Virus record (IMG/VR): IMGVR_UViG_3300045988_053936
DNA: 51,533 nucleotides
Origin: a virus
Direction: 5' to 3' (one strand)
The notes under the pieces were generated by a model. The model searched no databases and had not been told where the DNA came from. It saw nothing but the letters and a program-made list of their open reading frames with translations. The translations under genes and the position numbers were made by a program. Positions 1 through 51,533 of the stretch are shown one piece after another (within the stretch, counting starts at the first letter, position 1; every line of letters starts with the position of its first letter).

Positions 1-119
1 CTTTCTTCTTTGCGGTGTAGATTTTGCGCCGACCAGTCAGGCCATCAACCGGCCATTCGGATATAGCCCGAACAGTATCGTTTTCAGTCACCTTGTCACC
101 TCCAGAACAACAAAAAAAG
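1..119. repeat. Terminal direct repeat (circular assembly overlap or terminal redundancy), identical to 51415-51533
   Basis: Base-by-base identity of 1-119 with 51415-51533. It contains the portal RBS and the first 91 nt of the portal CDS. Confidence 0.95.
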
Positions 120-157
120 TGCCAAGAACAGACCCGTAAAGGTCCACTCTCGGCACT
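111..157 (-). terminator. Intrinsic terminator about 20 nt upstream of the portal RBS
   Basis: In minus-strand RNA a 10-bp stem pairs 157-148 with 127-118, with an inner GACC/GGUC stem, followed by U7 (118-112). One pair is G-U on the minus strand but an A-C mismatch on the plus strand. Confidence 0.65.
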
Positions 158-198
158 CGGCACGCTTCGTCCAGGCATTGCCCGGAGGCACTTGGCAC
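152..198 (-). repeat. GTGCCAAGTGCC motif (198-187) plus variant GTGCCGAGTGCC (163-152)
   Basis: Same 12-mer and orientation as the copies at 2741-2783 and 41864-41890. The variant copy is the 5' arm of the 111-157 terminator. Confidence 0.7.
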
Positions 199-212
199 TA
201 AACTATATATTT

Positions 213-380
213 TCAGGCGCTCTTTTCGCCTTTCAATTCGATTTTAATGTTCTTCTTGCAAGCCTTACAGTATGGGTAAACAATACCAACTGCCTTACTA
301 TCCACCTGCATCAAAAGCCGCCCTTTTCCATGATTGATACCGGCGGCAGCGCAAACAGGACAATAAACGTCAATCTTCAT
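213..380 (-). CDS. Small zinc-ribbon protein (Cys-rich KTR-like), 55 aa
   Basis: ATG at 380 lies 11 nt after GAAAGGAG. Translation MKIDVYCPVCAAAG...YPYCKACKKNIKIELKGEKSA has CPVC...CKAC pairs. It is below the ORF-track length cutoff. Confidence 0.5.
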   Translation of the reverse strand: MKIDVYCPVCAAAGINHGKGRLLMQVDSKAVGIVYPYCKACKKNIKIELKGEKSA

Positions 381-928
381 TCAATGGACGACTCCTTTCG
401 GTCTTTGGCACCGCTCCCGTCTCTCGCAACTGCGAGGCGGCGTATGTGCGCTTCCCGCTTAGATTGTCACACCTGCGTCATATGGATATGCCATATGGTA
501 CTTTACCCGATCCGGTACAGGTAGTTTTCAGCGGGATAGCGCCGGGACAGGTCATAGCTGCCACCGCTTTTTTACCCGACACTATGACTGTCGGCTCTGC
601 CGCATGGAGGGCGCGACCCTCCGACCCTGATTGTGGGCTGCATCGTGCTGCGGCATATGTCCCCGCCAATACTAATACCCGCGTAGGGACGTAGGCGTCA
701 ACGCATTGGAGGGGTATATCGTTATCTTCTCCGCATGTCGGCTTCGATTGCGAAACTCTGGAGCAGGCTAACGTGAAGGGAGTCCCCCGGCAGGAAACGT
801 ACAAGAGAGGCTCTCCTTTCCGTTTAATATCTGCTCACTAGATACCCTGCCGGGGGAGTGGGTTATCCTTTGGGCCGTGGTTGGTCACAGCCCGAAAGGG
901 GAGGAAAATTGGATAATTATGTTTACCC
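381..928 (-). ncRNA. Candidate long structured leader or large ncRNA (class unknown)
   Basis: About 550 nt between a promoter-like element (935-964) and the small ORF, with no SD-preceded ORF. Many GC-rich hairpins, for example 784-794/846-856, 606-622, 576-594 and 479-497. Confidence 0.3.
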
Positions 929-934
929 AAATAT

Positions 935-965
935 ATTATACATCAATCGTTGTTAAGATAACAAC
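935..965 (-). promoter_or_regulatory. Sigma-70-like promoter with overlapping operator-like inverted repeat
   Basis: On the minus strand, TTGTTA (964-959), an 18-nt spacer, then TATAAT (940-935). A perfect inverted repeat GTTGTTA-N3-TAACAAC (949-965) covers the -35 element. Confidence 0.45.
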
Positions 966-1034
966 CTATATATCTATATGTGTCTAATGGTGTTAGGGTC
1001 GGGAGAAATTAACCACTCGGGGGCGATTATCGCC

Positions 1035-1053
1035 TGACGCTAACATGACGCTA
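1035..1053. repeat. Direct repeat TGACGCTA x2, 11 bp apart, just downstream of terL
   Basis: TGACGCTA occurs at 1035-1042 and 1046-1053. The adjacent hairpin GGCGA-TTA-TCGCC spans 1022-1034. Confidence 0.5.
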
Positions 1054-1073
1054 GCAATGGATTATTCGAGATT

Positions 1074-2708
1074 TTAAAATGGCCGCTTAAATACTTCAAC
1101 CTTGTTTCCCTCAAGTTGTTGGACATATTCGGCAAATAGGCTCCACGCATCAGGGACATCATCGTTGCGGTTTTTCCCCGCCATTGTGTAACTACAAAGG
1201 AAATTCAACATCCGCCTATATTCCTTGTCCTTTTTTATGACAGAATTATCCTTGAATAGCACACGATCCTTAATAAACGGACTATTTACTATTATCCGAG
1301 TTTCCTTATTTGAGGTAGTGTATTTCGTCGTGATTTTTGCAATTCCGCCAGCCTCTTTGACTTCTTTCTGCACTTTCTCCGCCACTTTCCCACCGGCGCT
1401 GTTACTTTCAAACTGTCCTATCTGAGCCTTGTGCTGAACGAGTTTCGAGACCAACCGAGCCTCTACAACCTCTGGATTGCTGTTGTCACATACCACATCT
1501 TCGCAGTAGAAGTTATTCCCATATTGATAGCAGATCGGCATGACGCAGTAATCAGTGCCCTTGTCTTTTGTATCGCACACAAACAGAATTGCATCTGGTT
1601 TTCTATCAGGAAGCTCAAAGTACCGGCGCAGCTCATCCTCGCTATACAACTGACCCTCGCGCTCGATAGGCTGGTTCATATAGAGAGCACGCCAACTTGC
1701 ATCGTCCATTACTTCGCGTTGCTCATGATAAAATGCCGTAGTAAACCCAGCGTGGTTCCCGTAGTCAAAGTTACTCTCGTCATTTTCATCTAGCGCTGGC
1801 ATGACAATAAACTCTGCCCGGTTACTTTCCCCGTAGGACTGTTCCAATCGTCCTATAACATCGTGGATTGACCATCGAGTCGCAATATGAAGCTCCTTGC
1901 AATCTCCAATTTTCCGCTGCCGCAAATCTGTTGCGTATAGATTCCAGAGTTTATCCATTCGTTCCTTCGACAGTGCACTCTCCAGGCCATCAACCAGGTC
2001 ATCGCAATAAAGCAGATTTTCAGCTCGGACTTTACCTGCGTTTCCTGACCCAACAGACGAGAACTCCAATGTTGCAAATCGCTTTCCCTTCTTCGGGTCT
2101 GTTCCAAGATCAATCATCATATCCTGGGCGTTGGTCTTGACCACCTTGACTACCGGAAACACGTCATTCCAAAGATAATCCCCCTGCGGGTCCATAATAC
2201 GAATACACTCGTCATATACTCCGCGCAAAAATGCGTTCGAATGAGAACCGCCCAAAATCGGCTTTTCTGGGTTTCTCCCTCCAAGCCAAGTCAGAAAGAA
2301 CAGAGCCAATGTGGTCTTTCCCACTCCAGGGGGAAGAGAGATCGCCAGTAGGTCCAGTTCATTATCGGCCAATCGTTGCAACGCTTTTGCAATCCTGTAT
2401 AACTGCTTCCGTCTGGGCAAGTAGAACCTCTTTGAGGGCTCTCGGTTCCACTCAATATACCGGCAATGCGCATCAAAATCATACGGCGCATCAAACAGCA
2501 GACTCCGCTTGTTCAGCTCGAACATACGGATGCTTTTTTGTTCTGTGGCGAATTTCGCAGACAGCCGCCGCACTTCCTTGTTCCGCTCATGCGCCAGCGT
2601 AAAATCTTCTGGCTCCAACAATCTGATCGAATCAAACGCATCAGATAGCGCAGATGGGTCGGACAAATCTCTCTGAAATGCCCTCTTTACCAACTCCCGA
2701 ATTTCCAT
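1074..2708 (-). CDS. terL: Terminase large subunit
   Basis: Large ORF with Walker-A-like LPPGVGKTT and typical TerL length and architecture. The start was moved to ATG 2708 (MEIRELV), 10 nt after GGAGG. Confidence 0.9.
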   Translation of the reverse strand: MEIRELVKRAFQRDLSDPSALSDAFDSIRLLEPEDFTLAHERNKEVRRLSAKFATEQKSIRMFELNKRSLLFDAPYDFDAHCRYIEWNREPSKRFYLPRRKQLYRIAKALQRLADNELDLLAISLPPGVGKTTLALFFLTWLGGRNPEKPILGGSHSNAFLRGVYDECIRIMDPQGDYLWNDVFPVVKVVKTNAQDMMIDLGTDPKKGKRFATLEFSSVGSGNAGKVRAENLLYCDDLVDGLESALSKERMDKLWNLYATDLRQRKIGDCKELHIATRWSIHDVIGRLEQSYGESNRAEFIVMPALDENDESNFDYGNHAGFTTAFYHEQREVMDDASWRALYMNQPIEREGQLYSEDELRRYFELPDRKPDAILFVCDTKDKGTDYCVMPICYQYGNNFYCEDVVCDNSNPEVVEARLVSKLVQHKAQIGQFESNSAGGKVAEKVQKEVKEAGGIAKITTKYTTSNKETRIIVNSPFIKDRVLFKDNSVIKKDKEYRRMLNFLCSYTMAGKNRNDDVPDAWSLFAEYVQQLEGNKVEVFKRPF

Positions 2709-2709
2709 T

Positions 2710-2747
2710 AAAAAAGTGCCTCCTATCCCGTAGGATAAAAGGCACTT
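2710..2747 (-). terminator. Terminator-like hairpin that sequesters the terL RBS
   Basis: In minus-strand RNA a 15-bp stem pairs 2747-2733 with 2728-2714 (two G-U pairs that are C-A mismatches on the plus strand). It has a UACG tetraloop and a U6 tract ending 1 nt before the ATG. The GGAGG sits in the 3' arm. Confidence 0.6.
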
Positions 2748-2783
2748 GGCACTGTTCGCTCCATCTGGAGAGGCACTTGGCAC
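2741..2783 (-). repeat. Two perfect copies of GTGCCAAGTGCC (2783-2772 and 2752-2741)
   Basis: Read directly, 31 bp start-to-start. The proximal copy is the 5' arm of the terL hairpin. Confidence 0.8.
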
Positions 2784-2793
2784 TCACAATATT

Positions 2794-3330
2794 TTATTTC
2801 TTTTCTTCAAAATTTTCTATCGCATTTATAAACATTTCTCCGCATTTGTCGTATACTTTTTGCCCCAAACCATGCAAAGAAACAAATTCTTCTTTCGTTT
2901 TCGGCTTATATGTTGCAAGTGATACCAATGCATCATTGGTAATCATCACTGGTATCCTGTTATGAAATCGAAAGTCATATAAGAACATTAACATTTTTTC
3001 GTCGGTTAAGATATTCCCGCTATCATCCGCGATCAAATTGAAATCGCCATTCCTAATGTAATTGATTTTCTTTTCCTTTTTAACATGGTATTCTGAATTT
3101 GTTTGGTCATATTCTCCCTTTTTATATTGTTTCCTCAAAATAATGTTTCCATGATAATCCAAAATTTCATATTTCGCGCATTCATCAGCACCAGACAGTA
3201 CCATTTCTCTCCTATGCGCTTTCATTTTCGAGATAAGGTAGTCTTTTCTTTTTGAAATATTGATCGGAATCCCGTTAATGTTCAAAGATAATTGGTCAGG
3301 TTTGGGATACGGTATATCATATTTATACAT
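2794..3330 (-). CDS. Hypothetical protein with C-terminal HRDC-like domain
   Basis: 178-aa ORF in AT-rich DNA. The C-terminus ALVSLATYKPKTKEEFVSLHGLGQKVYDKCGEMFINAI resembles HRDC helices. Confidence 0.45.
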   Translation of the reverse strand: MYKYDIPYPKPDQLSLNINGIPINISKRKDYLISKMKAHRREMVLSGADECAKYEILDYHGNIILRKQYKKGEYDQTNSEYHVKKEKKINYIRNGDFNLIADDSGNILTDEKMLMFLYDFRFHNRIPVMITNDALVSLATYKPKTKEEFVSLHGLGQKVYDKCGEMFINAIENFEEKK

Positions 3331-3332
3331 AT

Positions 3333-3566
3333 TTAATCCTCCGCCGGTTCAGGCCACGGCATCCAGTGAGTTACCTTTGACCCGGCAAATCGGCCAGATG
3401 CCCACCCACATGCAAGTCCATCATCTTCCCAAACCTCATAAAAACCGTTGTGCCATCTTGCCTGTGTCTTCCACACATATCTATGCTTATCCATCCAACT
3501 TTCAATCGTGATAAGAATTAGTTCCCCGTCTGTCGGCATCCTATCAGCGCATTTGATCCAGTCCAT
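3333..3566 (-). CDS. DUF551-like protein
   Basis: MDWIKCADRMPTDGE...THWMPWPEPAED matches the DUF551 pattern. A paralog lies at 14550-14912. Confidence 0.6.
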   Translation of the reverse strand: MDWIKCADRMPTDGELILITIESWMDKHRYVWKTQARWHNGFYEVWEDDGLACGWASGRFAGSKVTHWMPWPEPAED

Positions 3567-3849
3567 TTTGTTCGGACACCCTCCCCTGAATTTTATTCAT
3601 TATCTCCATGAAATCTTTTTGTCTTTCGATCAATGCTTCTGCCTGTTGCTTCATTCTTACATATGCTTCAATCGTCTTTATACTTCTCATAACGCAAAAT
3701 CCGCAGACAATAGCGCAGAATAATCCTGAAATGATTGAAAACAGCCTTCCTGATACCATACCCCACATGAAATTACCGGCCCCAAACGCTACTGCAAACA
3801 AACAAAACACAATCAGAGCCTTGCTGTTCCGTATTGCCTTCTTATACAT
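3544..3849 (-). CDS. Small membrane protein (two predicted TM segments plus coiled coil)
   Basis: Hydrophobic stretches ALIVFCLFAVAFGAG and LFSIISGLFCAIVCGFCV. ATG 3849 lies 8 nt after GGAG. Confidence 0.55.
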   Translation of the reverse strand: MYKKAIRNSKALIVFCLFAVAFGAGNFMWGMVSGRLFSIISGLFCAIVCGFCVMRSIKTIEAYVRMKQQAEALIERQKDFMEIMNKIQGRVSEQNGLDQMR

Positions 3850-3882
3850 ATTCAAATCTCCTTTTTTGTTTTGCGCGGAATT

Positions 3883-3978
3883 TTAGTCCGATCTCCTTGC
3901 CAGCACATACCACTGACTCCTGCTAATTCCCATCTGCTTACAGGCGGCTGCTACTGTGATGGAGCCGTCTTTTTGCAT
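3883..3978 (-). CDS. Possible 31-aa resolvase-type HTH mini-ORF
   Basis: MQKDGSITVAAACKQMGISRSQWYVLARRSD resembles the C-terminal HTH of serine recombinases. There is no clear SD, so it could be a gene remnant. Confidence 0.25.
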   Translation of the reverse strand: MQKDGSITVAAACKQMGISRSQWYVLARRSD

Positions 3979-3989
3979 TTTGAAAAATT

Positions 3990-4328
3990 TCAGGCCGGTT
4001 CACTTGAAATCCATTTATCATTCGTCAAAAGGTTCATCAGATAATTTACCCGCTTGCCAAACAATGTTTTCCCCATATTCATGTAAATCATCAGCCCAGA
4101 AAGAATTGCGGCATCACCTGTGTCGTTTTCTGACTGCGGCTTGAATGTGTATCCCTCGTTTTCAAAAACAATAGTGCAATTTTTCTCTTTTGCTATCCAA
4201 AGGAACGCAGGCAAATCTTCTGGGTTTTTCTCAAATCGAAAAACAGAATCTATGTGCATCGTTCCATTCTCTACAACTTTTTCTTCAAGATAAGACAACA
4301 GGCCATGATTGAACACTTTTTCATCCAT
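3990..4328 (-). CDS. Hypothetical protein (112 aa)
   Basis: ATGA start/stop overlap with the recombinase gene. AT-rich. No family recognised. Confidence 0.55.
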   Translation of the reverse strand: MDEKVFNHGLLSYLEEKVVENGTMHIDSVFRFEKNPEDLPAFLWIAKEKNCTIVFENEGYTFKPQSENDTGDAAILSGLMIYMNMGKTLFGKRVNYLMNLLTNDKWISSEPA

Positions 4329-4939
4329 CAGTTATCCTCCTTATAGTATCTGTCCAGTTTCGGGTCATACTGTCCGTGGCTTTCCTCCCACTTTGCAACC
4401 CTTCGATAAAATGTGTTCGGCTTTAACCCAAGATTGCTCATTGCCTTTTTTGCTGTAATGATTTTTGAACGCCATGCCTTGTATTGTTCCTCAAAATCAG
4501 CATCCTCGATTTTAATAGGAACACGCCCCTTATACTCTCCGCGAGCTTTCTTCAATTCAATTCCTTCTTGCTGGCGCTCGCGGATGCACTCTCTCTCAAA
4601 CTGGCTGATGGACGCGAGAATAGTCAGCAACATCCGTCCCGCCGGAGTCTTGGTATCAATCGTCTCCTTCTGGCTGATGAACTCGACACCCTTCGCCGTC
4701 ATAATATCTGTGATTTCCAAAAGGTCTTTTGTACTCCTTGCAAGACGGCTGAAACTCTCAACAATAATCGTATCGCCCTCCCGCATAAAGTCCAACATGG
4801 CTTGCAACTGCGGCCTCTGCATATTCTTTCCGCTACACATATCAATATAAACCTTATCAACGCCAAGCCGATCCATAAGAACCTCCTGGCGTTCCGGGTT
4901 CTGCGTTACGCTCGAACACCTAACATATCCAATCTTCAT
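4328..4939 (-). CDS. Small serine recombinase (resolvase/invertase family)
   Basis: The N-terminus MKIGYVRCSSVTQNPERQ carries the catalytic Ser motif and the C-terminus has an HTH (TFYRRV). It has its own promoter and an AAAGGAGG RBS. Confidence 0.85.
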   Translation of the reverse strand: MKIGYVRCSSVTQNPERQEVLMDRLGVDKVYIDMCSGKNMQRPQLQAMLDFMREGDTIIVESFSRLARSTKDLLEITDIMTAKGVEFISQKETIDTKTPAGRMLLTILASISQFERECIRERQQEGIELKKARGEYKGRVPIKIEDADFEEQYKAWRSKIITAKKAMSNLGLKPNTFYRRVAKWEESHGQYDPKLDRYYKEDN

Positions 4940-4961
4940 TTACTCCGCCTCCTTTGACTAT

Positions 4962-4990
4962 ACTATACCATGTGTTTCTTTATGTGTCAA
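4962..4990 (-). promoter_or_regulatory. Promoter of the recombinase cassette
   Basis: On the minus strand, TTGACA (4990-4985), a 17-nt spacer, then TATAGT (4967-4962). An imperfect palindrome TTGAAA-N4-TTTCAA at about 4998-5013 lies just upstream. Confidence 0.6.
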
Positions 4991-5218
4991 TAGAATTTTG
5001 AAATATTTTTCAAATAAAAGGTCTTTTTGAGCGTGTCGCACAATTCGGTGGTGAGGTAGGGGGGCGGGCGCTTTCTCTACCCCCCAGGGGTGTACCGGCC
5101 CGCAATCCGGCTTGTCATATAGGTATACTCAATGGAAACGCTGGTTTCACATATAATATATGTGTCGCATGGGTTCTTGTTCCATTGAAAATTATTTCAT
5201 TTAATCAATAAAACCCTA

Positions 5219-5247
5219 TTGACATATATAACCAAATATGCTATCAT
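5219..5247 (+). promoter_or_regulatory. Promoter of the plus-strand small-ORF cassette
   Basis: TTGACA (5219-5224), a 17-nt spacer, then TATCAT (5242-5247). Confidence 0.6.
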
Positions 5248-5300
5248 ACAATCACAGCAAGGGAAACCGAGCTGAATTCACCGGGCAGGAGGTAAACGAA

Positions 5301-5432
5301 ATGGAGATTGATAGCATGACCCAAACCGAATTAGCGTCATACCTCGAAACACTGGCAAGGCTGGTAGAGGCCACGGCCAAGGACGCACAGGACGCGGCCC
5401 GCATTATCCGAGAGGCCATCCCCAAGCAGTAA
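5301..5432 (+). CDS. Hypothetical small protein (43 aa)
   Basis: ATG 5301 follows CAGGAGG. The track start at 5238 lies upstream of the predicted transcription start. Confidence 0.5.
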   Translation: MEIDSMTQTELASYLETLARLVEATAKDAQDAARIIREAIPKQ

Positions 5433-5571
5433 AAAAAGATAGCCGCCCTACCCTGAACAAGTAAGCGGCTATCTAACAAAGAACACGGGGCGGCATGGCC
5501 TGCCACATGTCGCCCCTAGTGTAACACAACCGGCAGGGAAAAGCAAGGCCACAGGCCGGGAGGGAAAGAAA

Positions 5572-5724
5572 ATGAAGCATTATCAAGTGATAGCATTAAA
5601 CAGGAGCACGGGCGCAATGGACTACACAAGCAAATTATTATCATGGCGAGAAGTAAACCAAATATATTTTGACTCTGTAAAAAACCACACTAACCACGAG
5701 ATCGTTATTGTGACCAACAAATAA
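5572..5724 (+). CDS. Hypothetical small protein (50 aa)
   Basis: GGGAGGGAAAGAAA precedes the ATG. Translation MKHYQVIALNRSTGAMDYTSKLLSWREVNQIYFDSVKNHTNHEIVIVTNK. Below the track cutoff. Confidence 0.45.
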   Translation: MKHYQVIALNRSTGAMDYTSKLLSWREVNQIYFDSVKNHTNHEIVIVTNK

Positions 5725-5772
5725 AAGCCCCGGCCACCGCTCGCAACAGTGACCAGGAAGAAAGGAGAAAAC

Positions 5773-5973
5773 ATGAGTTATTGCCAATACATGGAGCACT
5801 GGAAAAATCATCGAAAAGATCGTTATACGCAACCATTATTTTACGCAGAAATGGCCGCAAGTCTCCAGGGCGACGGCTTTACAATCCTGTTTGATGATAG
5901 CAGCATCAGCGCAAAGGCAAACGCCGCAAACCGGGCAGCGGTCAACAAGGCCGCAAGGAGGGTCGCGCAATGA
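5773..5973 (+). CDS. Hypothetical small protein (66 aa)
   Basis: AAAGGAG lies 5 nt before ATG 5773. ATGA overlap with the next ORF. Confidence 0.55.
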   Translation: MSYCQYMEHWKNHRKDRYTQPLFYAEMAASLQGDGFTILFDDSSISAKANAANRAAVNKAARRVAQ

Positions 5974-6275
5974 AAATGAATCAGCTTTTCACCGCCTATT
6001 ACGCAGATAGAACGGCAGTTTATGAAAAAAGCCTTGATTATATCTATTCGCATAACCCGGACAATTTAAGAGAAATCCGCCCCACAATTTGGCTTTGGAA
6101 AGGAAATATTTCCCCTGTTTTCTTCGTGGACTATGTGGGCGATGGTGTGGGCTGTACCCTTGCCACATTCGACAATTTAGCAGACGCGCAGAAATACCGG
6201 GAGCAAATCGGGGAAATGACCGAAGAAGAGTTTGAAAACTGGCTCATAAATGAGCGATGGGCGGCGCGGTCTTGA
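5970..6275 (+). CDS. Hypothetical protein (101 aa)
   Basis: Translationally coupled ORF. No family recognised. Confidence 0.6.
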   Translation: MKMNQLFTAYYADRTAVYEKSLDYIYSHNPDNLREIRPTIWLWKGNISPVFFVDYVGDGVGCTLATFDNLADAQKYREQIGEMTEEEFENWLINERWAARS

Positions 6276-6305
6276 CCCGCCCGCCGGAGAATGGAGAATA
6301 TTACA

Positions 6306-6458
6306 ATGGCTAAAACGCTTGATGAAATTCAGATTGACCGGCTTTATGACCTGCTCCGCCGGGCGGAACGTGAGCGGGATACCGAAAGCGCCGCCGCGCT
6401 CCGCTGGGCCATTTTTACGCTGGAAATGGAGGCAAAAAATGAAAAAATCAGTCCTTGA
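6306..6458 (+). CDS. Hypothetical small protein (50 aa)
   Basis: GGAGAA lies 7 nt before the ATG. Translation MAKTLDEIQIDRLYDLLRRAERERDTESAAALRWAIFTLEMEAKNEKISP. Confidence 0.45.
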   Translation: MAKTLDEIQIDRLYDLLRRAERERDTESAAALRWAIFTLEMEAKNEKISP

Positions 6459-6711
6459 CCGTATCGCGGCCCGGCTTATGGCCGTAGGTATACAGACAGA
6501 CAGCAGCGCGATCTATCGCTCCACCGCAGACGATGCGGAGCCGGTCCCGGTGCTTATTGCCCGGCATAACTACAACGGGCCATATCCCACGCGTGAGACC
6601 TGGCAAACCATCGAGACAGTCCGCCGCATCTGCAAGCGGTATAATGTCGCGCTGGATATGCGCGGATACTACCAAGCAACCTATATCCGCGAGGAGGTGA
6701 CCCCCGAATGA
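6439..6711 (+). CDS. Hypothetical protein (90 aa)
   Basis: ATG 6439 (MKKSVLD) lies 6 nt after GGAGG, an internal start within track ORF 6250-6711. Confidence 0.55.
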   Translation: MKKSVLDRIAARLMAVGIQTDSSAIYRSTADDAEPVPVLIARHNYNGPYPTRETWQTIETVRRICKRYNVALDMRGYYQATYIREEVTPE

Positions 6712-6917
6712 GCTATCAAATCATCACATACAGCCCCGATATAGGGACAGACGAACGCGGGGACTACAAAACCCAAAAAGAGGCCCGGCAAGCACTCAAG
6801 CAATACCGGCAAGAGGCCGGGGCGCTGATCTACGATCTCGACCGTTGGTGCATCGTCTACCGGCGCGGCTACTGGCCCGCCGGGGCGCTCCCTGTTGAAA
6901 GGGGGTGCCTTGCTTGA
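6708..6917 (+). CDS. Hypothetical protein (69 aa)
   Basis: ATGA overlap with the upstream ORF. Confidence 0.55.
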   Translation: MSYQIITYSPDIGTDERGDYKTQKEARQALKQYRQEAGALIYDLDRWCIVYRRGYWPAGALPVERGCLA

Positions 6918-7022
6918 TCGTACTTTTTATTCTGCTCCTACCGCTCATGGTGATATGGGAGCTTGCCAAAAAATCTTGACGGCCTCAAGCGGGCGAGATA
7001 CAATCAATAAGAGGTGCTATAC

Positions 7023-7355
7023 ATGAGATTGTCCCCAGATATGATCCAGCGCGTTGAGAATATAGCCGCCAGCGCGTTATATAACTATGAGGCCGTGGGC
7101 GTCCGCGTCCAGGATGTCCCGTTTTCTCCCGGCACTATGTCCCACTGCTCCCATATCTGGGACAACGGAGACGATACCGGCGAGGAGCTGCCCGGCGTGT
7201 CTGCTATGCGTTGGGACTCCATCAACGAGGCGCAACGGCACGGCTACTATTACGGCGATTATGTGGCCGTCATTGCTGGCAACTCGTGGGACTACGGCGA
7301 GGACTCTGGGGAGATCGTCATACATGACCCGATTGTAATTGAGATATTAGCATAA
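7023..7355 (+). CDS. Hypothetical acidic protein (110 aa)
   Basis: ATG 7023 follows AAGAGGTG. It is followed by a strong terminator. Confidence 0.6.
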   Translation: MRLSPDMIQRVENIAASALYNYEAVGVRVQDVPFSPGTMSHCSHIWDNGDDTGEELPGVSAMRWDSINEAQRHGYYYGDYVAVIAGNSWDYGEDSGEIVIHDPIVIEILA

Positions 7356-7363
7356 TACCACCG

Positions 7364-7398
7364 CCCGCCCTGGAGCTTCCTGGGGCGGGTTTTCTTTT
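7364..7398 (+). terminator. Intrinsic terminator ending the plus-strand cassette
   Basis: CCCGCCC (7364-7370) pairs with GGGCGGG (7383-7389), followed by TTTTCTTTT. Confidence 0.75.
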
Positions 7399-7634
7399 GC
7401 TCATGTCCCTATGCCCTCCAGTAGCTTCCCGCCGCTTGTGTGGCCTCCTATGGTCAGCAGGCGGCATTTTTGCGCCCGTATCCAGCGGGGCAGGAGAAAG
7501 GTAAAACGCAAAGCTTCAGTAAAGGCCATTTGCAGGCCCGCAAGGCGGCCTTGCCACCCTGTAGTGTCCCTATATTTCCACTCGCCAAAACGGCCCATAG
7601 CGGCCCGCACAGCGCCACACAAGGCATAAAGCAA

Positions 7635-7682
7635 CCCCGGCCCACTCCATCAGGGAGCAAGCCGGGGTATTATTATTTGTTG
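7635..7682 (+). terminator. Orphan terminator-like hairpin in an ORF-poor spacer
   Basis: CCCCGGC (7635-7641) pairs with GCCGGGG (7661-7667), with an inner CUCC/GGAG stem and a T-rich tail TATTATTATTTGTT. Confidence 0.35.
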
Positions 7683-7819
7683 CGGGCCAGGGAGAGAACA
7701 GCGCAACGGCTCTTGTTTGCGTCCTACCGGGCGCAGCGGGAGCCGGGGCACAAATACATATCGTTCAAAGTGATACCACCGCTTGCTCGGCATCCACTCA
7801 TAAGCAGAGGGCAAAATTT

Positions 7820-7926
7820 ATAGTCGATAACTCCTGACGGATTTTCATCCATAGTCGCAGCCTCCAAATAGTCGTTTCATAGTCCTTTGACTTCCAAAAA
7901 GTTCCTGAAATAGTCGCTGATAGTCG
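7820..7926 (+). repeat. Six same-orientation ATAGTC(G/C) repeats downstream of terS (candidate pac or protein-binding array)
   Basis: Repeat starts are at 7820, 7851, 7868, 7879 (ATAGTCC), 7910 and 7920, giving spacings of 31, 17, 11, 31 and 10 bp. Further copies lie at 8337, 8466 and 8754, with near copies at 8538 and 8694. Confidence 0.7.
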
Positions 7927-7927
7927 T

Positions 7928-8467
7928 TTACTCCTCCACCACCACAGACCCGGCGATCCGCTCTTCAAGCTGCTTTTGGTCGGTTATAGTCCCTAGCGGA
8001 TTGTTGGGAGTAAGAACAACCTCGGATTTGTCCACAAGGCCGTCATAGTTCTTTTGCCACCATACTAAAGTTACCGGATTTAGCTTGCCGTCAGCGCCCA
8101 ACATTTCGCGGTAAGCGGCGCAAAATTTCTTAACTTTTTTAATGAATTCGGAGTGCGCAGAGCTGCGTGAACGCCCATTTTCCCAATCATACACTTCATC
8201 TTTGTTCAAGCCAAGTGCAAGGTATGTTACTTGATTGGTCACTCTAACGTCATGCTCCGAACAATAGTGAACGAACTTCCAGAACCTATCTTCCAGAGCT
8301 TGAACATCGGACTTATCAACATCCCCCCAACTAAGGATAGTCGCAAGCACTCCAGCATACTTAGCATTGTCGCCGGGCTGAGTATGTACCCCGTTATCTC
8401 CAATCACAGGTGAGTTCCCGCCTCTTGGCTTCATCTTGCGCTTAACAAGTTCTTTCCCCTGCTCCAT
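7928..8467 (-). CDS. terS: Terminase small subunit (putative)
   Basis: GLNKDEVYDWENGRSRSSAHSEFIKKVKKFCAAYREMLG...NPVTLVWWQKNYDG resembles the TerS HTH plus oligomerisation region. The start at MEQGKE (8467) follows the upstream stop. Confidence 0.6.
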   Translation of the reverse strand: MEQGKELVKRKMKPRGGNSPVIGDNGVHTQPGDNAKYAGVLATILSWGDVDKSDVQALEDRFWKFVHYCSEHDVRVTNQVTYLALGLNKDEVYDWENGRSRSSAHSEFIKKVKKFCAAYREMLGADGKLNPVTLVWWQKNYDGLVDKSEVVLTPNNPLGTITDQKQLEERIAGSVVVEE

Positions 8468-8474
8468 AGTCGTA

Positions 8475-8954
8475 TCATTCTTGTTCAGAGTTGTCACCCT
8501 CCTCCACGACATCAAATCTATCATCATGTCTCCATCCATAGTTGTAAGGTTTGATAGCGTTGCAGATCAAGTCTTTGCAGATGTTCATAAAGTCTTTTAC
8601 CTGTTGCTCCGTTAGTTTTCCGTCTCCCCATGATTGCGCGGATTGCAAAGCATCACATCCAGAACAGGACCCATACCACGCAAAAGTCATGAGATAGTCT
8701 TCCGGGTCCGGCTGGTAGGAATTGAATGGAATCAGATAAATCAAAGTCCCTTGATAGTCGCCATCATCAATTTCGTGAACTCTGTCTATAAAAAGATTCT
8801 CATTGTCGAGTCGGCTATCATCATTATAAATCTTATCAAAGGCAATCTTTACAAGGTCTACATAGCTACATTCATTCAGATCATCTCTTGAGGACAGTTC
8901 TGTTCTGAGCTTATCCTTGTTTTTATCCCAGAGTTCTTTCATGATTTTTAACAT
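8475..8954 (-). CDS. Hypothetical protein (159 aa)
   Basis: AT-rich ORF in the operon that leads to terS. Confidence 0.6.
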   Translation of the reverse strand: MLKIMKELWDKNKDKLRTELSSRDDLNECSYVDLVKIAFDKIYNDDSRLDNENLFIDRVHEIDDGDYQGTLIYLIPFNSYQPDPEDYLMTFAWYGSCSGCDALQSAQSWGDGKLTEQQVKDFMNICKDLICNAIKPYNYGWRHDDRFDVVEEGDNSEQE

Positions 8955-9239
8955 TTAATCACCTACCTTCGCAAACCCAAACCTCTCTCGCGCTCTCTTT
9001 GCCATGTTTTCACGCTGTTCGTCCGACAGTTCCTTTGGAGCGCGGACTTTAATCCACTTCTTGGGGAAAGTATATTCCCTCATTCCTTCACCACTTCTAA
9101 GTAAAGTAATTTCTTTGTGTTTTTCGGCAAGTATATCTAAGCGGCGGATCAAGGCACGGTCCATCGTGTAGCAGGAGGCAAGAGGCCCTTCCTGATTGTA
9201 GTTGTAGATAGTTTCCATCTCATATTTTGTTAAGCCCAT
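8955..9239 (-). CDS. Hypothetical protein (94 aa)
   Basis: First ORF after the promoter at 9313-9341. Confidence 0.6.
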   Translation of the reverse strand: MGLTKYEMETIYNYNQEGPLASCYTMDRALIRRLDILAEKHKEITLLRSGEGMREYTFPKKWIKVRAPKELSDEQRENMAKRARERFGFAKVGD

Positions 9240-9312
9240 TACTTATTACTCCCAAACACAACCTTCATATAACTGTTTGTTATTTTTAAATTTTCTTAAA
9301 AATCCCCATTAA

Positions 9313-9341
9313 ATCATATATCATGATATTCTAGTTGTCAA
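9313..9341 (-). promoter_or_regulatory. Sigma-70-like promoter upstream of the 94-aa / 159-aa / terS operon
   Basis: On the minus strand, TTGACA (9341-9336), a 17-nt spacer, then TATGAT (9318-9313), in an AT-rich gap. Confidence 0.55.
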
Positions 9342-9344
9342 CCT

Positions 9345-9527
9345 CTAGCCCATGATTTTTTTGATTGGCCGGTAATACTTCTCAATTGTGGCCCATCGTT
9401 CTCCACAAAATTGACATTTCCTGTGACGTTCTATCCTACCTCCCATAACCGTATGACTTCCATAAACAACTCCTTCTCTACCGCAATTAGGGCAAATTCT
9501 AGCTGCTGTAATATTATCTGGCATCAT
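9345..9527 (-). CDS. Zinc-ribbon protein (NrdR-N-terminal-like), candidate regulator
   Basis: CPNCG...RHRKCQFCGERWATIE resembles the NrdR-type CxxC...RRRxCxxCxxRFTTxE ribbon. It is the last early gene before the terS-operon promoter. Confidence 0.45.
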   Translation of the reverse strand: MMPDNITAARICPNCGREGVVYGSHTVMGGRIERHRKCQFCGERWATIEKYYRPIKKIMG

Positions 9528-9753
9528 ATACCTCCGCCAATGCGTTAAACTCGTCTCTGTTAAGCGGCTCCGTCGGTCTTTCCTGTGGTGCTAATCCTCG
9601 GACCCGCAACGCCGTTAAAATCGCATCTGTGTTAAGCCCCAAGAAAGTTGATAGCTGCCGCATAGAATATCCTTCTGCGCGTTTGAGCGATACCCACTCC
9701 CACTGCGCATCAGAATACATATCACCAGGGAAATGGTATCTACGAACCATCAA
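9514..9753 (-). CDS. HTH-containing small protein
   Basis: GYSMRQLSTFLGLNTDAILTALR is an HTH-like segment. Confidence 0.45.
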   Translation of the reverse strand: MMVRRYHFPGDMYSDAQWEWVSLKRAEGYSMRQLSTFLGLNTDAILTALRVRGLAPQERPTEPLNRDEFNALAEVYDAR

Positions 9754-9974
9754 TATCCCCCTTCATTTTCTAAAAGCCACTCTTTCAACTCAACATGGGC
9801 TTTTGCAAATGCGTACTCCATATCACAATGTTGTACATTGACTACGCATTTCTTTTCGTTTTCTACAATAAGATGTACGATTATGCACCAATCAACAACA
9901 GAAGAATATGCTATTTCTAGCCAAACTTTCCGGCGTTCTGTAAGATTGTCTATGAAGCGAAGAAATTCATTCAT
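9750..9974 (-). CDS. Hypothetical protein (74 aa)
   Basis: Coupled ORF with 4-nt overlaps on both sides. Confidence 0.55.
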   Translation of the reverse strand: MNEFLRFIDNLTERRKVWLEIAYSSVVDWCIIVHLIVENEKKCVVNVQHCDMEYAFAKAHVELKEWLLENEGGY

Positions 9975-10252
9975 CTTTGCCCATCTCCAAAAACTTCTTG
10001 CACTTCATCCGCACCTCCAACGATCTCCTCATGCTGCCCGCTCTCCCCGTCTCGCCTGTTCCATTTTTCGGTGATGCTCCTGACCGCTTCGCCCATATCA
10101 AAGCAGCAATTCGCCATCGGGTTTGCATAAATGCGCGTTTCTAGTCCGCACTCTGTGCATACGATAGAAAACTCTGCAACAGAAACCATAGTATTCAGTT
10201 TACAGAGCATTACTTCTCCGCCGCAATGCGGGCAGTTCTTTAGCTTAAGCAT
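9971..10252 (-). CDS. Lar-family (restriction alleviation-like) zinc-ribbon protein
   Basis: LKNCPHCGG...CTECG...AVRSITEKWNRR matches the Lar pattern. Confidence 0.6.
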   Translation of the reverse strand: MLKLKNCPHCGGEVMLCKLNTMVSVAEFSIVCTECGLETRIYANPMANCCFDMGEAVRSITEKWNRRDGESGQHEEIVGGADEVQEVFGDGQR

Positions 10253-10634
10253 GATTGCCCCCCTCCCCGTCGTGGATGGAACCGATGACTTCCCAATTAC
10301 CGCCGTGAATGCAATATCCGCTTGTGTACGGTTCTCCCAAAAAACCCTTTTCTATGTCATCTTCCCATACAACTGGTTCGTCATAAACTTTATGCTTTCC
10401 GTAGTAATCGGTTTCTCGTCTTACAACATCCCCATCAAAAATCTTCTTCCCGTTCTTGTCGGTCAGACCGGTGTACTGGCAGACCGTGGAGGGGTCGACC
10501 TCGTACTTGTTTAGGACATCTGGAATATAGTCCTCGCAACAGATAAATGCTGTGCCGTCCTTGTATGTAATCAGACTTCCTTCCACCCACGCACCATTAT
10601 CCAGCCGCTTGGCTTTGAAAAGGATTTCTCTCAT
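10245..10634 (-). CDS. YopX-family protein
   Basis: MREILFKAKRLDNGAWVEG...QYTGLTDKNGKKIFDGDVV...EVIGSIHD is the typical YopX signature. Confidence 0.65.
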   Translation of the reverse strand: MREILFKAKRLDNGAWVEGSLITYKDGTAFICCEDYIPDVLNKYEVDPSTVCQYTGLTDKNGKKIFDGDVVRRETDYYGKHKVYDEPVVWEDDIEKGFLGEPYTSGYCIHGGNWEVIGSIHDGEGGNHA

Positions 10635-11362
10635 TGGGCACCTCCGATGATCTCGTCAAGGGTGACGGTTTCGTCGGGACGGAGAGAGGGGAACATCCCT
10701 TTCTCCAGGCCAACAAAGAACCACCCATTATTATCTCGCATAGGGCAATCTACCATTGCAGGCCGCCCCAGTTCGTCTTTTTGGATATGTGTAAAATTTG
10801 GAAATGTTCCAGAACAGAACATCCTCTTGATATTCTTTGCGTCCTCCACCTCCTGCTGCGTCCAGCGGGGCTTGCGGATGATGCGGTCGGGGTAGTTGAT
10901 AAGGTCTAATGCAATGCAGTCTTGAACGTCCCCATCTTTGTCTTCTATGAGCCCTTCCGGGGTAATGTGATATGGATTGCAGTACGAATCTGCAATGTAG
11001 AATTGTTCTCCCACATCGAACCCCAGCACCTCACAAATTCTCGGCTTGTCCATGTTGGCCTCCTTCCTTTTCACCCAATTTTTGCACCCTTCCTGTGGGT
11101 CAAAGTCCTTCTCAATTTCACACCCAATGCAGTTAAAACAAGTGCGTGGTTCATCATCCTCCACCACCTCATAGCCCATCAGGCGAGCGGCTTCGTGAGG
11201 GTTGGCTCTTACGTATTCATGACACGGCCTCTTTGTCCCTGCGTATTGCTGCACGGGTTCCCGAAGCTCGCAATAGTCGCAATCTTTTTTGCTATCGCAA
11301 AACTGCTCTAATGCCTGTTCAATGGTAAGTGCGACTTCGCCCGTCTTACTCCGAAACCTCAT
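10631..11362 (-). CDS. Hypothetical Cys-rich protein
   Basis: Long ORF. The start is tentatively placed at MRFRSK (11362). Confidence 0.5.
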   Translation of the reverse strand: MRFRSKTGEVALTIEQALEQFCDSKKDCDYCELREPVQQYAGTKRPCHEYVRANPHEAARLMGYEVVEDDEPRTCFNCIGCEIEKDFDPQEGCKNWVKRKEANMDKPRICEVLGFDVGEQFYIADSYCNPYHITPEGLIEDKDGDVQDCIALDLINYPDRIIRKPRWTQQEVEDAKNIKRMFCSGTFPNFTHIQKDELGRPAMVDCPMRDNNGWFFVGLEKGMFPSLRPDETVTLDEIIGGAQ

Positions 11363-11798
11363 GGGCGGCCTCCTCAAAATGGATTCTCCCGCAGTTGTCA
11401 TACCGCATCTGCTTGTCCTGTACGCCTCTCAGAATGATGTACGCCCGCCGGAGTTGGTCAATGTCGAAGTACCCGAAATGGCAATCCTCGATTGGTATTT
11501 CCATCTCATGGGCCAGCCAGCGGTAAAGGTCGTTGCGCTTCTTGTGGGCCTTTGGCTTTCCCTGCCAGAGCGGGTCAAAGAGAGCGTGACACATCTTTTT
11601 CCCTGTCCGCATCGGTTCGTCAGCCAACAGACCCAGGGCTTCCCGTGGGCGGGGCTTATGCGTCCCTACATAGGCCCCGCACTGCTCACAGAGGTAGCAA
11701 TATCCGCTTCCGTACTCCCGTCCATAGACACGGGCATTAGAACCATAGGTCACACGCCCGCCGCAGATATTACAGCGGGTCGGATGGGTGTTTATCAT
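11346..11798 (-). CDS. DUF3268-like zinc-finger protein
   Basis: CNICGG...YCYLCEQCGAYVGTH...ALGLLAD...AHALFDPLW fits the pattern of this phage family. Confidence 0.55.
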   Translation of the reverse strand: MINTHPTRCNICGGRVTYGSNARVYGREYGSGYCYLCEQCGAYVGTHKPRPREALGLLADEPMRTGKKMCHALFDPLWQGKPKAHKKRNDLYRWLAHEMEIPIEDCHFGYFDIDQLRRAYIILRGVQDKQMRYDNCGRIHFEEAAHEVSE

Positions 11799-12084
11799 GC
11801 TCGGCCTCCCTTCGCTGGCCCCAAGAGCAAAAATGTTCGTCTCCGTCGTGGTCTAAGTATGAGTGATGATGGATTTCGCATAGCATCCGCTTGCCAGTTT
11901 CCCATTCGTCGCAGATTTTGTAGTATATGCACTCCCGGCACCTGACCACAGGCACGGCGTCGATGGTGGGGGCATGACAAATCAAATTAAGAAAATTACG
12001 GTTACAGTTACGTTCAATGCCAGTTGCCCCTTTATATTGTTTCTCAACTTCGTCATAAATCATGTCAACATCAGCTAATCTCAT
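11770..12084 (-). CDS. Hypothetical Cys/His-rich protein
   Basis: ATG 12084 lies 6 nt after GAGGAGG. Contains VVRCRECIYY...CEIHHH. Confidence 0.5.
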   Translation of the reverse strand: MRLADVDMIYDEVEKQYKGATGIERNCNRNFLNLICHAPTIDAVPVVRCRECIYYKICDEWETGKRMLCEIHHHSYLDHDGDEHFCSWGQRREAEHDKHPSDPL

Positions 12085-12358
12085 GCCCGTCCTCCTCGTC
12101 CATGCGAGCGCCGCACGTTGGACAGTATGGCATATTCTCAAATGTTAGCGGCTGTGTTCCAGCACAAACAGAGCACCTAACTCTTGAAATGATTCCGCTT
12201 GCGGTTGAAACCCTTTCCCATCTTCCGTGCCTCACCTCCGCAACGTCGGCGGCGGGGATACGAGTTATCACATCATTGGCACACTGGCAATACCCCAATG
12301 CCCTTATCAGCGCGTTCAGCGCAGTTACCCTCTCGATGTACTCCTTCATTCGCTCCAC
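12071..12358 (-). CDS. Hypothetical zinc-ribbon protein
   Basis: RCSVCAG...PYCPTCGARMD. Confidence 0.5.
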   Translation of the reverse strand: MERMKEYIERVTALNALIRALGYCQCANDVITRIPAADVAEVRHGRWERVSTASGIISRVRCSVCAGTQPLTFENMPYCPTCGARMDEEDGHEIS

Positions 12359-12603
12359 CTCCGTTCGTGATCGTCCACAATCCGTTGAATGATTTCCAAC
12401 TCTTCATCTGTCAGCGTCCGGTTCCACGCAATGGAGAAATCGCCCGTACACCGATTCGGGCAGGCCGTACACTCGCAACGGTTGGCGTTGCTGGTATCAT
12501 TCACCCTGAATGGGCAGCTGTGGTTATAGCAGTCAGTTCTAATCCCTAATTCCCGGTCGACAAATTCAGCGGGATACATCCGCGGTATAGTTTTATTATC
12601 CAT
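12346..12603 (-). CDS. Hypothetical Cys-rich protein (85 aa)
   Basis: Coupled ORF. Confidence 0.5.
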   Translation of the reverse strand: MDNKTIPRMYPAEFVDRELGIRTDCYNHSCPFRVNDTSNANRCECTACPNRCTGDFSIAWNRTLTDEELEIIQRIVDDHERRWSE

Positions 12604-13054
12604 CCTGCTCCCTCCGTAGTGCGGCTTCCTCGCGGGTGAGGAACACGGTTCTGCCGAAATCTTCAGCTATCAAATAACCGTTCCAAATCGGATATGTAAT
12701 CTCTCCATCTGCGTTAATTTGTACGCCATCAAGACGGCTCACGCTCGGGCAGTCATCACCTATGCGCCATTGATAAATAGTTTGATCTAGCTTTGCAGGT
12801 AACACCACGCACCGCCCCTCACGATCCGCCTGGGCCAGCTTGCGGAGACAGTCAATGGAGCCGAGCTCCTTGTAGGCATTAAGCTCATGCAGCGCACAGG
12901 CGATTTTTGCCATATCCACGGCAGAGAGGATTTCCTCCGGCTCCAGCCCCGTGCCCTCGTAGGCTGCGAGGCGGTCAACGGCTTCTCCGCTGTATTCGGT
13001 GTTGCCAATTTTGAGCCGCCATTTCCCGCCGTCAAAGTATGTCAGCCGCTTCAT
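12596..13054 (-). CDS. Hypothetical protein (152 aa)
   Basis: ORF in the early operon. No family assigned. Confidence 0.55.
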   Translation of the reverse strand: MKRLTYFDGGKWRLKIGNTEYSGEAVDRLAAYEGTGLEPEEILSAVDMAKIACALHELNAYKELGSIDCLRKLAQADREGRCVVLPAKLDQTIYQWRIGDDCPSVSRLDGVQINADGEITYPIWNGYLIAEDFGRTVFLTREEAALRREQDG

Positions 13055-13055
13055 G

Positions 13056-13211
13056 TCAGTCCTCCACCTTGTATTTGAATGACAGTGGGCAACACTCTAC
13101 GCATTCCCCACCAAAAAGCGAACATCCATACTCCGTATATCCAGTATCCCACTCTTTGTATGTTTCTTCGCAGTATTCGCAATTTTCCCAACTGTTTTCA
13201 AACTCATCCAT
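13056..13211 (-). CDS. Small Cys-rich protein (51 aa)
   Basis: Fills a gap in the track. Its ATG follows the upstream stop (TGAGATG), and its own stop (13056) lies 1 nt before the next start. Translation MDEFENSWENCEYCEETYKEWDTGYTEYGCSLFGGECVECCPLSFKYKVED. Confidence 0.45.
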   Translation of the reverse strand: MDEFENSWENCEYCEETYKEWDTGYTEYGCSLFGGECVECCPLSFKYKVED

Positions 13212-13212
13212 C

Positions 13213-13782
13213 TCAATTCCCCAACATCTTTAAGCTGTTACTGACGGAACGATATGTATCGGACGCAGATACAATCGCAAAGACATTTTCTGCAAGTGTA
13301 GATCTCATGGCATCATCAAACAGGGTCTTTACCTTCTTGTTTACATCGTCCCTGATGCACTTTGCCATCTTGTCCATATACGGTTTTACTTCCGCCTCAA
13401 TGTTAAGATAATTCTGGAGATATTCTTGGAAAGACACTTTTTCTTCTTTCATACTACCCCATCTATCTTTCTGCTTCACAGTAAAGGACTGACTCTCAAA
13501 CACGTCTTTGATTTGCTTTTTGAGATATTCTTCGGCTGTGTATTCTTCAACATTGTCGCTGTTCCAGCCTCCGCCAATGTGAATCTTTGTTGTTTTAAGA
13601 TAGTTGTTGACATATCCAACAATCGAATCGTTAACAATTCCCTCAATTTTGCCGCAAAGAACAGAATCAACTTTTGCGTGAGCAACGTCCATAATTGCCT
13701 GCTCGACGGCGTTTTTTGTATTGATTTTTGCGGATTCCTCGATAATACTTTGCAAATTTTCCATATCAATTGTTATTTTCAT
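13213..13782 (-). CDS. Hypothetical protein (189 aa)
   Basis: AT-rich ORF. The start is taken at MKITIDM (13782), just after the upstream stop. Confidence 0.55.
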   Translation of the reverse strand: MKITIDMENLQSIIEESAKINTKNAVEQAIMDVAHAKVDSVLCGKIEGIVNDSIVGYVNNYLKTTKIHIGGGWNSDNVEEYTAEEYLKKQIKDVFESQSFTVKQKDRWGSMKEEKVSFQEYLQNYLNIEAEVKPYMDKMAKCIRDDVNKKVKTLFDDAMRSTLAENVFAIVSASDTYRSVSNSLKMLGN

Positions 13783-13784
13783 AT

Positions 13785-14210
13785 TCAGTCCTCCTTCTGG
13801 CCGCGCCACTTTGGATTGCAATATTCGCATGGCGTATCGGATGCTTTCGCACAGATTGCGCACGGCTCATTTCCGTCTAAAACATCTTGTACCATATAAT
13901 TTTCTAGTTCCTTGATTGCAGAGTCTCTTTGATTTTCTACAATTTCGATACACCGCTTCACCTGTTCCAACTCGGCCCGCAGCTTCTCGTTTTCGGCCTG
14001 GAGCGTGGAGAGGGCGGTGGCGGCGTCTTGGCACATCTTAATGTCTTCTGGTCCTCCTGCGGCGTTCTTTAACCGCTCAATCAGCTTCTCGTGGTCGGCG
14101 TTGGTTGGTTTATGGGCCTTCACGCCATGCGGGCACTCCATTCCATTAGGCAGGCAGCACTTTGGCTGCGCATTGTATTCGCACTCCTCAAAATTGTAGC
14201 ATTCAAGCAT
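13785..14210 (-). CDS. Hypothetical coiled-coil / Cys-rich protein
   Basis: ATG 14210 lies 6 nt after GGAGAGGAGG. Confidence 0.55.
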   Translation of the reverse strand: MLECYNFEECEYNAQPKCCLPNGMECPHGVKAHKPTNADHEKLIERLKNAAGGPEDIKMCQDAATALSTLQAENEKLRAELEQVKRCIEIVENQRDSAIKELENYMVQDVLDGNEPCAICAKASDTPCEYCNPKWRGQKED

Positions 14211-14547
14211 TGGCATCCTCCTCTCCCTCCGGCGGGCGGCGGTAGGCGAGCCAGTTCTCGCCGTATCTGTAATCCTCGATATGCTTTGCATAAAACGGAT
14301 CAAGGATATTCCAATGTGGCGGAGGACTTTCTTCCCGTAACCCAACATGCCAATACGGTTGTCCTCCCATCTCCCGCAGCTGCTCGATGGTTAGCGGCTC
14401 GTTCGGCGGGGACAGTGCGGTGATTGCCATATCAAGCGCCTGAACATCAAGGTCAAAAACATAGCTTCCAGATTCGTCGCATTCCGCCATCCCTTCACAA
14501 TATTTCTTCAGTCCTGTAAGTTGAGTGATTGCCTCTTTCACGTCCAT
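14203..14547 (-). CDS. Hypothetical protein (114 aa)
   Basis: ATG 14547 lies 5 nt after AAGGAGGGG. Confidence 0.55.
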   Translation of the reverse strand: MDVKEAITQLTGLKKYCEGMAECDESGSYVFDLDVQALDMAITALSPPNEPLTIEQLREMGGQPYWHVGLREESPPPHWNILDPFYAKHIEDYRYGENWLAYRRPPEGEEDANA

Positions 14548-14549
14548 CC

Positions 14550-14912
14550 TCACCCCTCCTTTCCCGGCGGCTCCGGAAGGGGCATCCACCACAAGACAAC
14601 AGCATCTTCCCAGTCCAGATATTCATCGATGATCCAGCCGTCAGCCTTATTCCACGATCCAAGCTGATACGCCTCCTCCAGTGTGATGTTCGGCCTCGGC
14701 TTCCCGCTCACGATACACAACACGGACTTATGTTCTGCCGGCATGGCATTTTCCGCGCTCACCCACTCGTTCGGCAGGGTGAGGGTGGGCATAGAGCGTA
14801 CCTTGTCCAGGAATACCTCCCCGATCTGCACGGTTGCTGGATGGCACGCTTGGTCAATTATCTTTTCGCACCATTTCCGTAGTATATTTCCGTCAATCGG
14901 TCGTACTTCCAT
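14550..14912 (-). CDS. DUF551-like protein (second copy)
   Basis: The C-terminus DGWIIDEYLDWEDAVVLWWMPLPEPP is a DUF551 signature. Confidence 0.6.
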   Translation of the reverse strand: MEVRPIDGNILRKWCEKIIDQACHPATVQIGEVFLDKVRSMPTLTLPNEWVSAENAMPAEHKSVLCIVSGKPRPNITLEEAYQLGSWNKADGWIIDEYLDWEDAVVLWWMPLPEPPGKEG

Positions 14913-15138
14913 CTTTCAGCACCTCCTCAGTCGCAATCGTCTCAATTACCGGAACGACCTCAAAATCTCTGTCCCACGAAGAACATCCGCTTCTAGCCTG
15001 CGCCTCAGAACGATATGTCTTGACGGATACGTCTTTTATTTCGGATATGGGACGAAAACTAAAAGCCTTTGCTAGACCGCACCAGACCTCTGTTCTGTTT
15101 TTCCGCATGACCACATAGCGCTTGCGCTCAATCCGCAT
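14893..15138 (-). CDS. Hypothetical protein (81 aa)
   Basis: Coupled ORF. Confidence 0.5.
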   Translation of the reverse strand: MRIERKRYVVMRKNRTEVWCGLAKAFSFRPISEIKDVSVKTYRSEAQARSGCSSWDRDFEVVPVIETIATEEVLKDGSTTD

Positions 15139-15499
15139 CGTTCGCCGCCTCCCATCTCTTTCTCATTTCTTTCCACGCCTCCAGGGTGAGGGGGCGGCCG
15201 CAAAATCTGCAAAAATGATTCTGGGCATAGAAAATGTCGTCACTTTCAATTTCTGGTCCTTTTAAGTAGCTCATTCCCCATCTCGTAACGCATACAGCAG
15301 TACGATAATCTTGAACACCGTCATTTTTGCAGAAACTACACCCCGGCCACACCCGCTCCAGCTGCTCCCGGCTGACGGGGTGGAGGGCGGAAAGGGCGGC
15401 TTTCTGCCATGCGTTCACCCACTCCGACAATGTTTCAGTCTCGATGTGTTCGTAAATCTCGTTGACGTTCACATCAGCAATTAAATCTTTTAGGTTCAT
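15128..15499 (-). CDS. Hypothetical Cys-containing protein (123 aa)
   Basis: Contains CSFC...CRFCG pairs. Confidence 0.5.
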   Translation of the reverse strand: MNLKDLIADVNVNEIYEHIETETLSEWVNAWQKAALSALHPVSREQLERVWPGCSFCKNDGVQDYRTAVCVTRWGMSYLKGPEIESDDIFYAQNHFCRFCGRPLTLEAWKEMRKRWEAANDAD

Positions 15500-15771
15500 T
15501 CCAGCTCCTCCAGCATCTCCATCTCCTCCGCGCTCAGAATCGCCGCCCGGGTGTTCCAGGCGAGGCGGGCTTCGTGTTCCGTCTTATACCATCCGCTGCT
15601 CGTAAAACATTTCATGCAGATCACATTTCTGCGGACATTTGGCTGATAGTAACGTTCGCTCCGTACCCTTGCCTTTCCTCTGCACATAGGACATAGCAGC
15701 AGCACCCCCGCATCCGTCAGCCGCTTCGCCGCCTCCCGGTCACCCATCAGGGCGCGCTTGACATCATTCAT
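15496..15771 (-). CDS. Lar-like zinc-ribbon protein (second copy)
   Basis: LLCPMCRGKA...CMKC...EHEARLAWNTRA. Confidence 0.55.
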   Translation of the reverse strand: MNDVKRALMGDREAAKRLTDAGVLLLCPMCRGKARVRSERYYQPNVRRNVICMKCFTSSGWYKTEHEARLAWNTRAAILSAEEMEMLEELE

Positions 15772-16840
15772 AAAATCCCTCCAGCCTTATTTGATCGGCA
15801 TTTCTTTGCAGGCTTTTCATCTGTTCCCTATAGGCTAAAAACTGCCTTGTGTACTCGTATGACTGCCCGAAGACAGCCTCCATTGCTCTATACCGCTTGG
15901 GTTCAAACTCATGGACAAGACCAATCTCCTGTTCAAAATCTTTTCCAAACGGGCAGCCAGCACAACCTGTACGCTTCATACCCCACAATTCGTAGCAGTC
16001 TGACCTGATGATTCCGGCCCATTTCCGATATGCCTCTTTTTCCGCATCTCCCCACCAAAAGATTGGACGGTAGTTGTCGGGGCCACAAAAAATCTCGTCA
16101 TAACACGATTTATAGGCGCTGCTCCGTGTTCCACCCTCTTTTTTACGGATACCAGTGATGTTAAGGTCGTAATCTCCAATTAAAAGTTCCTTGTGTGCGG
16201 GCACCTTTTTTGAATACTCGCAGCACTTGGCTGAAATCCTAAAATCTGGTGGGTTCTGCCGGATAAACTCCTTCAGACCTTTGACATACGCAATGTTAAA
16301 CCTAGATTCTCTCCCGTTAGCTGTCTTGAAATCATTGCACCACCACCTGAGCGCTGAGCGGCATCCAGGATATCTGTCGAGCAACACTTCCAGCGGCTTA
16401 TCCTCCCATTGGAACCCGTGTTTCTGGAGCCGATAAATCATGCTGGACACATACTTGGACCAGAACGGAACCCCATAATCTCGGCAACAACTCGGGATTG
16501 CCTTTTGGGGAAAAAGTCGCTTGATCTGGATGCCATAACGCTCTTTGAGGCGCATCAAATGCTCTTTCGTAGCGTCATATTCCAGACCTGTGTCGTTAAA
16601 CACAAATGTTGTTTTAGCCCGGCCTCCACACCGAATGACCAAGTCCAGAACAATATCGCTGTCATAACCTCCGGAAATCGAACACATGACTTTTTCATGC
16701 TGCTTTAATGCATAGTAGCATTTCTGTGCTGTGTTTTGGATTTCAAAAATCTGCGGCCAGTTAGATAAATCAGGTACACCATAGATATCTAGCTTGATCT
16801 CACTGATTTTTTCCTCCCGAAAAAGCGTTATTTCCTCCAC
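15764..16840 (-). CDS. PAPS reductase / PP-loop ATPase family protein
   Basis: PP-loop CSISGGYDSDIV, a KCCEYSKKVP motif, TGIRKKEGGTR, and a C-terminal GCAGCPFG. GTG start. Confidence 0.7.
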   Translation of the reverse strand: MEEITLFREEKISEIKLDIYGVPDLSNWPQIFEIQNTAQKCYYALKQHEKVMCSISGGYDSDIVLDLVIRCGGRAKTTFVFNDTGLEYDATKEHLMRLKERYGIQIKRLFPQKAIPSCCRDYGVPFWSKYVSSMIYRLQKHGFQWEDKPLEVLLDRYPGCRSALRWWCNDFKTANGRESRFNIAYVKGLKEFIRQNPPDFRISAKCCEYSKKVPAHKELLIGDYDLNITGIRKKEGGTRSSAYKSCYDEIFCGPDNYRPIFWWGDAEKEAYRKWAGIIRSDCYELWGMKRTGCAGCPFGKDFEQEIGLVHEFEPKRYRAMEAVFGQSYEYTRQFLAYREQMKSLQRNADQIRLEGFYE

Positions 16841-17082
16841 TGCTCTTCCTTCTTCCCTTTACCTTGTTCCAGCGGGCAGCTCTCGATGGCGTATGTAGTC
16901 ACCCAATGCTTTACGCCGTATTGATCTCTCCCAACAATGAACGTCCGTTTCTTGGCCGTCCAGCCCGGTACTGGCTTTCCCTCGCGCAGCCATGGACACT
17001 TGCTGATCGGGCAGCAGCAATCCATGCAGGGGTTGGCTGAATACCGCCGGATGGGGACCAAGTATTGTTCAAGTTCGCCCAT
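16828..17082 (-). CDS. Hypothetical Cys-rich protein (84 aa)
   Basis: GGAGG lies 9 nt upstream of the ATG. Confidence 0.55.
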   Translation of the reverse strand: MGELEQYLVPIRRYSANPCMDCCCPISKCPWLREGKPVPGWTAKKRTFIVGRDQYGVKHWVTTYAIESCPLEQGKGKKEEQWRK

Positions 17083-17449
17083 AGGGCCTTACCTCCACCT
17101 GTATGTTATCGTTTTCCCAAAATTCATGGGACACTTTCCGCACCCATTCCCGGTTGTCGTCCGGCAGTATGTAGCCTTTCATGGCGTCTAAAAATGCCTT
17201 ACCCATGGCGGCGTGATTGTCCACGTCCAGGCCATCGTTCCAGCGAAAAATGACTTCGACAGGGCCTTTGACGAACTGTTTTCGGATATGTGCCTTTTTC
17301 ATGGACCACAGCGCCAGAGAGTGGAGTTCTTCTGCGTCCCGCTTCCGCTGTGACCAATGTTTCCCGGCATAATACGCATTCAGGCCAAACCGCTTGTTCC
17401 AGGCCGCTTTTCCCCTTTTGGTGGGCGGATACGGAATTTCAAAAATCAA
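17069..17449 (-). CDS. rusA: RusA-like Holliday junction resolvase
   Basis: DVDNHAAMGKAFLDAMKGYILPDDN is a RusA-type acidic motif. The TTG start lies 7 nt after AGGAGG. Confidence 0.6.
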   Translation of the reverse strand: MIFEIPYPPTKRGKAAWNKRFGLNAYYAGKHWSQRKRDAEELHSLALWSMKKAHIRKQFVKGPVEVIFRWNDGLDVDNHAAMGKAFLDAMKGYILPDDNREWVRKVSHEFWENDNIQVEVRPYGRT

Positions 17450-17571
17450 ATTCCCATCCTCCTTGCCAGCTCTTTCAGGGCTGCCTCGTATTCGTCCGGC
17501 GGCAATCCCTGGAGCTTTTTCTTCTCCCGCTCATAAGCGGTCCAGTCAGCGTTCCCAGCCGTAGACTCCAT
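17446..17571 (-). CDS. Possible 41-aa ORF overlapping the helicase 3' end
   Basis: AAGGGAG lies 6 nt before the ATG. Translation MESTAGNADWTAYEREKKKLQGLPPDEYEAALKELARRMGI. TTGA overlap with the rusA start. Confidence 0.35.
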   Translation of the reverse strand: MESTAGNADWTAYEREKKKLQGLPPDEYEAALKELARRMGI

Positions 17572-18841
17572 CGCTTTCTCCCTTCTTTGTGTATCGGCGG
17601 CACCGGGCATCATAGACCAGCTGGATGTTTGCCGTTGAGCCGTAGGAGCGATTTTTCAGGATGCTCAGCCCGGCGTCATACCCATAGGCCGCGATGTCCT
17701 TTTCTTCCATCCGTTCCAGCGAAAAGGCGTTGTCCGCCCGGTTTGTGATGTCCGCCGACCCGCCGATGTCGTCCGCGGTCAGCAGCTTCTTTTTGTCGTT
17801 ATCGCCCTTCCGGGGGTGTGCCACCAGATGCACATGCACCTCGTTTTTCTTGGCGAACTCCACCAGCCGCCCCGTGAACCGGCTCTGCGCCCGGTAGAAG
17901 TCCTTATCGCTCTGGTCGTTGAACCGGGCGGTCATCAGGTTGTCCACAAGAAATACACAGCAGCCGAACCGGCGAACGGCATACTCGAACACGGAAATGA
18001 TGCTGTCCTCGTCCCCAGCACCGGCCACCCGGTTGTCGTACAGGAAAAACTTCCCCTTCCACCAACCGTCGATCCGGTCCGCGATCTCCTTCGGCGTGTA
18101 GTAATACAGCTTCCCGGACACCGGGTCCCGCTTCGGCTCGATATGCCCGGCCCCAGCGGCCTGTAGCATGGCCCACTGCTTGAAGCGCCAGGCCGACAGT
18201 TCCCCGGAGTATGCGCAGACCGGGAAGCCCTGGTCGATGGCATTTAGAAGCAGCTGGGACAGTAGCGTGGACTTGCCGCTGCCGCGCTTTCCAGTCCACA
18301 CGGACAGCTCCGATGGGGCAAAGCCTCCGATGGACTGGTCCAGTGCTTTTAGACCGGACATGACGGCGACGGATGCGCTGGGGTCTCTCCGCTCCACGTC
18401 CGCCAGGTCCAACAGACCGTCCATGGGTTGTTCCACGGCCCCCAGCAGCAGGTGGTCCACGGCCTTCCTGCCGCCGGAAGCCAGCACGTCCCGGATACGG
18501 GAACATTTCCCGAAGGCCCCTTCCTTTGGCAGCAGCACAGCCACAGATGGCGCGTATTCTTTGAGTGCGTCCGCCACGGCTTCGGCCGTATCACGGTCGG
18601 ACAGAGCCAAAAACACAGATGGGAAGGCACTCAAGAATGGTTCAGCATCCCGGAAGTTCTCAAAGCCCGCTCCGTAGGCAAGGCAAACGGCGTTCTGGTT
18701 GTCCAGGGCTGTCACATCCTGGGCGTCCGCCACAAACCACAGCGTTTTCCGGGTGTCCATGGCGATCTCGTCGTAAAGCAGCCAACGGGAAGCATCAGGT
18801 AAACTTGGCAAATGGATCTTCTCCTCCTTCGGGTGGTTCAT
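17546..18841 (-). CDS. DnaB-like replicative helicase with degenerate Toprim-like N-terminus
   Basis: Walker A GKRGSGKSTLL, Walker B VFLVDNLM, and DnaB C-terminal-domain architecture. Confidence 0.75.
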   Translation of the reverse strand: MNHPKEEKIHLPSLPDASRWLLYDEIAMDTRKTLWFVADAQDVTALDNQNAVCLAYGAGFENFRDAEPFLSAFPSVFLALSDRDTAEAVADALKEYAPSVAVLLPKEGAFGKCSRIRDVLASGGRKAVDHLLLGAVEQPMDGLLDLADVERRDPSASVAVMSGLKALDQSIGGFAPSELSVWTGKRGSGKSTLLSQLLLNAIDQGFPVCAYSGELSAWRFKQWAMLQAAGAGHIEPKRDPVSGKLYYYTPKEIADRIDGWWKGKFFLYDNRVAGAGDEDSIISVFEYAVRRFGCCVFLVDNLMTARFNDQSDKDFYRAQSRFTGRLVEFAKKNEVHVHLVAHPRKGDNDKKKLLTADDIGGSADITNRADNAFSLERMEEKDIAAYGYDAGLSILKNRSYGSTANIQLVYDARCRRYTKKGESDGVYGWER

Positions 18842-19418
18842 CTTCCCATCTCCCCTGGTTTAGCCAAGTGGCGGGATTTGGGATATATTGTCCTCCGTCT
18901 TTCTGCCACTTTGGCCATAGCTTCTGTTTGGAAACGGCATCCAAAATGGTTTCTGTCAGCTCTTCTGACGGTTTCAGTTTCTCCCAAGACTCCCTGGCTT
19001 TCTTTTTCCCGGTTTTGTTTGGGTACAAAGCCCAAAACCTGTCAAACCGTTCCCCCTGGGGGGACGATAGGGGGGATTTATTCTCTCTGTTAGGAGAGAT
19101 AGTATCGGTTTCGGTTTCGGTTTCGGTTTTTTGGGTTAAGTTGGGTTTCTTTGGGTTTTTTTCGGTTTTCTTAGGCCTCCCGCCCTTAACCCCATTTTCC
19201 CTGTTTTTCTCCGCCTTTTTGGTATAGGACTCCTTAAAACGGTCCTCCTGCATCATGACACGTTCGGCAAAAAACCGCTCATTGCCACAAAGTGCTATCG
19301 GCGTCCCTGACTCGCTGTATTCCAGCAAAGCCCTGCACAGCCGACCGAACTCTGCATCGTTGAGTGCAGACATCTCCCTTTTGTATTCCCATGGGAGTGC
19401 AGCATAGTTTCTGGCCAT
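18795..19418 (-). CDS. Replication organiser (DnaD-like helper), two domains joined by a K/T/E/P-rich linker
   Basis: The C-terminal FDRFWALYPNKTGKKKA...WLNQGRWEDE pattern resembles phage replisome organisers. It sits directly upstream of the helicase. Confidence 0.5.
   Translation of the reverse strand: MARNYAALPWEYKREMSALNDAEFGRLCRALLEYSESGTPIALCGNERFFAERVMMQEDRFKESYTKKAEKNRENGVKGGRPKKTEKNPKKPNLTQKTETETETDTISPNRENKSPLSSPQGERFDRFWALYPNKTGKKKARESWEKLKPSEELTETILDAVSKQKLWPKWQKDGGQYIPNPATWLNQGRWEDEPPEGGEDPFAKFT
19105..19167. repeat. Iteron-like repeats inside the organiser linker (candidate origin)
   Basis: TCGGTT x4 in tandem (19105-19128). TTGGGTT x3 at exactly 10-bp phasing (19131, 19141, 19151). 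One more TCGGTT at 19162. Confidence 0.45.
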
Positions 19419-19427
19419 CGTGTCACC

Positions 19428-19823
19428 TCAAAACGGCAGCTCGCCGTCTTCCTCCGAGATTTCCGCAAAATCAGCCTGCTTGTATTCCGGCGCTTCCTTA
19501 TTCTCCTTCTTGGAGTCTCCGAAGTACACGTTGTCGGCCACAACCTCCGCTGTACGGCGCTTGTTCCCACTCTTGTCCGTCCACTCTCTGATCTGTAACC
19601 GTCCCTCTACAATCGCCATACGGCCCTTGGAGAAGTATTTTGAGACAAACTCTGCCGTGTTGCGCCACGCAACCACTTCAATGAAGTCCGTCTCCTTCTC
19701 CCCGTTGGTCTTGAAATCCCGGTCTACGGCCAGTGTAAAGGATGTGACAGCCGTCCCACCGTTTGTCCGTCTGATTTCCGGGTCTTTCGTCATCCGGCCC
19801 AGCAAAAAGCATTTATTCAGCAT
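19428..19823 (-). CDS. ssb: Single-stranded DNA-binding protein
   Basis: OB-fold N-terminus (LLGRMTKDPEIR...) and an acidic tail ending DGELPF. Confidence 0.85.
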   Translation of the reverse strand: MLNKCFLLGRMTKDPEIRRTNGGTAVTSFTLAVDRDFKTNGEKETDFIEVVAWRNTAEFVSKYFSKGRMAIVEGRLQIREWTDKSGNKRRTAEVVADNVYFGDSKKENKEAPEYKQADFAEISEEDGELPF

Positions 19824-20154
19824 TTTCGACTCCTTTGTGATAGATCATATCCTCCCGGTTCCAGTCCGGGTAAAATCCTTTCAGATACGCCACCAGATAG
19901 CAGTACAGGCTTTCTCTTGTGGTGCCTCGTCCTAGCCTCTGGATGTTCGCGCCCTCGTCATAGGCTCTGTGACAGGCCGGGCAGAGGGTCACGATATTTC
20001 TCTCGATCCCCTTTCCTCCCTGGCTCCGGCGGACCACATGGGCCACTGGATCACCATATGGAGAGCCGCACAGCACACAGAAGCCATTGTCTCGGATGTA
20101 CACGGCTTTCTTGACTTCCGGAGGAATAGATGTTGCCTTAGTCTCTGCCCGCAT
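19813..20154 (-). CDS. HNH endonuclease
   Basis: CVLCG...HVVRRSQGG...NIVTLCPACH. ATG 20154 lies 7 nt after GGGAG. Confidence 0.75.
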   Translation of the reverse strand: MRAETKATSIPPEVKKAVYIRDNGFCVLCGSPYGDPVAHVVRRSQGGKGIERNIVTLCPACHRAYDEGANIQRLGRGTTRESLYCYLVAYLKGFYPDWNREDMIYHKGVENAE

Positions 20155-20476
20155 GTCCCCACTCCCTTTCCACCTGTGCATCCAGCATTCGAAGCTGCAG
20201 CTTCATGGCATTGATTGCTTCAAGGGCGGATTTGTAAACGACCTCTGCGCAGTCCCGTTCAAACCGCAGCTTTGCGATCTCCCGATCTCCACGGCAGATG
20301 TCGGAGATGATCGTTACCGGCGTACCTTTGGACCGTTCATCCAAAATTCTCTTTGCCAGAGCGATCCGGTATTCCTGTTCAGACTGGGCATAGGAGCGTC
20401 CGCGCTTCCCAAGCTCCTGCACGGCGGCGTCCAACAGCTTGCTTTTCTGACCGATCTCGGAGATCAAATCAATCAT
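20138..20476 (-). CDS. Hypothetical protein (112 aa)
   Basis: Coupled ORF in the recombination module. Confidence 0.55.
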   Translation of the reverse strand: MIDLISEIGQKSKLLDAAVQELGKRGRSYAQSEQEYRIALAKRILDERSKGTPVTIISDICRGDREIAKLRFERDCAEVVYKSALEAINAMKLQLRMLDAQVEREWGHAGRD

Positions 20477-21077
20477 GGTTCATCTCCTTAATGCAGTCCA
20501 GGCAGTAGACGTGCCCGAACTTCTCCATGCTGGCGTTCACGTGCTTCATGATCGACACCGTGACGCCTTTGGAGTCCTTGTACGCTTCCAAGACCTTCCC
20601 GCATTTCTCGCATGTGGTGACATCGACTTTCGCCACAATATCGGTCTTGTCATACTTCGTCTTGTCCTTGTCCCAGTACACGTCAGCGGCGATCCCAAGG
20701 GCCTTGCAAGCCACGGAGAGGGCATCCGTCAAGGCCATCTTGTAGCACTCGTCAGAGGTGTACAGACCGCTCTTCTCTTTTGTGATAAAGGCGCTGCCGC
20801 CGGTACCGGGAACTGCCTCGGACCACTCGCCGTTGTATTTGTAGTACAGTGAGATGTCCATGAATGCGGAGATTTCCCCGTTGGCCCCGGTCTCCAGCCA
20901 CTCCCGGTCAATGGTGTATTTCCAGCCAATGCCACATGGGCCGAATTGCTCCGTCAGCTTCTTGATGCGCCACATAGGGTTGATATCGGTCTTTCCGTTC
21001 AGCCGCCCACCTCTGATCTCCTTCTTGGCCTCTGCGGGGACGGCCCGGACATTGTTGTAAATGTCAAGGTTCATCAC
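20469..21077 (-). CDS. Rad52/Sak-type single-strand annealing protein with C-terminal zinc ribbon
   Basis: NPMWRIKKLTEQFGPCGIGWKY...ALSVACKALGIAADVY resembles the Rad52-like SSAP core. Confidence 0.6.
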   Translation of the reverse strand: MMNLDIYNNVRAVPAEAKKEIRGGRLNGKTDINPMWRIKKLTEQFGPCGIGWKYTIDREWLETGANGEISAFMDISLYYKYNGEWSEAVPGTGGSAFITKEKSGLYTSDECYKMALTDALSVACKALGIAADVYWDKDKTKYDKTDIVAKVDVTTCEKCGKVLEAYKDSKGVTVSIMKHVNASMEKFGHVYCLDCIKEMNHD

Positions 21078-21559
21078 TTCACCCCCACAGAAATCCCTTC
21101 AACCAAGACAGCCCCAGGCACTTCCTGCCCAGCCTTTAGGACCTTGCCCAGCTCGCTCTTGCTGATTTCCGGGGCTTTGTACCGGATGCACTCCTTATGC
21201 CCGTTCAGCTCCGCCCACTCGATGGCGGCGGAAGGGTTGTCCACATTTACGGAAGTGGTCTTTCGGAACGTCACCGCGCATTTCGGCGTGGAGAACTTCT
21301 CCCCGTGTAGCGCGTAAGAGAGATACTCCTTGAGCCGCGCCGCCTTGTTCTCTGCCACTTTCTGCCGCTCCGCCAGGGCCTCCTTCTCCGCTTTGATGGC
21401 TTCCGCATCGGAAACCAAGTTCTTGTAGTAACAGGCGATGTTCTCGATCTTCTGGTCCCGCGCCATTTGGAGATTGTCCAGCGCCTCAAAGTCGGTGATC
21501 TCTCCAGTCTCCGGGTCTGCCAGATCAGTAATGGCCTTATCGATCTCGTAAAGTGTCAT
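21074..21559 (-). CDS. Siphovirus Gp157-like protein
   Basis: MTLYEIDKAI...coiled coil...KFSTPKCAVTFRKT pattern, adjacent to the SSAP. Confidence 0.55.
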   Translation of the reverse strand: MTLYEIDKAITDLADPETGEITDFEALDNLQMARDQKIENIACYYKNLVSDAEAIKAEKEALAERQKVAENKAARLKEYLSYALHGEKFSTPKCAVTFRKTTSVNVDNPSAAIEWAELNGHKECIRYKAPEISKSELGKVLKAGQEVPGAVLVEGISVGVK

Positions 21560-21560
21560 G

Positions 21561-21755
21561 TCATGTTCTCCCTTCATTCCAAGCTCTCACCGCGTGATTT
21601 ATATCAGTAAATTTCCGAGTTCGCCATCCGCAGGCGTCGCAGGCCACCAGGAACATATCCGGGTTGCCCTCGATTGCCAATCGCTGGCCGGAATACAGGC
21701 CACATCTTGGGCAGGGACCTAACTCGCCTCTTGGGCGTTTCGCATGTGCGTTCAT
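21561..21755 (-). CDS. Lar-like zinc-ribbon protein (third copy)
   Basis: CPRCG...CDACGWRT...INHAVRAWNEGR. ATGA overlap with the upstream stop. Confidence 0.5.
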   Translation of the reverse strand: MNAHAKRPRGELGPCPRCGLYSGQRLAIEGNPDMFLVACDACGWRTRKFTDINHAVRAWNEGRT

Positions 21756-22342
21756 TCTTCGCACCACCAGATATCCGCCGTTTTTACTCCCAGTGATAAG
21801 GCTTCCTGGTGCTCCTTGACGGCAATGTCAATGTGGTCTTCCTTGACTGCCGTCCCGGTATCATCCGCCCGCAGATAGGCCATCTCGCCGTTGTACTCGA
21901 TCATGATGGTGCTGCCCAGCGGTATAATGTCCGTATCCACGGCGCAGCTCACATAGGGCGTTACACGCCTGCCGCTGGCTGTGATGCCGGAGCCTGTCCC
22001 ACAGATGTGGGGCCGTTCCTCGCAGCAGTAGAAGGTGATGGTCACGTCCTCCAGCTTGTGAGACCGGGCCAGCAAAGCGGCTTCGATCAGCTCATTTTCG
22101 GCGGCCTCCATCTCTTCCCCTGTCAGATAACAGCGAGTGGTGGCCGTGGTATTGTCGCCAGGGAGGCTGCCGTCTTCCGCGGTGGGGTCTGGCTTGTGCA
22201 TAGCGGGTAGTTCCGCTTCCACCGTCATAATCAGGTAGCTTCCCAGCCACGCCAGCAGAAGTAATAGGAACAGAAGATATGTAATCAGCTGCAACCGCCT
22301 CTGGCTCCGGCGGCGCCGCTCTTCCCGGGTCAGTTTCTTCAT
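21752..22342 (-). CDS. Membrane-anchored 3D-domain (RlpA-like DPBB) protein
   Basis: N-terminal [22 protein letters not shown]. The C-terminus [27 protein letters not shown]...[13 protein letters not shown] is 3D-domain-like. Confidence 0.6.
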
Positions 22343-23259
22343 AGGATGTGCCTCACCGCTTCTTCGCGGGTGATATAGAAATGGATGCCCGTGCTGCACT
22401 CGTTCCAGCGGTTTTCGTCGAAATCCGAAACGGAGACCACAGTTCCGGGAATGTAATGGAAGTTCTTATCTCTATCACTGACGGCGGCCTGCTCCAATGC
22501 ATTCCCCTCTAAATCCTGAATCTCCAAAACGGTTGCCTTTGAGCAGCGGCACTCCCGGCCTGCTGCGGAACTGCGCACGGCATCTTCGGTAATTTCCAGC
22601 TTTACAATGCACTCATGACCGCTGGTTTTGGCCCTTGCCTTTTTCCAGCCGACAAAAGCGCCGATTTCCGGGCAGGCAATGGGATAAAATAAATTTTTTG
22701 CCTTTTCAATGTAGTCGGCCCCGAACAGGTTGGCCCTGGACAGGTTGGCCCCGGACAGGTTGGCCCCGGACAGGTCGGCCCCGAACAGGTTGGCCCTGGA
22801 CAGGTCGGCCCTGGACAGGTTGGCCCCGGACAGGTTGGCCCCGGACAGGTCGGCCCCGGACAGGTCGGCCCCGGACAGGTTGGCCCCGAACAGGTTGGCC
22901 CTGGACAGGTCGGCCCCGGACAGGTTGGCCCTGGACAGGTCGGCCCTGGACAGGTTGGCCCCGGACAGGTTGGCCCCGAACAGGTTGGCCCCGGACAGGT
23001 CGGCCACGAACAGGTTGGCCCCGGACAGGTTGGCCCTGGACAGGTTGGCCCCGGACAGGTTGGCCCCGGACAGGTCGGCCCCGGACAGGTTGGCCCCGAA
23101 CAGGTTGGCCCTGGACAGGTCGGCCACGAACAGGTTGGCCCCGGACAGGTTGGCCCCGAACAGGTTGGCCCCGAACAGGTTGGCCCGTTTTCCGCCATTT
23201 TCGCCTCGTATCCATTTAAGGTGCTTGTCCAAAATATTTTTCAACTCTTGTTTGTCCAT
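22339..23259 (-). CDS. Pentapeptide-repeat protein (31 consecutive A(N/D)L(S/F)(G/R/V) units) with a globular C-terminal domain
   Basis: Read directly from the translation. ATGA overlap with the 3D-domain gene. Confidence 0.85.
22715..23186. repeat. About 31 tandem 15-bp units (plus strand: YGRACAGGTYGGCCM)
   Basis: Units differ only at 4 biallelic positions. All six frames are open, which explains the five overlapping track ORFs. Confidence 0.9.
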
Positions 23260-23262
23260 GCG

Positions 23263-23439
23263 TTATTCCTCCTTGTAGGTTTCCCGGAAGCTGCCTTCGG
23301 GGAAATCGAACTCCACGGTGAAATGATGGTGCCGCTCGTTGATGGAGACCACCCAGCACCGTCTAGGGCCGTTTTTTTCTTTCATGAATGCGCTGGTGTC
23401 CAGTGTAGGCGTCATGTACAGTACGTCTCCGACTTTCAC
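23263..23439 (-). CDS. Hypothetical protein (58 aa if the GTG start is used)
   Basis: GTG 23439 lies 7 nt after GGAGG. The longer track ORF start (TTG 23547) lacks an SD. Confidence 0.45.
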   Translation of the reverse strand: MKVGDVLYMTPTLDTSAFMKEKNGPRRCWVVSINERHHHFTVEFDFPEGSFRETYKEE

Positions 23440-23525
23440 CGCTCTCCCTCCATCCAGGAAAGGAAGCGCATGAACCATGACGTAGCCGTACAAATGCCGA
23501 TTAAAGCAAAAATGTATGTACTCAT
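23436..23525 (-). CDS. Possible 29-aa hydrophobic peptide
   Basis: GGGAG lies 6 nt before ATG 23525. Translation MSTYIFALIGICTATSWFMRFLSWMEGER. GTGA overlap with the next start. Confidence 0.3.
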   Translation of the reverse strand: MSTYIFALIGICTATSWFMRFLSWMEGER

Positions 23526-23527
23526 TT

Positions 23528-23779
23528 TTATCTCCCTGCACGCACAAATCGGATTATTTCGTCATCAGTCAGTGACAAAACCTTATCTAAGGCGCTAATA
23601 TCATCCAACCACCATTTGCGCTTTCCGCTTAGTTTCATAGAGATATTAGATTGGGTCATTCCAGCCAATTCTCCCAGGTCCCGATCGGTATACCCCATAC
23701 GTCCTCCGGCAGAACGAAGAATCCTCGCCCTCTGTTCACATGGGGGAACAGAAAACCTGCTTAGTTTTGTTCGCGCCAT
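23528..23779 (-). CDS. HTH DNA-binding protein
   Basis: DRDLGELAGMTQSNISMKLSGKR is an HTH segment. AAGGAGG RBS. Confidence 0.6.
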   Translation of the reverse strand: MARTKLSRFSVPPCEQRARILRSAGGRMGYTDRDLGELAGMTQSNISMKLSGKRKWWLDDISALDKVLSLTDDEIIRFVRAGR

Positions 23780-23891
23780 GATTTCCTCCTTGATTTTCCC
23801 TTTTGGAGGCGATATACTGTATCCAAAGGGATTGTTCGTGGTTGCTCAATCCTTGCCCGTCTGACTGCTGGTAACGGTCAGGCGGGATTTT

Positions 23892-24155
23892 TTACACATC
23901 TTCCGGGTACGCACTGGATACCAGTTCTTTCAGTTCCATCAAGTCGATGCCGGGATCATGTGCCGCCCGGTCCAGAATCAGCTCCTTCAACTTGGGGCCA
24001 GCACCTTCCAGTGCCTTGCGGTAATCTTCAAATGTGTAATCCATGTGGGCCTCCTCCCATGTGCGGCCTTTCCAGGCGAGACAGAGATTGTCCATAAGAC
24101 GATTGGTGTTCCTTGCCTGCCTTTCAAGGGCTTGAATGCTGTCTTTTTCGTTCAT
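23892..24155 (-). CDS. Hypothetical protein (87 aa)
   Basis: AAGGAGG RBS. Early operon. Confidence 0.6.
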   Translation of the reverse strand: MNEKDSIQALERQARNTNRLMDNLCLAWKGRTWEEAHMDYTFEDYRKALEGAGPKLKELILDRAAHDPGIDLMELKELVSSAYPEDV

Positions 24156-24324
24156 AAAAACCTCCTTGTCATTTGACCCGGAGGCGTGTATAATAACCTC
24201 GCGGGCCTGTTGGTCAGTTCAATAGGTTCCGCAGCCCTCGTCAGTGTTTCCGGCGCTGGCGGGGGCATCTTTATTGTCCTTTCTCCCTGGATGTGATAGG
24301 ATGGGGGAGAAAGGGGGTGAGATA

Positions 24325-24504
24325 ATGGATCGTTCTAAAAAGTACGCAATCGAAGCCGCCAAAGAAATTACCGTAGCTGTCATGAGCGAAGGTAATCTGC
24401 GTGTAGATAAAGCAGGCGGAGAAAGCGTCGGGGACTTCTTTCAAGCGGTCTACTCTAAAATTGAAGAAATCGCAAAAGATGTCCCCGGTCTCGGCAATCA
24501 GTAA
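24325..24504 (+). CDS. Hypothetical small protein (59 aa)
   Basis: ATG 24325 follows AAGGGGGTGAGATA. Plus strand, convergent with the early genes. Confidence 0.5.
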   Translation: MDRSKKYAIEAAKEITVAVMSEGNLRVDKAGGESVGDFFQAVYSKIEEIAKDVPGLGNQ

Positions 24505-24635
24505 CTAGACAGAGACCTCTCCAAAACGGCGGCGACTTCCGGTAGAGCTTGCACCTCTGCGGGAGTCGCTTCCTTTTGGGATGCCCTCTCAACAAACTCA
24601 ATAAGCGCATTTTCAAGGCGTTCTCTTGTAGTCAT
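24498..24635 (-). CDS. Possible 45-aa ORF downstream of the cro-like gene
   Basis: GGAGGTATAAGA precedes the ATG. Translation MTTRERLENALIEFVERASQKEATPAEVQALPEVAAVLERSLSSY. Confidence 0.4.
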   Translation of the reverse strand: MTTRERLENALIEFVERASQKEATPAEVQALPEVAAVLERSLSSY

Positions 24636-24647
24636 TCTTATACCTCC

Positions 24648-24842
24648 TTACCCCTCATTCTGATCCGAAAGAAGCTCGTCTACGGTGACGCCGTAGAGCT
24701 TCGCCAGCTTCTTGTGGTACTTTCGGGAAATCCCGTTTTCCCCGCTCTCCCATTTGCTGACTGCTGCCTGATCTACGTTCATCTTTTTGGCTACATCGAC
24801 CTGACGCAGACCCGCTCTTTCGCGGTACTCCCGCAATTTCAA
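24648..24842 (-). CDS. Cro-like XRE-family HTH regulator (64 aa)
   Basis: The TTG start lies 8 nt after AAGGAGG. Contains LREYRERAGLRQVDVAKKMNVDQAAVSKWESG. The N-terminal part of the track ORF is unsupported. Confidence 0.7.
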   Translation of the reverse strand: MKLREYRERAGLRQVDVAKKMNVDQAAVSKWESGENGISRKYHKKLAKLYGVTVDELLSDQNEG

Positions 24843-24880
24843 CCCGTTTCCCTCCTTTATGATTTGATATATGAGTTTCG

Positions 24881-24909
24881 TTGACTGCGGCGGGAAAGTC
24901 TGGTATCTT
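24881..24909 (+). promoter_or_regulatory. Plus-strand promoter in the switch region
   Basis: TTGACT (24881-24886), a 17-nt spacer, then TATCTT (24904-24909). It overlaps the palindrome CTTATAAG. Confidence 0.45.
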
Positions 24910-24978
24910 ATAAGTACAGGGTTTCTCCGTTTCACCTTCTGTATGGTGCTTTTGACCCGCCAGAAAGGAGGTGAATCA

Positions 24979-25110
24979 ATGGCCAGAAATTCTGTGCGGA
25001 CGTCCCGCAGTGTGGCGTCCAAAGCATCGAGGGCATTAAGGAGTTCCAGAACCAGCCGCTCCACAAAGCAGCTGGCGGCTTCTGTGCTTTCGAACCGCCG
25101 GTCTAAATGA
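24979..25110 (+). CDS. Ser/Arg-rich, highly basic 43-aa protein
   Basis: AAAGGAGGTG lies 5 nt before the ATG. Translation MARNSVRTSRSVASKASRALRSSRTSRSTKQLAASVLSNRRSK. Followed by a strong terminator. Confidence 0.5.
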   Translation: MARNSVRTSRSVASKASRALRSSRTSRSTKQLAASVLSNRRSK

Positions 25111-25117
25111 CCGGTAT

Positions 25118-25149
25118 CCGCCTCGTGTTACCGCACGGGGCGGTTTTTT
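25118..25149 (+). terminator. Intrinsic terminator
   Basis: A 10-bp stem pairs CCGCCTCGTG with CACGGGGCGG, followed by T6. Confidence 0.8.
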
Positions 25150-25200
25150 GTTTCCCGCCGCAGTCCCCCTTGAAATACTCATAAATATGAGTTTTCATAC

Positions 25201-25230
25201 TTGACACTCCCAGAAAAGCCGTGTTACAAT
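25201..25230 (+). promoter_or_regulatory. Strong promoter upstream of the CI-like gene
   Basis: TTGACA, an 18-nt spacer, then TACAAT with an extended -10 TG (TGTTACAAT). Confidence 0.6.
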
Positions 25231-25323
25231 GAGCTTACCAGAACATTGTAAAAAGCCGCTTTTATAGGGGCTGGTGTTTTTGTACGCTTTTTTCAAGGGA
25301 CAATCATATGATACATCATAGAA

Positions 25324-25365
25324 TTCGGTTTGTAAATAGATTTTACCGAATTTCTTCGGTTTTGT
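25324..25365 (+). promoter_or_regulatory. Mutually exclusive hairpins in the repressor leader (attenuator-like)
   Basis: ACCGAA (25345-25350) can pair with TTCGGT at 25324-25329, or with TTCGG at 25355-25359. The second pairing is followed by TTTTGTATTATT. Confidence 0.35.
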
Positions 25366-25392
25366 ATTATTGCACAAATTGGGTTTGGAATT

Positions 25393-25770
25393 ATGGATAT
25401 AACGCTTGAAAGAATTTTGTCTTTACTTCCTAAAACACAAGATGGAAAATTTAAAAGAGGATCAAAGGCAGATTTTGCGCGGAGCATCGGATACGATAGT
25501 GGCGATATTGTGTCTATGTGGATAAAAGGAAGTAGCAAATCTTATGTTGGAAAGCTCCACGAAATCGCATTAAAGTACCATGTTTCCGTTGATTGGTTGC
25601 AGGGGAAATCAGATCAAAAAGAAATCCCGCCCACCGAAAAGGTAGACGGGATGGAAGAAGAACTTATTCAGATTTTCCGCTTGTTGCCTGATGATCTGAA
25701 AGCGGGAATTCTGGCTCAGATAAAAGCCGTTCTAGTTCAGCGTGGATTACTTCCATCGCAGTCAGAATAG
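25393..25770 (+). CDS. CI-like HTH repressor
   Basis: The N-terminal HTH (ADFARSIGYDSGDIVSMWIKG) resembles the phage CI-repressor N-domain. It lies in the lysogeny module upstream of int. Confidence 0.55.
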   Translation: MDITLERILSLLPKTQDGKFKRGSKADFARSIGYDSGDIVSMWIKGSSKSYVGKLHEIALKYHVSVDWLQGKSDQKEIPPTEKVDGMEEELIQIFRLLPDDLKAGILAQIKAVLVQRGLLPSQSE

Positions 25771-25929
25771 CGGCCTCCTTGTTTGTGCTTTTGCTGATAA
25801 TCTGGATCAGGTCTTTTTCAAGGTTCATCCGACATTCCTCCTTTTTGTTTACAATATATGCTTAACGTTGTGTCGAAATTGCACGGAAGCGTGCAACAAA
25901 AATAAAATTTTTTAGAGAGAGGGAAAACT

Positions 25930-26178
25930 ATGCAATGCCCTAAGTGTGGAAGCGAAAACGTCAGCGTTCAAATGGTAACCGAAACGCAGTTAGTAGACAA
26001 ACATCATGGAATTATATGGTGGATTTGCATTGGCTGGTGGTGGATTTTTATTAAATGGCTTGTGTTTACACTTCCTGCGTTAATCGTAAAAATTTTTGCG
26101 CCCAAAAAACAAAAACTGAAACAAAAGCAAAAATCTGTGTGTGTTTGCCAAAATTGCGGGTATCATTGGGAAGCATAA
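25930..26178 (+). CDS. Membrane zinc-ribbon protein (lysogeny-module accessory)
   Basis: CPKCG...CQNCG pairs flank a Trp-rich TM region IIWWICIGWWWIFIKWLVFTLPALIV. Confidence 0.6.
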   Translation: MQCPKCGSENVSVQMVTETQLVDKHHGIIWWICIGWWWIFIKWLVFTLPALIVKIFAPKKQKLKQKQKSVCVCQNCGYHWEA

Positions 26179-26230
26179 AAAATCGCCGTCAGGTCTCCCC
26201 TGGCGGCGTACTTCTAAGGAGGTGATCCTC

Positions 26231-27247
26231 TTGAAGCTCCCAACAGCCAAAAAGATTCCATCCGGTAACTGGAATGTTAGCGTTATGATAGCTGGGGAGA
26301 GAATATCCATTACCGCCCCAACAAAAAAAGAGGCAGAAAATCAGGCGGCAGCGATAAAGTCCGGAGCCAAAGCGGCCAGGAAAAAGACTGGGCTGACTGT
26401 TGGCGAGGCCATAGACCAATATGTAGAAAGTAAGGACGCCGTTTTGTCCCCAGCCACAATTGCCGGATATAAGAGGATACGTGCGAATGCTTTACAGGAC
26501 ATCATGGATATTGATTTGGACCGCCTTACTCCGCAAATCGTCCAGCGGTCTATCAATATGATGGCTCGGAATAAATCTCCTAAGACTGTCCGAAATGCTC
26601 ATGGACTACTAAGTGCTACATTAGCAGTTTACAGGCCAGACATAGCTCTTAGAACTACTCTCCCGCAAAAGGTACGCTATGAAATTTCTATCCCGTCAGA
26701 TGATGATATAGGCGCCATCATGAAGGCGTGTAAGGACACCGAAAACGAGCTCCCAATTATGCTTGCTCTCTGGCTTGGTTTGCGTATGTCTGAAATCTTG
26801 GGCCTCAAGTGGGAAGATGTTGACGGTGATGTCCTCCACATCCGGCGGGCAAAAGTGGACGAGGGCGTCAAGACGACCAAAACATATATCTCCAAACGGG
26901 ACCTTGATCTCCCAGAGTATCTTCAAAATTTGATTGCAGTAGCACCGCATAATGGGGAGTATATTGTAAATCTTTCACGCCGCGCCCTGTATTGTCGATT
27001 CCAAACCATCTGCAAAAAGGCTGGCATCCAGCACTACCGCTTCCACGATCTGCGCCATATTAATGCCTCCGTCATGCTGGCCCTTGGAATACCAAACAAG
27101 TACGCGGAGGAGCGCATGGGACACGCCACCGACAATATGCTAAAAACCGTCTACCAGCATACAATCAGTTCCGAACAAAGGGCAACGGCGCGCAAAGTAA
27201 ATGGCTATTTCGAATCCAAATTGCAGATAAATTTACAGACAGATTAG
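26231..27247 (+). CDS. int: Tyrosine integrase
   Basis: The TTG start lies 8 nt after AAGGAGG. The N-terminus KLPTAKKIPSGNWNV and HDLRH...GH...Y catalytic-domain motifs are present. It is adjacent to attP. Confidence 0.85.
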   Translation: MKLPTAKKIPSGNWNVSVMIAGERISITAPTKKEAENQAAAIKSGAKAARKKTGLTVGEAIDQYVESKDAVLSPATIAGYKRIRANALQDIMDIDLDRLTPQIVQRSINMMARNKSPKTVRNAHGLLSATLAVYRPDIALRTTLPQKVRYEISIPSDDDIGAIMKACKDTENELPIMLALWLGLRMSEILGLKWEDVDGDVLHIRRAKVDEGVKTTKTYISKRDLDLPEYLQNLIAVAPHNGEYIVNLSRRALYCRFQTICKKAGIQHYRFHDLRHINASVMLALGIPNKYAEERMGHATDNMLKTVYQHTISSEQRATARKVNGYFESKLQINLQTD

Positions 27248-27287
27248 AGAAAACCCTTTATTTCCAATAGTTTTATTAGTTATCTAT

Positions 27288-27315
27288 CGGGGTTCGAATC
27301 CCCGACGGGTCACCA
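27288..27315 (+). other. attP core: 3' end of a tRNA (T-arm, acceptor 3' strand and CCA)
   Basis: CGGGG-TTCGAAT-CCCCG, then ACGGGTC, A, CCA. No matching 5' acceptor strand or anticodon arm lies upstream, so this is a fragment rather than a gene. Confidence 0.7.
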
Positions 27316-27325
27316 AAACAGGAAG

Positions 27326-27359
27326 CCTCGTAGCCGTAACGGTTGCGAGGTTTTTCTTT
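27326..27359 (+). terminator. Terminator following the tRNA fragment
   Basis: An 11-bp stem (27326-27336 / 27340-27350, including G-U pairs) is followed by TTTTTCTTT. Confidence 0.65.
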
Positions 27360-27450
27360 GTGCCACAGTGCTTTTAGCCGTTTTCAGTTTTCTGAAAAAT
27401 ATCACTGTTCGTTATATGTCTTAACACAAAATCATATAAATTTACATACA

Positions 27451-27474
27451 ATTACAGATGAAATTACAGATGAA
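27451..27474 (+). repeat. Tandem ATTACAGATGAA x2 (candidate integrase arm sites)
   Basis: Perfect 12-bp tandem. Related ATTTACA(G/T)ACA sequences lie at about 27440 and 27231. Confidence 0.5.
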
Positions 27475-27649
27475 ATCCGCCCCCATTTCTGAGGGCGGAA
27501 ATTTTTATAGGGACCGTATTTTTCGCATTACCCCGTTATACACACGGGGATTAGCAACCTGGAGCGTGTCCATCAAGTCACCCATAATGCCCCATACCTG
27601 CTCCTCGCTTTTTTGAAAGTATAATTTTTGCATATAGTTGACTTGCATA

Positions 27650-27681
27650 TATAAAATCCCCGCTCTCAATTGAGAGCGGGG
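27650..27681 (-). terminator. Terminator after the cargo cluster
   Basis: A perfect 10-bp palindromic stem CCCCGCTCTC-AATT-GAGAGCGGGG (27658-27681) is followed by a U-rich tail on the minus strand. Confidence 0.7.
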
Positions 27682-27686
27682 TCATT

Positions 27687-28160
27687 TTAATGCTTGACGA
27701 TATGGTCATAGTAGAGTTTGAGTTTGTCGGGGTTGGCGTCCTCGTCATCCAGAAATGCCCTGGTGATCGAAACATAGAAGTCCAGGGTATTCGCTGATGT
27801 TTTTTGGATGGCCTTGCAGTAGTCAGAATAGATCATATTTATTGCAGCCCAAAATTGCGCCGGGTCTCCGGGTATGTTTCTTTGGGCCATGATCTGTTTA
27901 ACCTGCTCCAGAGTCCAGTGCGGCCCTTTTGTTCCGTCGGCGTTTACCATACGAGATGTCCAGTCCTCTGCGTCAGCTAGAGTGAACGATTTATTAGATT
28001 GCAAATTGCTAGTTCTTGGGCGCTGGCCCTCCCACTGGCAAATCGCCTGATAGGCTCCGTTATATGTTGCCAGTCTGTCAGCCATACGGTCAGATGGTTC
28101 CTCGCCCATACACTCGGCAATTTTTAGCAGTAGCCAACCACGAGCTTCAGTTTCGCCCAT
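27687..28160 (-). CDS. Hypothetical protein (157 aa), cargo cluster
   Basis: Last gene before attP. No family assigned. Confidence 0.6.
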   Translation of the reverse strand: MGETEARGWLLLKIAECMGEEPSDRMADRLATYNGAYQAICQWEGQRPRTSNLQSNKSFTLADAEDWTSRMVNADGTKGPHWTLEQVKQIMAQRNIPGDPAQFWAAINMIYSDYCKAIQKTSANTLDFYVSITRAFLDDEDANPDKLKLYYDHIVKH

Positions 28161-28172
28161 AGGGCCACCCCC

Positions 28173-28559
28173 TTACTCCATCTCCATCTCGTTCATCAGA
28201 CGCCGGATGGCGTCACGCTCACGTTCAGTTGAGGCATTATCCATCATCGTCTGTAGCTTATCCATCATGTCAGGAGATGCGTGTCGAGAATATCTTCCAT
28301 CCCGGCTATAACGTCCCATGGAATCCCGCTTCCGGCCACGGTAGCTGGAGCCGCGGGCATAAGTACCGCGCATATCGGCCTCCCAGTTCCCGGCCCGGCT
28401 GTACCCATCGTCCTCTTCCAGCATCTCGATCTTGTCGATGTTCTTGATGGTGTCGGTCAGCTTGTGGACGATTTCCAGGTCGCCAGCGCCCAGATCACCT
28501 TTTCGGGCGATTTCCTCCAGCTCTTCGCAGAGTTTTTCTTTCAGTTCGTGCATATACAT
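28173..28559 (-). CDS. Hypothetical protein with acidic helical N-terminus and Arg/Ser/Tyr-rich middle
   Basis: ATG 28559 lies 7 nt after AAAGGAG. Contains SYRGRKRDSMGRYSRDGRYSR. Confidence 0.55.
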   Translation of the reverse strand: MYMHELKEKLCEELEEIARKGDLGAGDLEIVHKLTDTIKNIDKIEMLEEDDGYSRAGNWEADMRGTYARGSSYRGRKRDSMGRYSRDGRYSRHASPDMMDKLQTMMDNASTERERDAIRRLMNEMEME

Positions 28560-28572
28560 GTCGTTTCTCCTT

Positions 28573-28995
28573 TCAGGCCACACGCTCAACAATAAAATTA
28601 CTGTTGGCTACCAGAATAGGCTGTGTGCTGGTGTTCTTTGCGGCGACAGTGACGCAGCAGCCGCGAGGGACATCTACCACAGCGGCAACATAGATATTGA
28701 AGAAATCCTCTGCGGCAGCCGGGGTGATGGTAGCGGTGGAAGCATTCAGCGCCTCACCATTGATAGAGATCGCTGCCGTGATGGCCTCCACGGTCCCGCC
28801 AGTAGGGACAGCAATATTTGCTCCAAAGGAGACTTTGAATTTTGCCCGGCACTGGTTCGTGAGCCCGCGAAGAGTCACCAGCCCAGCGCCTTCTCGATGC
28901 ACAATGCAGGGCTTGCCTGTGTTGGCCTCCTCAGTAAAAGGCACGTTCTGACCAGCGGCAACGGTTACGATTGCGCTGTTGCTGTATTCAGCCAT
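28573..28995 (-). CDS. Beta-rich Ala/Val/Thr-rich protein (possibly BclA-CTD / C1q-like, unverified)
   Basis: MAEYSNSAIVTVAAGQNVPF...NFIVERVA. The composition and length resemble exosporium TNF-like domains. The start is ambiguous (28995 or 29004). Confidence 0.4.
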   Translation of the reverse strand: MAEYSNSAIVTVAAGQNVPFTEEANTGKPCIVHREGAGLVTLRGLTNQCRAKFKVSFGANIAVPTGGTVEAITAAISINGEALNASTATITPAAAEDFFNIYVAAVVDVPRGCCVTVAAKNTSTQPILVANSNFIVERVA

Positions 28996-29107
28996 AAACT
29001 TCATTCCTTTCAAAAAGATAGCGGCGAGGCCGTTGCCCCGCCGCATGGTTCAAAATCGGCACGGGGCCGAACATTCCGGTCATGCCGAAAAGTTGATGTA
29101 TTTGGTT

Positions 29108-29908
29108 TTAGCAGCCGCAGGCGCTAGTGCAACAGCCGTAAGTCTGTCCAGCCCACGGGTTACAGGTGATGTAGGCGGGAACCGGGCAGGGCTTGAGCTG
29201 GTTAACCAGATAGTTGTTCTGGGCCTGCTGGGAAGCGGCAAGCTGGAGGCCGAAAATCTGCTGGTTCTGCGCCTGGATCTGTGCATCCTTCGCAGCCATT
29301 TCCTGAGAGGTCAGCTTGTCCAGAATTGCGCGGGTGTTGGCGTTAGCGTTCTCCAGCAGGTCACGGGTGCTAGTCTGGATGGTGTTCCGGGTATCACAGC
29401 TCTGCGTGGCCAAGTTGTAATTGGTATCTGCAAAGCCTCGCTCTACCTGCCGCTGGGTATCACAGCAACAGGAGGCAAGCTGGGACTGGATAGCGTTGCC
29501 GCTCTGCATGATTGCCATCTGGGTGGCGTTGCCGTTGGTCAGGATGGCGGTATTGACCCCATTGAAGCCTTGACACATGGTATTCTGCACACCATTGATC
29601 TGCTGGGCGGTAGCGTAGAAGCCATCACACAAGCCCTGCTGCACGGTGTCCAGCTTGCGCTCCACCTGGGCAAAGTCAGAGGCGAGGACGTAATTGTCGA
29701 TGGCCCCGGAGCCGGAGGGAGTCGCGCCGTTACCGTTGCCGCCCCAACCGTTGCGGTTCCAACCACCGGCAAAGATAAAGAGGAACAAAATAATAATCCA
29801 CCACGAACCATCATTGCCCCAGCCCATACCGCCGCTTCCGCTGGAAATTGTGCCGGTTGGAGTAACATTCATCACGGCAGGGATTCCGCCGTCATTTCCA
29901 AGAGACAT
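29108..29908 (-). CDS. Membrane-anchored Gly/Asn/Gln-rich protein with Cys-rich C-terminus
   Basis: ATG 29908 lies 8 nt after AAAGGAG. TM WWIIILFLFIFAGGW. The C-terminus is PCPVPAYITCNPWAGQTYGCCTSACGC. Confidence 0.55.
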   Translation of the reverse strand: MSLGNDGGIPAVMNVTPTGTISSGSGGMGWGNDGSWWIIILFLFIFAGGWNRNGWGGNGNGATPSGSGAIDNYVLASDFAQVERKLDTVQQGLCDGFYATAQQINGVQNTMCQGFNGVNTAILTNGNATQMAIMQSGNAIQSQLASCCCDTQRQVERGFADTNYNLATQSCDTRNTIQTSTRDLLENANANTRAILDKLTSQEMAAKDAQIQAQNQQIFGLQLAASQQAQNNYLVNQLKPCPVPAYITCNPWAGQTYGCCTSACGC

Positions 29909-29964
29909 AAATTTTTCTCCTTTCAAGTTTTGATATATGCTAAATCGTGGCCACGATTAAAGCC

Positions 29965-30186
29965 TTATTTACCCAACATCTGCTGGAACGCTCTTGCCAT
30001 ACCCTGCAATTCGTTGAATTGGCTCTGGGACATCTGGCCGGAGGTCAAAAGCTCCTGCACCTTTGCCTTCGGGTCGCCCTGGAAGCTTTGCCGAAACTCA
30101 TTGAATTGTCGTATCATGCCCATCATGTTCCCCATAGGGCCGGGCAGGTTCCCGCCGCCCATAGCGTCGAAAAACGGGTTACTCAT
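29965..30186 (-). CDS. Small Met/Gly/Gln-rich protein (73 aa)
   Basis: Coupled ORF. Confidence 0.5.
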   Translation of the reverse strand: MSNPFFDAMGGGNLPGPMGNMMGMIRQFNEFRQSFQGDPKAKVQELLTSGQMSQSQFNELQGMARAFQQMLGK

Positions 30187-30628
30187 CGGTCACAGTCTCC
30201 TTTTTCGGCTTTGTCTGTTTAGGTGCGCTCAGTGCGTCCACACGAGCCGACAGCGCGTCTAACTGCTCACGAGTGGCATACTCTACCGCCGGAGCCTGTG
30301 GGGCCTGTACGGGCCTCTGATTGCGCTCTACAAGGTCATATATCTTCATGCTGGGCTTGCCGCTTGCGTCCGCCTGTTTGAGATAAATCGTGGGGCTGTT
30401 GCTGTCCCAAAGAGCTACGGCGGAATTAGGGGCCATCAGATATCCCATGGCCTCCTGCTCTCCATTCACCCAAATCATGGACTGACCGTTTTGTTGAGAC
30501 TGTACGGATGTCATTTGGGGCCCCTGCACAGGCGGTTGAAACTGCTGCCCCCGGAGCTGGGCCAACTGATCCGGCATGGGCGGCTGGTAATACATGGGCT
30601 GATAGCCCGGCATATATTGATACGGCAT
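30179..30628 (-). CDS. Protein with Pro/Gln/Tyr-rich N-terminus (149 aa)
   Basis: ATG 30628 lies 7 nt after GGAGG. Translation begins MPYQYMPGYQPMYYQPPMP. Confidence 0.55.
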   Translation of the reverse strand: MPYQYMPGYQPMYYQPPMPDQLAQLRGQQFQPPVQGPQMTSVQSQQNGQSMIWVNGEQEAMGYLMAPNSAVALWDSNSPTIYLKQADASGKPSMKIYDLVERNQRPVQAPQAPAVEYATREQLDALSARVDALSAPKQTKPKKETVTDE

Positions 30629-30630
30629 AC

Positions 30631-31011
30631 TCAATCCTCCATCCAGTAATACAACACGGTCTTTCCACCGCTGTTCCAAGTATCTACGATGCGCCCGTCA
30701 AAGACGCAGACAATATGAGTGTCCAATGCTAGCAGATAGACGCCATAGGGATGCTGATGAGCGAACTCCTGCACAGTTATATCCTCGTACTCTGGTAGAT
30801 AGCGCCGCCAGCCTTTACGACGGAGATATTTGCCCCAAACAGGATTTCCTGACGGCATATCTGCGGCAAGGTAGCCCTCCCAGCATAGTCCCCAATAGGT
30901 GGTGTCCCAATCCTGATCTAGGGCAACGGAAATTGCCCTGACGGTGCAATCGCCTACGTTCTTTCCGTCTCTATTGGCGTTGTAATATTCAAACGTACTG
31001 TTTCCTGTCAT
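30631..31011 (-). CDS. Hypothetical protein with possible Cys/His peptidase-like motifs
   Basis: Contains NVGDCTVRAIS and LDTHIVCVFDG. The start is uncertain (31011 or 31026, with no clear SD). Confidence 0.4.
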   Translation of the reverse strand: MTGNSTFEYYNANRDGKNVGDCTVRAISVALDQDWDTTYWGLCWEGYLAADMPSGNPVWGKYLRRKGWRRYLPEYEDITVQEFAHQHPYGVYLLALDTHIVCVFDGRIVDTWNSGGKTVLYYWMED

Positions 31012-31234
31012 CGTACAAAAGCTCATTCTGTCGGATAAACCGTTCCAATCCGGAGAAGTCTCCCTCCGCCGCATACTTCTCGCAGGTGTCTCTTGCTGTG
31101 GACTCCGTGAAGCCGCAGGCCACCAGCCGGGCCACCAATTCAGCACCATTCAAAATCAAATCAAACACGTCCTTATCAGTGAAATCAGGAGGCCGCAAGG
31201 AGGGCGGCGACGTGTACCAGCCCTTGATCCTCAC
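30989..31234 (-). CDS. Hypothetical protein (81 aa)
   Basis: GTG start only 2 nt after GGAGG, so the start is uncertain. Confidence 0.4.
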   Translation of the reverse strand: MRIKGWYTSPPSLRPPDFTDKDVFDLILNGAELVARLVACGFTESTARDTCEKYAAEGDFSGLERFIRQNELLYDDRKQYV

Positions 31235-31350
31235 GTCCTCCTATTGATATTGTCGCATAAAAAAACTTCCGCTGGGTGGCATCTATGTGGGAGATATGAG
31301 GGGAGTGTGTATTATGTATGCTGGTATCTGAAGAATTTTGCAAAAATGTG

Positions 31351-31379
31351 TTTACAAATCCCTTTCTAAATCATATAAT
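31351..31379 (+). promoter_or_regulatory. Promoter of the NYN moron
   Basis: TTTACA, a 17-nt spacer, then TATAAT. Confidence 0.6.
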
Positions 31380-31385
31380 AAGGGA

Positions 31386-31454
31386 GCAGAAAGTATCATG
31401 TCTTTCTGCTTAGACTAAGACGGGGCCCGTATGGCTTTCGAGCCAGCGGGCCCC
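31386..31454 (+). promoter_or_regulatory. Structured 5' UTR: two strong hairpins
   Basis: An 8-bp stem GCAGAAAG/CTTTCTGC (31386-31409). A second stem GGGGCCCG..TGGCT-TTCG-AGCCA..CGGGCCCC (31422-31454), flanked by TTAGAC repeats. Confidence 0.5.
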
Positions 31455-31480
31455 TTAGACATTTACTGGAGGGATAAAAT

Positions 31481-32068
31481 ATGGGAAGGGCAATGGTCTT
31501 TATTGATTTTGAAAACTTCAATATCGCTATGATGAATTATTATCGCAAAATCGAGGAACCTACTGCCAGATTAGATTATAATAAGTTCCCACAGAAAATT
31601 GTCAGCCTTCTTCCAGGGAACCATACCCTTGAAAAAACTTTCTTGTGTGCCCCAAAGCCAGATGAATTTCTTATGCAGGATGAGCGCAGGAAAAATACAT
31701 ATAACTGGATAAATGGGTTGAAAAATCAAAAGTATTTTACCGTAATCGAAGGGCAGCATATCGCTCGGAAGGTTTATGGGAAGGAAATGGATATTCATGA
31801 CAAGTCAACTTATTATGTAGAGGAAAAAGGAACCGACACCAACATGGGGGTTCATTTAATAGCAAAAGGCTTTTTAAATGCGTATGATGTTGCTGTTATT
31901 GTGAGCGGAGATAGCGATTATATTCCGGCGCTTGAAATTCTGAATACTATCGGGAAAATAACTGTTGTTGTGGGTGTAAATGGGCAAAATATGACTAAAC
32001 TTAAAAATTGTTCTGATGATGTGCTTATCTTAGATAAAGCCTTTTTCGACGAATGCCTACGAGTATAA
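31481..32068 (+). CDS. NYN-domain (LabA/DUF88-like, PIN-fold) nuclease
   Basis: Contains VFIDFENF, EEKGTDTNM and VIVSGDSDYIPALE, so the conserved acidic residues are present. AT-rich, and opposite in strand to its neighbours. Confidence 0.75.
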   Translation: MGRAMVFIDFENFNIAMMNYYRKIEEPTARLDYNKFPQKIVSLLPGNHTLEKTFLCAPKPDEFLMQDERRKNTYNWINGLKNQKYFTVIEGQHIARKVYGKEMDIHDKSTYYVEEKGTDTNMGVHLIAKGFLNAYDVAVIVSGDSDYIPALEILNTIGKITVVVGVNGQNMTKLKNCSDDVLILDKAFFDECLRV

Positions 32069-32074
32069 AAGATA

Positions 32075-32107
32075 GGAGCCGGGTCAATCCCCGGCTCCCT
32101 TATTTTT
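32075..32107 (+). terminator. Terminator of the NYN moron
   Basis: A 9-bp stem GGAGCCGGG/CCCGGCTCC is followed by TTATTTTT. It overlaps the 3' end of the convergent gene. Confidence 0.7.
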
Positions 32108-32344
32108 GTAAAGCTGTTTTGCTACATCCTTAACCCTCTGGAATATATACTTTTCGTGATCGCTAACTGTGCTACGATACCAGCCCAATTCTGCCGCTAC
32201 ATCAATTTGATTCCACTTATCGATGATACGCCGCCTTGCGATCAGTTCATCGTCTGTATAGAGTGCTGCCTCTTCAATAGCTCTTTCCAGCTGAGAGCGC
32301 AAGAGTTTATCCAGCGGATCAGGCAGTTTCACTCTTGCGCTCAC
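32084..32344 (-). CDS. Small sigma-70 region-4-like HTH protein
   Basis: DDELIARRRIIDKWNQIDVAAELGWYRSTVSDHEKYIFQRV resembles a region-4 HTH. Confidence 0.4.
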   Translation of the reverse strand: MSARVKLPDPLDKLLRSQLERAIEEAALYTDDELIARRRIIDKWNQIDVAAELGWYRSTVSDHEKYIFQRVKDVAKQLYKNKGAGD

Positions 32345-32362
32345 AGTCTCACGTCCTTCCTC

Positions 32363-33052
32363 TTATTTCATCAGCTCCCAAAGCCGATGCAACATAGTGC
32401 ACATCTGCTGCCGGATAACGGGCTGGGAGAGCATCAGGTCTCCCTCGCTGTTGCCCGTCAGGATGCCGTTCTTTACGGCCCATTCCACGCCCTCCTTGTG
32501 GGCGCCGCTGGGTGTATTGTCCATGATCTTGACCTCCAGTCTCTTCTTGAACTCTGCCCACTTCTGGGCGTTCACCAAGTACGACGGGCAGTGCTTCCCA
32601 GTCACGTCAAAGTGACGGTACACGTTCTCAATGGGGATGTGATACTTCTCCATCAGCTCCCGGCCCAGAGCGGCAGCGTTGGCAAGGGTTGCCTCGCTGG
32701 CCTGATAGACACCGTTCCGGATGGTGTCACACATCTCAATGCTGATAGAGTTGGTATTGGTGATGACGCCGTACATGGTGCCGCCGCCAGTCTTGTCGGC
32801 GTTGGCGTACTTGCTGCCGCCGACGGACCACGCAATCTTCAGATCGGGGACGGACAGATATACGGTGGTATCGTCCACAAAGTAATGGGCACTGGCCTTG
32901 ACGATGTTCCGCTGGAAGTACGCGGCGTTGTTTGCCGCCTTGTCCCCGTCATTCCCGGTGTAGTGGTACACCAGATATCGGATTTGGCTGGCGTTCCGGG
33001 AACCGCCATAGTTCCCGGGGTTCGCCAGCTGCTCCTTTCGCGTGTAACTCAC
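32363..33052 (-). CDS. N-acetylmuramoyl-L-alanine amidase endolysin (Amidase_2) with SLH-like C-terminal motif
   Basis: Contains YLVYHYTGNDG...ASAHYFVDD...HFDVTGKHCP. The C-terminus is GVEWAVKNGILTGNSEGDLMLSQPV. Confidence 0.8.
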   Translation of the reverse strand: MSYTRKEQLANPGNYGGSRNASQIRYLVYHYTGNDGDKAANNAAYFQRNIVKASAHYFVDDTTVYLSVPDLKIAWSVGGSKYANADKTGGGTMYGVITNTNSISIEMCDTIRNGVYQASEATLANAAALGRELMEKYHIPIENVYRHFDVTGKHCPSYLVNAQKWAEFKKRLEVKIMDNTPSGAHKEGVEWAVKNGILTGNSEGDLMLSQPVIRQQMCTMLHRLWELMK

Positions 33053-33255
33053 TGGCTATCACCGCCGCTTTGCTGGGCGCGCTTTTCCGCCTGTGTCCCA
33101 AAATAGAACGCGATCACCACGGTGAACACCGTCAAGAACTGCTCTGCCGTCACGCCGCCAGTGCAGGTCAGGTAGGCAAACACCGCCGTCAGGGTGATGG
33201 TGACAATGCTCTTGACTGCCAGCAGATTGCCCAGGCGCTTCTTCAGTGTCTCCAT
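33049..33255 (-). CDS. Holin (68 aa, two TM segments)
   Basis: ATG 33255 (METLKK) follows GAGGAGGG. It has two hydrophobic helices and a charged C-terminus, and overlaps the endolysin start. Confidence 0.7.
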   Translation of the reverse strand: METLKKRLGNLLAVKSIVTITLTAVFAYLTCTGGVTAEQFLTVFTVVIAFYFGTQAEKRAQQSGGDSQ

Positions 33256-33256
33256 A

Positions 33257-33580
33257 TCAGCCCTCCTCATAAAGGATGGTGAGTCCGTATGCGGTGGCCG
33301 CCTCATGCTCGATCCTGCACCCACGGGCCTTTTCCCAGCCCTTGCAGAAGTAGGCTGCATGGCAGAGGCTCATGTTTTCCAGAGACTTTGCGAGAAAGCA
33401 CAGGGGAATCTGGACGACCCCGCGCTCCTCCATCTTCTCTTTGCTATACCACTCGTCTGTAAATAGGGTGTTCACAATCTCGTATCCCTTTTCTTTCAGG
33501 GCAGAGATCGCTTTCTCTCTGGTTGCGATGATTTCTTCATCGGTTTTTCCAGCCATCGGCTGGGACAGCATAGCTTTCAT
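33257..33580 (-). CDS. DUF4406 / nucleoside 2-deoxyribosyltransferase-like protein
   Basis: LSQPMAGKTDEEI...KGYEIVN...YFCKGWEKARGCRIEHEAA matches my memory of this family. Confidence 0.45.
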   Translation of the reverse strand: MKAMLSQPMAGKTDEEIIATREKAISALKEKGYEIVNTLFTDEWYSKEKMEERGVVQIPLCFLAKSLENMSLCHAAYFCKGWEKARGCRIEHEAATAYGLTILYEEG

Positions 33581-33583
33581 GTC

Positions 33584-33919
33584 TTACACCTCCGGCTCCA
33601 CCAGGGTGTCGCCCTTCAGCTCGTACTTGTGGCCGGCGATGTACACCAGAGCATATTCCTCGCCCATGTTCACATCCACGGTCTTGCCGCCTACCACATA
33701 CACCTTCTCCATGCAGCCCACGCCGTGGTCCATCAGGCCGTAGCCGTTGACGGTGTCGGGGGTATCCCCTGCCGTGGTCGCCACAAACTCTTCCTGAGTG
33801 ATGACGTTGCGGTTGGGGTCCAGGGTAAAGCCCGCACCTGCCTTTTTCAGAGCCTCGTTCGCCTCGGACAGAGCCATTTCGCCAGTGGTGTACTTGTTCA
33901 GAATTTCGTTGGTAGTCAT
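33584..33919 (-). CDS. Hypothetical protein (111 aa)
   Basis: ORF between the XhlA-like and DUF4406-like genes. Confidence 0.55.
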   Translation of the reverse strand: MTTNEILNKYTTGEMALSEANEALKKAGAGFTLDPNRNVITQEEFVATTAGDTPDTVNGYGLMDHGVGCMEKVYVVGGKTVDVNMGEEYALVYIAGHKYELKGDTLVEPEV

Positions 33920-33937
33920 AAGTAAGCTCCTTTCAAA

Positions 33938-34264
33938 TTACAGCCCAATGCGGGCCAAAATAAACGCAATCACAGCCGCCAGAACCGCCCATACGGACTT
34001 GTCCACGATGGCTTCCCACCGCTTTTTCGGCTTGGCCTGCTCGGCCTCCTGCCATGCGATCAGCCGGTCCAGCTTCTCCATGATATTGTCGTACTGCTCA
34101 TTCCGGGCGGCCTCCGCCTTTTCCAGTTCCCGCATCCGGTCAAAGAGTTCTTTGTGTGTGCTGCGGGATGCCTCCCGCCATTCCGACATCTGCTTTTCCA
34201 GCATGTTGGCTTTCTGGAGGCCCAGGCAATCCCTCTGCGGGTCCAGAATACACTTCTCGTCCAT
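33938..34264 (-). CDS. XhlA-like coiled-coil protein with C-terminal TM
   Basis: Coiled-coil core plus C-terminal VWAVLAAVIAFILARIGL. Confidence 0.5.
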   Translation of the reverse strand: MDEKCILDPQRDCLGLQKANMLEKQMSEWREASRSTHKELFDRMRELEKAEAARNEQYDNIMEKLDRLIAWQEAEQAKPKKRWEAIVDKSVWAVLAAVIAFILARIGL

Positions 34265-34277
34265 TGTTGGGGCCTCC

Positions 34278-34433
34278 TTACTCTGCCACCTCCGCAGTCA
34301 GCATCTTACTGAGGGCGCTGTATTCCTCTGGGGTCAGCCTGTCGGCCGCGAGATACACGTCCATCTTCTCCTGAAGGCCCTCGGTCCGCCCCCGGTCAAT
34401 CAGCAGCTTGCAAAGATTGTATACAGTTGTCAT
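34278..34433 (-). CDS. XkdX-like small protein (51 aa)
   Basis: AAGGAG lies 7 nt before the ATG. Translation MTTVYNLCKLLIDRGRTEGLQEKMDVYLAADRLTPEEYSALSKMLTAEVAE. Below the track cutoff. Confidence 0.5.
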   Translation of the reverse strand: MTTVYNLCKLLIDRGRTEGLQEKMDVYLAADRLTPEEYSALSKMLTAEVAE

Positions 34434-34451
34434 GGTCCTGCTCCTTCCTTG

Positions 34452-34721
34452 TCATACAGTAGTTGTGGTGAGTTCCAGCATACACAGGCGTTCCTCATGG
34501 TCTGCCAGCATATCAAGAGTAATGTCCTCGGCTCCAGGTTCCGGCTCCGGCTGTCCATCGTCCTCCACGGTAATCTGCCCTTGATATGCCTCCGCCTGGG
34601 CGATAGCGTAATTCGCTTCCGTGTAGGGCATCGTAACACCGGAGAGCACCGTCTCGATGTCCGGTTCCTCGGGGGTGCCGTGGTTGACTTCTGTCGCCAG
34701 CTGGTATTTGATGATCTTCAT
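34452..34721 (-). CDS. Hypothetical tail-fibre-associated protein (89 aa)
   Basis: ATGA overlap with the fibre gene. Confidence 0.5.
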   Translation of the reverse strand: MKIIKYQLATEVNHGTPEEPDIETVLSGVTMPYTEANYAIAQAEAYQGQITVEDDGQPEPEPGAEDITLDMLADHEERLCMLELTTTTV

Positions 34722-35605
34722 GTGCCCTCCTTCCAGTATTTCAAGAATAAGGTGAAGTTTAATCCGACTGTACGGCCAGACCCGACCGAAATTGTGAACT
34801 TCCCATTCCCGTTTTGTGTAAGCAGGCCAAGATAGTTTGATGCGTCGAAAACAGATTCTCCAAAAAGCCCCGGAATTTGCGTTCCGTTATCCAATACGCC
34901 ATAGCAATCCAGCATCTTTACCTGGCCGCTGGTATCCGGGATTTGGACGTCAATCTTCTTTGACGAGCTGTTCGGGAACCCCCCGCCGTTCACGGCCATC
35001 ACAAACACAGGTTTGTTGCTGTACCGCTCAGTGGTGCGGTACTCGACGCCCAACTGCATGGGGGGATTGACCCACTCCCAAGGACTCCATACCCCGTTTG
35101 TGCAAACGCGCCGAAGTTCGAACGCCAGATCGGTTACATTAAAGGACACCTGGACTGTTTGGGGATTACTGTTCCGAGTAAGCACTAACATCACGTTGCT
35201 ATATTCTGCGCTTTCTGGTCCATTGAGCGTAGACGCATCAAGATAATACCAGCCGGATTCTAACGCATTATTGGCATCGTCAATGTGGCGCGGATTTGAC
35301 GTTCCCAGTCCATATCCGCCGGGCGCCTTATTGGACAAAGCCGCCGCAACGGTCTCCGCCTCCGGCTCCCCACTCACCGGGATCTGTGTGGCGTTGTAGT
35401 CCCCGGCCTGGGGCACCACCACGCCACGCCGGCCGTTGAAGGAGGTCACGCCACCAGCCAATCCTTCAGACACTTTTTTGACAGCCGCATCAATTTCTTC
35501 TCCACTGTAAGCACTGGTGTAATACTCGGTAGGCGGGGCCGTGATTGCTGCCATCTGTTGTTCGAGTTCAGCAACTTTTGCAGTAAGTTCTTCAATTGTT
35601 GCCAT
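34718..35605 (-). CDS. Tail fibre / receptor-binding protein
   Basis: ATG 35605 lies 5 nt after GAGGAGG. It has an N-terminal coiled coil, and its position after the tail-tip protein supports the call. Confidence 0.5.
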   Translation of the reverse strand: MATIEELTAKVAELEQQMAAITAPPTEYYTSAYSGEEIDAAVKKVSEGLAGGVTSFNGRRGVVVPQAGDYNATQIPVSGEPEAETVAAALSNKAPGGYGLGTSNPRHIDDANNALESGWYYLDASTLNGPESAEYSNVMLVLTRNSNPQTVQVSFNVTDLAFELRRVCTNGVWSPWEWVNPPMQLGVEYRTTERYSNKPVFVMAVNGGGFPNSSSKKIDVQIPDTSGQVKMLDCYGVLDNGTQIPGLFGESVFDASNYLGLLTQNGNGKFTISVGSGRTVGLNFTLFLKYWKEGT

Positions 35606-35615
35606 TTGTACCTCC

Positions 35616-37850
35616 TCAAGTGATAAATCTTCGGCCATACTTGTCCAAAAACCACTTCGTATCCGAAGTCACCAGCGGCCCGCGTTCCTGTGGAACGCGT
35701 CGGCTGATGTACAGGATGATACAGCCATCTCCGCCAGGGCCCCCAGGACCGCCATTACCGCCTATTCCCCCGGTTCCAGCGGTGATTGATACCGTGTAAT
35801 CCGAGGAATCCGTGGAGCCGACGGCAAGCCCTCCTGAGCTGGCACCGCCGCCGCCATAACCGCCGCGGCCGCCTTTTCCATATTGGGTAGGCTTTTTTGG
35901 CGTCAGGGTTGGTGTCGCGCCATTTACACCAGATGCAGCAGTAGCCTTAATTGATGACGAGCGTACAGACACTGATGCATCGGGCCCGGGGCCGTTACCA
36001 TTTTTACCAGCAGCTGCACCTGCACCTAAACCTCGACTATACCAAATGTAAGCGCCGTCATTCTCTCGTGCCTTCATAGCGACACGTTCTGGATCATCTG
36101 TATCGGATTCTGTCAAGCCTCCGTTCCAAGTGTTGCCGTCCTCGTCGGTAACGTTTTCAGCGGGGTCAAAGAGCTGAACAGTATCACTGTTGATGGTTGT
36201 GACTTTGGCCGCCTTCCCCGCGCCCTTGCCTCCGGGGATTCCCTGGTCACCGATTCCTCCGTATTTTTCCCCGGTGATGGGATCTGTGTATCCATCCTCC
36301 GAGGCTTGTGCTCCAGCTGTGGTTGCAGCGCCGAGTTCTGTGTCGCTGCCGGCAGAGCCATCCGGATCATCCGGGTCATAGGCAGCACCCAGGCCACCTA
36401 CGCCGCAGCTGTATACAATAGAGTCTATCCCGGAGATATCCAGGGTTCCTTCAAGGATTCTGGCCCCCGCGCCCGGAGCACCGCCGTTTCCGCCTGCACC
36501 GCCGTTCGCAAGTCCGCAGCCGCGTAACTGGTTCTCAAATGGTGGAGGATTGGTCCAGGATACAGACGGTGACGTGCCAACATCCCCACCTTTTTGCCCG
36601 CAATGTCCTCCCTGGGCCCCGCTAATCAAAACATAGCGGATCAAAGTAGTCCCAGCCGGGATTTGGTAAGTTCCCGACCCGGTGAGCACGATGCGTTCAT
36701 CAAATGTTTTGAAATCATTAACTTGCGACGGAATAAATCCAATTCGCATTTCGGCATTCGCTTTCAGCGTTGAGGACATGTTTACATCCATTGACTCAAT
36801 ACAAGCAGAAACGATTTCGTGATCGTATGGGTCCATGACCTTTACAACTTGTCCGGGCTTTTCCTTTTCGGTCAGAAACGAAGCTTGAAGTGTTTTATTA
36901 CATGCATAGAAGCTCGCTAACCGTTCAGCAACTGCAACTGAATTCACCAAAGAAACAAGGGTTGCATTTTCTTTGCCTTTTTCATTTTCAGGTACATTTT
37001 CATTGATTACCTTTGCAATTTTTCGCTTGTTGTGGATATATTTCAGCCCCGTAAGCGTCCCTGTACCGGCAGAGATTTTTGCGTAGTTTGCTCCGCTTTC
37101 CAAAACGGAAAATCCGGAAGCAGACAGGGTATGCATCGGCTCATTGAAAATGATTAGATCGCCGTTCTGAGCTGTGCCATTAAACAACTCCTGGCTTTCT
37201 TGTCCTTCCGCAAACTGATGTTCAATAACAGAGATCGCGCTAATTTTTTGATTATCTGTAACTGAGCCAGCCATGTCCGTCTTTTTCGTATCTATTGTCG
37301 ATATGGTTCCATCCCAAAACGTCTCCACTCGCAAAACACCATTCAAATCGGTAGTAAGACAAGCGCCAATAGCAAACAGGACTTGATTGAGATTGTCTCG
37401 TGCGGAGCTGTTCGGTGGGCTACAATAGGGGAGCCATCCATACACCTTAACATTCTTTAGATTGCTTTTTACAATAACGGGGATTTCACCGCAAATATTC
37501 TTTATGATTGATTCTGCGGTCTGTCCGGTGTAAATTCCGCCGGGATGGAGCATAGTGTCTAGCTTGGATACCGCTGATATCGCATACAGATGATAGGAAC
37601 TAGGCCCAGTTCGTTTGATACTATCTACATAGAGGGTTTGTCTTTGCTGATCTCCATGGTAGTAAACCACCTTTTCCCCAATGGTAGCCAAGATTGTGGA
37701 ACTATCCAGTTGACTATTAAAGTCACAATCAAGCGTGTCCATTTCCAGGACATCGTTTAAAAGAGAAGTAGTTAAATTGACGTTTCCGGACGTCAGATTA
37801 TAAATCCCCGTTATTTCTATATCACCAACGAGAATTCGATTAACTGCCAT
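35616..37850 (-). CDS. Tail-tip / baseplate protein (Tal-like) with Gly-rich C-terminal half
   Basis: 744 aa, following the Dit-like gene. Contains GGAGGNGGAPGAG and GGIGGNGGPGGPGGDG tracts. Confidence 0.55.
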   Translation of the reverse strand: MAVNRILVGDIEITGIYNLTSGNVNLTTSLLNDVLEMDTLDCDFNSQLDSSTILATIGEKVVYYHGDQQRQTLYVDSIKRTGPSSYHLYAISAVSKLDTMLHPGGIYTGQTAESIIKNICGEIPVIVKSNLKNVKVYGWLPYCSPPNSSARDNLNQVLFAIGACLTTDLNGVLRVETFWDGTISTIDTKKTDMAGSVTDNQKISAISVIEHQFAEGQESQELFNGTAQNGDLIIFNEPMHTLSASGFSVLESGANYAKISAGTGTLTGLKYIHNKRKIAKVINENVPENEKGKENATLVSLVNSVAVAERLASFYACNKTLQASFLTEKEKPGQVVKVMDPYDHEIVSACIESMDVNMSSTLKANAEMRIGFIPSQVNDFKTFDERIVLTGSGTYQIPAGTTLIRYVLISGAQGGHCGQKGGDVGTSPSVSWTNPPPFENQLRGCGLANGGAGGNGGAPGAGARILEGTLDISGIDSIVYSCGVGGLGAAYDPDDPDGSAGSDTELGAATTAGAQASEDGYTDPITGEKYGGIGDQGIPGGKGAGKAAKVTTINSDTVQLFDPAENVTDEDGNTWNGGLTESDTDDPERVAMKARENDGAYIWYSRGLGAGAAAGKNGNGPGPDASVSVRSSSIKATAASGVNGATPTLTPKKPTQYGKGGRGGYGGGGASSGGLAVGSTDSSDYTVSITAGTGGIGGNGGPGGPGGDGCIILYISRRVPQERGPLVTSDTKWFLDKYGRRFIT

Positions 37851-37854
37851 TTCT

Positions 37855-38223
37855 TTACCTTTCAATCAGAGGGAATGTGATTCCACCCCATAACTCTTTC
37901 CCATTTCTGGTCTTGATTAGGAATTGGGCGGGGATGTTGTTTGAATACATTTGCTTTGTTACATCTCCGCCCTCCATAGGGTCTGTATATGTAACTGTGA
38001 CATACTCGGGCAGAATAGAGGAGAGAACGAGGCTTGCTTCTTCTAGCGTCAATGGGCGGCAAGTAATATCCAATCGATATTTTATGGCTATCCGATCTCT
38101 CGTAAGAAACGCATCATCGATTGAGCGTGTGGCATTTGGGCCGTCTACATCAGCCCTTTGCCACTGTACGCCGCCGAACGCAATATAAGGCGTCAAATCC
38201 GTTCCGTTTACAGTCAATGTCAC
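37855..38223 (-). CDS. Distal tail protein-like (122 aa)
   Basis: Its position immediately after the tape measure supports the call. Translation begins MTLTVNGTDLTPYI. Confidence 0.45.
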   Translation of the reverse strand: MTLTVNGTDLTPYIAFGGVQWQRADVDGPNATRSIDDAFLTRDRIAIKYRLDITCRPLTLEEASLVLSSILPEYVTVTYTDPMEGGDVTKQMYSNNIPAQFLIKTRNGKELWGGITFPLIER

Positions 38224-38238
38224 GTTTTATCCTGCCTT

Positions 38239-41200
38239 TCATGTAATGGGAGAGCCCTTTTCTCGCTGCGTCTGTTGGTTGTATTTGTACAGGCTCCTCG
38301 ACACCTGACGGCCATCCAGAGAAACTGTTGTATCTTTATCGTTGACTGCCTTAGTAATCATTGCACCGATTGCCATGACCGCATTGATGACTCCGGTATT
38401 AGCAGAAGCGATACCGTCAACGATTTGGTCATTGTTCGCCACCGCTGCTCGGTTGCCCATTTGACCAACTAGCTCAGGCCCATCCTCACGGGCAATGAAC
38501 ATTTGCCCATGCTCGGGGAAGCCGCCGGACGCGTATGCAGTGATATCCTGAACAGAATAGCTGTTGGCCGAACGGGAAGAAGAATTTTCCGAACTATACG
38601 ATGCGCCATTCCCGAGATTTTTGATGGCATCTTGCAGCAGGCCAGAACTGGTGAATCCCTTATACATGTTATCTGCCATTTGCTTTCCTAGATTTTCAAA
38701 CTGGCTCATATCAATAGATTGGCTAAAATGATTGATTTCCGTTTTCAAATCTTCCATTCCATCAATACCGGCGTCTCCAACTCCAGATTCTTCTTGCTTT
38801 AACCCAATAATAGAATCTGTAAGACCTTGAGTTTCACTTTGAAGATCACTGTATAGCTGAACCGATTGCATGTATGTTTCCTGTGCGGCTTTTGCCGCTT
38901 CGGTTTCTTTCTCTCTTGCAGCGACAAGTTCTCTGGCTTTCCCCCAACTGAAAATGTCTGTTTCGTTGAGTTCTTTTTGTGTGTTATTTAATGCTTCTGC
39001 GGCCGCATCATAATCCTTTGCCGCCTGTTGCATATCACGCATTGCCTGATATTGCTCTTTATAACTCTCAACAAGCATTTCTCGCAGGGCTTCCATTTTG
39101 GCCTCTCGCTCCAAAGAATCAATCAGCTCGTCAACGGCGGCTTTACTTTCTTTAACTCGTTGTGTTGTTTCATCAATTTCCAAATGTAGCCCATCAATGT
39201 TCAAATCGTTCAGAACTTGAACTTTTACCGCCATTTGATCTAATTCATAAGCAGATGCATTTGCATTATCGTTAATGGCATAAATTTCATCTGCAAGCTG
39301 TCTGGCAACTTGGAAATCAGCAATAGACGAATCAAAATCTTCTAAACGATTTTTCATATTGGTAAACGCTTGGTCTGTGCGTTCAGACGCTTCTGTGCAA
39401 CGGTCAAGAATGTCCGCCATGATTGCAAAATCTTCTGACGCCGCATACGCCGCATTTGCTGCCGTTTCTACACCAACAATTTCGAGAACAATGCCAACAC
39501 CAAGTCCGATAACGGCACCAGCAGCAGTACCAATAACAGGAACAACGGAGCCGATTCCCGCACCAGTTAATACAGACCCGAGTATTGTCATCAGTCCACC
39601 AGAAAGAGTTGCAGCGCCCTCTTTAATTTGTGCAGTAATTCCCATAATCACAAGAGATAATCCAACCCCGATTACTAGACCGAAAGCGGCTCCAGCTCCT
39701 CCAGCAATGACTGCGCCGATGCCAAATCCAGCCAAAGCTCCGCCAATGAGGCCCATGATCCCATTTCCAATATTAAGCCCATCTTGAAGAATCGACGTGA
39801 TAGACGAAATCAAGAGAGACACGCCAATTCCTGCAATTATGCCACCAAGAACCCCTTGCGCAGGATTTAGATTTTTTCTGAATGCAAAGTATCCGCCAAG
39901 CGCTCCTCCAGCCAATGCACCGCCAATAGCACCTAAAAGGACATTCCCAAAGTTCAGTCCGTCTTTGATTTGAGAGGCAATGGACATGACCATCAAGGAA
40001 AGTCCAAGACCGACAACAGCTCCAAGCAGCATTCCGCCAGCCCAAGTGAGGCCAAGTTTCTTAGCCAAAAGCAGGCCAAGTCCAGCCCCAGCAAGTGCTC
40101 CTCCAGCTGCGCCTTTTAGGATGTTTTCCCATGTTAGCCCATCCCCAAAAAGAATGTCTTTTACACTGTCAATTAGCAAAGAAATACCTACCGTGAACAT
40201 CAACCCGCCTAGCAAAGCCTTGAGGCGGCCGATATCTGTAAACAACGTCCTTGCAATTCTCCACGCAAGCAGTGCAGAACCGATGGGAATGATATAGTTG
40301 TCAAGCAAGTCTTTCAAAACAGGTTTGATTTCGTCCACTTGCTTTTTTAACGCATCAAGGGCGGTTTTGTCCCAAATATCCGGTATTTCAAGATCGTCGG
40401 TCCATTTTCCGACTTCTCCAGTATCCAATTTGATTTCGTTGGATGCACCAATGATATTTAGTTCATCGATTCCTAAAAGCTGCTGCTTTAGCTTTTTTAA
40501 TTCGTCAGTTGTATCGCCAACGGAATCGGCAGCGGAGTCAGCATTTTCTTTGATATCTTCTCCCCAATCATTGGTTTCCCATTCCGGCATTTCAAATCCG
40601 ACCAGAACAGCAAACCGCTGAATTGCCTCCGTCAATATCTCAACAAATGCTTGAACCCATGGGATTACCTGAATGAGGATAGGAACAAACACCGTGCCAA
40701 TCGCTCGACCAAGCTGAGTAATTTGCTGGCGCAGCACTCTCATAGCATTTGCGGGGGATTCCAAGGTTTTTGCAAAATCTCCAATAGCCCCGATCCGGGA
40801 GGCCCCCTCCATCAGAACCAGACTCCGCAGTAATGCCTTTTCCTGTTCTGTCATAGACATAACGCTTTCATCAATGCCATGAGCAAGCGCATATTCCTGT
40901 AAGGTGGCCTGACTAATCGAAATACCTAAGCGACGGATAGGCTCAATTTCGCCAGCAAGGGCAGACTGCAAACGTAAGACCGACTGTTCTGTGTCCTCGT
41001 TATACAGAGAACTCAGGTCATAGGCCAGTTCTGTCAAGCCCTCGCTTAGGTCATAAGCTTGTTGCCGTGCTAACCCAAAACCGTTTGCCATAGACATGAA
41101 CACGCCTTGCGCACGCATCCACTCTTCGGGGTCGATGCCAAGTCGGTCATTGACCAGCATGGCATAGTTATAGGCTTCGTCATAAAACTCACCCATGGAG

Positions 41201-41841
41201 ACCTGAAACAAATTGACTGTCTCAACGTAGTCATTAGCCGACTTTATCCAGCCGGAAATAACATCGGCAAGTCGCTTAAATGCTAAATAATAGATACTAA
41301 ATTTAGCTGCCGCAGAACTGATACCAGTTCCAAGAACGCCAAAACTTCTTGCCGCTCTGCTATTTGATGCCGTCAGACTTGCGTTGCTCTGAATAAGCCT
41401 CTGAATTCTGATCGGAAATGCTGAAAATCCATTGGATACCTTCTGCATTTCTGTCGCTAGCGGCCGCACAGCAGCGGCCACCTGCTCCATCTGCTTTGCG
41501 AATTTACCAAGGTCTGTCTTTTCGAGCGACGCACTAATCTCAGGAAGTTTTTTTAGTGCGTTGATCGCGGAGGAAAGGCCGCTTGCTTTTTGGATACCAG
41601 CCAAGCTATTCATTGCAGCCGTGAACTCTTTTATTTTTCCACTATTCAGATTTGCGCCATTGATTAGCTTTGCTGCTTCCGAAAGTGCCTTTAACTGCTT
41701 TGTGGTGGTTGTAAGCCCCGCCCCTCCTTTAGCCGCAGTTTTTAACCCGGTCAATGCAGTAGTAAGCGCCTCAATCTTCTTTGCTGCATCACTGGACGTC
41801 GCCTCGATTTCAATTTGCAGGCTATCAATATCTACGGCCAT
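38239..41841 (-). CDS. Tape measure protein
   Basis: 1200 aa with a helical N-terminus and multiple Gly/Ala-rich TM-like repeats, positioned after the G/GT chaperones. Confidence 0.9.
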   Translation of the reverse strand: MAVDIDSLQIEIEATSSDAAKKIEALTTALTGLKTAAKGGAGLTTTTKQLKALSEAAKLINGANLNSGKIKEFTAAMNSLAGIQKASGLSSAINALKKLPEISASLEKTDLGKFAKQMEQVAAAVRPLATEMQKVSNGFSAFPIRIQRLIQSNASLTASNSRAARSFGVLGTGISSAAAKFSIYYLAFKRLADVISGWIKSANDYVETVNLFQVSMGEFYDEAYNYAMLVNDRLGIDPEEWMRAQGVFMSMANGFGLARQQAYDLSEGLTELAYDLSSLYNEDTEQSVLRLQSALAGEIEPIRRLGISISQATLQEYALAHGIDESVMSMTEQEKALLRSLVLMEGASRIGAIGDFAKTLESPANAMRVLRQQITQLGRAIGTVFVPILIQVIPWVQAFVEILTEAIQRFAVLVGFEMPEWETNDWGEDIKENADSAADSVGDTTDELKKLKQQLLGIDELNIIGASNEIKLDTGEVGKWTDDLEIPDIWDKTALDALKKQVDEIKPVLKDLLDNYIIPIGSALLAWRIARTLFTDIGRLKALLGGLMFTVGISLLIDSVKDILFGDGLTWENILKGAAGGALAGAGLGLLLAKKLGLTWAGGMLLGAVVGLGLSLMVMSIASQIKDGLNFGNVLLGAIGGALAGGALGGYFAFRKNLNPAQGVLGGIIAGIGVSLLISSITSILQDGLNIGNGIMGLIGGALAGFGIGAVIAGGAGAAFGLVIGVGLSLVIMGITAQIKEGAATLSGGLMTILGSVLTGAGIGSVVPVIGTAAGAVIGLGVGIVLEIVGVETAANAAYAASEDFAIMADILDRCTEASERTDQAFTNMKNRLEDFDSSIADFQVARQLADEIYAINDNANASAYELDQMAVKVQVLNDLNIDGLHLEIDETTQRVKESKAAVDELIDSLEREAKMEALREMLVESYKEQYQAMRDMQQAAKDYDAAAEALNNTQKELNETDIFSWGKARELVAAREKETEAAKAAQETYMQSVQLYSDLQSETQGLTDSIIGLKQEESGVGDAGIDGMEDLKTEINHFSQSIDMSQFENLGKQMADNMYKGFTSSGLLQDAIKNLGNGASYSSENSSSRSANSYSVQDITAYASGGFPEHGQMFIAREDGPELVGQMGNRAAVANNDQIVDGIASANTGVINAVMAIGAMITKAVNDKDTTVSLDGRQVSRSLYKYNQQTQREKGSPIT

Positions 41842-41863
41842 ATTGCCACCACCTTTCTATATT

Positions 41864-41890
41864 GGCACTTGGCAATAAAGCACTTGGCAC
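41864..41890 (-). repeat. GTGCCAAGTGC (41890-41880) plus TGCCAAGTGCC (41874-41864) motif pair upstream of the tape measure
   Basis: Same orientation as the motif copies at 152-198 and 2741-2783. Confidence 0.7.
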
Positions 41891-41914
41891 TAAAATATAA
41901 AATTCCGCTACCTC

Positions 41915-41935
41915 AAACTTCATAGAGATAGCGGA
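41915..41935. repeat. Left copy of the 21-bp inverted repeat flanking the lipoprotein moron
   Basis: AAACTTCATAGAGATAGCGGA is the exact reverse complement of 42942-42962. It is also part of a local 10-bp hairpin (41905-41934). Confidence 0.9.
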
Positions 41936-41950
41936 AACCTCGATACGCCT

Positions 41951-41990
41951 AGAAATAAAACGGCCCTCCGCCTATTCCTAAGCGGAGGGC
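41951..41990 (-). terminator. Terminator of the lipoprotein moron
   Basis: A 9-bp stem GCCCUCCGC/GCGGAGGGC is followed by CGUUUUAUUU on the minus strand. Confidence 0.7.
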
Positions 41991-42002
41991 GATTATTAAA
42001 TT

Positions 42003-42881
42003 TCAGAACTTAAAATCTGAGGTTGAGTAATCATCAAACATGATGTTCCCACTTGCATGTATATCTTCTACTACTTCTGGCAATTCATCAAATCTGACCT
42101 CAATAAGATTTTCTTCATTTGCTGATATTGAATGGCTTGTGATATGTCCACTATCAACTCCATTTACATGCAAGTCAAAAAATCCAATTGTTAGATTTTG
42201 GCCCGTTTTATTGACAACAGAAAAAACCATTGCAGATTTTGGAACATCCAGATTATCAGCAGCATACACCGTTTCATACTCTACTACACCATTATATACT
42301 ATAGAAATTTTATTGTCACTATACAAAGTATCGCCAATATTTAAGTCTCTTCTCTGACTTAATTCTTCATCTAGTTCCTTTTGAGCATCCTGTTTAGTGG
42401 AGTCTACATCTTCTTTTGTTATAACAACAAGTTCACTTTTGTCATTCATGGTATCACAAAAAGCTATATCATCTCCGCTTTTGTATTCCTGAATTTGAAT
42501 AGAAGTTTGCAAATTTTTCTCCTCTGATGGACAATTAAAGATAACTGTCCCAAGGCATTTATACACAGATTGATTATTCTCGCAAATAATTTCAATCAAT
42601 CGATCTACATCAATTGCACATACACTCGGGTCGTCCTGTCTTGCGCTCTCTCCGACAAAAGATATTTCTAAGTTATAGTAGCTACCCGTTTCATTGATTG
42701 ACTCAATATCGACACGAAAGCTTCTATTTTGCAAAAATGCGTTTTCCACATCTTCCGTGCTTGCAATTTCTGGATTGTTAGAATCTGATGTATCATGATA
42801 TTCATGTTCAGTACTCTCGCCACATGACGTTAACCCGATAATCATTAAAAAGGCAAATAGTACAGAAAAAAATTTCTTCAT
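42003..42881 (-). CDS. Lipoprotein (moron between the chaperones and tape measure)
   Basis: Signal peptide plus lipobox MKKFFSVLFAFLMIIGLTSC. AT-rich relative to the flanking DNA. Confidence 0.8.
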   Translation of the reverse strand: MKKFFSVLFAFLMIIGLTSCGESTEHEYHDTSDSNNPEIASTEDVENAFLQNRSFRVDIESINETGSYYNLEISFVGESARQDDPSVCAIDVDRLIEIICENNQSVYKCLGTVIFNCPSEEKNLQTSIQIQEYKSGDDIAFCDTMNDKSELVVITKEDVDSTKQDAQKELDEELSQRRDLNIGDTLYSDNKISIVYNGVVEYETVYAADNLDVPKSAMVFSVVNKTGQNLTIGFFDLHVNGVDSGHITSHSISANEENLIEVRFDELPEVVEDIHASGNIMFDDYSTSDFKF

Positions 42882-42941
42882 TTTAATCGCCCCCCTTCAT
42901 TATATGATACATCACACAACGGAAGGAAATCAATCAAAATC

Positions 42942-42962
42942 TCCGCTATCTCTATGAAGTTT
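42942..42962. repeat. Right copy of the 21-bp inverted repeat
   Basis: TCCGCTATCTCTATGAAGTTT. Confidence 0.9.
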
Positions 42963-42981
42963 TCAAGGTGCAACGGGGACG

Positions 42982-43395
42982 CTATTTCTTCCCCCAGCTC
43001 TTTCCGGCCCTTACCATCTGGCTCATATACGCCTTTGCAAACAATGCGTCCCGCTCTTCCTGCTGTTCAGATTTCTCTTCGGGCTTATCTTTCCCAAACA
43101 AAGGATATGGCTCCGTTCGATACTCTATCGGTTTTGCACCATTTTTGGCAAAAGCATGAAGAATGGGGGAGACGTCGCACAAAGCCTCATAAATGTACAT
43201 TCCCATCAAATGGGACTCCGCATTTGTTCGCTCCATACGACGTCTATCAGCCTCCCTATAAATGTTCACCATCCACACGTCTCCGTTCCAGTATTGCTCC
43301 CATGTCATACCGATAGAGAGATAATACGAACAGTCACGCACGAACAGTTCTTCAAATGACTCCGGACCCTTTACAGCTCCAGAGTCAGTCCGGAG
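42982..43395 (-). CDS. Tail assembly chaperone, -1 frame extension (gpT-like part of the G-T fusion)
   Basis: The -1 frame is open from the slippery site to 42982, so the track start (GTG 43341) is unlikely to be a real initiation site. Confidence 0.65.
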   Translation of the reverse strand, partial: LRTDSGAVKGPESFEELFVRDCSYYLSIGMTWEQYWNGDVWMVNIYREADRRRMERTNAESHLMGMYIYEALCDVSPILHAFAKNGAKPIEYRTEPYPLFGKDKPEEKSEQQEERDALFAKAYMSQMVRAGKSWGKK

Positions 43396-43745
43396 TTTTT
43401 TGCGGCGTCCTCGTCAACAACGATAGAGTTGGCCGCAAGAGCTTGCTGATAAAGCTGAATGAGCCGCTTCACCAGTTCCTCCGGGATGCCGCCGCCCCAC
43501 TTTTCGATCAACTTGTCTGTCTTTTCCCTAGAGATATTCCGGTGGTTCTTGCGGAACGCATAGTAGAACAGGTCCCTCATGCCAGTAACAGGATACTCAA
43601 TGGCATCTTCCAGCTTGAATTTGTTACGTTCAGCAAACACAATACTCTCACGAGAAAAATCCAGGACATAAACTTGCCCGGTCTTATCATCAGTCAGGCG
43701 GGCAGGCTTTACGATGTCCTGAATATCAATGGTCTTTTCGCTCAT
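43371..43745 (-). CDS. Tail assembly chaperone (gpG-like)
   Basis: 124-aa ORF between the major tail and tape measure genes. A slippery heptamer lies near its 3' end. Confidence 0.75.
   Translation of the reverse strand: MSEKTIDIQDIVKPARLTDDKTGQVYVLDFSRESIVFAERNKFKLEDAIEYPVTGMRDLFYYAFRKNHRNISREKTDKLIEKWGGGIPEELVKRLIQLYQQALAANSIVVDEDAAKNSGLTLEL
43395..43401 (-). promoter_or_regulatory. Programmed -1 frameshift slippery site A_AAA_AAC
   Basis: The zero frame reads gcA AAA AAC. After a -1 slip the frame is open into the gpT-like ORF. Confidence 0.7.
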
Positions 43746-43770
43746 TTGTATGCCTCCTCAAGATTGTTAA

Positions 43771-44247
43771 TCAGGGTCCCTCGGTGGGTTTTGCCGCCAT
43801 CACAGGGGCACTATTTGGCGTGATATAAAGCGTGGTTTCCAGCATGGAGCCGACGCTTGCCTCGTTCAGGCCAAGGGGGGCCGGGGTGCCAACGAAGTAA
43901 GTAGCATCTGCCAGCTGCGGATGAACCACCGCAAACCACACTTGCTTTCCTTCATCAATAGCGCCGTCATAGGCGCCCATAAGGGTATCCCAAGCGTCGA
44001 TCAGGTCCTCGGTCAGGTTAGCGCCATACTCCAGAGCGCCGCCCAGGTCCTTGAGGCCCTGCACATAGGTCATGTACTCCGTTTCCTTCAAGGTAGTAGA
44101 GTCAATGGTGTTCGGGGACGGGTTGAAGCTAGGCATGGACTTTACTTCCGGGATTTCGATATATCCAGTAGTGGGGCGAGTACCCGCAGAAGTCTCAACG
44201 GCATACTGAAGTGTCATTCCAGCAGTAGAAAGTCTCGGACTTGCCAT
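43771..44247 (-). CDS. Major tail protein
   Basis: 158 aa, located between the tail terminator and the chaperones. No sheath gene is present. Confidence 0.7.
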   Translation of the reverse strand: MASPRLSTAGMTLQYAVETSAGTRPTTGYIEIPEVKSMPSFNPSPNTIDSTTLKETEYMTYVQGLKDLGGALEYGANLTEDLIDAWDTLMGAYDGAIDEGKQVWFAVVHPQLADATYFVGTPAPLGLNEASVGSMLETTLYITPNSAPVMAAKPTEGP

Positions 44248-44269
44248 AGTAAATTACCTCTTTTCTGAA

Positions 44270-44674
44270 TTAGTCTGCACGGTAAACCCACAAATCCTTG
44301 TCTACCGTGGCTGTGTATCTTGCCACCATTCTGTAGATCGTGGCGTCGCTCAGGTTTGAAATAGGATTGCACATTGTCCGCGCAAATCCCAGTTTGGAAA
44401 ATTCGCCATCAACGGCTTCCATAATGTCTTTTGCCTCGGACTTCTTGTAGCCGACGGTATTGGTGTAAACATTTACCTCATACATCAGCGTTGCGGCATT
44501 TTCAATGTTGGCCGTTCGCATTCGCTGTACTATCGCATTATCGCTCTCCACAATAGTAACAGCGGGAAATTTGGCGGGGGTATCTACATATTCGCCACTA
44601 ACGAATATTCCTGGAAAAGCCACCCGGAGGGCTTCTGCGACCTGACTGAATATCAGGCTCTCCACGTCAATCAC
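44270..44674 (-). CDS. Tail terminator / completion protein (DUF3168-like)
   Basis: Assigned by position and size. Confidence 0.5.
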   Translation of the reverse strand: MIDVESLIFSQVAEALRVAFPGIFVSGEYVDTPAKFPAVTIVESDNAIVQRMRTANIENAATLMYEVNVYTNTVGYKKSEAKDIMEAVDGEFSKLGFARTMCNPISNLSDATIYRMVARYTATVDKDLWVYRAD

Positions 44675-45153
44675 TTCAACGCCTCCTTTGCCGCCGGGAT
44701 GACCATTTGTCTGAGTTGCTGTGCCGTGTTGTACATATATGGCCTGGACGGCATACCTTTGGTCCAGTGCGCCCGCCCATCACGTCCAATGTACCACCAC
44801 CCCAGTTCTCCGTGGTCGTTCACGTCATACTTCCACCCAGCGATTGCGATATTCGGGTGTTGATTGTTCTTTCCCACGATGCCGGTGCCAAAGCACACGA
44901 AAGCGGCATGGGCAGCGTCCGCTATGACATACCCAACACCAGACTTTTGCTCGGCGTGGATGCTGTTGTACAACTCCCCGCTGTCGTAGGCGTTCATGTC
45001 AGACACGTTCATTTTGGCAATCTCAACGCCTTGCGCTGTCAGGTATTCAATCAGCTTTTTCGGTGCCTGCTCAACTTTCTTCTGGTACGCCTTGACTTCC
45101 TTCAACGCCTGATTGATGAAGTCCGTATTCAGTTTCAGTTTTATGGTCGGCAT
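44671..45153 (-). CDS. HK97 gp10-family neck protein
   Basis: N-terminus MPTIKLKLNTDF. GGAGG lies 6 nt upstream of the ATG. Confidence 0.6.
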   Translation of the reverse strand: MPTIKLKLNTDFINQALKEVKAYQKKVEQAPKKLIEYLTAQGVEIAKMNVSDMNAYDSGELYNSIHAEQKSGVGYVIADAAHAAFVCFGTGIVGKNNQHPNIAIAGWKYDVNDHGELGWWYIGRDGRAHWTKGMPSRPYMYNTAQQLRQMVIPAAKEALK

Positions 45154-45574
45154 AGGCGGCCTCCGCTTTTGCTTTCTGCTCGAACAGGTTTTTTTCTGCC
45201 TCGTACTCCGACACAGTGACCCTCTTTATGGCGTACTGCGTAGAATTTTTCCACGGGGCTTTCCGCTTTACGATGTAGTTATACGGGCCGTCTGTATCGG
45301 CCCCGTCTACCCACAGCACGGAGTTCTCATCGATGGGGCAATGCGGGTCGGCGGTGGTAGCCGTCCGGTCGTAATCCTCCAGAGAGCCAAACTGTTCCAC
45401 CTCAGAATTGCCCTTGTTAGGGGAGACGCAGAGCATAGTGGATTTCAATTCGCTGTAAATGGGGAGGTAACTTCCGAGGCTGTTACCAAATTCATCCATC
45501 AATTCTTCTGTTCCAATGAGGTTTTTGAAGAATACAGGCTGACAGTTAATCATTAAATTTCTGAAAACAATCAT
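45071..45574 (-). CDS. Head-closure / head-tail joining protein (assigned by position)
   Basis: 167-aa ORF. It has an unusual 83-nt overlap with the next gene, and its start is ambiguous (45574 or 45553). Confidence 0.4.
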   Translation of the reverse strand: MIVFRNLMINCQPVFFKNLIGTEELMDEFGNSLGSYLPIYSELKSTMLCVSPNKGNSEVEQFGSLEDYDRTATTADPHCPIDENSVLWVDGADTDGPYNYIVKRKAPWKNSTQYAIKRVTVSEYEAEKNLFEQKAKAEAAYADHKTETEYGLHQSGVEGSQGVPEES

Positions 45575-45579
45575 CCCCC

Positions 45580-46332
45580 TTACATATGAATAACGTCTTC
45601 TCCAGATAACCCGATTTTTACTCTATAGTATATCGTCGGTTCTGGAACTCCGCTTTCTTTGGAAAGCTCTTTTGCAGTCTTGTACTGTCCGTTAATTAGG
45701 ACTCTCACTTTCTTCCGAAGCGGCTTTTTGAGCGCGTCTTCTATGCTTGCGCCTTTCTTCATTCTCTGGCGTACCGCATCGTACGTTAATCCGTGTTCCT
45801 CAGAAATTTCTTTAATGGACTTTGGCAAATTTCGATTATGATATTGCGTTTTCATATCCACAAGCCTACAGTTTGATGGTTCGTAATTCCCGTCGTTGTT
45901 AATCCTATCTACTGTAAATTTACCTTGTGGAGCTGTTTCATCATAGCCGTTTTCCATAGCCCATTTTTCAAATGCAGTAAAATCAGACTCCCACTCAAAA
46001 CAAACAGATATACCGCGACCACCGTATCTATAATAATTGTCGCTATTGGGATCGTTGCACCTTTGCTTCATGCCTTTCCAAACTGCATAAAGTCTGGATT
46101 GTGATTTTCCGTGTGTTCTTTTCCCAATTTTGCGAGCGTGCAGATATTTTTCTTGTAAGCAACCACAAGATTTTGTTCTCCCACCGATAAGAGATCCGCT
46201 TTCTACAAGACTTGTGTTCCCGCAGTCACACTTGCAGAGCCAGACAATATGGTTGCACTTGTTTTTATCAGCCTGTGACAGAACTGTGAGCATCCCAAAT
46301 CTCTTGCCAGTTAAATCAACAAATTTTCCCAT
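45580..46332 (-). CDS. Homing-endonuclease-like DNA-binding protein (AP2-like core plus NUMOD-like HTH repeats)
   Basis: Contains LTGKRFGMLTVL..WLCKCDCGN..SCGC, YAVWKGMKQRCNDPN..YGGRGI and DRINNDGNYEPSNCR. AT-rich insert. ATG 46332 follows GCAGGAGG. Confidence 0.6.
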   Translation of the reverse strand: MGKFVDLTGKRFGMLTVLSQADKNKCNHIVWLCKCDCGNTSLVESGSLIGGRTKSCGCLQEKYLHARKIGKRTHGKSQSRLYAVWKGMKQRCNDPNSDNYYRYGGRGISVCFEWESDFTAFEKWAMENGYDETAPQGKFTVDRINNDGNYEPSNCRLVDMKTQYHNRNLPKSIKEISEEHGLTYDAVRQRMKKGASIEDALKKPLRKKVRVLINGQYKTAKELSKESGVPEPTIYYRVKIGLSGEDVIHM

Positions 46333-46416
46333 TTTTACCTCCTGCATAGGTATATTGAAGGGGTTAGGCGCAATGCAGGTGCGCCAACGGGAGCTAACCG
46401 CTGTCCCCCAGCAATA

Positions 46417-46722
46417 TCAACTTGTGACTTTTGCCATCGGAGTAACCTCCAAAAGCAACTCTTGTGGAATACCCTCAGAACCATAAGACCTGGACACACC
46501 GTTTTCCGTGTGGGCGGTCTCAAATTCGCCGCCCTGCTTGTTATAAATTGCAAGAGCTACCCTGAACTGCAAATCCAAATACCGGCTCTCCAGTTCCTCC
46601 GGCCACTCTTGAAAAGGGTAACGTCGGGCCATAATCGCTGACTTTGCGCTCTCTAGGCAATCTTGCAAGACAGTTTCGTCAACCTCTTCGGTTCGGAGTT
46701 TCAATCTCGCTAAGTTGTCCAT
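46417..46722 (-). CDS. Head-tail connector (gp6-like)
   Basis: Contains MDNLARLKLRTEE...AKSAIMARRYPF. ATG 46722 follows GGAGGGGG. Confidence 0.6.
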   Translation of the reverse strand: MDNLARLKLRTEEVDETVLQDCLESAKSAIMARRYPFQEWPEELESRYLDLQFRVALAIYNKQGGEFETAHTENGVSRSYGSEGIPQELLLEVTPMAKVTS

Positions 46723-46900
46723 TATTCCCCCTCCTCGGTCTCCCGGCCCTTCGTTCAGCAGCGGGAGGCGGCGTCGGTTCATCCAACACCGTCCCGTGCC
46801 GCTTCATCATATCCGCGTCGTCGGCCTTGATAGGAAATTGATCCCCAGCCTCATAAAACCGACCGCCATAACACACGCGGTAATTTGGTATAAACTTCAT
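46679..46900 (-). CDS. Hypothetical protein (73 aa)
   Basis: ATG 46900 follows GGGAGG. It overlaps the connector start by 44 nt. Confidence 0.45.
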   Translation of the reverse strand: MKFIPNYRVCYGGRFYEAGDQFPIKADDADMMKRHGTVLDEPTPPPAAERRAGRPRRGNNGQLSEIETPNRRG

Positions 46901-46916
46901 GCTGCCTCCCGCTTTT

Positions 46917-47240
46917 TTAGTTCTCAAATGTGGCCCCAGCAAAATTGAACTTCACAACACTGCTGTCATCCACAAGGACTTCAAAGGTGTCATCTTTTGT
47001 TACCCGGAAAATAATATCCGGATCAAATGCGATGTCCTGCTTGGTCGGAGAACCGTTTTTCTTAAATGTCATCTTGGTCCCGGTCTTGGTCAAGTGGAAT
47101 GGGAAGTAATAACCTTCCTGCTCGTCCGGCTCGGAACTGAACTCGGCGTATCCCGTTACATGATGGAACGTACCGACCACGGAACCATCAGCCTTGACCA
47201 TCAGGTCATCTCCTACCAGTTCGGACACCTGCTTCCCCAA
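46917..47240 (-). CDS. Hypothetical structural protein (107 aa)
   Basis: Lies immediately downstream of the capsid gene. Confidence 0.5.
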   Translation of the reverse strand: MGKQVSELVGDDLMVKADGSVVGTFHHVTGYAEFSSEPDEQEGYYFPFHLTKTGTKMTFKKNGSPTKQDIAFDPDIIFRVTKDDTFEVLVDDSSVVKFNFAGATFEN

Positions 47241-47242
47241 TA

Positions 47243-47282
47243 GGGTCTGACTGCCGGGGAAAAGGGTTAGAGTGTCAGACCC
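47243..47282 (-). promoter_or_regulatory. 9-bp stem-loop directly after the major capsid gene
   Basis: GGGTCTGAC (47243-47251) pairs with GTCAGACCC (47274-47282). There is no U tract. Confidence 0.45.
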
Positions 47283-47284
47283 GA

Positions 47285-48355
47285 TTATTCCCCCAGGACG
47301 TTGAGCACCGCCACCTCGTCCATGCGCTCGAAGGAGGGCAGAACGATTTCAGACGCAAAAGTGTTGATATTTACAGGATGCTCCTGAAGAATACGGGTAA
47401 TCGCAACGCCTGTATTCACAATGGAAACCTCGGCGCTGGACGCTCCACGCAGGTCTACCTCCTCTGGTGTTGTACCATACCAAGTGCTGCCAAGAGTTCC
47501 ATCAGGAACCAGGCACACATAGCCATTGGGCACAAAAGCGTGAGCCACCTTGCTCTCGTCTCGGTACTGTTTGTCATAAATCGCAATACGAAGCCCCGCT
47601 GTAGACTCGATAACAGCCTTTACCTCTGTGTCAGTCAGATAAGCAAGAGAAATCGCATTGGTGGTCAAATATCGATTTTTAACTGCATCAATCTTAGTAA
47701 GCAGATTGAAGGTATAGGAGTTCATAATGGCAACCGTCAGTTCAGTTCCGGTCTTAGAACGGATAGCGTCCTTGACCGTTTTGAATGCCGCAAAGGGATC
47801 AGCCGTAGAGGGCTTGTCCCAAGTGGCTGTATCAGTCAGTGCGGTGTAGTTAGAGGTCTTCCAGGAGCCGTCCGTATCATACTTGTAGGTATAGTTCACG
47901 CCATTTGCCTTGATCGCAATACCCACATCGCCACCCTCAGGGAACAGCAGCTGCATAATCATGCGCTCAGGAACAACGTTCGCGCCGTCAATAAGGTCAC
48001 GGGTATCGTCAAATACACGGGCAATCACCTCGGCAGCATAGGGGTCGCTAGACTCCTGTACCCGCAGCATCTCTTGGCGGTCCTTCTCTTTGATTTTATA
48101 GCCCTCGCGGAAGAAAGGCATCTCGGTCTCCAGTTTCTCAAATCCAATCCGATCACGGAAGGTAGCCTTCGCGTCGAATGCGGAGGGCATCAGAGACACA
48201 GGCAGACCACGGGAACCTTTGAGCCAAGACAGATCAAGGCCAGCCTTTTTTCTTGCCGGAAACAGAGTGGCACCGAGATAAGGAATCTGATTGGAGGCAA
48301 CTTCAGTCCAGTTTGCCGCAATCGCAGCGGGAGTAAAAACTTCTCTCAAATCCAT
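47285..48355 (-). CDS. Major capsid protein (lambda gpE-like family)
   Basis: 356 aa. The N-terminus FTPAAIAANWTEVASNQIPYLGATLFP is gpE-like, and the gene order is decoration, capsid. Confidence 0.8.
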   Translation of the reverse strand: MDLREVFTPAAIAANWTEVASNQIPYLGATLFPARKKAGLDLSWLKGSRGLPVSLMPSAFDAKATFRDRIGFEKLETEMPFFREGYKIKEKDRQEMLRVQESSDPYAAEVIARVFDDTRDLIDGANVVPERMIMQLLFPEGGDVGIAIKANGVNYTYKYDTDGSWKTSNYTALTDTATWDKPSTADPFAAFKTVKDAIRSKTGTELTVAIMNSYTFNLLTKIDAVKNRYLTTNAISLAYLTDTEVKAVIESTAGLRIAIYDKQYRDESKVAHAFVPNGYVCLVPDGTLGSTWYGTTPEEVDLRGASSAEVSIVNTGVAITRILQEHPVNINTFASEIVLPSFERMDEVAVLNVLGE

Positions 48356-48368
48356 TATGTATCCCTCC

Positions 48369-48701
48369 TTACTCGTTCACGCCAATGTTGTCCCGCAGGA
48401 TAATGCCGGGCACATCGAAAGTGGCGTCCAGCGTAATACTTGCATGGTCCTCGATCTTTTTCTTGTCCACAACTCCCTGTACCAGCAGAGCACCATTGGG
48501 ATTCTCAGTCGGGTCCACATCATACAGCAGCATACCAACAGCGGTAGCATAAGAGGTAGCGGCCACCTTCTTGCCCGCAGCAGTCATGGGCATACCAGCA
48601 GGGACAGCAGAGGCTTCCGTGACACAAATGGGGATTGCCACAAAATCGTCGGCAGCCAGAATTTCAACGGTGCCGCCAACAGAAGTCTTACTAAACTTCA
48701 T
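48369..48701 (-). CDS. Head decoration protein-like
   Basis: 110 aa, directly upstream of the gpE-like capsid gene. Confidence 0.5.
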   Translation of the reverse strand: MKFSKTSVGGTVEILAADDFVAIPICVTEASAVPAGMPMTAAGKKVAATSYATAVGMLLYDVDPTENPNGALLVQGVVDKKKIEDHASITLDATFDVPGIILRDNIGVNE

Positions 48702-48720
48702 CTGTTTCTCTCCTTTTCAA

Positions 48721-49290
48721 TCAAAAGTAATGTTTCAAACCTTCGTTTGCATTTTTGAGGGCATCGGCCCGCTGCTTGCCCAGTTTCTTGGCAAACTCCA
48801 CGGCCTCATCCTTGCCGCCATCTCCACCACCAGCACCGTCAGGCTTAGGGTCCTGCTTCACCAGATCAGCCCGCAACTTCTTCTCATAGGCAGCGTTGGC
48901 TTTCTGCTGATTGGCAAAGACCACATCCATCTTGCCGTCAAACAGCGCCTCTGCTGTCTCGCGGGCCAGCTTCTCGTCATAGCCCGGCATGGCGATATAG
49001 CGGGCGGTGTGCTCGGCAATAGTGGACTTGCGCAGAAGTTCGGTGTACTTGTCCTCCAGCGCCTTGCGGTCAGCGTCAGCCTGCGCCTTTGCGGCCTCGT
49101 CATCGGTCATCTTGGATTTGAGCTGCTTGGACAGGTTGGCTGCCTCGGTAGCCTTGGCATCGAAAACTTCTTTCTTCACATAGCCGCTCAGGTCAACCGG
49201 GTCGGGCACATCAAGCCCCAGCAGGGCAGTAACCTTGTCGGCGTCGCTCATTTCCGCGAAGCCCTGGATGCTGTCGGTGGAAATCTTCAT
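48721..49290 (-). CDS. Scaffolding protein
   Basis: A charged, helical 189-aa protein located between the MuF-like and capsid genes. Confidence 0.7.
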   Translation of the reverse strand: MKISTDSIQGFAEMSDADKVTALLGLDVPDPVDLSGYVKKEVFDAKATEAANLSKQLKSKMTDDEAAKAQADADRKALEDKYTELLRKSTIAEHTARYIAMPGYDEKLARETAEALFDGKMDVVFANQQKANAAYEKKLRADLVKQDPKPDGAGGGDGGKDEAVEFAKKLGKQRADALKNANEGLKHYF

Positions 49291-49315
49291 GTAAATTCTC
49301 CTTTTGGGTTTTATA

Positions 49316-49393
49316 AGTGTTCTCTCACTATGTTTTTGGGTTATTAAGCGTTCTCTCGCTGTTGGGAAATTTGTACCGCCCCTTCTCTGGGGC
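49316..49393 (-). promoter_or_regulatory. Three hairpins with identical AGAGAA loops upstream of the scaffold gene
   Basis: In minus-strand RNA these are GCCCC-AGAGAA-GGGGC (49393-49378), AGCG-AGAGAA-CGCU (49360-49347) and AGUG-AGAGAA-CACU (49329-49316). The last two sit in a tandem of two units of about 31 nt. Confidence 0.55.
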
Positions 49394-49421
49394 CATATTC
49401 AAACGGCTGGGCCGCTTAAAT

Positions 49422-50033
49422 TCACTTTTTCTCCGCCGGGGTATACCAGCACCGACAACCAGGGTGGGGCTTGCTTGGTATGCTCCGGATGGGATAAATT
49501 TTCCCGTCTCGTTCCTTACAAGCGGAGCACTCACGCCCGTCATTCATGGTGTTCCATTTCACATAGCGCACACCGCTGTCTTGAAATGCTTTCAGTGTGG
49601 ATTGGTCTGTGACTTCCACCGCATACCATTCCGTCATCTGCGCCCAGTAGGAAAGGCCCCGTCGAAACTCTGTGACCTTTGCGGTGGTCGAGTTAATAGC
49701 CTCCGCTGTGCGGTCACGCTTGCGCTCCCATTCGTGGGAATACTGGTATTTCGTCACAGCGTTGTACGCCGCCAGCAATGCCAGTAACCACGCTAAATCA
49801 GGTGGTTCCTTTCCGTGCGGTTCGGCCTCCTGATACCGCTCTTGCGCCAGTTCAAGAAAGATTTCCTGATTATCATGGGCGAGGTCTTGATACAGTGTTC
49901 GGGTGACTTCCAGCACATTGAGTTCATCAAATTTCGCCAGTGCCGCTTCGTCTTTGGCATCCTCAAACCGCTTGACCGCCCTCCTGTTCAAAATATCGAT
50001 GGCTTTGTCAGTGAGGTCATAGAATCCGCTCAT
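49422..50033 (-). CDS. Minor head protein (Mu F / SPP1 gp7-like)
   Basis: The C-terminal VKWNTMNDGRECSACKERDGKIYP...PHPGCRCW motif is present. ATGA overlap with the portal gene. Confidence 0.75.
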   Translation of the reverse strand: MSGFYDLTDKAIDILNRRAVKRFEDAKDEAALAKFDELNVLEVTRTLYQDLAHDNQEIFLELAQERYQEAEPHGKEPPDLAWLLALLAAYNAVTKYQYSHEWERKRDRTAEAINSTTAKVTEFRRGLSYWAQMTEWYAVEVTDQSTLKAFQDSGVRYVKWNTMNDGRECSACKERDGKIYPIRSIPSKPHPGCRCWYTPAEKK

Positions 50034-51505
50034 TCAGCATCACCGCCGCCGTCCTGCGAATTTTCCGGATCGTTCCCATTGGCCCGTTCCTCCGCCAGCT
50101 CATCCCGTAGGCTCCGCTTCATCTTGCGTTGCTGTTCCTCGTACCAATCCATACTCATACGGTACGCAGACTCGGGGTCGCTGAATAGCCCGCTGTACTG
50201 GAACGCCAGCTTCGGATGAATCTTGCTATTGTTCAGCATCTCCGCCAGCACTTGCGCCTTGGATTGAATATTGGACAGGTTCTTGCGGGTAAACTCCGGC
50301 TTGATGTCGGATAGCTGCAAGCCCAAATCGCCAGTCTCCCGGCAGATATACAGCACCAGCCGCAGGAACTCCCGCTCCGCCCGCTCCCATGTCTTTTCCG
50401 TGTCCTTGGCCCGGCTCTCAGCGGCAGACCAACCATCTCGGTAAATAACCGCCTGCCCTGTGTCGCTGGTAGAGGAACCGCCGTTCCGGTTCGGCATCCC
50501 GCAGATGGTCAGGTATGCGTCCTTCAGATCGTTCACAATGGTCTGCGTGTTGGTCTGGTTCAGTTCAGAGGCGATACGATATACCTTGGCCTCCATACCG
50601 GGCTGAACGCTCTTGATAGTAATTGCCATTCCGCCCTTCGCCAGTTCCTTATACTGGCCATTCTCCAACTCACAGTTTTGGAACACATCGAATGCGTTGA
50701 CGAAATCCTGAATACTGTCAAGCCGGTTGGATTCAATCATGTTGATGGCATTCAGAATGGGGATGACTGGCTCAAAGGCCCCCATGCGGGCATCGTTGTT
50801 TACATACTCTACAATCGGGATATAGGGGATGGTACGGTCTTCCTGCTTTGTAATCTGGCCATTCTGCACCTCGAAATACCATTTAGGAGTGTAAACGCAG
50901 AAGTATGGCTGGCCCTCCTCGTCTACCTGTTCCAGAACACCAGCGACCTTTTTCTGCCCTACGCCGCTATGGTAAATGCAGAACGCCGCTCGCGGGTCGA
51001 GTGTGTAGATGGATGCCGGGGAACCGTCCTCCTCACCAGCTTCGTCAGGGAGTACCATGCGTACCGCTATGCCGCAAATGTGCATCCAGTCCGCTAATTC
51101 CTTGTCCAGTGTGTCTTTACTCTCAGATCGCATATACTCGTTGAGCGTGTTCACACTGGCGGAAATATCATCTTCTCCACCGTTGGACACATAGCGGATT
51201 GGGCCATCCAGGAGGTAAGCAGACTTGAAGACCACGATTTCGTTCGCCCGGTTAATCATCACCTTGTTGTTGATCTCCGGGCGGACGATTTTATCTTTTA
51301 AGCGGATGTCCTGTTTTCCTTTGTAATAGTCAAACAAATAGGACATTTCTGCCCTGTTCATGCGATGTACGGCCAGCGCCTTACCCAGCACCTCCACCAC
51401 GTTTTCCGGGGTGACTTTCTTCTTTGCGGTGTAGATTTTGCGCCGACCAGTCAGGCCATCAACCGGCCATTCGGATATAGCCCGAACAGTATCGTTTTCA
51501 GTCAC
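50030..51505 (-). CDS. Portal protein (SPP1 gp6-like)
   Basis: 491 aa, with a GTG start after GGAGGTG. Its position after terL on the circle supports the call. Confidence 0.85.
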   Translation of the reverse strand: MTENDTVRAISEWPVDGLTGRRKIYTAKKKVTPENVVEVLGKALAVHRMNRAEMSYLFDYYKGKQDIRLKDKIVRPEINNKVMINRANEIVVFKSAYLLDGPIRYVSNGGEDDISASVNTLNEYMRSESKDTLDKELADWMHICGIAVRMVLPDEAGEEDGSPASIYTLDPRAAFCIYHSGVGQKKVAGVLEQVDEEGQPYFCVYTPKWYFEVQNGQITKQEDRTIPYIPIVEYVNNDARMGAFEPVIPILNAINMIESNRLDSIQDFVNAFDVFQNCELENGQYKELAKGGMAITIKSVQPGMEAKVYRIASELNQTNTQTIVNDLKDAYLTICGMPNRNGGSSTSDTGQAVIYRDGWSAAESRAKDTEKTWERAEREFLRLVLYICRETGDLGLQLSDIKPEFTRKNLSNIQSKAQVLAEMLNNSKIHPKLAFQYSGLFSDPESAYRMSMDWYEEQQRKMKRSLRDELAEERANGNDPENSQDGGGDAE

Positions 51506-51533
51506 CTTGTCACCTCCAGAACAACAAAAAAAG
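51415..51533. repeat. Terminal direct repeat, identical to 1-119
   Basis: See the feature at 1-119. Confidence 0.95.

What the first reader, a model, noticed from the sequence alone, without database searches (positions are those of the whole stretch)
2741..2783. GTGCCAAGTGCC motif marks each point where the late operon resumes after an insert
On the transcribed (minus) strand, the 12-mer GTGCCAAGTGCC is GTGCC-N2-GTGCC, a 7-nt-period dimer. It occurs perfectly at 2783-2772, 2752-2741 and 198-187. Near-perfect copies lie at 163-152 (GTGCCGAGTGCC), 41890-41880 and 41874-41864. All copies are intergenic and in the same orientation. They fall in only three places: just upstream of terL, of portal and of the tape measure gene. 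Each place lies directly after an inserted cassette: the AT-rich recombinase island, the leader/zinc-ribbon unit, and the lipoprotein moron. Under uniform base composition a given 12-mer is expected about 0.003 times per strand in 51.5 kb. At two sites the proximal copy is the 5' arm of a terminator hairpin. That arrangement resembles RAT-type antiterminator targets, or operator and promoter elements for a phage late regulator. I know of no described motif matching it.
Basis: partly seen in the sequence, partly recalled or inferred. Interest (0 to 1): 0.72.

Follow-up and report, generated by a model that had tools for sequence, protein, structure and literature searches.

The report
Repeated RNA gate before phage late genes
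A conserved, undescribed RNA leader sits in front of the terminase, portal and tape-measure genes of this gut-bacterial phage and hundreds of relatives: two copies of GUGCCAAGUGCC, the second forming one arm of a terminator or ribosome-site-hiding hairpin, which most likely keeps late genes off until some factor binds the repeats.

Summary
There are 6 copies with at most one mismatch against 0.29 expected. All are on the minus strand, at three junctions before terL, portal and the tape measure gene.

The element has a defined anatomy. Box 1 is followed by either 2-3 nt or a covarying hairpin plus a short linker, and then by box 2. The AAGUGCC of box 2 is the 5' arm of a hairpin that closes with GGCAC. 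That hairpin is followed by a U-run (a terminator) and/or encloses the Shine-Dalgarno sequence.

The same boxes occur in more than 150 related viral contigs, including ones I retrieved through protein homology alone. There they precede terL, portal, scaffold-like, major tail and tape measure genes. Nothing matches in Rfam, in GenBank phages or in the searchable literature.

No promoter fits between the boxes and the start codons, and no conserved promoter lies upstream of box 1. The two spacer classes are equivalent only if the spacer folds. I therefore read it as an RNA-level gate opened by an unidentified trans-acting factor.

The best candidate, still unproven, is a 55-aa basic zinc-ribbon protein (213-380). 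It is always encoded between terL and portal and has its own promoter. This recalls Mu Com acting on mom mRNA. The "marks inserts" idea is only partly right.

The parts
2772..2783 (-). terL site, box 1 (GUGCCAAGUGCC)
   Evidence: Exact match. Invariant in the alignment of relatives.
2753..2771 (-). terL site spacer: hairpin P1 (CUCCA-GA-UGGAG, 2770-2759) plus linker CGAACA (2758-2753)
   Evidence: The spacer folds as a hairpin. All 5 P1 pairs show changes on both sides across relatives. At least 11 different stems were seen.
2741..2752 (-). terL site, box 2; its AAGUGCC (2747-2741) is the 5' arm of P2
2709..2747 (-). terL site P2: terminator-like hairpin 2747-2714 (15 pairs, UACG loop) plus U-run. 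The Shine-Dalgarno AGGAGG (2724-2719) lies in the 3' arm, and the terL ATG (2708) follows at once.
   Evidence: The terminator scan lists it. The fold is -34.7 kcal/mol with z -3.8. The pairs just inside GUGCC/GGCAC covary.
187..198 (-). portal site, box 1
   Evidence: Exact match.
164..186 (-). portal site spacer: hairpin P1 (UCCGGGC-AAU-GCCUGGA, 186-170) plus linker CGAAGC
   Evidence: The stem sequence differs from that of the terL site but occupies the same position.
152..163 (-). portal site, box 2 (GUGCCGAGUGCC)
   Evidence: One mismatch. The same A-to-G variant recurs in relatives.
110..158 (-). portal site P2: terminator-like hairpin 158-117 (19 pairs) plus U-run 116-110. The Shine-Dalgarno GGAGG (103-99) and the portal GTG (91) lie downstream.
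41864..41890 (-). tape-measure site, compact form: GUGCCAAGUGCU-UUA-UUGCCAAGUGCC (boxes start 15 nt apart, no P1)
   Evidence: The same compact and degenerate form is seen in relatives.
41842..41876 (-). tape-measure site hairpin: AUUGCCA...UGGCAAU encloses the Shine-Dalgarno GGUGG (41853-41849) and ends one base before the ATG (41841). There is no U-run.
   Evidence: Fold. Relatives have GUGCC...GGCAC-AUG at the same place.
41903..41990 (-). two terminator-like hairpins (41990-41963 and 41936-41903) that end the low-GC moron just upstream of the tape-measure site
   Evidence: The moron has GC 0.345.
213..380 (-). 55-aa basic four-cysteine zinc-ribbon protein (Zn55), my candidate trans-acting factor. 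Its stop codon lies 14 nt before portal box 1.
   Evidence: Present between terL and portal in 121 of 121 loci that hold both. The family has at least 157 clusters, identity down to 47%. The AlphaFold model has pLDDT 90.8. Every homologue context examined carries the boxes.
935..964 (-). sigma-70-like promoter (TTGTTA-18-TATAAT) just after terL, reading toward Zn55
   Evidence: An equivalent strong promoter lies 28-44 nt after terL in most of the 57 gap variants.
4962..4990 (-). sigma-70-like promoter (TTGACA-17-TATAGT with TG) of the resolvase-to-HRDC unit that reads into the terL gate

Best explanation
The element is a cis-acting RNA leader, a 'gate', placed in front of late structural genes. 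Two single-stranded copies of (A)GUGCCAAGUGCC (core CCAAGUG) are held close together, either by a 2-3 nt linker or by a small hairpin. The 3' half of the second copy is the 5' arm of a stable hairpin. That hairpin is an intrinsic terminator, and at many sites it also buries the Shine-Dalgarno sequence. By default the hairpin forms. It then stops transcripts arriving from the promoter-driven units upstream (resolvase-HRDC before terL; structured leader-Zn55 before portal) and/or blocks translation. A sequence-specific trans-acting factor that binds both boxes would strip the 5' arm from the hairpin and open the gate. The same factor would open three gates in this phage and four or more in relatives.

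Shown here: the anatomy, its conservation, the covariation, and the lack of room for a promoter. Inferred: that a factor binds and that binding opens the hairpin.

My leading guess for the factor is Zn55 (213-380), acting like Mu Com on mom mRNA. I give that sub-claim about 0.35.
For: - Enrichment and orientation of the boxes.
- Terminator-like hairpins whose 5' arm is box 2.
- Of 101 unique sites from relatives, 96 have a 3' arm complementary to the end of box 2, and 85 of those 96 are followed by at least 5 U. At 32 sites the Shine-Dalgarno sequence is inside the hairpin with the start codon at most 14 nt beyond.
- Compensatory change: GUGCU pairs with AGCAC in L304, L305 and L321.
- Covariation on 57 distinct sequences: 91% of cells paired against 76% in shuffles, and 126 double-change cells against 39. 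The many G-U pairs fit the sense-strand RNA and not the opposite strand.
- Spacer lengths are bimodal: 2-3 nt or 17-29 nt, with none of 4-16 nt. Every long spacer folds into a hairpin at the same position, using at least 11 different stems. The two forms are equivalent only in a folded single strand.
- No conserved -35/-10 lies upstream of box 1, and there is no space for a promoter downstream of box 2.
- The upstream units have their own sigma-70-like promoters.
- The boxes are unchanged in loci found through Zn55 homology alone, where Zn55 is 47-100% and terL 42-85% identical to the window's.
- For Zn55 specifically: it is universal in the lineage. Its stop codon is at most 60 nt from box 1 in 27 of 44 distinct contexts. 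It has its own promoter. By direct count of its sequence it has a net charge of about +6. Mu Com, a small zinc-finger protein encoded just upstream of its target, binds CC(N)2-3GAG next to an inhibitory hairpin (PMC6483171), and the box core is CC-AA-GUG.
Against: - No binding, transcript-end or read-through data exist.
- No alternative antiterminator structure is visible in the RNA.
- At the tape-measure site two terminators lie upstream of the boxes, so RNA polymerase must get past them in some other way.
- Zn55 lies downstream of the terL gate and is driven by a strong constitutive-looking promoter. If it opened gates it might do so in lysogens unless that promoter or the long leader is controlled.
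- Zn55 shows no convincing homology to Com: hhalign probability 33%, and a Pfam Zn_ribbon_Com hit in 1 of 17 members at E 0.016. Fold searches were uninformative.
- Because Zn55 and the boxes are both universal in one lineage, their co-occurrence cannot be told apart from shared ancestry.
- The factor could equally be a host protein.
Confidence: 0.6

Rival explanations
1. The boxes act in DNA. They would be operators or activator sites, or the promoter itself, for a phage late regulator or sigma-like factor that restarts transcription at each junction.
For: AT-rich -10-like hexamers often lie just upstream of box 1 (TATAGT, TATATT, TAAAAT). Terminators or terminator-like hairpins end the upstream cassettes at the tape-measure site and in one common terminase context, so a restart would make sense. 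The phage encodes small zinc-ribbon and region-4-like proteins.
Against: The -10-like hexamers vary in sequence and in distance, and they are absent from several contexts. No -35 is conserved. The box-to-box distance is either 14-15 nt or 31-41 nt, which no fixed double-stranded DNA geometry fits, and the extra length is always a covarying hairpin. The 7-nt repeat period does not match the DNA helical repeat. At terL, box 2 to the ATG is 32 nt, all of it hairpin and U-run. G-U pairs are frequent in the helices. The 60-aa zinc ribbon and the 79-aa protein are missing from relatives with identical boxes.
Confidence: 0.1
2. No trans-acting factor is involved. The elements would be leaky terminators or insulators that shield late genes from read-through out of upstream cassettes and set expression ratios. 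The extra GUGCC copies would be spare 5' arms for the GGCAC arm, or would persist as homology patches for recombination between mosaic phages.
For: Each of the four GUGCC pentamers can pair with the single GGCAC. Variable cassettes (resolvase, RelB/ParE toxin-antitoxin, Mob_Pre, tRNAs, a lipoprotein-like moron) sit directly upstream of the elements. The elements are far better conserved than the flanking genes, so they would serve well as recombination linkers.
Against: Pairing alone would permit covariation of GUGCC with GGCAC, yet the box sequence is almost fixed across lineages in which terL has fallen to 42% identity. Box 1 and the conserved CKAAVA linker have no role in a plain terminator. 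With no promoter downstream, a simple terminator would starve terL and portal of transcripts. Hiding the Shine-Dalgarno sequence at 32 sites is hard to explain for a mere insulator.
Confidence: 0.15
3. The boxes are an RNA processing signal. A host or phage endoribonuclease would cut in the single-stranded repeats and leave the hairpin as a protective 5' cap on each late mRNA segment. The analogy is with the intergenic RNase III sites of T7 and with 5' stabilisers in Bacillus phages (from my own knowledge, not tested here).
For: The copies are repeated, share one orientation and are intergenic along a polycistronic region. A conserved single-stranded segment sits directly 5' of a stable hairpin.
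Against: A 5' hairpin that buries the Shine-Dalgarno sequence would block translation of the stabilised mRNA. The U-run after the hairpin (85 of 96 sites) is a terminator feature and is not needed for a stabiliser. Nothing explains why two boxes must sit at a fixed effective distance.
Confidence: 0.07

Closest known systems
Phage Mu Com protein and the translation inhibition structure (TIS) of mom mRNA
   Same: A small basic zinc-coordinating protein is encoded immediately upstream of its target. It binds a short motif, CC(N)2-3GAG, next to a hairpin that hides the translation start signals, and binding exposes them (PMC6483171). Here a 55-aa four-cysteine zinc ribbon lies just upstream of a CC-AA-GUG box that adjoins and overlaps a hairpin hiding the Shine-Dalgarno sequence.
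   Different: There is no detectable sequence homology. The Com motif sits in a hairpin loop, whereas here two tandem single-stranded boxes are used. Here the inhibitory hairpin is also an intrinsic terminator. The element is used at 3 to 5 or more sites controlling structural genes, not at one DNA-modification gene. Binding has not been tested.
RAT elements bound by BglG/SacY/LicT-type antiterminators
   Same: The protein target overlaps the 5' arm of an intrinsic terminator in a leader RNA, so that binding prevents the terminator from forming.
   Different: A RAT is one imperfect hairpin of about 29 nt bound by a CAT-domain dimer. Here the conserved parts are direct repeats that are not paired with each other, and the intervening hairpin is optional and variable. 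No CAT/PRD protein was seen among the proteins scanned, though the scan was not exhaustive.
TRAP and HutP attenuation systems of Bacillus
   Same: Short RNA repeats at a fixed spacing are read by a multi-subunit protein to decide whether a nearby terminator forms. The compact form here is four GUGCC pentamers with a 7-nt period.
   Different: Those systems use 3-nt repeats (11 copies for TRAP, 3+3 for HutP). TRAP promotes termination. No ring-forming protein has been identified here. The element is a phage late-gene element used at several sites.
Lambda PR'-tR' with Q, and N with nut sites
   Same: A constitutive promoter is followed closely by a terminator, and late genes are expressed only when an antiterminator acts. 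The element is repeated in the genome, and a linear box is combined with a hairpin.
   Different: Q engages DNA at the promoter. N/nut acts processively from one or two sites and reads a conserved hairpin loop. Here the hairpin loop and stem are not conserved, the boxes overlap the very terminator they control, and each gated gene has its own copy.

Membership tests
Intrinsic (Rho-independent) terminator | G+C-containing hairpin immediately followed by a U-run | tested here: met
   2747-2714 and 158-117 are listed by the terminator scan. 85 of 96 unique sites in relatives have at least 5 U after the hairpin. The tape-measure-type sites lack the U-run.
Any Rfam family (release 15) | Covariance-model match at or near the gathering score | tested here: not met
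   At the gathering threshold the only match in the whole window is RAGATH-31, elsewhere. No match up to E = 1 in 1-3000. Relatives gave only tRNAs.
RAT / BglG-LicT antitermination | Target overlaps the 5' arm of the terminator | tested here: met
   AAGUGCC of box 2 is the first 7 nt of the terminator stem.
RAT / BglG-LicT antitermination | Target is a single conserved imperfect hairpin of about 29 nt | tested here: not met
   The conserved parts are two direct repeats. The hairpin between them varies in sequence and is absent from the compact sites.
RAT / BglG-LicT antitermination | CAT-PRD antiterminator protein encoded nearby | not tested
   Only about 35 window proteins were scanned against Pfam or PHROGs. 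None was CAT/PRD, but the scan was not exhaustive.
Mu Com / mom TIS translational activation | Small zinc-binding protein encoded directly upstream of the regulated RNA site | tested here: met
   Zn55 (213-380) has four invariant Cys (C7, C10, C38, C41) and a confident zinc-ribbon-like model. Its stop codon is at most 60 nt from box 1 in 27 of 44 distinct contexts.
Mu Com / mom TIS translational activation | Protein belongs to the Com family (Pfam PF10122) | tested here: inconclusive
   1 of 17 family members hits Zn_ribbon_Com, at E 0.016. Eleven of 17 weakly hit Cys_rich_KTR or DUF3797. hhalign against Mu Com gives probability 33% with a poor alignment.
Mu Com / mom TIS translational activation | Binding motif CC(N)2-3GAG lies next to a hairpin that hides the start signals | tested here: inconclusive
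   The box core is CCAAGUG (CC-N2-GUG), invariant at CC and GUG. It adjoins or overlaps a hairpin that holds the Shine-Dalgarno sequence at 32 of 96 sites. However, the central G-N-G differs, the two N positions are nearly always AA, and the motif is not in a loop. The Com motif is taken from PMC6483171.
Mu Com / mom TIS translational activation | Protein binds the RNA and activates expression | not testable with these tools
   This needs EMSA and reporter assays.
Sigma-70-type promoter with operator | Conserved -35/-10 at a fixed distance, and room for a transcription start upstream of the Shine-Dalgarno sequence | tested here: not met
   49 distinct upstream contexts share no -35/-10 at a fixed distance. 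At terL the 32 nt between box 2 and the ATG are all hairpin and U-run.
Lambda N / nut processive antitermination | Conserved boxB-like hairpin loop plus boxA | tested here: not met
   P1 loops and stems differ between sites (GA, AAU, UGCG, AUA, CUAGC and others), and P1 can be missing altogether.
TRAP/HutP-type repeat-reading attenuation | Regularly spaced short RNA repeats next to a terminator | tested here: met
   Compact sites are GUGCC-AA-GUGCC-N2-3-GUGCC-AA-GUGCC, a 7-nt period.
TRAP/HutP-type repeat-reading attenuation | Cognate oligomeric RNA-binding protein | not tested
   No such protein has been identified, and the oligomeric state of Zn55 is unknown.

The most novel reading that the evidence does not exclude
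The boxes and Zn55 would together form a previously unknown phage late switch that works on RNA. In this reading a 55-aa zinc-ribbon protein is transcribed from its own promoter inside the structural gene cluster. It binds tandem CCAAGUG boxes and simultaneously opens several terminator or Shine-Dalgarno-hiding gates spread along the late region. Late genes would then be expressed by read-through from whatever unit lies upstream. Because the protein gene sits just before one of its own gates, the circuit could act as a dose- or copy-number-sensitive timer. This would be a new antiterminator-RNA pair, common in phages of human-gut Clostridia.
Probability: 0.3. Interest if true: 0.8.

Novelty: new variant of a known kind. 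Interest (0 to 1): 0.66.

Why it matters
How temperate phages of gut Clostridia time their late genes is almost unknown, and no cultured model carries this element. The element gives a compact, well-defined RNA target of about 45-100 nt. Natural covariation data already exist for it, and there is a short list of one main candidate partner. That makes a late-gene control mechanism directly testable in vitro. If it is confirmed, the motif would mark late-gene starts in metagenomic phage contigs, explain why accessory cassettes and tRNAs collect at particular junctions, and add a small sequence-specific RNA-binding module to the antiterminator toolbox.

Tried and rejected
- Rfam, at the gathering threshold and at E up to 1, found nothing at the sites.
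- A full-text search for the 12-mer and its variants returned only unrelated primer sequences. Two keyword searches for a matching phage system also found nothing relevant.
- GenBank phages gave no match to the element.
The host therefore had to be inferred from a protein name.
- I looked for a trans-acting antisense RNA. There is no GGCACUUGGCAC-like sequence in the window. No anti-box is conserved in the 57 variants of the terL-Zn55 gap; the best duplexes are just the 3' ends of tRNAs that some relatives carry.
- Com homology of Zn55 is not supported. The PDB sequence search and the Foldseek searches of PDB and BFVD were uninformative.
- I considered the serine recombinase upstream of terL as a possible box-binding protein and rejected it. 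The boxes are direct repeats with no dyad symmetry. All copies share one orientation, so resolution between them would delete terL. Only 26 of the 117 motif-derived loci had a resolvase hit.
- DUF551 is often the gene just upstream of the terL gate, but it is absent from the 8 kb upstream of terL in L316.
- The mini-hairpin GUGC-CAA-GUGC proposed by RNAalifold inside each box is broken in the degenerate compact sites, so I do not treat it as structural.
- A weak fourth model hit at 16243-16172 (E 0.07) lies inside a 358-aa ORF and was set aside.

Full report

Yes. GTGCCAAGTGCC occurs exactly on the minus strand at 2783-2772, 2752-2741 and 198-187. One-mismatch copies lie at 163-152, 41890-41879 and 41875-41864. 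That makes six hits against 0.29 expected, and none of 100 dinucleotide-preserving shuffles reached six. Allowing two mismatches adds only one plus-strand hit inside a gene.

The genes downstream are the large terminase (1074-2708), the portal (50030-51505) and the tape measure (38239-41841). The window is a circular assembly with a 119-nt terminal repeat, so the portal start appears at both ends. It is IMG/VR contig 3300045988_132195.

**2. Anatomy, read on the minus strand**

At the terL and portal sites the order of parts is the same.
- Box 1 comes first.
- A small hairpin P1 follows. It is CUCCA/UGGAG at terL and UCCGGGC/GCCUGGA at portal.
- A 6-nt linker follows (CGAACA or CGAAGC).
- Box 2 comes next. 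Its last seven bases, AAGUGCC, form the outer 5' arm of a long hairpin P2.
- P2 closes with GGCACUU and is followed by a U-run.

Both P2 hairpins are picked up as terminator-like. The regions fold well below shuffled controls, with z of about -3.8 and -4.1. At terL the Shine-Dalgarno AGGAGG lies inside the 3' arm, and the ATG follows the U-run directly. No promoter could fit between the element and the gene.

The tape-measure site is a compact version. Its boxes start 15 nt apart with no P1. The second box overlaps a hairpin that encloses the Shine-Dalgarno sequence and ends one base before the ATG, and there is no U-run.

**3. Relatives**

Many contigs carry two sites 2-4 kb apart. A covariance model built from 25 sequences finds 135 matches in 100 sources, but only the three known places in the window.

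To avoid circularity I also fetched loci through the small protein encoded between terL and portal (see section 6). I did this in IMG/VR and, for the most divergent homologues, in other assemblies. Every one of these loci carries the boxes at the terL and/or portal junctions. This holds even where the small protein is only 47-50% and terL only 42-68% identical to the window's.

In relatives the element also precedes a major tail gene (phrog_158), scaffold-like genes, and small ORFs placed ahead of terL. It is not found before terS.

**4. RNA or DNA?**

Several independent points favour RNA.
- (a) The spacer between the boxes is either 2-3 nt or 17-29 nt, never 4-16 nt. Every long spacer folds into a hairpin that starts one or two bases after box 1, and at least eleven different stem sequences are used. 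The two architectures are equivalent only if the spacer folds, that is, in a single strand.
- (b) On 57 distinct aligned sequences, all five P1 pairs and five P2 pairs show changes on both sides. 91% of cells pair against 76% in shuffles and 43-51% when the partners are slid by 1-3 columns. That alignment was fitted to the model, so the numbers lean towards the structure. The independent per-sequence folds agree with them.
- (c) Where box 2 ends in GUGCU, the 3' arm reads AGCAC.
- (d) G-U pairs are common in both helices. They would be A-C mismatches on the other strand.
- (e) Forty-nine different upstream contexts share no -35/-10 at a fixed distance.
- (f) The 7-nt repeat period does not match the DNA helix.

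**5. What is conserved**

With only CC-NN-GUG fixed, the homology-anchored loci give box consensus GUGCCAAGUGCC. In the compact sites the last two bases of box 1 and the first three of box 2 are free to vary. The two middle bases are nearly always AA, occasionally GA or AU. An A usually precedes box 1, and the long spacers end in a linker close to C-K-A-A-V-A before box 2.

Such tight sequence conservation of unpaired RNA, next to freely varying helices, is what one expects of a site read by a trans-acting factor.

**6. The candidate factor**

The ORF at 213-380 encodes a 55-aa protein with four invariant cysteines. By direct count of its sequence it has a net charge of about +6. The model is a confident zinc-ribbon-like fold, pLDDT 90.8.
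- It lies between terL and portal in all 121 loci that contain both genes.
- Its stop codon is within 60 nt of box 1 in 27 of 44 distinct contexts.
- Most variants of the terL-to-Zn55 gap carry a strong sigma-70-like promoter 28-44 nt after terL. In the window this is TTGTTA-18-TATAAT at 964-935.

The closest precedent is phage Mu Com. [quoted passage not shown] It binds CC(N)2-3GAG beside the hairpin that hides the mom start signals (PMC6483171). The box core CC-AA-GUG resembles that motif.

This is an analogy only. Sequence comparison does not support membership in the Com family, and the structure searches were uninformative. Zn55 and the boxes are both universal in one lineage, so their co-occurrence does not prove partnership. 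A host factor remains possible.

**7. How it probably works**

Each gated gene lies downstream of a unit that has its own promoter.
- In the window, TTGACA-17-TATAGT at 4990-4962 drives the resolvase-to-HRDC unit straight into the terL gate.
- The promoter at 964-935 drives a 550-nt structured leader and Zn55 into the portal gate.
- terS (7928-8539) is cut off from terL by terminators and by a block of plus-strand ORFs.

I therefore propose that the hairpins stop these transcripts, or silence translation, until the factor binds both boxes and peels away the 5' arm. The logic is that of lambda PR'-tR' plus Q, carried out at the RNA level as in RAT or Com systems.

The weak points are these. There are no experimental data. 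The two terminators upstream of the tape-measure boxes are not explained. It is also unclear how Zn55 itself would be kept low in a lysogen.

**8. The 'insert' idea**

The island between terS and terL, the terL-Zn55 gap and the low-GC moron are indeed variable. But the element also occurs where nothing is inserted, and Zn55 is a core gene. The simpler reading is that the gates insulate late genes, so cassettes can accumulate just upstream of them.

**9. Novelty**

There is no Rfam family, no literature hit and no GenBank phage with the element. The kind of device, a leader terminator controlled by a bound factor, is known. The motif, its two interchangeable architectures, its use at several sites in front of structural genes, and the possible mini zinc-ribbon partner are new.

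The host range appears to be gut Clostridia. One homologue of the small protein is annotated from Anaeromassilibacillus, family Acutalibacteraceae.

Noticed in passing
window 381-1073 (minus strand); promoter-like site 964-935: The terL-to-Zn55 gap is noncoding. From the promoter-like site onward it is strongly structured (550 nt, -222 kcal/mol, z -5.9). It contains no tRNA and matches no Rfam family. Relatives have 57 mosaic variants of this gap, 77-2957 nt long, with no long same-strand ORFs; many hold 1-3 tRNA genes. Almost all start with a strong sigma-70-like promoter just after terL.
   Followed up: partly
window 31188-31241 (minus strand): A full-length RAGATH-31 RNA (80.3 bits against a gathering score of 71.8). 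It is the only Rfam match in the window.
   Followed up: no
window 2794-7927: A variable island lies between terS (7928-8539) and terL. It holds a serine recombinase/invertase (4328-4939) with its own strong promoter (4990-4962), a DUF551 protein, an HRDC-domain protein, and a block of plus-strand ORFs. Relatives carry a resolvase at the same place together with different cargo, such as RelB/ParE toxin-antitoxin genes and a Mob_Pre relaxase. That suggests a recombinase-associated cargo hotspot.
   Followed up: partly
window 1-119 and 51415-51533: A 119-nt terminal direct repeat shows that the window is a circularly closed assembly. The portal start therefore appears at both ends. The window is IMG/VR contig 3300045988_132195.
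   Followed up: yes
loci L118-L197 (for example L126, L132, L142, L155, L118): Long heptamer microsatellites, (GTGCCAA)n and (GTGCCGA)n, with the same 7-nt unit as the phage boxes, occur in intergenic DNA of very diverse bacteria (Longimicrobium, Paenibacillus, Akkermansia, Halieaceae, Nonomuraea). In L118 an inverted array forms a long hairpin. I assume they are unrelated to the phage element but did not examine this.
   Followed up: no
window 9313-9527 (minus strand): A 60-aa zinc ribbon (9345-9527) matches the NrdR N-terminal zinc-ribbon family. Directly after it comes a strong promoter-like site (TTGACA-17-TATGAT, 9341-9313) that would drive two small ORFs and terS. This may be the start of the packaging operon and a DNA-level late regulator, separate from the box system.
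   Followed up: partly
window 42003-42881 (minus strand): A moron-like 292-aa ORF with no Pfam family hit has GC 0.345 against 0.498 for the genome. Two strong terminator hairpins (41990-41903) close it just before the tape-measure boxes.
   Followed up: no
window 396-411 (minus strand): A half-box-like GGUGCCAAAG lies about 20 nt upstream of the Zn55 start codon, just before its Shine-Dalgarno sequence. It could be chance or an autoregulatory site.
   Followed up: no

Follow-up and report, generated by a model that had tools for sequence, protein, structure and literature searches.

The stretch of DNA analysed here, referred to as the window, is the 51,533-nucleotide viral contig IMGVR_UViG_3300045988_053936 from IMG/VR, whose 119-bp terminal repeat shows it to be circular. 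On its minus strand the gene for the large terminase subunit, terL, is preceded immediately by a terminator-like hairpin, and this hairpin is the 3′ part of a larger module, in which GUGCCAAGUGCC occurs twice and the hairpin has the final GUGCC as its 5′ base. Three such modules are present in the window; all are on the minus strand, and they stand before the portal gene (module A), terL (module B) and the tape-measure gene (module C). The gene for the small terminase subunit, terS, is ∼5 kb from terL and separated from it by an island that contains an invertase operon, and a small zinc-ribbon gene precedes module A (Table 1).

Table 1. Positions of the genes, motif copies, hairpins and candidate signals in the window.
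Feature	Coordinates	Strand	Basis or remark
Module A terminator (predicted)	112..158	-	19-bp stem (158..117) + T7 (118..112)
Module A copy 2, GTGCCGAGTGCC	152..163	-	12-mer search
Module A copy 1	187..198	-	exact 12-mer
Cys4 zinc-ribbon gene, 55 aa, candidate trans-acting factor	213..380	-	directly upstream of portal module A
terL, terminase large subunit, 544 aa	1074..2708	-	phrog_38, E = 2.9e-57
U-tract (T6) of module B	2710..2715	-	first 1-2 Ts pair with As at 2747/2746
Terminator-like hairpin masking the terL RBS (module B)	2714..2747	-	15 bp, UACG loop; terminator scan, folding
terL Shine-Dalgarno, GGAGG	2719..2723	-	within 3′ arm of hairpin, 10 nt before AUG
Module B copy 2	2741..2752	-	final 7 nt, AAGUGCC, form the base of the hairpin 5′ arm
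Module B spacer	2753..2771	-	small hairpin CUCC-AGAU-GGAG (2770..2759), then linker CGAACA
Module B copy 1, GTGCCAAGTGCC	2772..2783	-	exact 12-mer
Best sigma-70-like promoter upstream of terL	4962..4990	-	TTGACA-17-TATAGT with TG; consensus match only
terS, 203 aa	7928..8539		phrog_606
Tape measure protein gene	38239..41841	-	phrog_1535, E = 2e-35
Module C hairpin	41842..41876	-	copy 2 pairs with RBS-containing GGUGGUGGCAA
Module C copy 2, TTGCCAAGTGCC	41864..41875	-	12-mer search
Module C copy 1, GTGCCAAGTGCT	41879..41890	-	12-mer search
Strong conventional terminator (predicted), no motif	41963..41990	-	just upstream of module C
Portal gene	50030..51505	-	PF05133, E = 9e-65; downstream of module A across the circular junction

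The terL hairpin and the three modules of the window

Read towards terL, the minus strand runs GUGCCAAGUGCC UCUCCAGAUGGAGCGAACA GUGCCAAGUGCC UUUUAUCC UACG GGAUAGGAGGCACUU UUUU A AUG. The stem is formed by a 5′ arm, AAGUGCCUUUUAUCC (2747..2733), and a 3′ arm, GGAUAGGAGGCACUU (2728..2714), which enclose the UACG loop (2732..2729), and two of its 15 pairs are U.G. The first-pass annotation had described the 15-bp stem, the loop and their coordinates correctly; the tail of six Us that it proposed has to be shortened, because one or two of the six Ts run inside the stem and leave a free tail of U4–5. After the T-run come A2709 and the terL ATG (2708..2706). The single GGAGG available to terL is indeed buried in the 3′ arm (2723..2719), as had been proposed, and the TATCCT hexamer reported 3 nt beyond a motif copy lies at 2737..2732, after copy 2 (2752..2741). 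The same annotation regarded the structure as specific to the sense RNA, where two pairs are G-U, and not to the opposite strand, where they become C-A. Folding agrees: the sense strand gives -23.9 kcal/mol (z = -8.0, 200 shuffles) and the antisense strand -18.0 kcal/mol; in the latter both U.G pairs turn into C-A and an internal loop opens at their place, so that the strand asymmetry is real.

A terminator scan of the window, which overall found 13 candidates against 8.4 expected from shuffles and hence no enrichment, also picks the terL hairpin. It has two features of intrinsic terminators, a stable, G+C-containing stem on the transcribed strand and a U-tract directly 3′ of it. That ATG 2708 is the true start of terL follows from two observations: the terL matches of relatives found by tblastn, down to 62% identity, start at residue 1, and the inter-copy spacer upstream of terL differs in length among relatives (2, 3, 17, 19 or 20 nt), which would break the frame from the alternative GTG at 2783. 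Rfam covariance models gave nothing relevant on 2650..2850 at E ≤ 10 and no match on the region between terL and the zinc-ribbon gene. At gathering thresholds their only match in the whole window was RAGATH-31, elsewhere in the window; this RNA was considered as an antisense partner of the motif and rejected, as the two show no complementarity. Megablast of positions 1000–5000 against the INPHARED phages gave no match.

With at most one mismatch allowed, six copies of the 12-mer GTGCCAAGTGCC are found in the window, against 0.29 expected (none of 100 shuffles reached six). They form three adjacent pairs, and every copy is on the minus strand. In each of the three pairs the second copy provides the 5′ side of a hairpin. 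The layout is an A followed by GUGCCAAGUGCC, then either 2–3 nt or a small hairpin with a linker, and then the second GUGCCAAGUGCC, whose last GUGCC pairs with a downstream GGCAC and thereby closes the stem directly on the U-tract.

Module B (2783..2710) begins 11 nt past the stop codon (2794) of an upstream ORF with an HRDC domain. The best promoter match upstream of terL (4990..4962) heads the invertase-to-HRDC operon, which reads into the module. Module A (198..112) begins 14 nt past the stop codon of the zinc-ribbon gene, and the folding energy of its hairpin is -27.3 kcal/mol in the sense and -17.4 in the antisense orientation; the portal GGAGG (103..99) is outside the hairpin, and the portal GTG (91..89) consists of the same bases as 51505..51503. 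In module C (41890..41842) the stem runs right up to the tape-measure AUG (41841), with 0 nt between them. This module has no U-tract and would therefore act as an RBS mask only; its hairpin is weak when folded alone (-11.0 kcal/mol, z = -1.8), and the arrangement recurs before the tape-measure genes of relatives. The three-module arrangement, like the candidate factor gene described below, lies beyond what the first-pass annotation had seen.

Conservation of the module in related phages

IMG/VR contains more than 590 relatives of terL. Among the 72 with enough upstream sequence, the tandem motif is found no more than 110 nt from the start of terL in 62 (62–98% terL identity), and a hairpin with a U-tract stands directly before that start in 62 of 72, with changes in the stem that are compensatory. 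The genes upstream of these modules represent at least four unrelated contexts. A pattern scan added at least 120 further stretches with the motif, and all related loci together yielded 118 distinct modules, in which the motif is nearly invariant and the inner stems covary freely. Within any one locus the motif copies are all on one strand, which in the loci that could be oriented by their proteins is the strand of the late genes.

In 108 of the 118 modules (92%) all five bases of the last GUGCC are paired at the closing end of the hairpin, compared with 17% when the downstream sequence is shuffled. Its 3′ partner is GGCAC (75), GGCAU (13), GGCGC (13), GGUAC (5) or AGCAC (2), variants that all keep the pairing, mostly by wobble. 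At least five Ts are found in the 8 nt after the stem in 101 of the 108 hairpins, and the median stem energy of the modules is -19.5 kcal/mol. The distinct hairpins number 57, with unrelated inner stems of 22–46 nt. When 39 distinct stem bases were aligned from the base, 92.8% of cells were paired against 73.6% in shuffles, a percentage that is inflated because the register was taken from folding each sequence; cells changed on both sides numbered 91 against 34 in shuffles, and the covariation score was 0.61 against 0.23 (reached in 0 of 500 shuffles), falling to 0.11–0.17 in slid registers.

The Shine-Dalgarno sequence in the 3′ arm is retained, as GGAGG, GGGGG or GGGAGGG, in every terL-type variant. 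Variants without a U-tract stand before tape-measure genes and before one tail or capsid-like gene, and bury the Shine-Dalgarno sequence instead, as in AGUGCCUCC...GGAGGUACU-AUUUU-AUG. Genomes carry three to five modules (up to five sites at the locus L199). These precede portal, tape-measure and other late genes, in each case on the coding strand and in each case joined to a hairpin. The hairpin before terL is thus one copy of a conserved RNA element that recurs before several late genes.

The motif is present in hundreds of IMG/VR contigs, and the hosts are Clostridia, of the Oscillospiraceae and related groups. Among 54 genome contigs it was found only in a prophage of Flavonifractor sp. 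An92 (NZ_NFGZ01000002.1, locus L199), which has five sites and also the zinc-ribbon gene. The literature searched contained no paper that describes the module and no comparable system.

Several observations bear on whether the element acts as RNA or as DNA. The spacer between the copies is either 2–3 nt (15 distinct) or 17–29 nt (22 distinct), and in 22 of 22 cases the long spacer folds into a hairpin right behind copy 1, followed by a 5- to 7-nt A-rich linker; the sequences of these hairpins differ, and their mean energy is -6.0 kcal/mol against -2.2 for shuffled spacers. Such a hairpin keeps the two copies adjacent in RNA and does not do so in DNA, and such an arrangement would be pointless for a dimer bound to DNA. 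In the 49 collapsed contexts the sequence that precedes copy 1 is A/T-rich, with a single conserved position, the A at -1, and no -10 or -35 element is conserved at a fixed distance. This argues that the element acts as RNA, and a general promoter upstream of copy 1 was rejected. Copy 1 can directly adjoin the stop codon of the gene before it (TAAAGTGCC, TAGTGCC), which places the module between cistrons. Downstream of the motif nothing is conserved except base-pairing and the run of Ts, which rules out a promoter inside the hairpin; in keeping with this, TATCCT is replaced by TATCTT in most relatives and by TCTCAA in the group at 62% identity.

The first-pass annotation had predicted that transcripts entering from upstream would be terminated or translationally masked at the hairpin, and that terL would need antitermination, RNA processing or initiation inside the hairpin to be expressed. 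The comparison with relatives lends support to the first prediction, given the hairpin in 62 of 72 and the compensatory changes in its stem, and it also favours a factor-dependent escape, since the hairpin is always accompanied by the tandem motif that overlaps its 5′ base. Of the proposed routes, antitermination or unmasking appears the most plausible; initiation inside the hairpin is disfavoured by the variable hexamer and inner stems and by the missing -10 and -35 elements. Nothing points to RNA processing.

A zinc-ribbon gene and its relation to Mu Com

Two other proteins were set aside as candidate factors: the 203-aa protein encoded at 7928..8539 is TerS, and the HRDC protein encoded upstream of module B is present in only six loci. 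The candidate is the 55-aa zinc-ribbon protein. Homologues with 45–100% identity are encoded in 125 of the loci collected at that stage, where the source annotation calls them hypothetical or cysteine-rich proteins. Among terL loci with at least 2.5 kb downstream, 99 have both the motif and the gene, seven have neither and none has only one of the two, a co-occurrence for which synteny and shared ancestry are confounders, since the gene adjoins one of the modules. The seven negative loci (62–77% terL identity) are interleaved with positive ones. The distinct contexts of the gene number 69; in 50 of them a module follows within 150 nt, with 1–20 nt between the stop codon of the zinc-ribbon gene and the portal module, and in 16 a module is present elsewhere in the locus.

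An AF2 model of the protein is a confident beta zinc ribbon (pLDDT 91.7), for which neither Foldseek nor a PDB sequence search returned an informative neighbour. Scans of these proteins against Pfam and NCBIfam gave only sub-threshold matches to generic zinc ribbons, and the same databases revealed no CAT/PRD, ANTAR or HutP domain in the zinc-ribbon protein. Two homologues have matches to Pfam Ogr_Delta that are also below threshold (E = 0.007–0.014); homology with Ogr/Delta was rejected, as hhalign of the family against P2 Ogr gives 1.1%. Because the gene is downstream of the terL module, its first expression would need either leak through that module or a promoter of its own. Good promoters precede it in several lineages; none is found within 260 nt upstream in the closest relatives of the window, and the window has a candidate at 964..935.

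The same layout with a different repeat is found in four distant lineages: L222, L223 (terL 40–43% identical), L332/L333 and L334. Here a near-consensus sigma-A promoter is followed by a gene for a zinc-ribbon protein of 43–52 aa, then by (A)GAGCC-N2-6-GAGCC, a U-tract, an RBS and the portal gene, and the second GAGCC forms the 5′ base of the predicted terminator; L223 has a GAGCC element before terL too. The architecture stays constant while the repeat changes together with the protein. A protein search with GAGCC-class proteins gave only three clusters, and a search of viral contigs for loci related to two of these proteins found none.

The GAGCC class provides a link to Com of phage Mu. The hhalign probability of a match between its proteins and Mu Com is 93.7% (E = 2e-7), with 37% identity across the zinc finger, and that of a match with the zinc-ribbon family of the window is 95.9%; the direct comparison of the window's family with Mu Com is weak (62.7%). 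The Mu Com query was verified against phage Mu. The Pfam model PF10122, which detects Mu Com with 36.8 bits, detects none of the zinc-ribbon proteins, even at E ≤ 10. Membership in the Com family is thus partly supported, with profile–profile comparison for it and the Pfam model against it. Mu Com binds RNA at 5′-CC(N)2-3GAG-3′, and its SELEX motif is a tandem NGAGNNCC(N)2-3GAGNNCCNN; the site adjoins the translation-inhibition hairpin of mom, which buries the start signals and is opened by Com (PMC6483171). The junctions between repeats are CC-AAA-GAG in L223, CC-AAC-GAG in L332 and CC-GU-GAG in L334, so that the GAGCC repeat appears to fit the published site. In the window the junction CC-AA-GUG, which occurs twice per pair of 12-mers, has the form of a Com site with U in place of A. 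Protein and repeat appear to have diversified in step, giving at least two specificities, GUGCC and GAGCC. The zinc ribbon of the window, as a relative of Mu Com, probably opens the terL hairpin.

Proposed late-gene control by the modules and alternative readings

On balance we favour a reading in which a Com-like protein binds the repeats of this conserved RNA module, blocks the base of the stem and thereby relieves termination and unmasks the RBS. By default the stem would form and RNA polymerase would terminate at the U-tract, and any RNA that reads through would keep the terL Shine-Dalgarno sequence locked in the 3′ arm. The module would thus insulate late genes from transcription that arrives from upstream, in the window from the invertase island. 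For activation, the 55-aa protein would bind the single-stranded tandem repeats, with their four GUGCC words, on the nascent RNA and take from the stem the five to seven base pairs beside the U-tract. When both motif copies were blocked in silico, the stem energy changed from -23.3 to -8.0 kcal/mol, leaving an 8-bp hairpin 7 nt from the U-tract; binding is thus predicted to relieve termination and to leave the RBS largely accessible. The same protein would act at every module, that is, at terL, portal and tape measure in the window and at up to five sites in relatives. As the zinc-ribbon gene lies between the terL and portal modules, positive feedback is predicted.

We would rate about evenly the chances of a broader statement: that a widespread and so far undescribed family of Com-like mini zinc ribbons runs the late programme of Clostridia gut phages, through hairpins at several sites, each both a terminator and an RBS mask, that are opened by binding of tandem pentamers at the stem base, and that protein and repeat have diversified together.

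In the favoured reading the action is most likely local, as it is for Com and RAT, since each hairpin has its own site and modules that only bury an RBS share the motif. The corresponding processive reading, in which the repeat RNA, alone or together with the zinc-ribbon protein, would load onto RNA polymerase in the manner of lambda N–nut or HK022 put and leave the adjacent stem unoccluded, is unlikely in our view. It would account well for repeats that stand in nascent RNA just upstream of terminators, for several sites per genome, which recall nutL/nutR and putL/putR, and for the position of module C behind a strong terminator that has no motif (41990..41963) and that polymerase would need to pass as well. 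Processivity does not, however, require that the last pentamer form the stem base, as it does in 108 of 118 modules, and polymerase modification would be of no help at the tape-measure and tail/capsid types of module, where only an RBS is masked. We consider it decidedly unlikely that the protein has the opposite effect, stabilizing the stem or blocking the ribosome as an autoregulatory attenuator or repressor that restricts late-gene dosage, so that basal read-through would be enough for expression. Autoregulation is plausible for a gene immediately upstream of a module, and in several lineages a strong, constitutive-looking promoter reads straight into the terminator; but stems with a median of -19.5 kcal/mol on good U-tracts need no help, no conserved alternative (antiterminator) fold is present for a repressor to displace, and the homologous Mu Com is an activator that opens its hairpin (PMC6483171).

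The repeats could instead act at the level of DNA, as sites for a late activator or as part of a late promoter, with late transcripts starting in or after the hairpin and hence lacking its 5′ arm, and the hairpin stopping only early ones. The motif does precede several late gene blocks, as do P2 Ogr sites and other late-promoter boxes, the sequence before it is A/T-rich, with weak sigma-70-like matches that end near copy 1 in modules A and B, and the two Ogr_Delta matches point the same way. We nevertheless find this quite unlikely, given an upstream sequence conserved only at -1, a downstream sequence that varies freely in length and composition save for base-pairing, a TATCCT that is not conserved, the very low score against P2 Ogr, and a spacing that switches between 2–3 and 17–29 nt with the appearance of a hairpin, which suits RNA and not a DNA-bound dimer. 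Least of all do we expect the hairpin to be an ordinary terminator of the upstream operon, with the repeats unrelated to it (a pac site or a TerS binding site) or selfish. Terminators between gene blocks are common, and repeats near terminase genes, with terS present, are typical of pac sites. Yet in relatives with at least four unrelated upstream contexts the terL RBS is part of the stem, and only 1 nt separates the stem from the AUG, so that it belongs to terL and not to the upstream gene. Modules also precede the portal and tape-measure genes and further late genes, at three to five per genome, without exception on the coding strand and fused to a hairpin. A pac site would be a single site in or near terS in double-stranded DNA; the window has three sites, strand-specific and with terS 5 kb away.

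The favoured reading shares several features with the Com system of Mu: a very small Cys4 zinc-finger protein whose gene comes directly before its target on one transcript; an RNA site, here putative, of short repeats that end in CC, 2–3 nt apart (PMC6483171); the position of this site just 5′ of a hairpin in which the start signals of the following gene are hidden, here the terL GGAGG and the tape-measure RBS, and likewise in relatives; and a partly supported sequence similarity by profile comparison, by way of the GAGCC-class proteins. It differs in that Com of Mu serves a single gene, a non-essential one for DNA modification, and does so through translation alone, whereas three to five core morphogenesis genes per genome would be controlled here, mostly through hairpins that are also predicted intrinsic terminators with U-tracts. 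The Com site sits in a separate small hairpin and here it overlaps the stem base; the repeat is GUGCC and not GAG..CC, the hosts belong to a Gram-positive Clostridia lineage, and the zinc-ribbon proteins fall below the Pfam Com model.

Among antiterminators, the BglG/SacY/LicT–RAT, ANTAR (EutV, AmiR) and HutP systems resemble the proposed one in a leader-RNA site, here putative, that overlaps the 5′ arm of an intrinsic terminator, in local, non-processive action and in a bipartite or tandem site (the dual hairpins of ANTAR, the repeats of HutP). The protein here is unrelated to theirs and no stabilized alternative hairpin is evident; in addition the element is phage-encoded, controls structural genes and adds RBS masking. 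Lambdoid late antitermination, by Q at PR′–qut–tR′ or N at nut, likewise has a phage factor overcome a terminator before the late genes. The loading site of lambda Q is a DNA site linked to a promoter, and from this one site Q acts processively, in contrast to the arrangement described here, with no conserved promoter and with a motif pair at each hairpin that is part of the stem. In the trp leader of Bacillus subtilis, too, short repeated RNA words 2–3 nt apart overlap a structure that controls a terminator and an RBS. TRAP, an 11-mer ring, displaces an antiterminator and in this way promotes termination; binding of the zinc ribbon is predicted to prevent it. Relative to Mu Com and to the terminator-occluding antiterminators, the new elements would be a multi-site regulon of essential late genes, terminator hairpins, a site at the stem base, GUGCC specificity and Clostridia hosts.

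The element offers a concrete, testable mechanism for the timing of late genes in temperate phages of gut Clostridia, with at least one cultured host, Flavonifractor sp. An92, in which it is present as part of a prophage. If the favoured reading is correct, the Com paradigm, so far a single-gene curiosity, would extend to global control of virion genes, and transcription antitermination would be added to the roles of the Com-like family. For annotation, the motif could serve to mark late-operon boundaries and to single out a small gene now labelled hypothetical or cysteine-rich. The apparent co-variation of protein and repeat may provide a route to an RNA recognition code for mini zinc fingers and to compact orthogonal regulators, and a protein of ∼50 aa with an RNA of ∼30 nt would then make natural orthogonal switches. 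Other leader classes, for example GUCAACAGGGAC, occur in the same terL clade and suggest that further analogous systems may exist.

The terL–zinc-ribbon intergenic region

The intergenic gap that separates terL from the zinc-ribbon gene, whose 55-aa Cys4 product is the candidate (Com-like) factor for the repeat–hairpin modules, holds no credible ORF along its ~550 nt, and folds much more strongly than shuffled sequences (-222 kcal/mol, z = -5.9). Rfam returned zero matches to the gap, even at E <= 1. A ~65-nt core (about 663..595) is common, at ~80% identity, to many relatives with differing flanks. Possible readings of the gap are a large structured RNA and a leader that regulates the factor gene. 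The half-motif GUGCCAAAG, ~20 nt upstream of the RBS of this gene, may serve in autoregulation or may have arisen by chance.

In two Flavonifractor-type relatives, L053 and L199 (the Flavonifractor sp. An92 prophage), a tRNA-like sequence (GGGTAGCTCAGATGG...) lies just 3' of the zinc-ribbon stop codon. It occupies the usual place of the portal module, which is found further downstream in these loci.

Leader types in terL relatives

More distant terL relatives carry a second conserved leader class, in which a hairpin with an AUAACxGG-type loop is followed by GUCAACAGGGAC; the GGGAC of the latter is the 5' side of the base of a terminator, which is completed by GUCCC and a U run. One copy precedes terL and another lies ~4 kb downstream. 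This leader looks like an analogous system that uses another factor. A third type, present in L200 and L206, consists of ACACGCACC, a hairpin, GGUAGACG and a terminator.

Positions of features in the window and of GUCAACAGGGAC-type leaders in related loci
Feature	Position	Strand	Remark
Terminal direct repeat	1..119 and 51415..51533		119 bp
terL/zinc-ribbon gap	381..930	(-)	
Half-motif GUGCCAAAG	403..411	(-)	
Promoter-like site by the gap	964..935	(-)	
terS–terL island	2794..7900		~5 kb
Serine invertase	4328..4939		in island
terS	7928..8539		phrog_606
ORF, 172 aa	30631..31149		
RAGATH-31 RNA	31188..31241	(-)	full-length; RF03101, 80.3 bits
GUCAACAGGGAC-type leader, L224	9940		
GUCAACAGGGAC-type leader, L226	3665		
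GUCAACAGGGAC-type leader, L228	9944, 13948		
GUCAACAGGGAC-type leader, L232	9894, 13965		
GUCAACAGGGAC-type leader, L236	8269, 12255		
GUCAACAGGGAC-type leader, L240, L250, L227			

The terS–terL island, RAGATH-31 RNA and contig ends

Between terS and terL lies an island that contains, in addition to the serine invertase, DUF551 and an HRDC-domain protein, and a block of plus-strand genes with promoters and terminators of its own. Different inserts occupy this position in relatives. Elsewhere, a RAGATH-31 RNA is located immediately upstream of the 172-aa ORF; this RNA is not complementary to the GUGCC motif. IMG/VR contig 3300045988_132195 is exactly as long as this one. The contig ends in a direct repeat, and therefore represents a circular assembly of ~51.4 kb.
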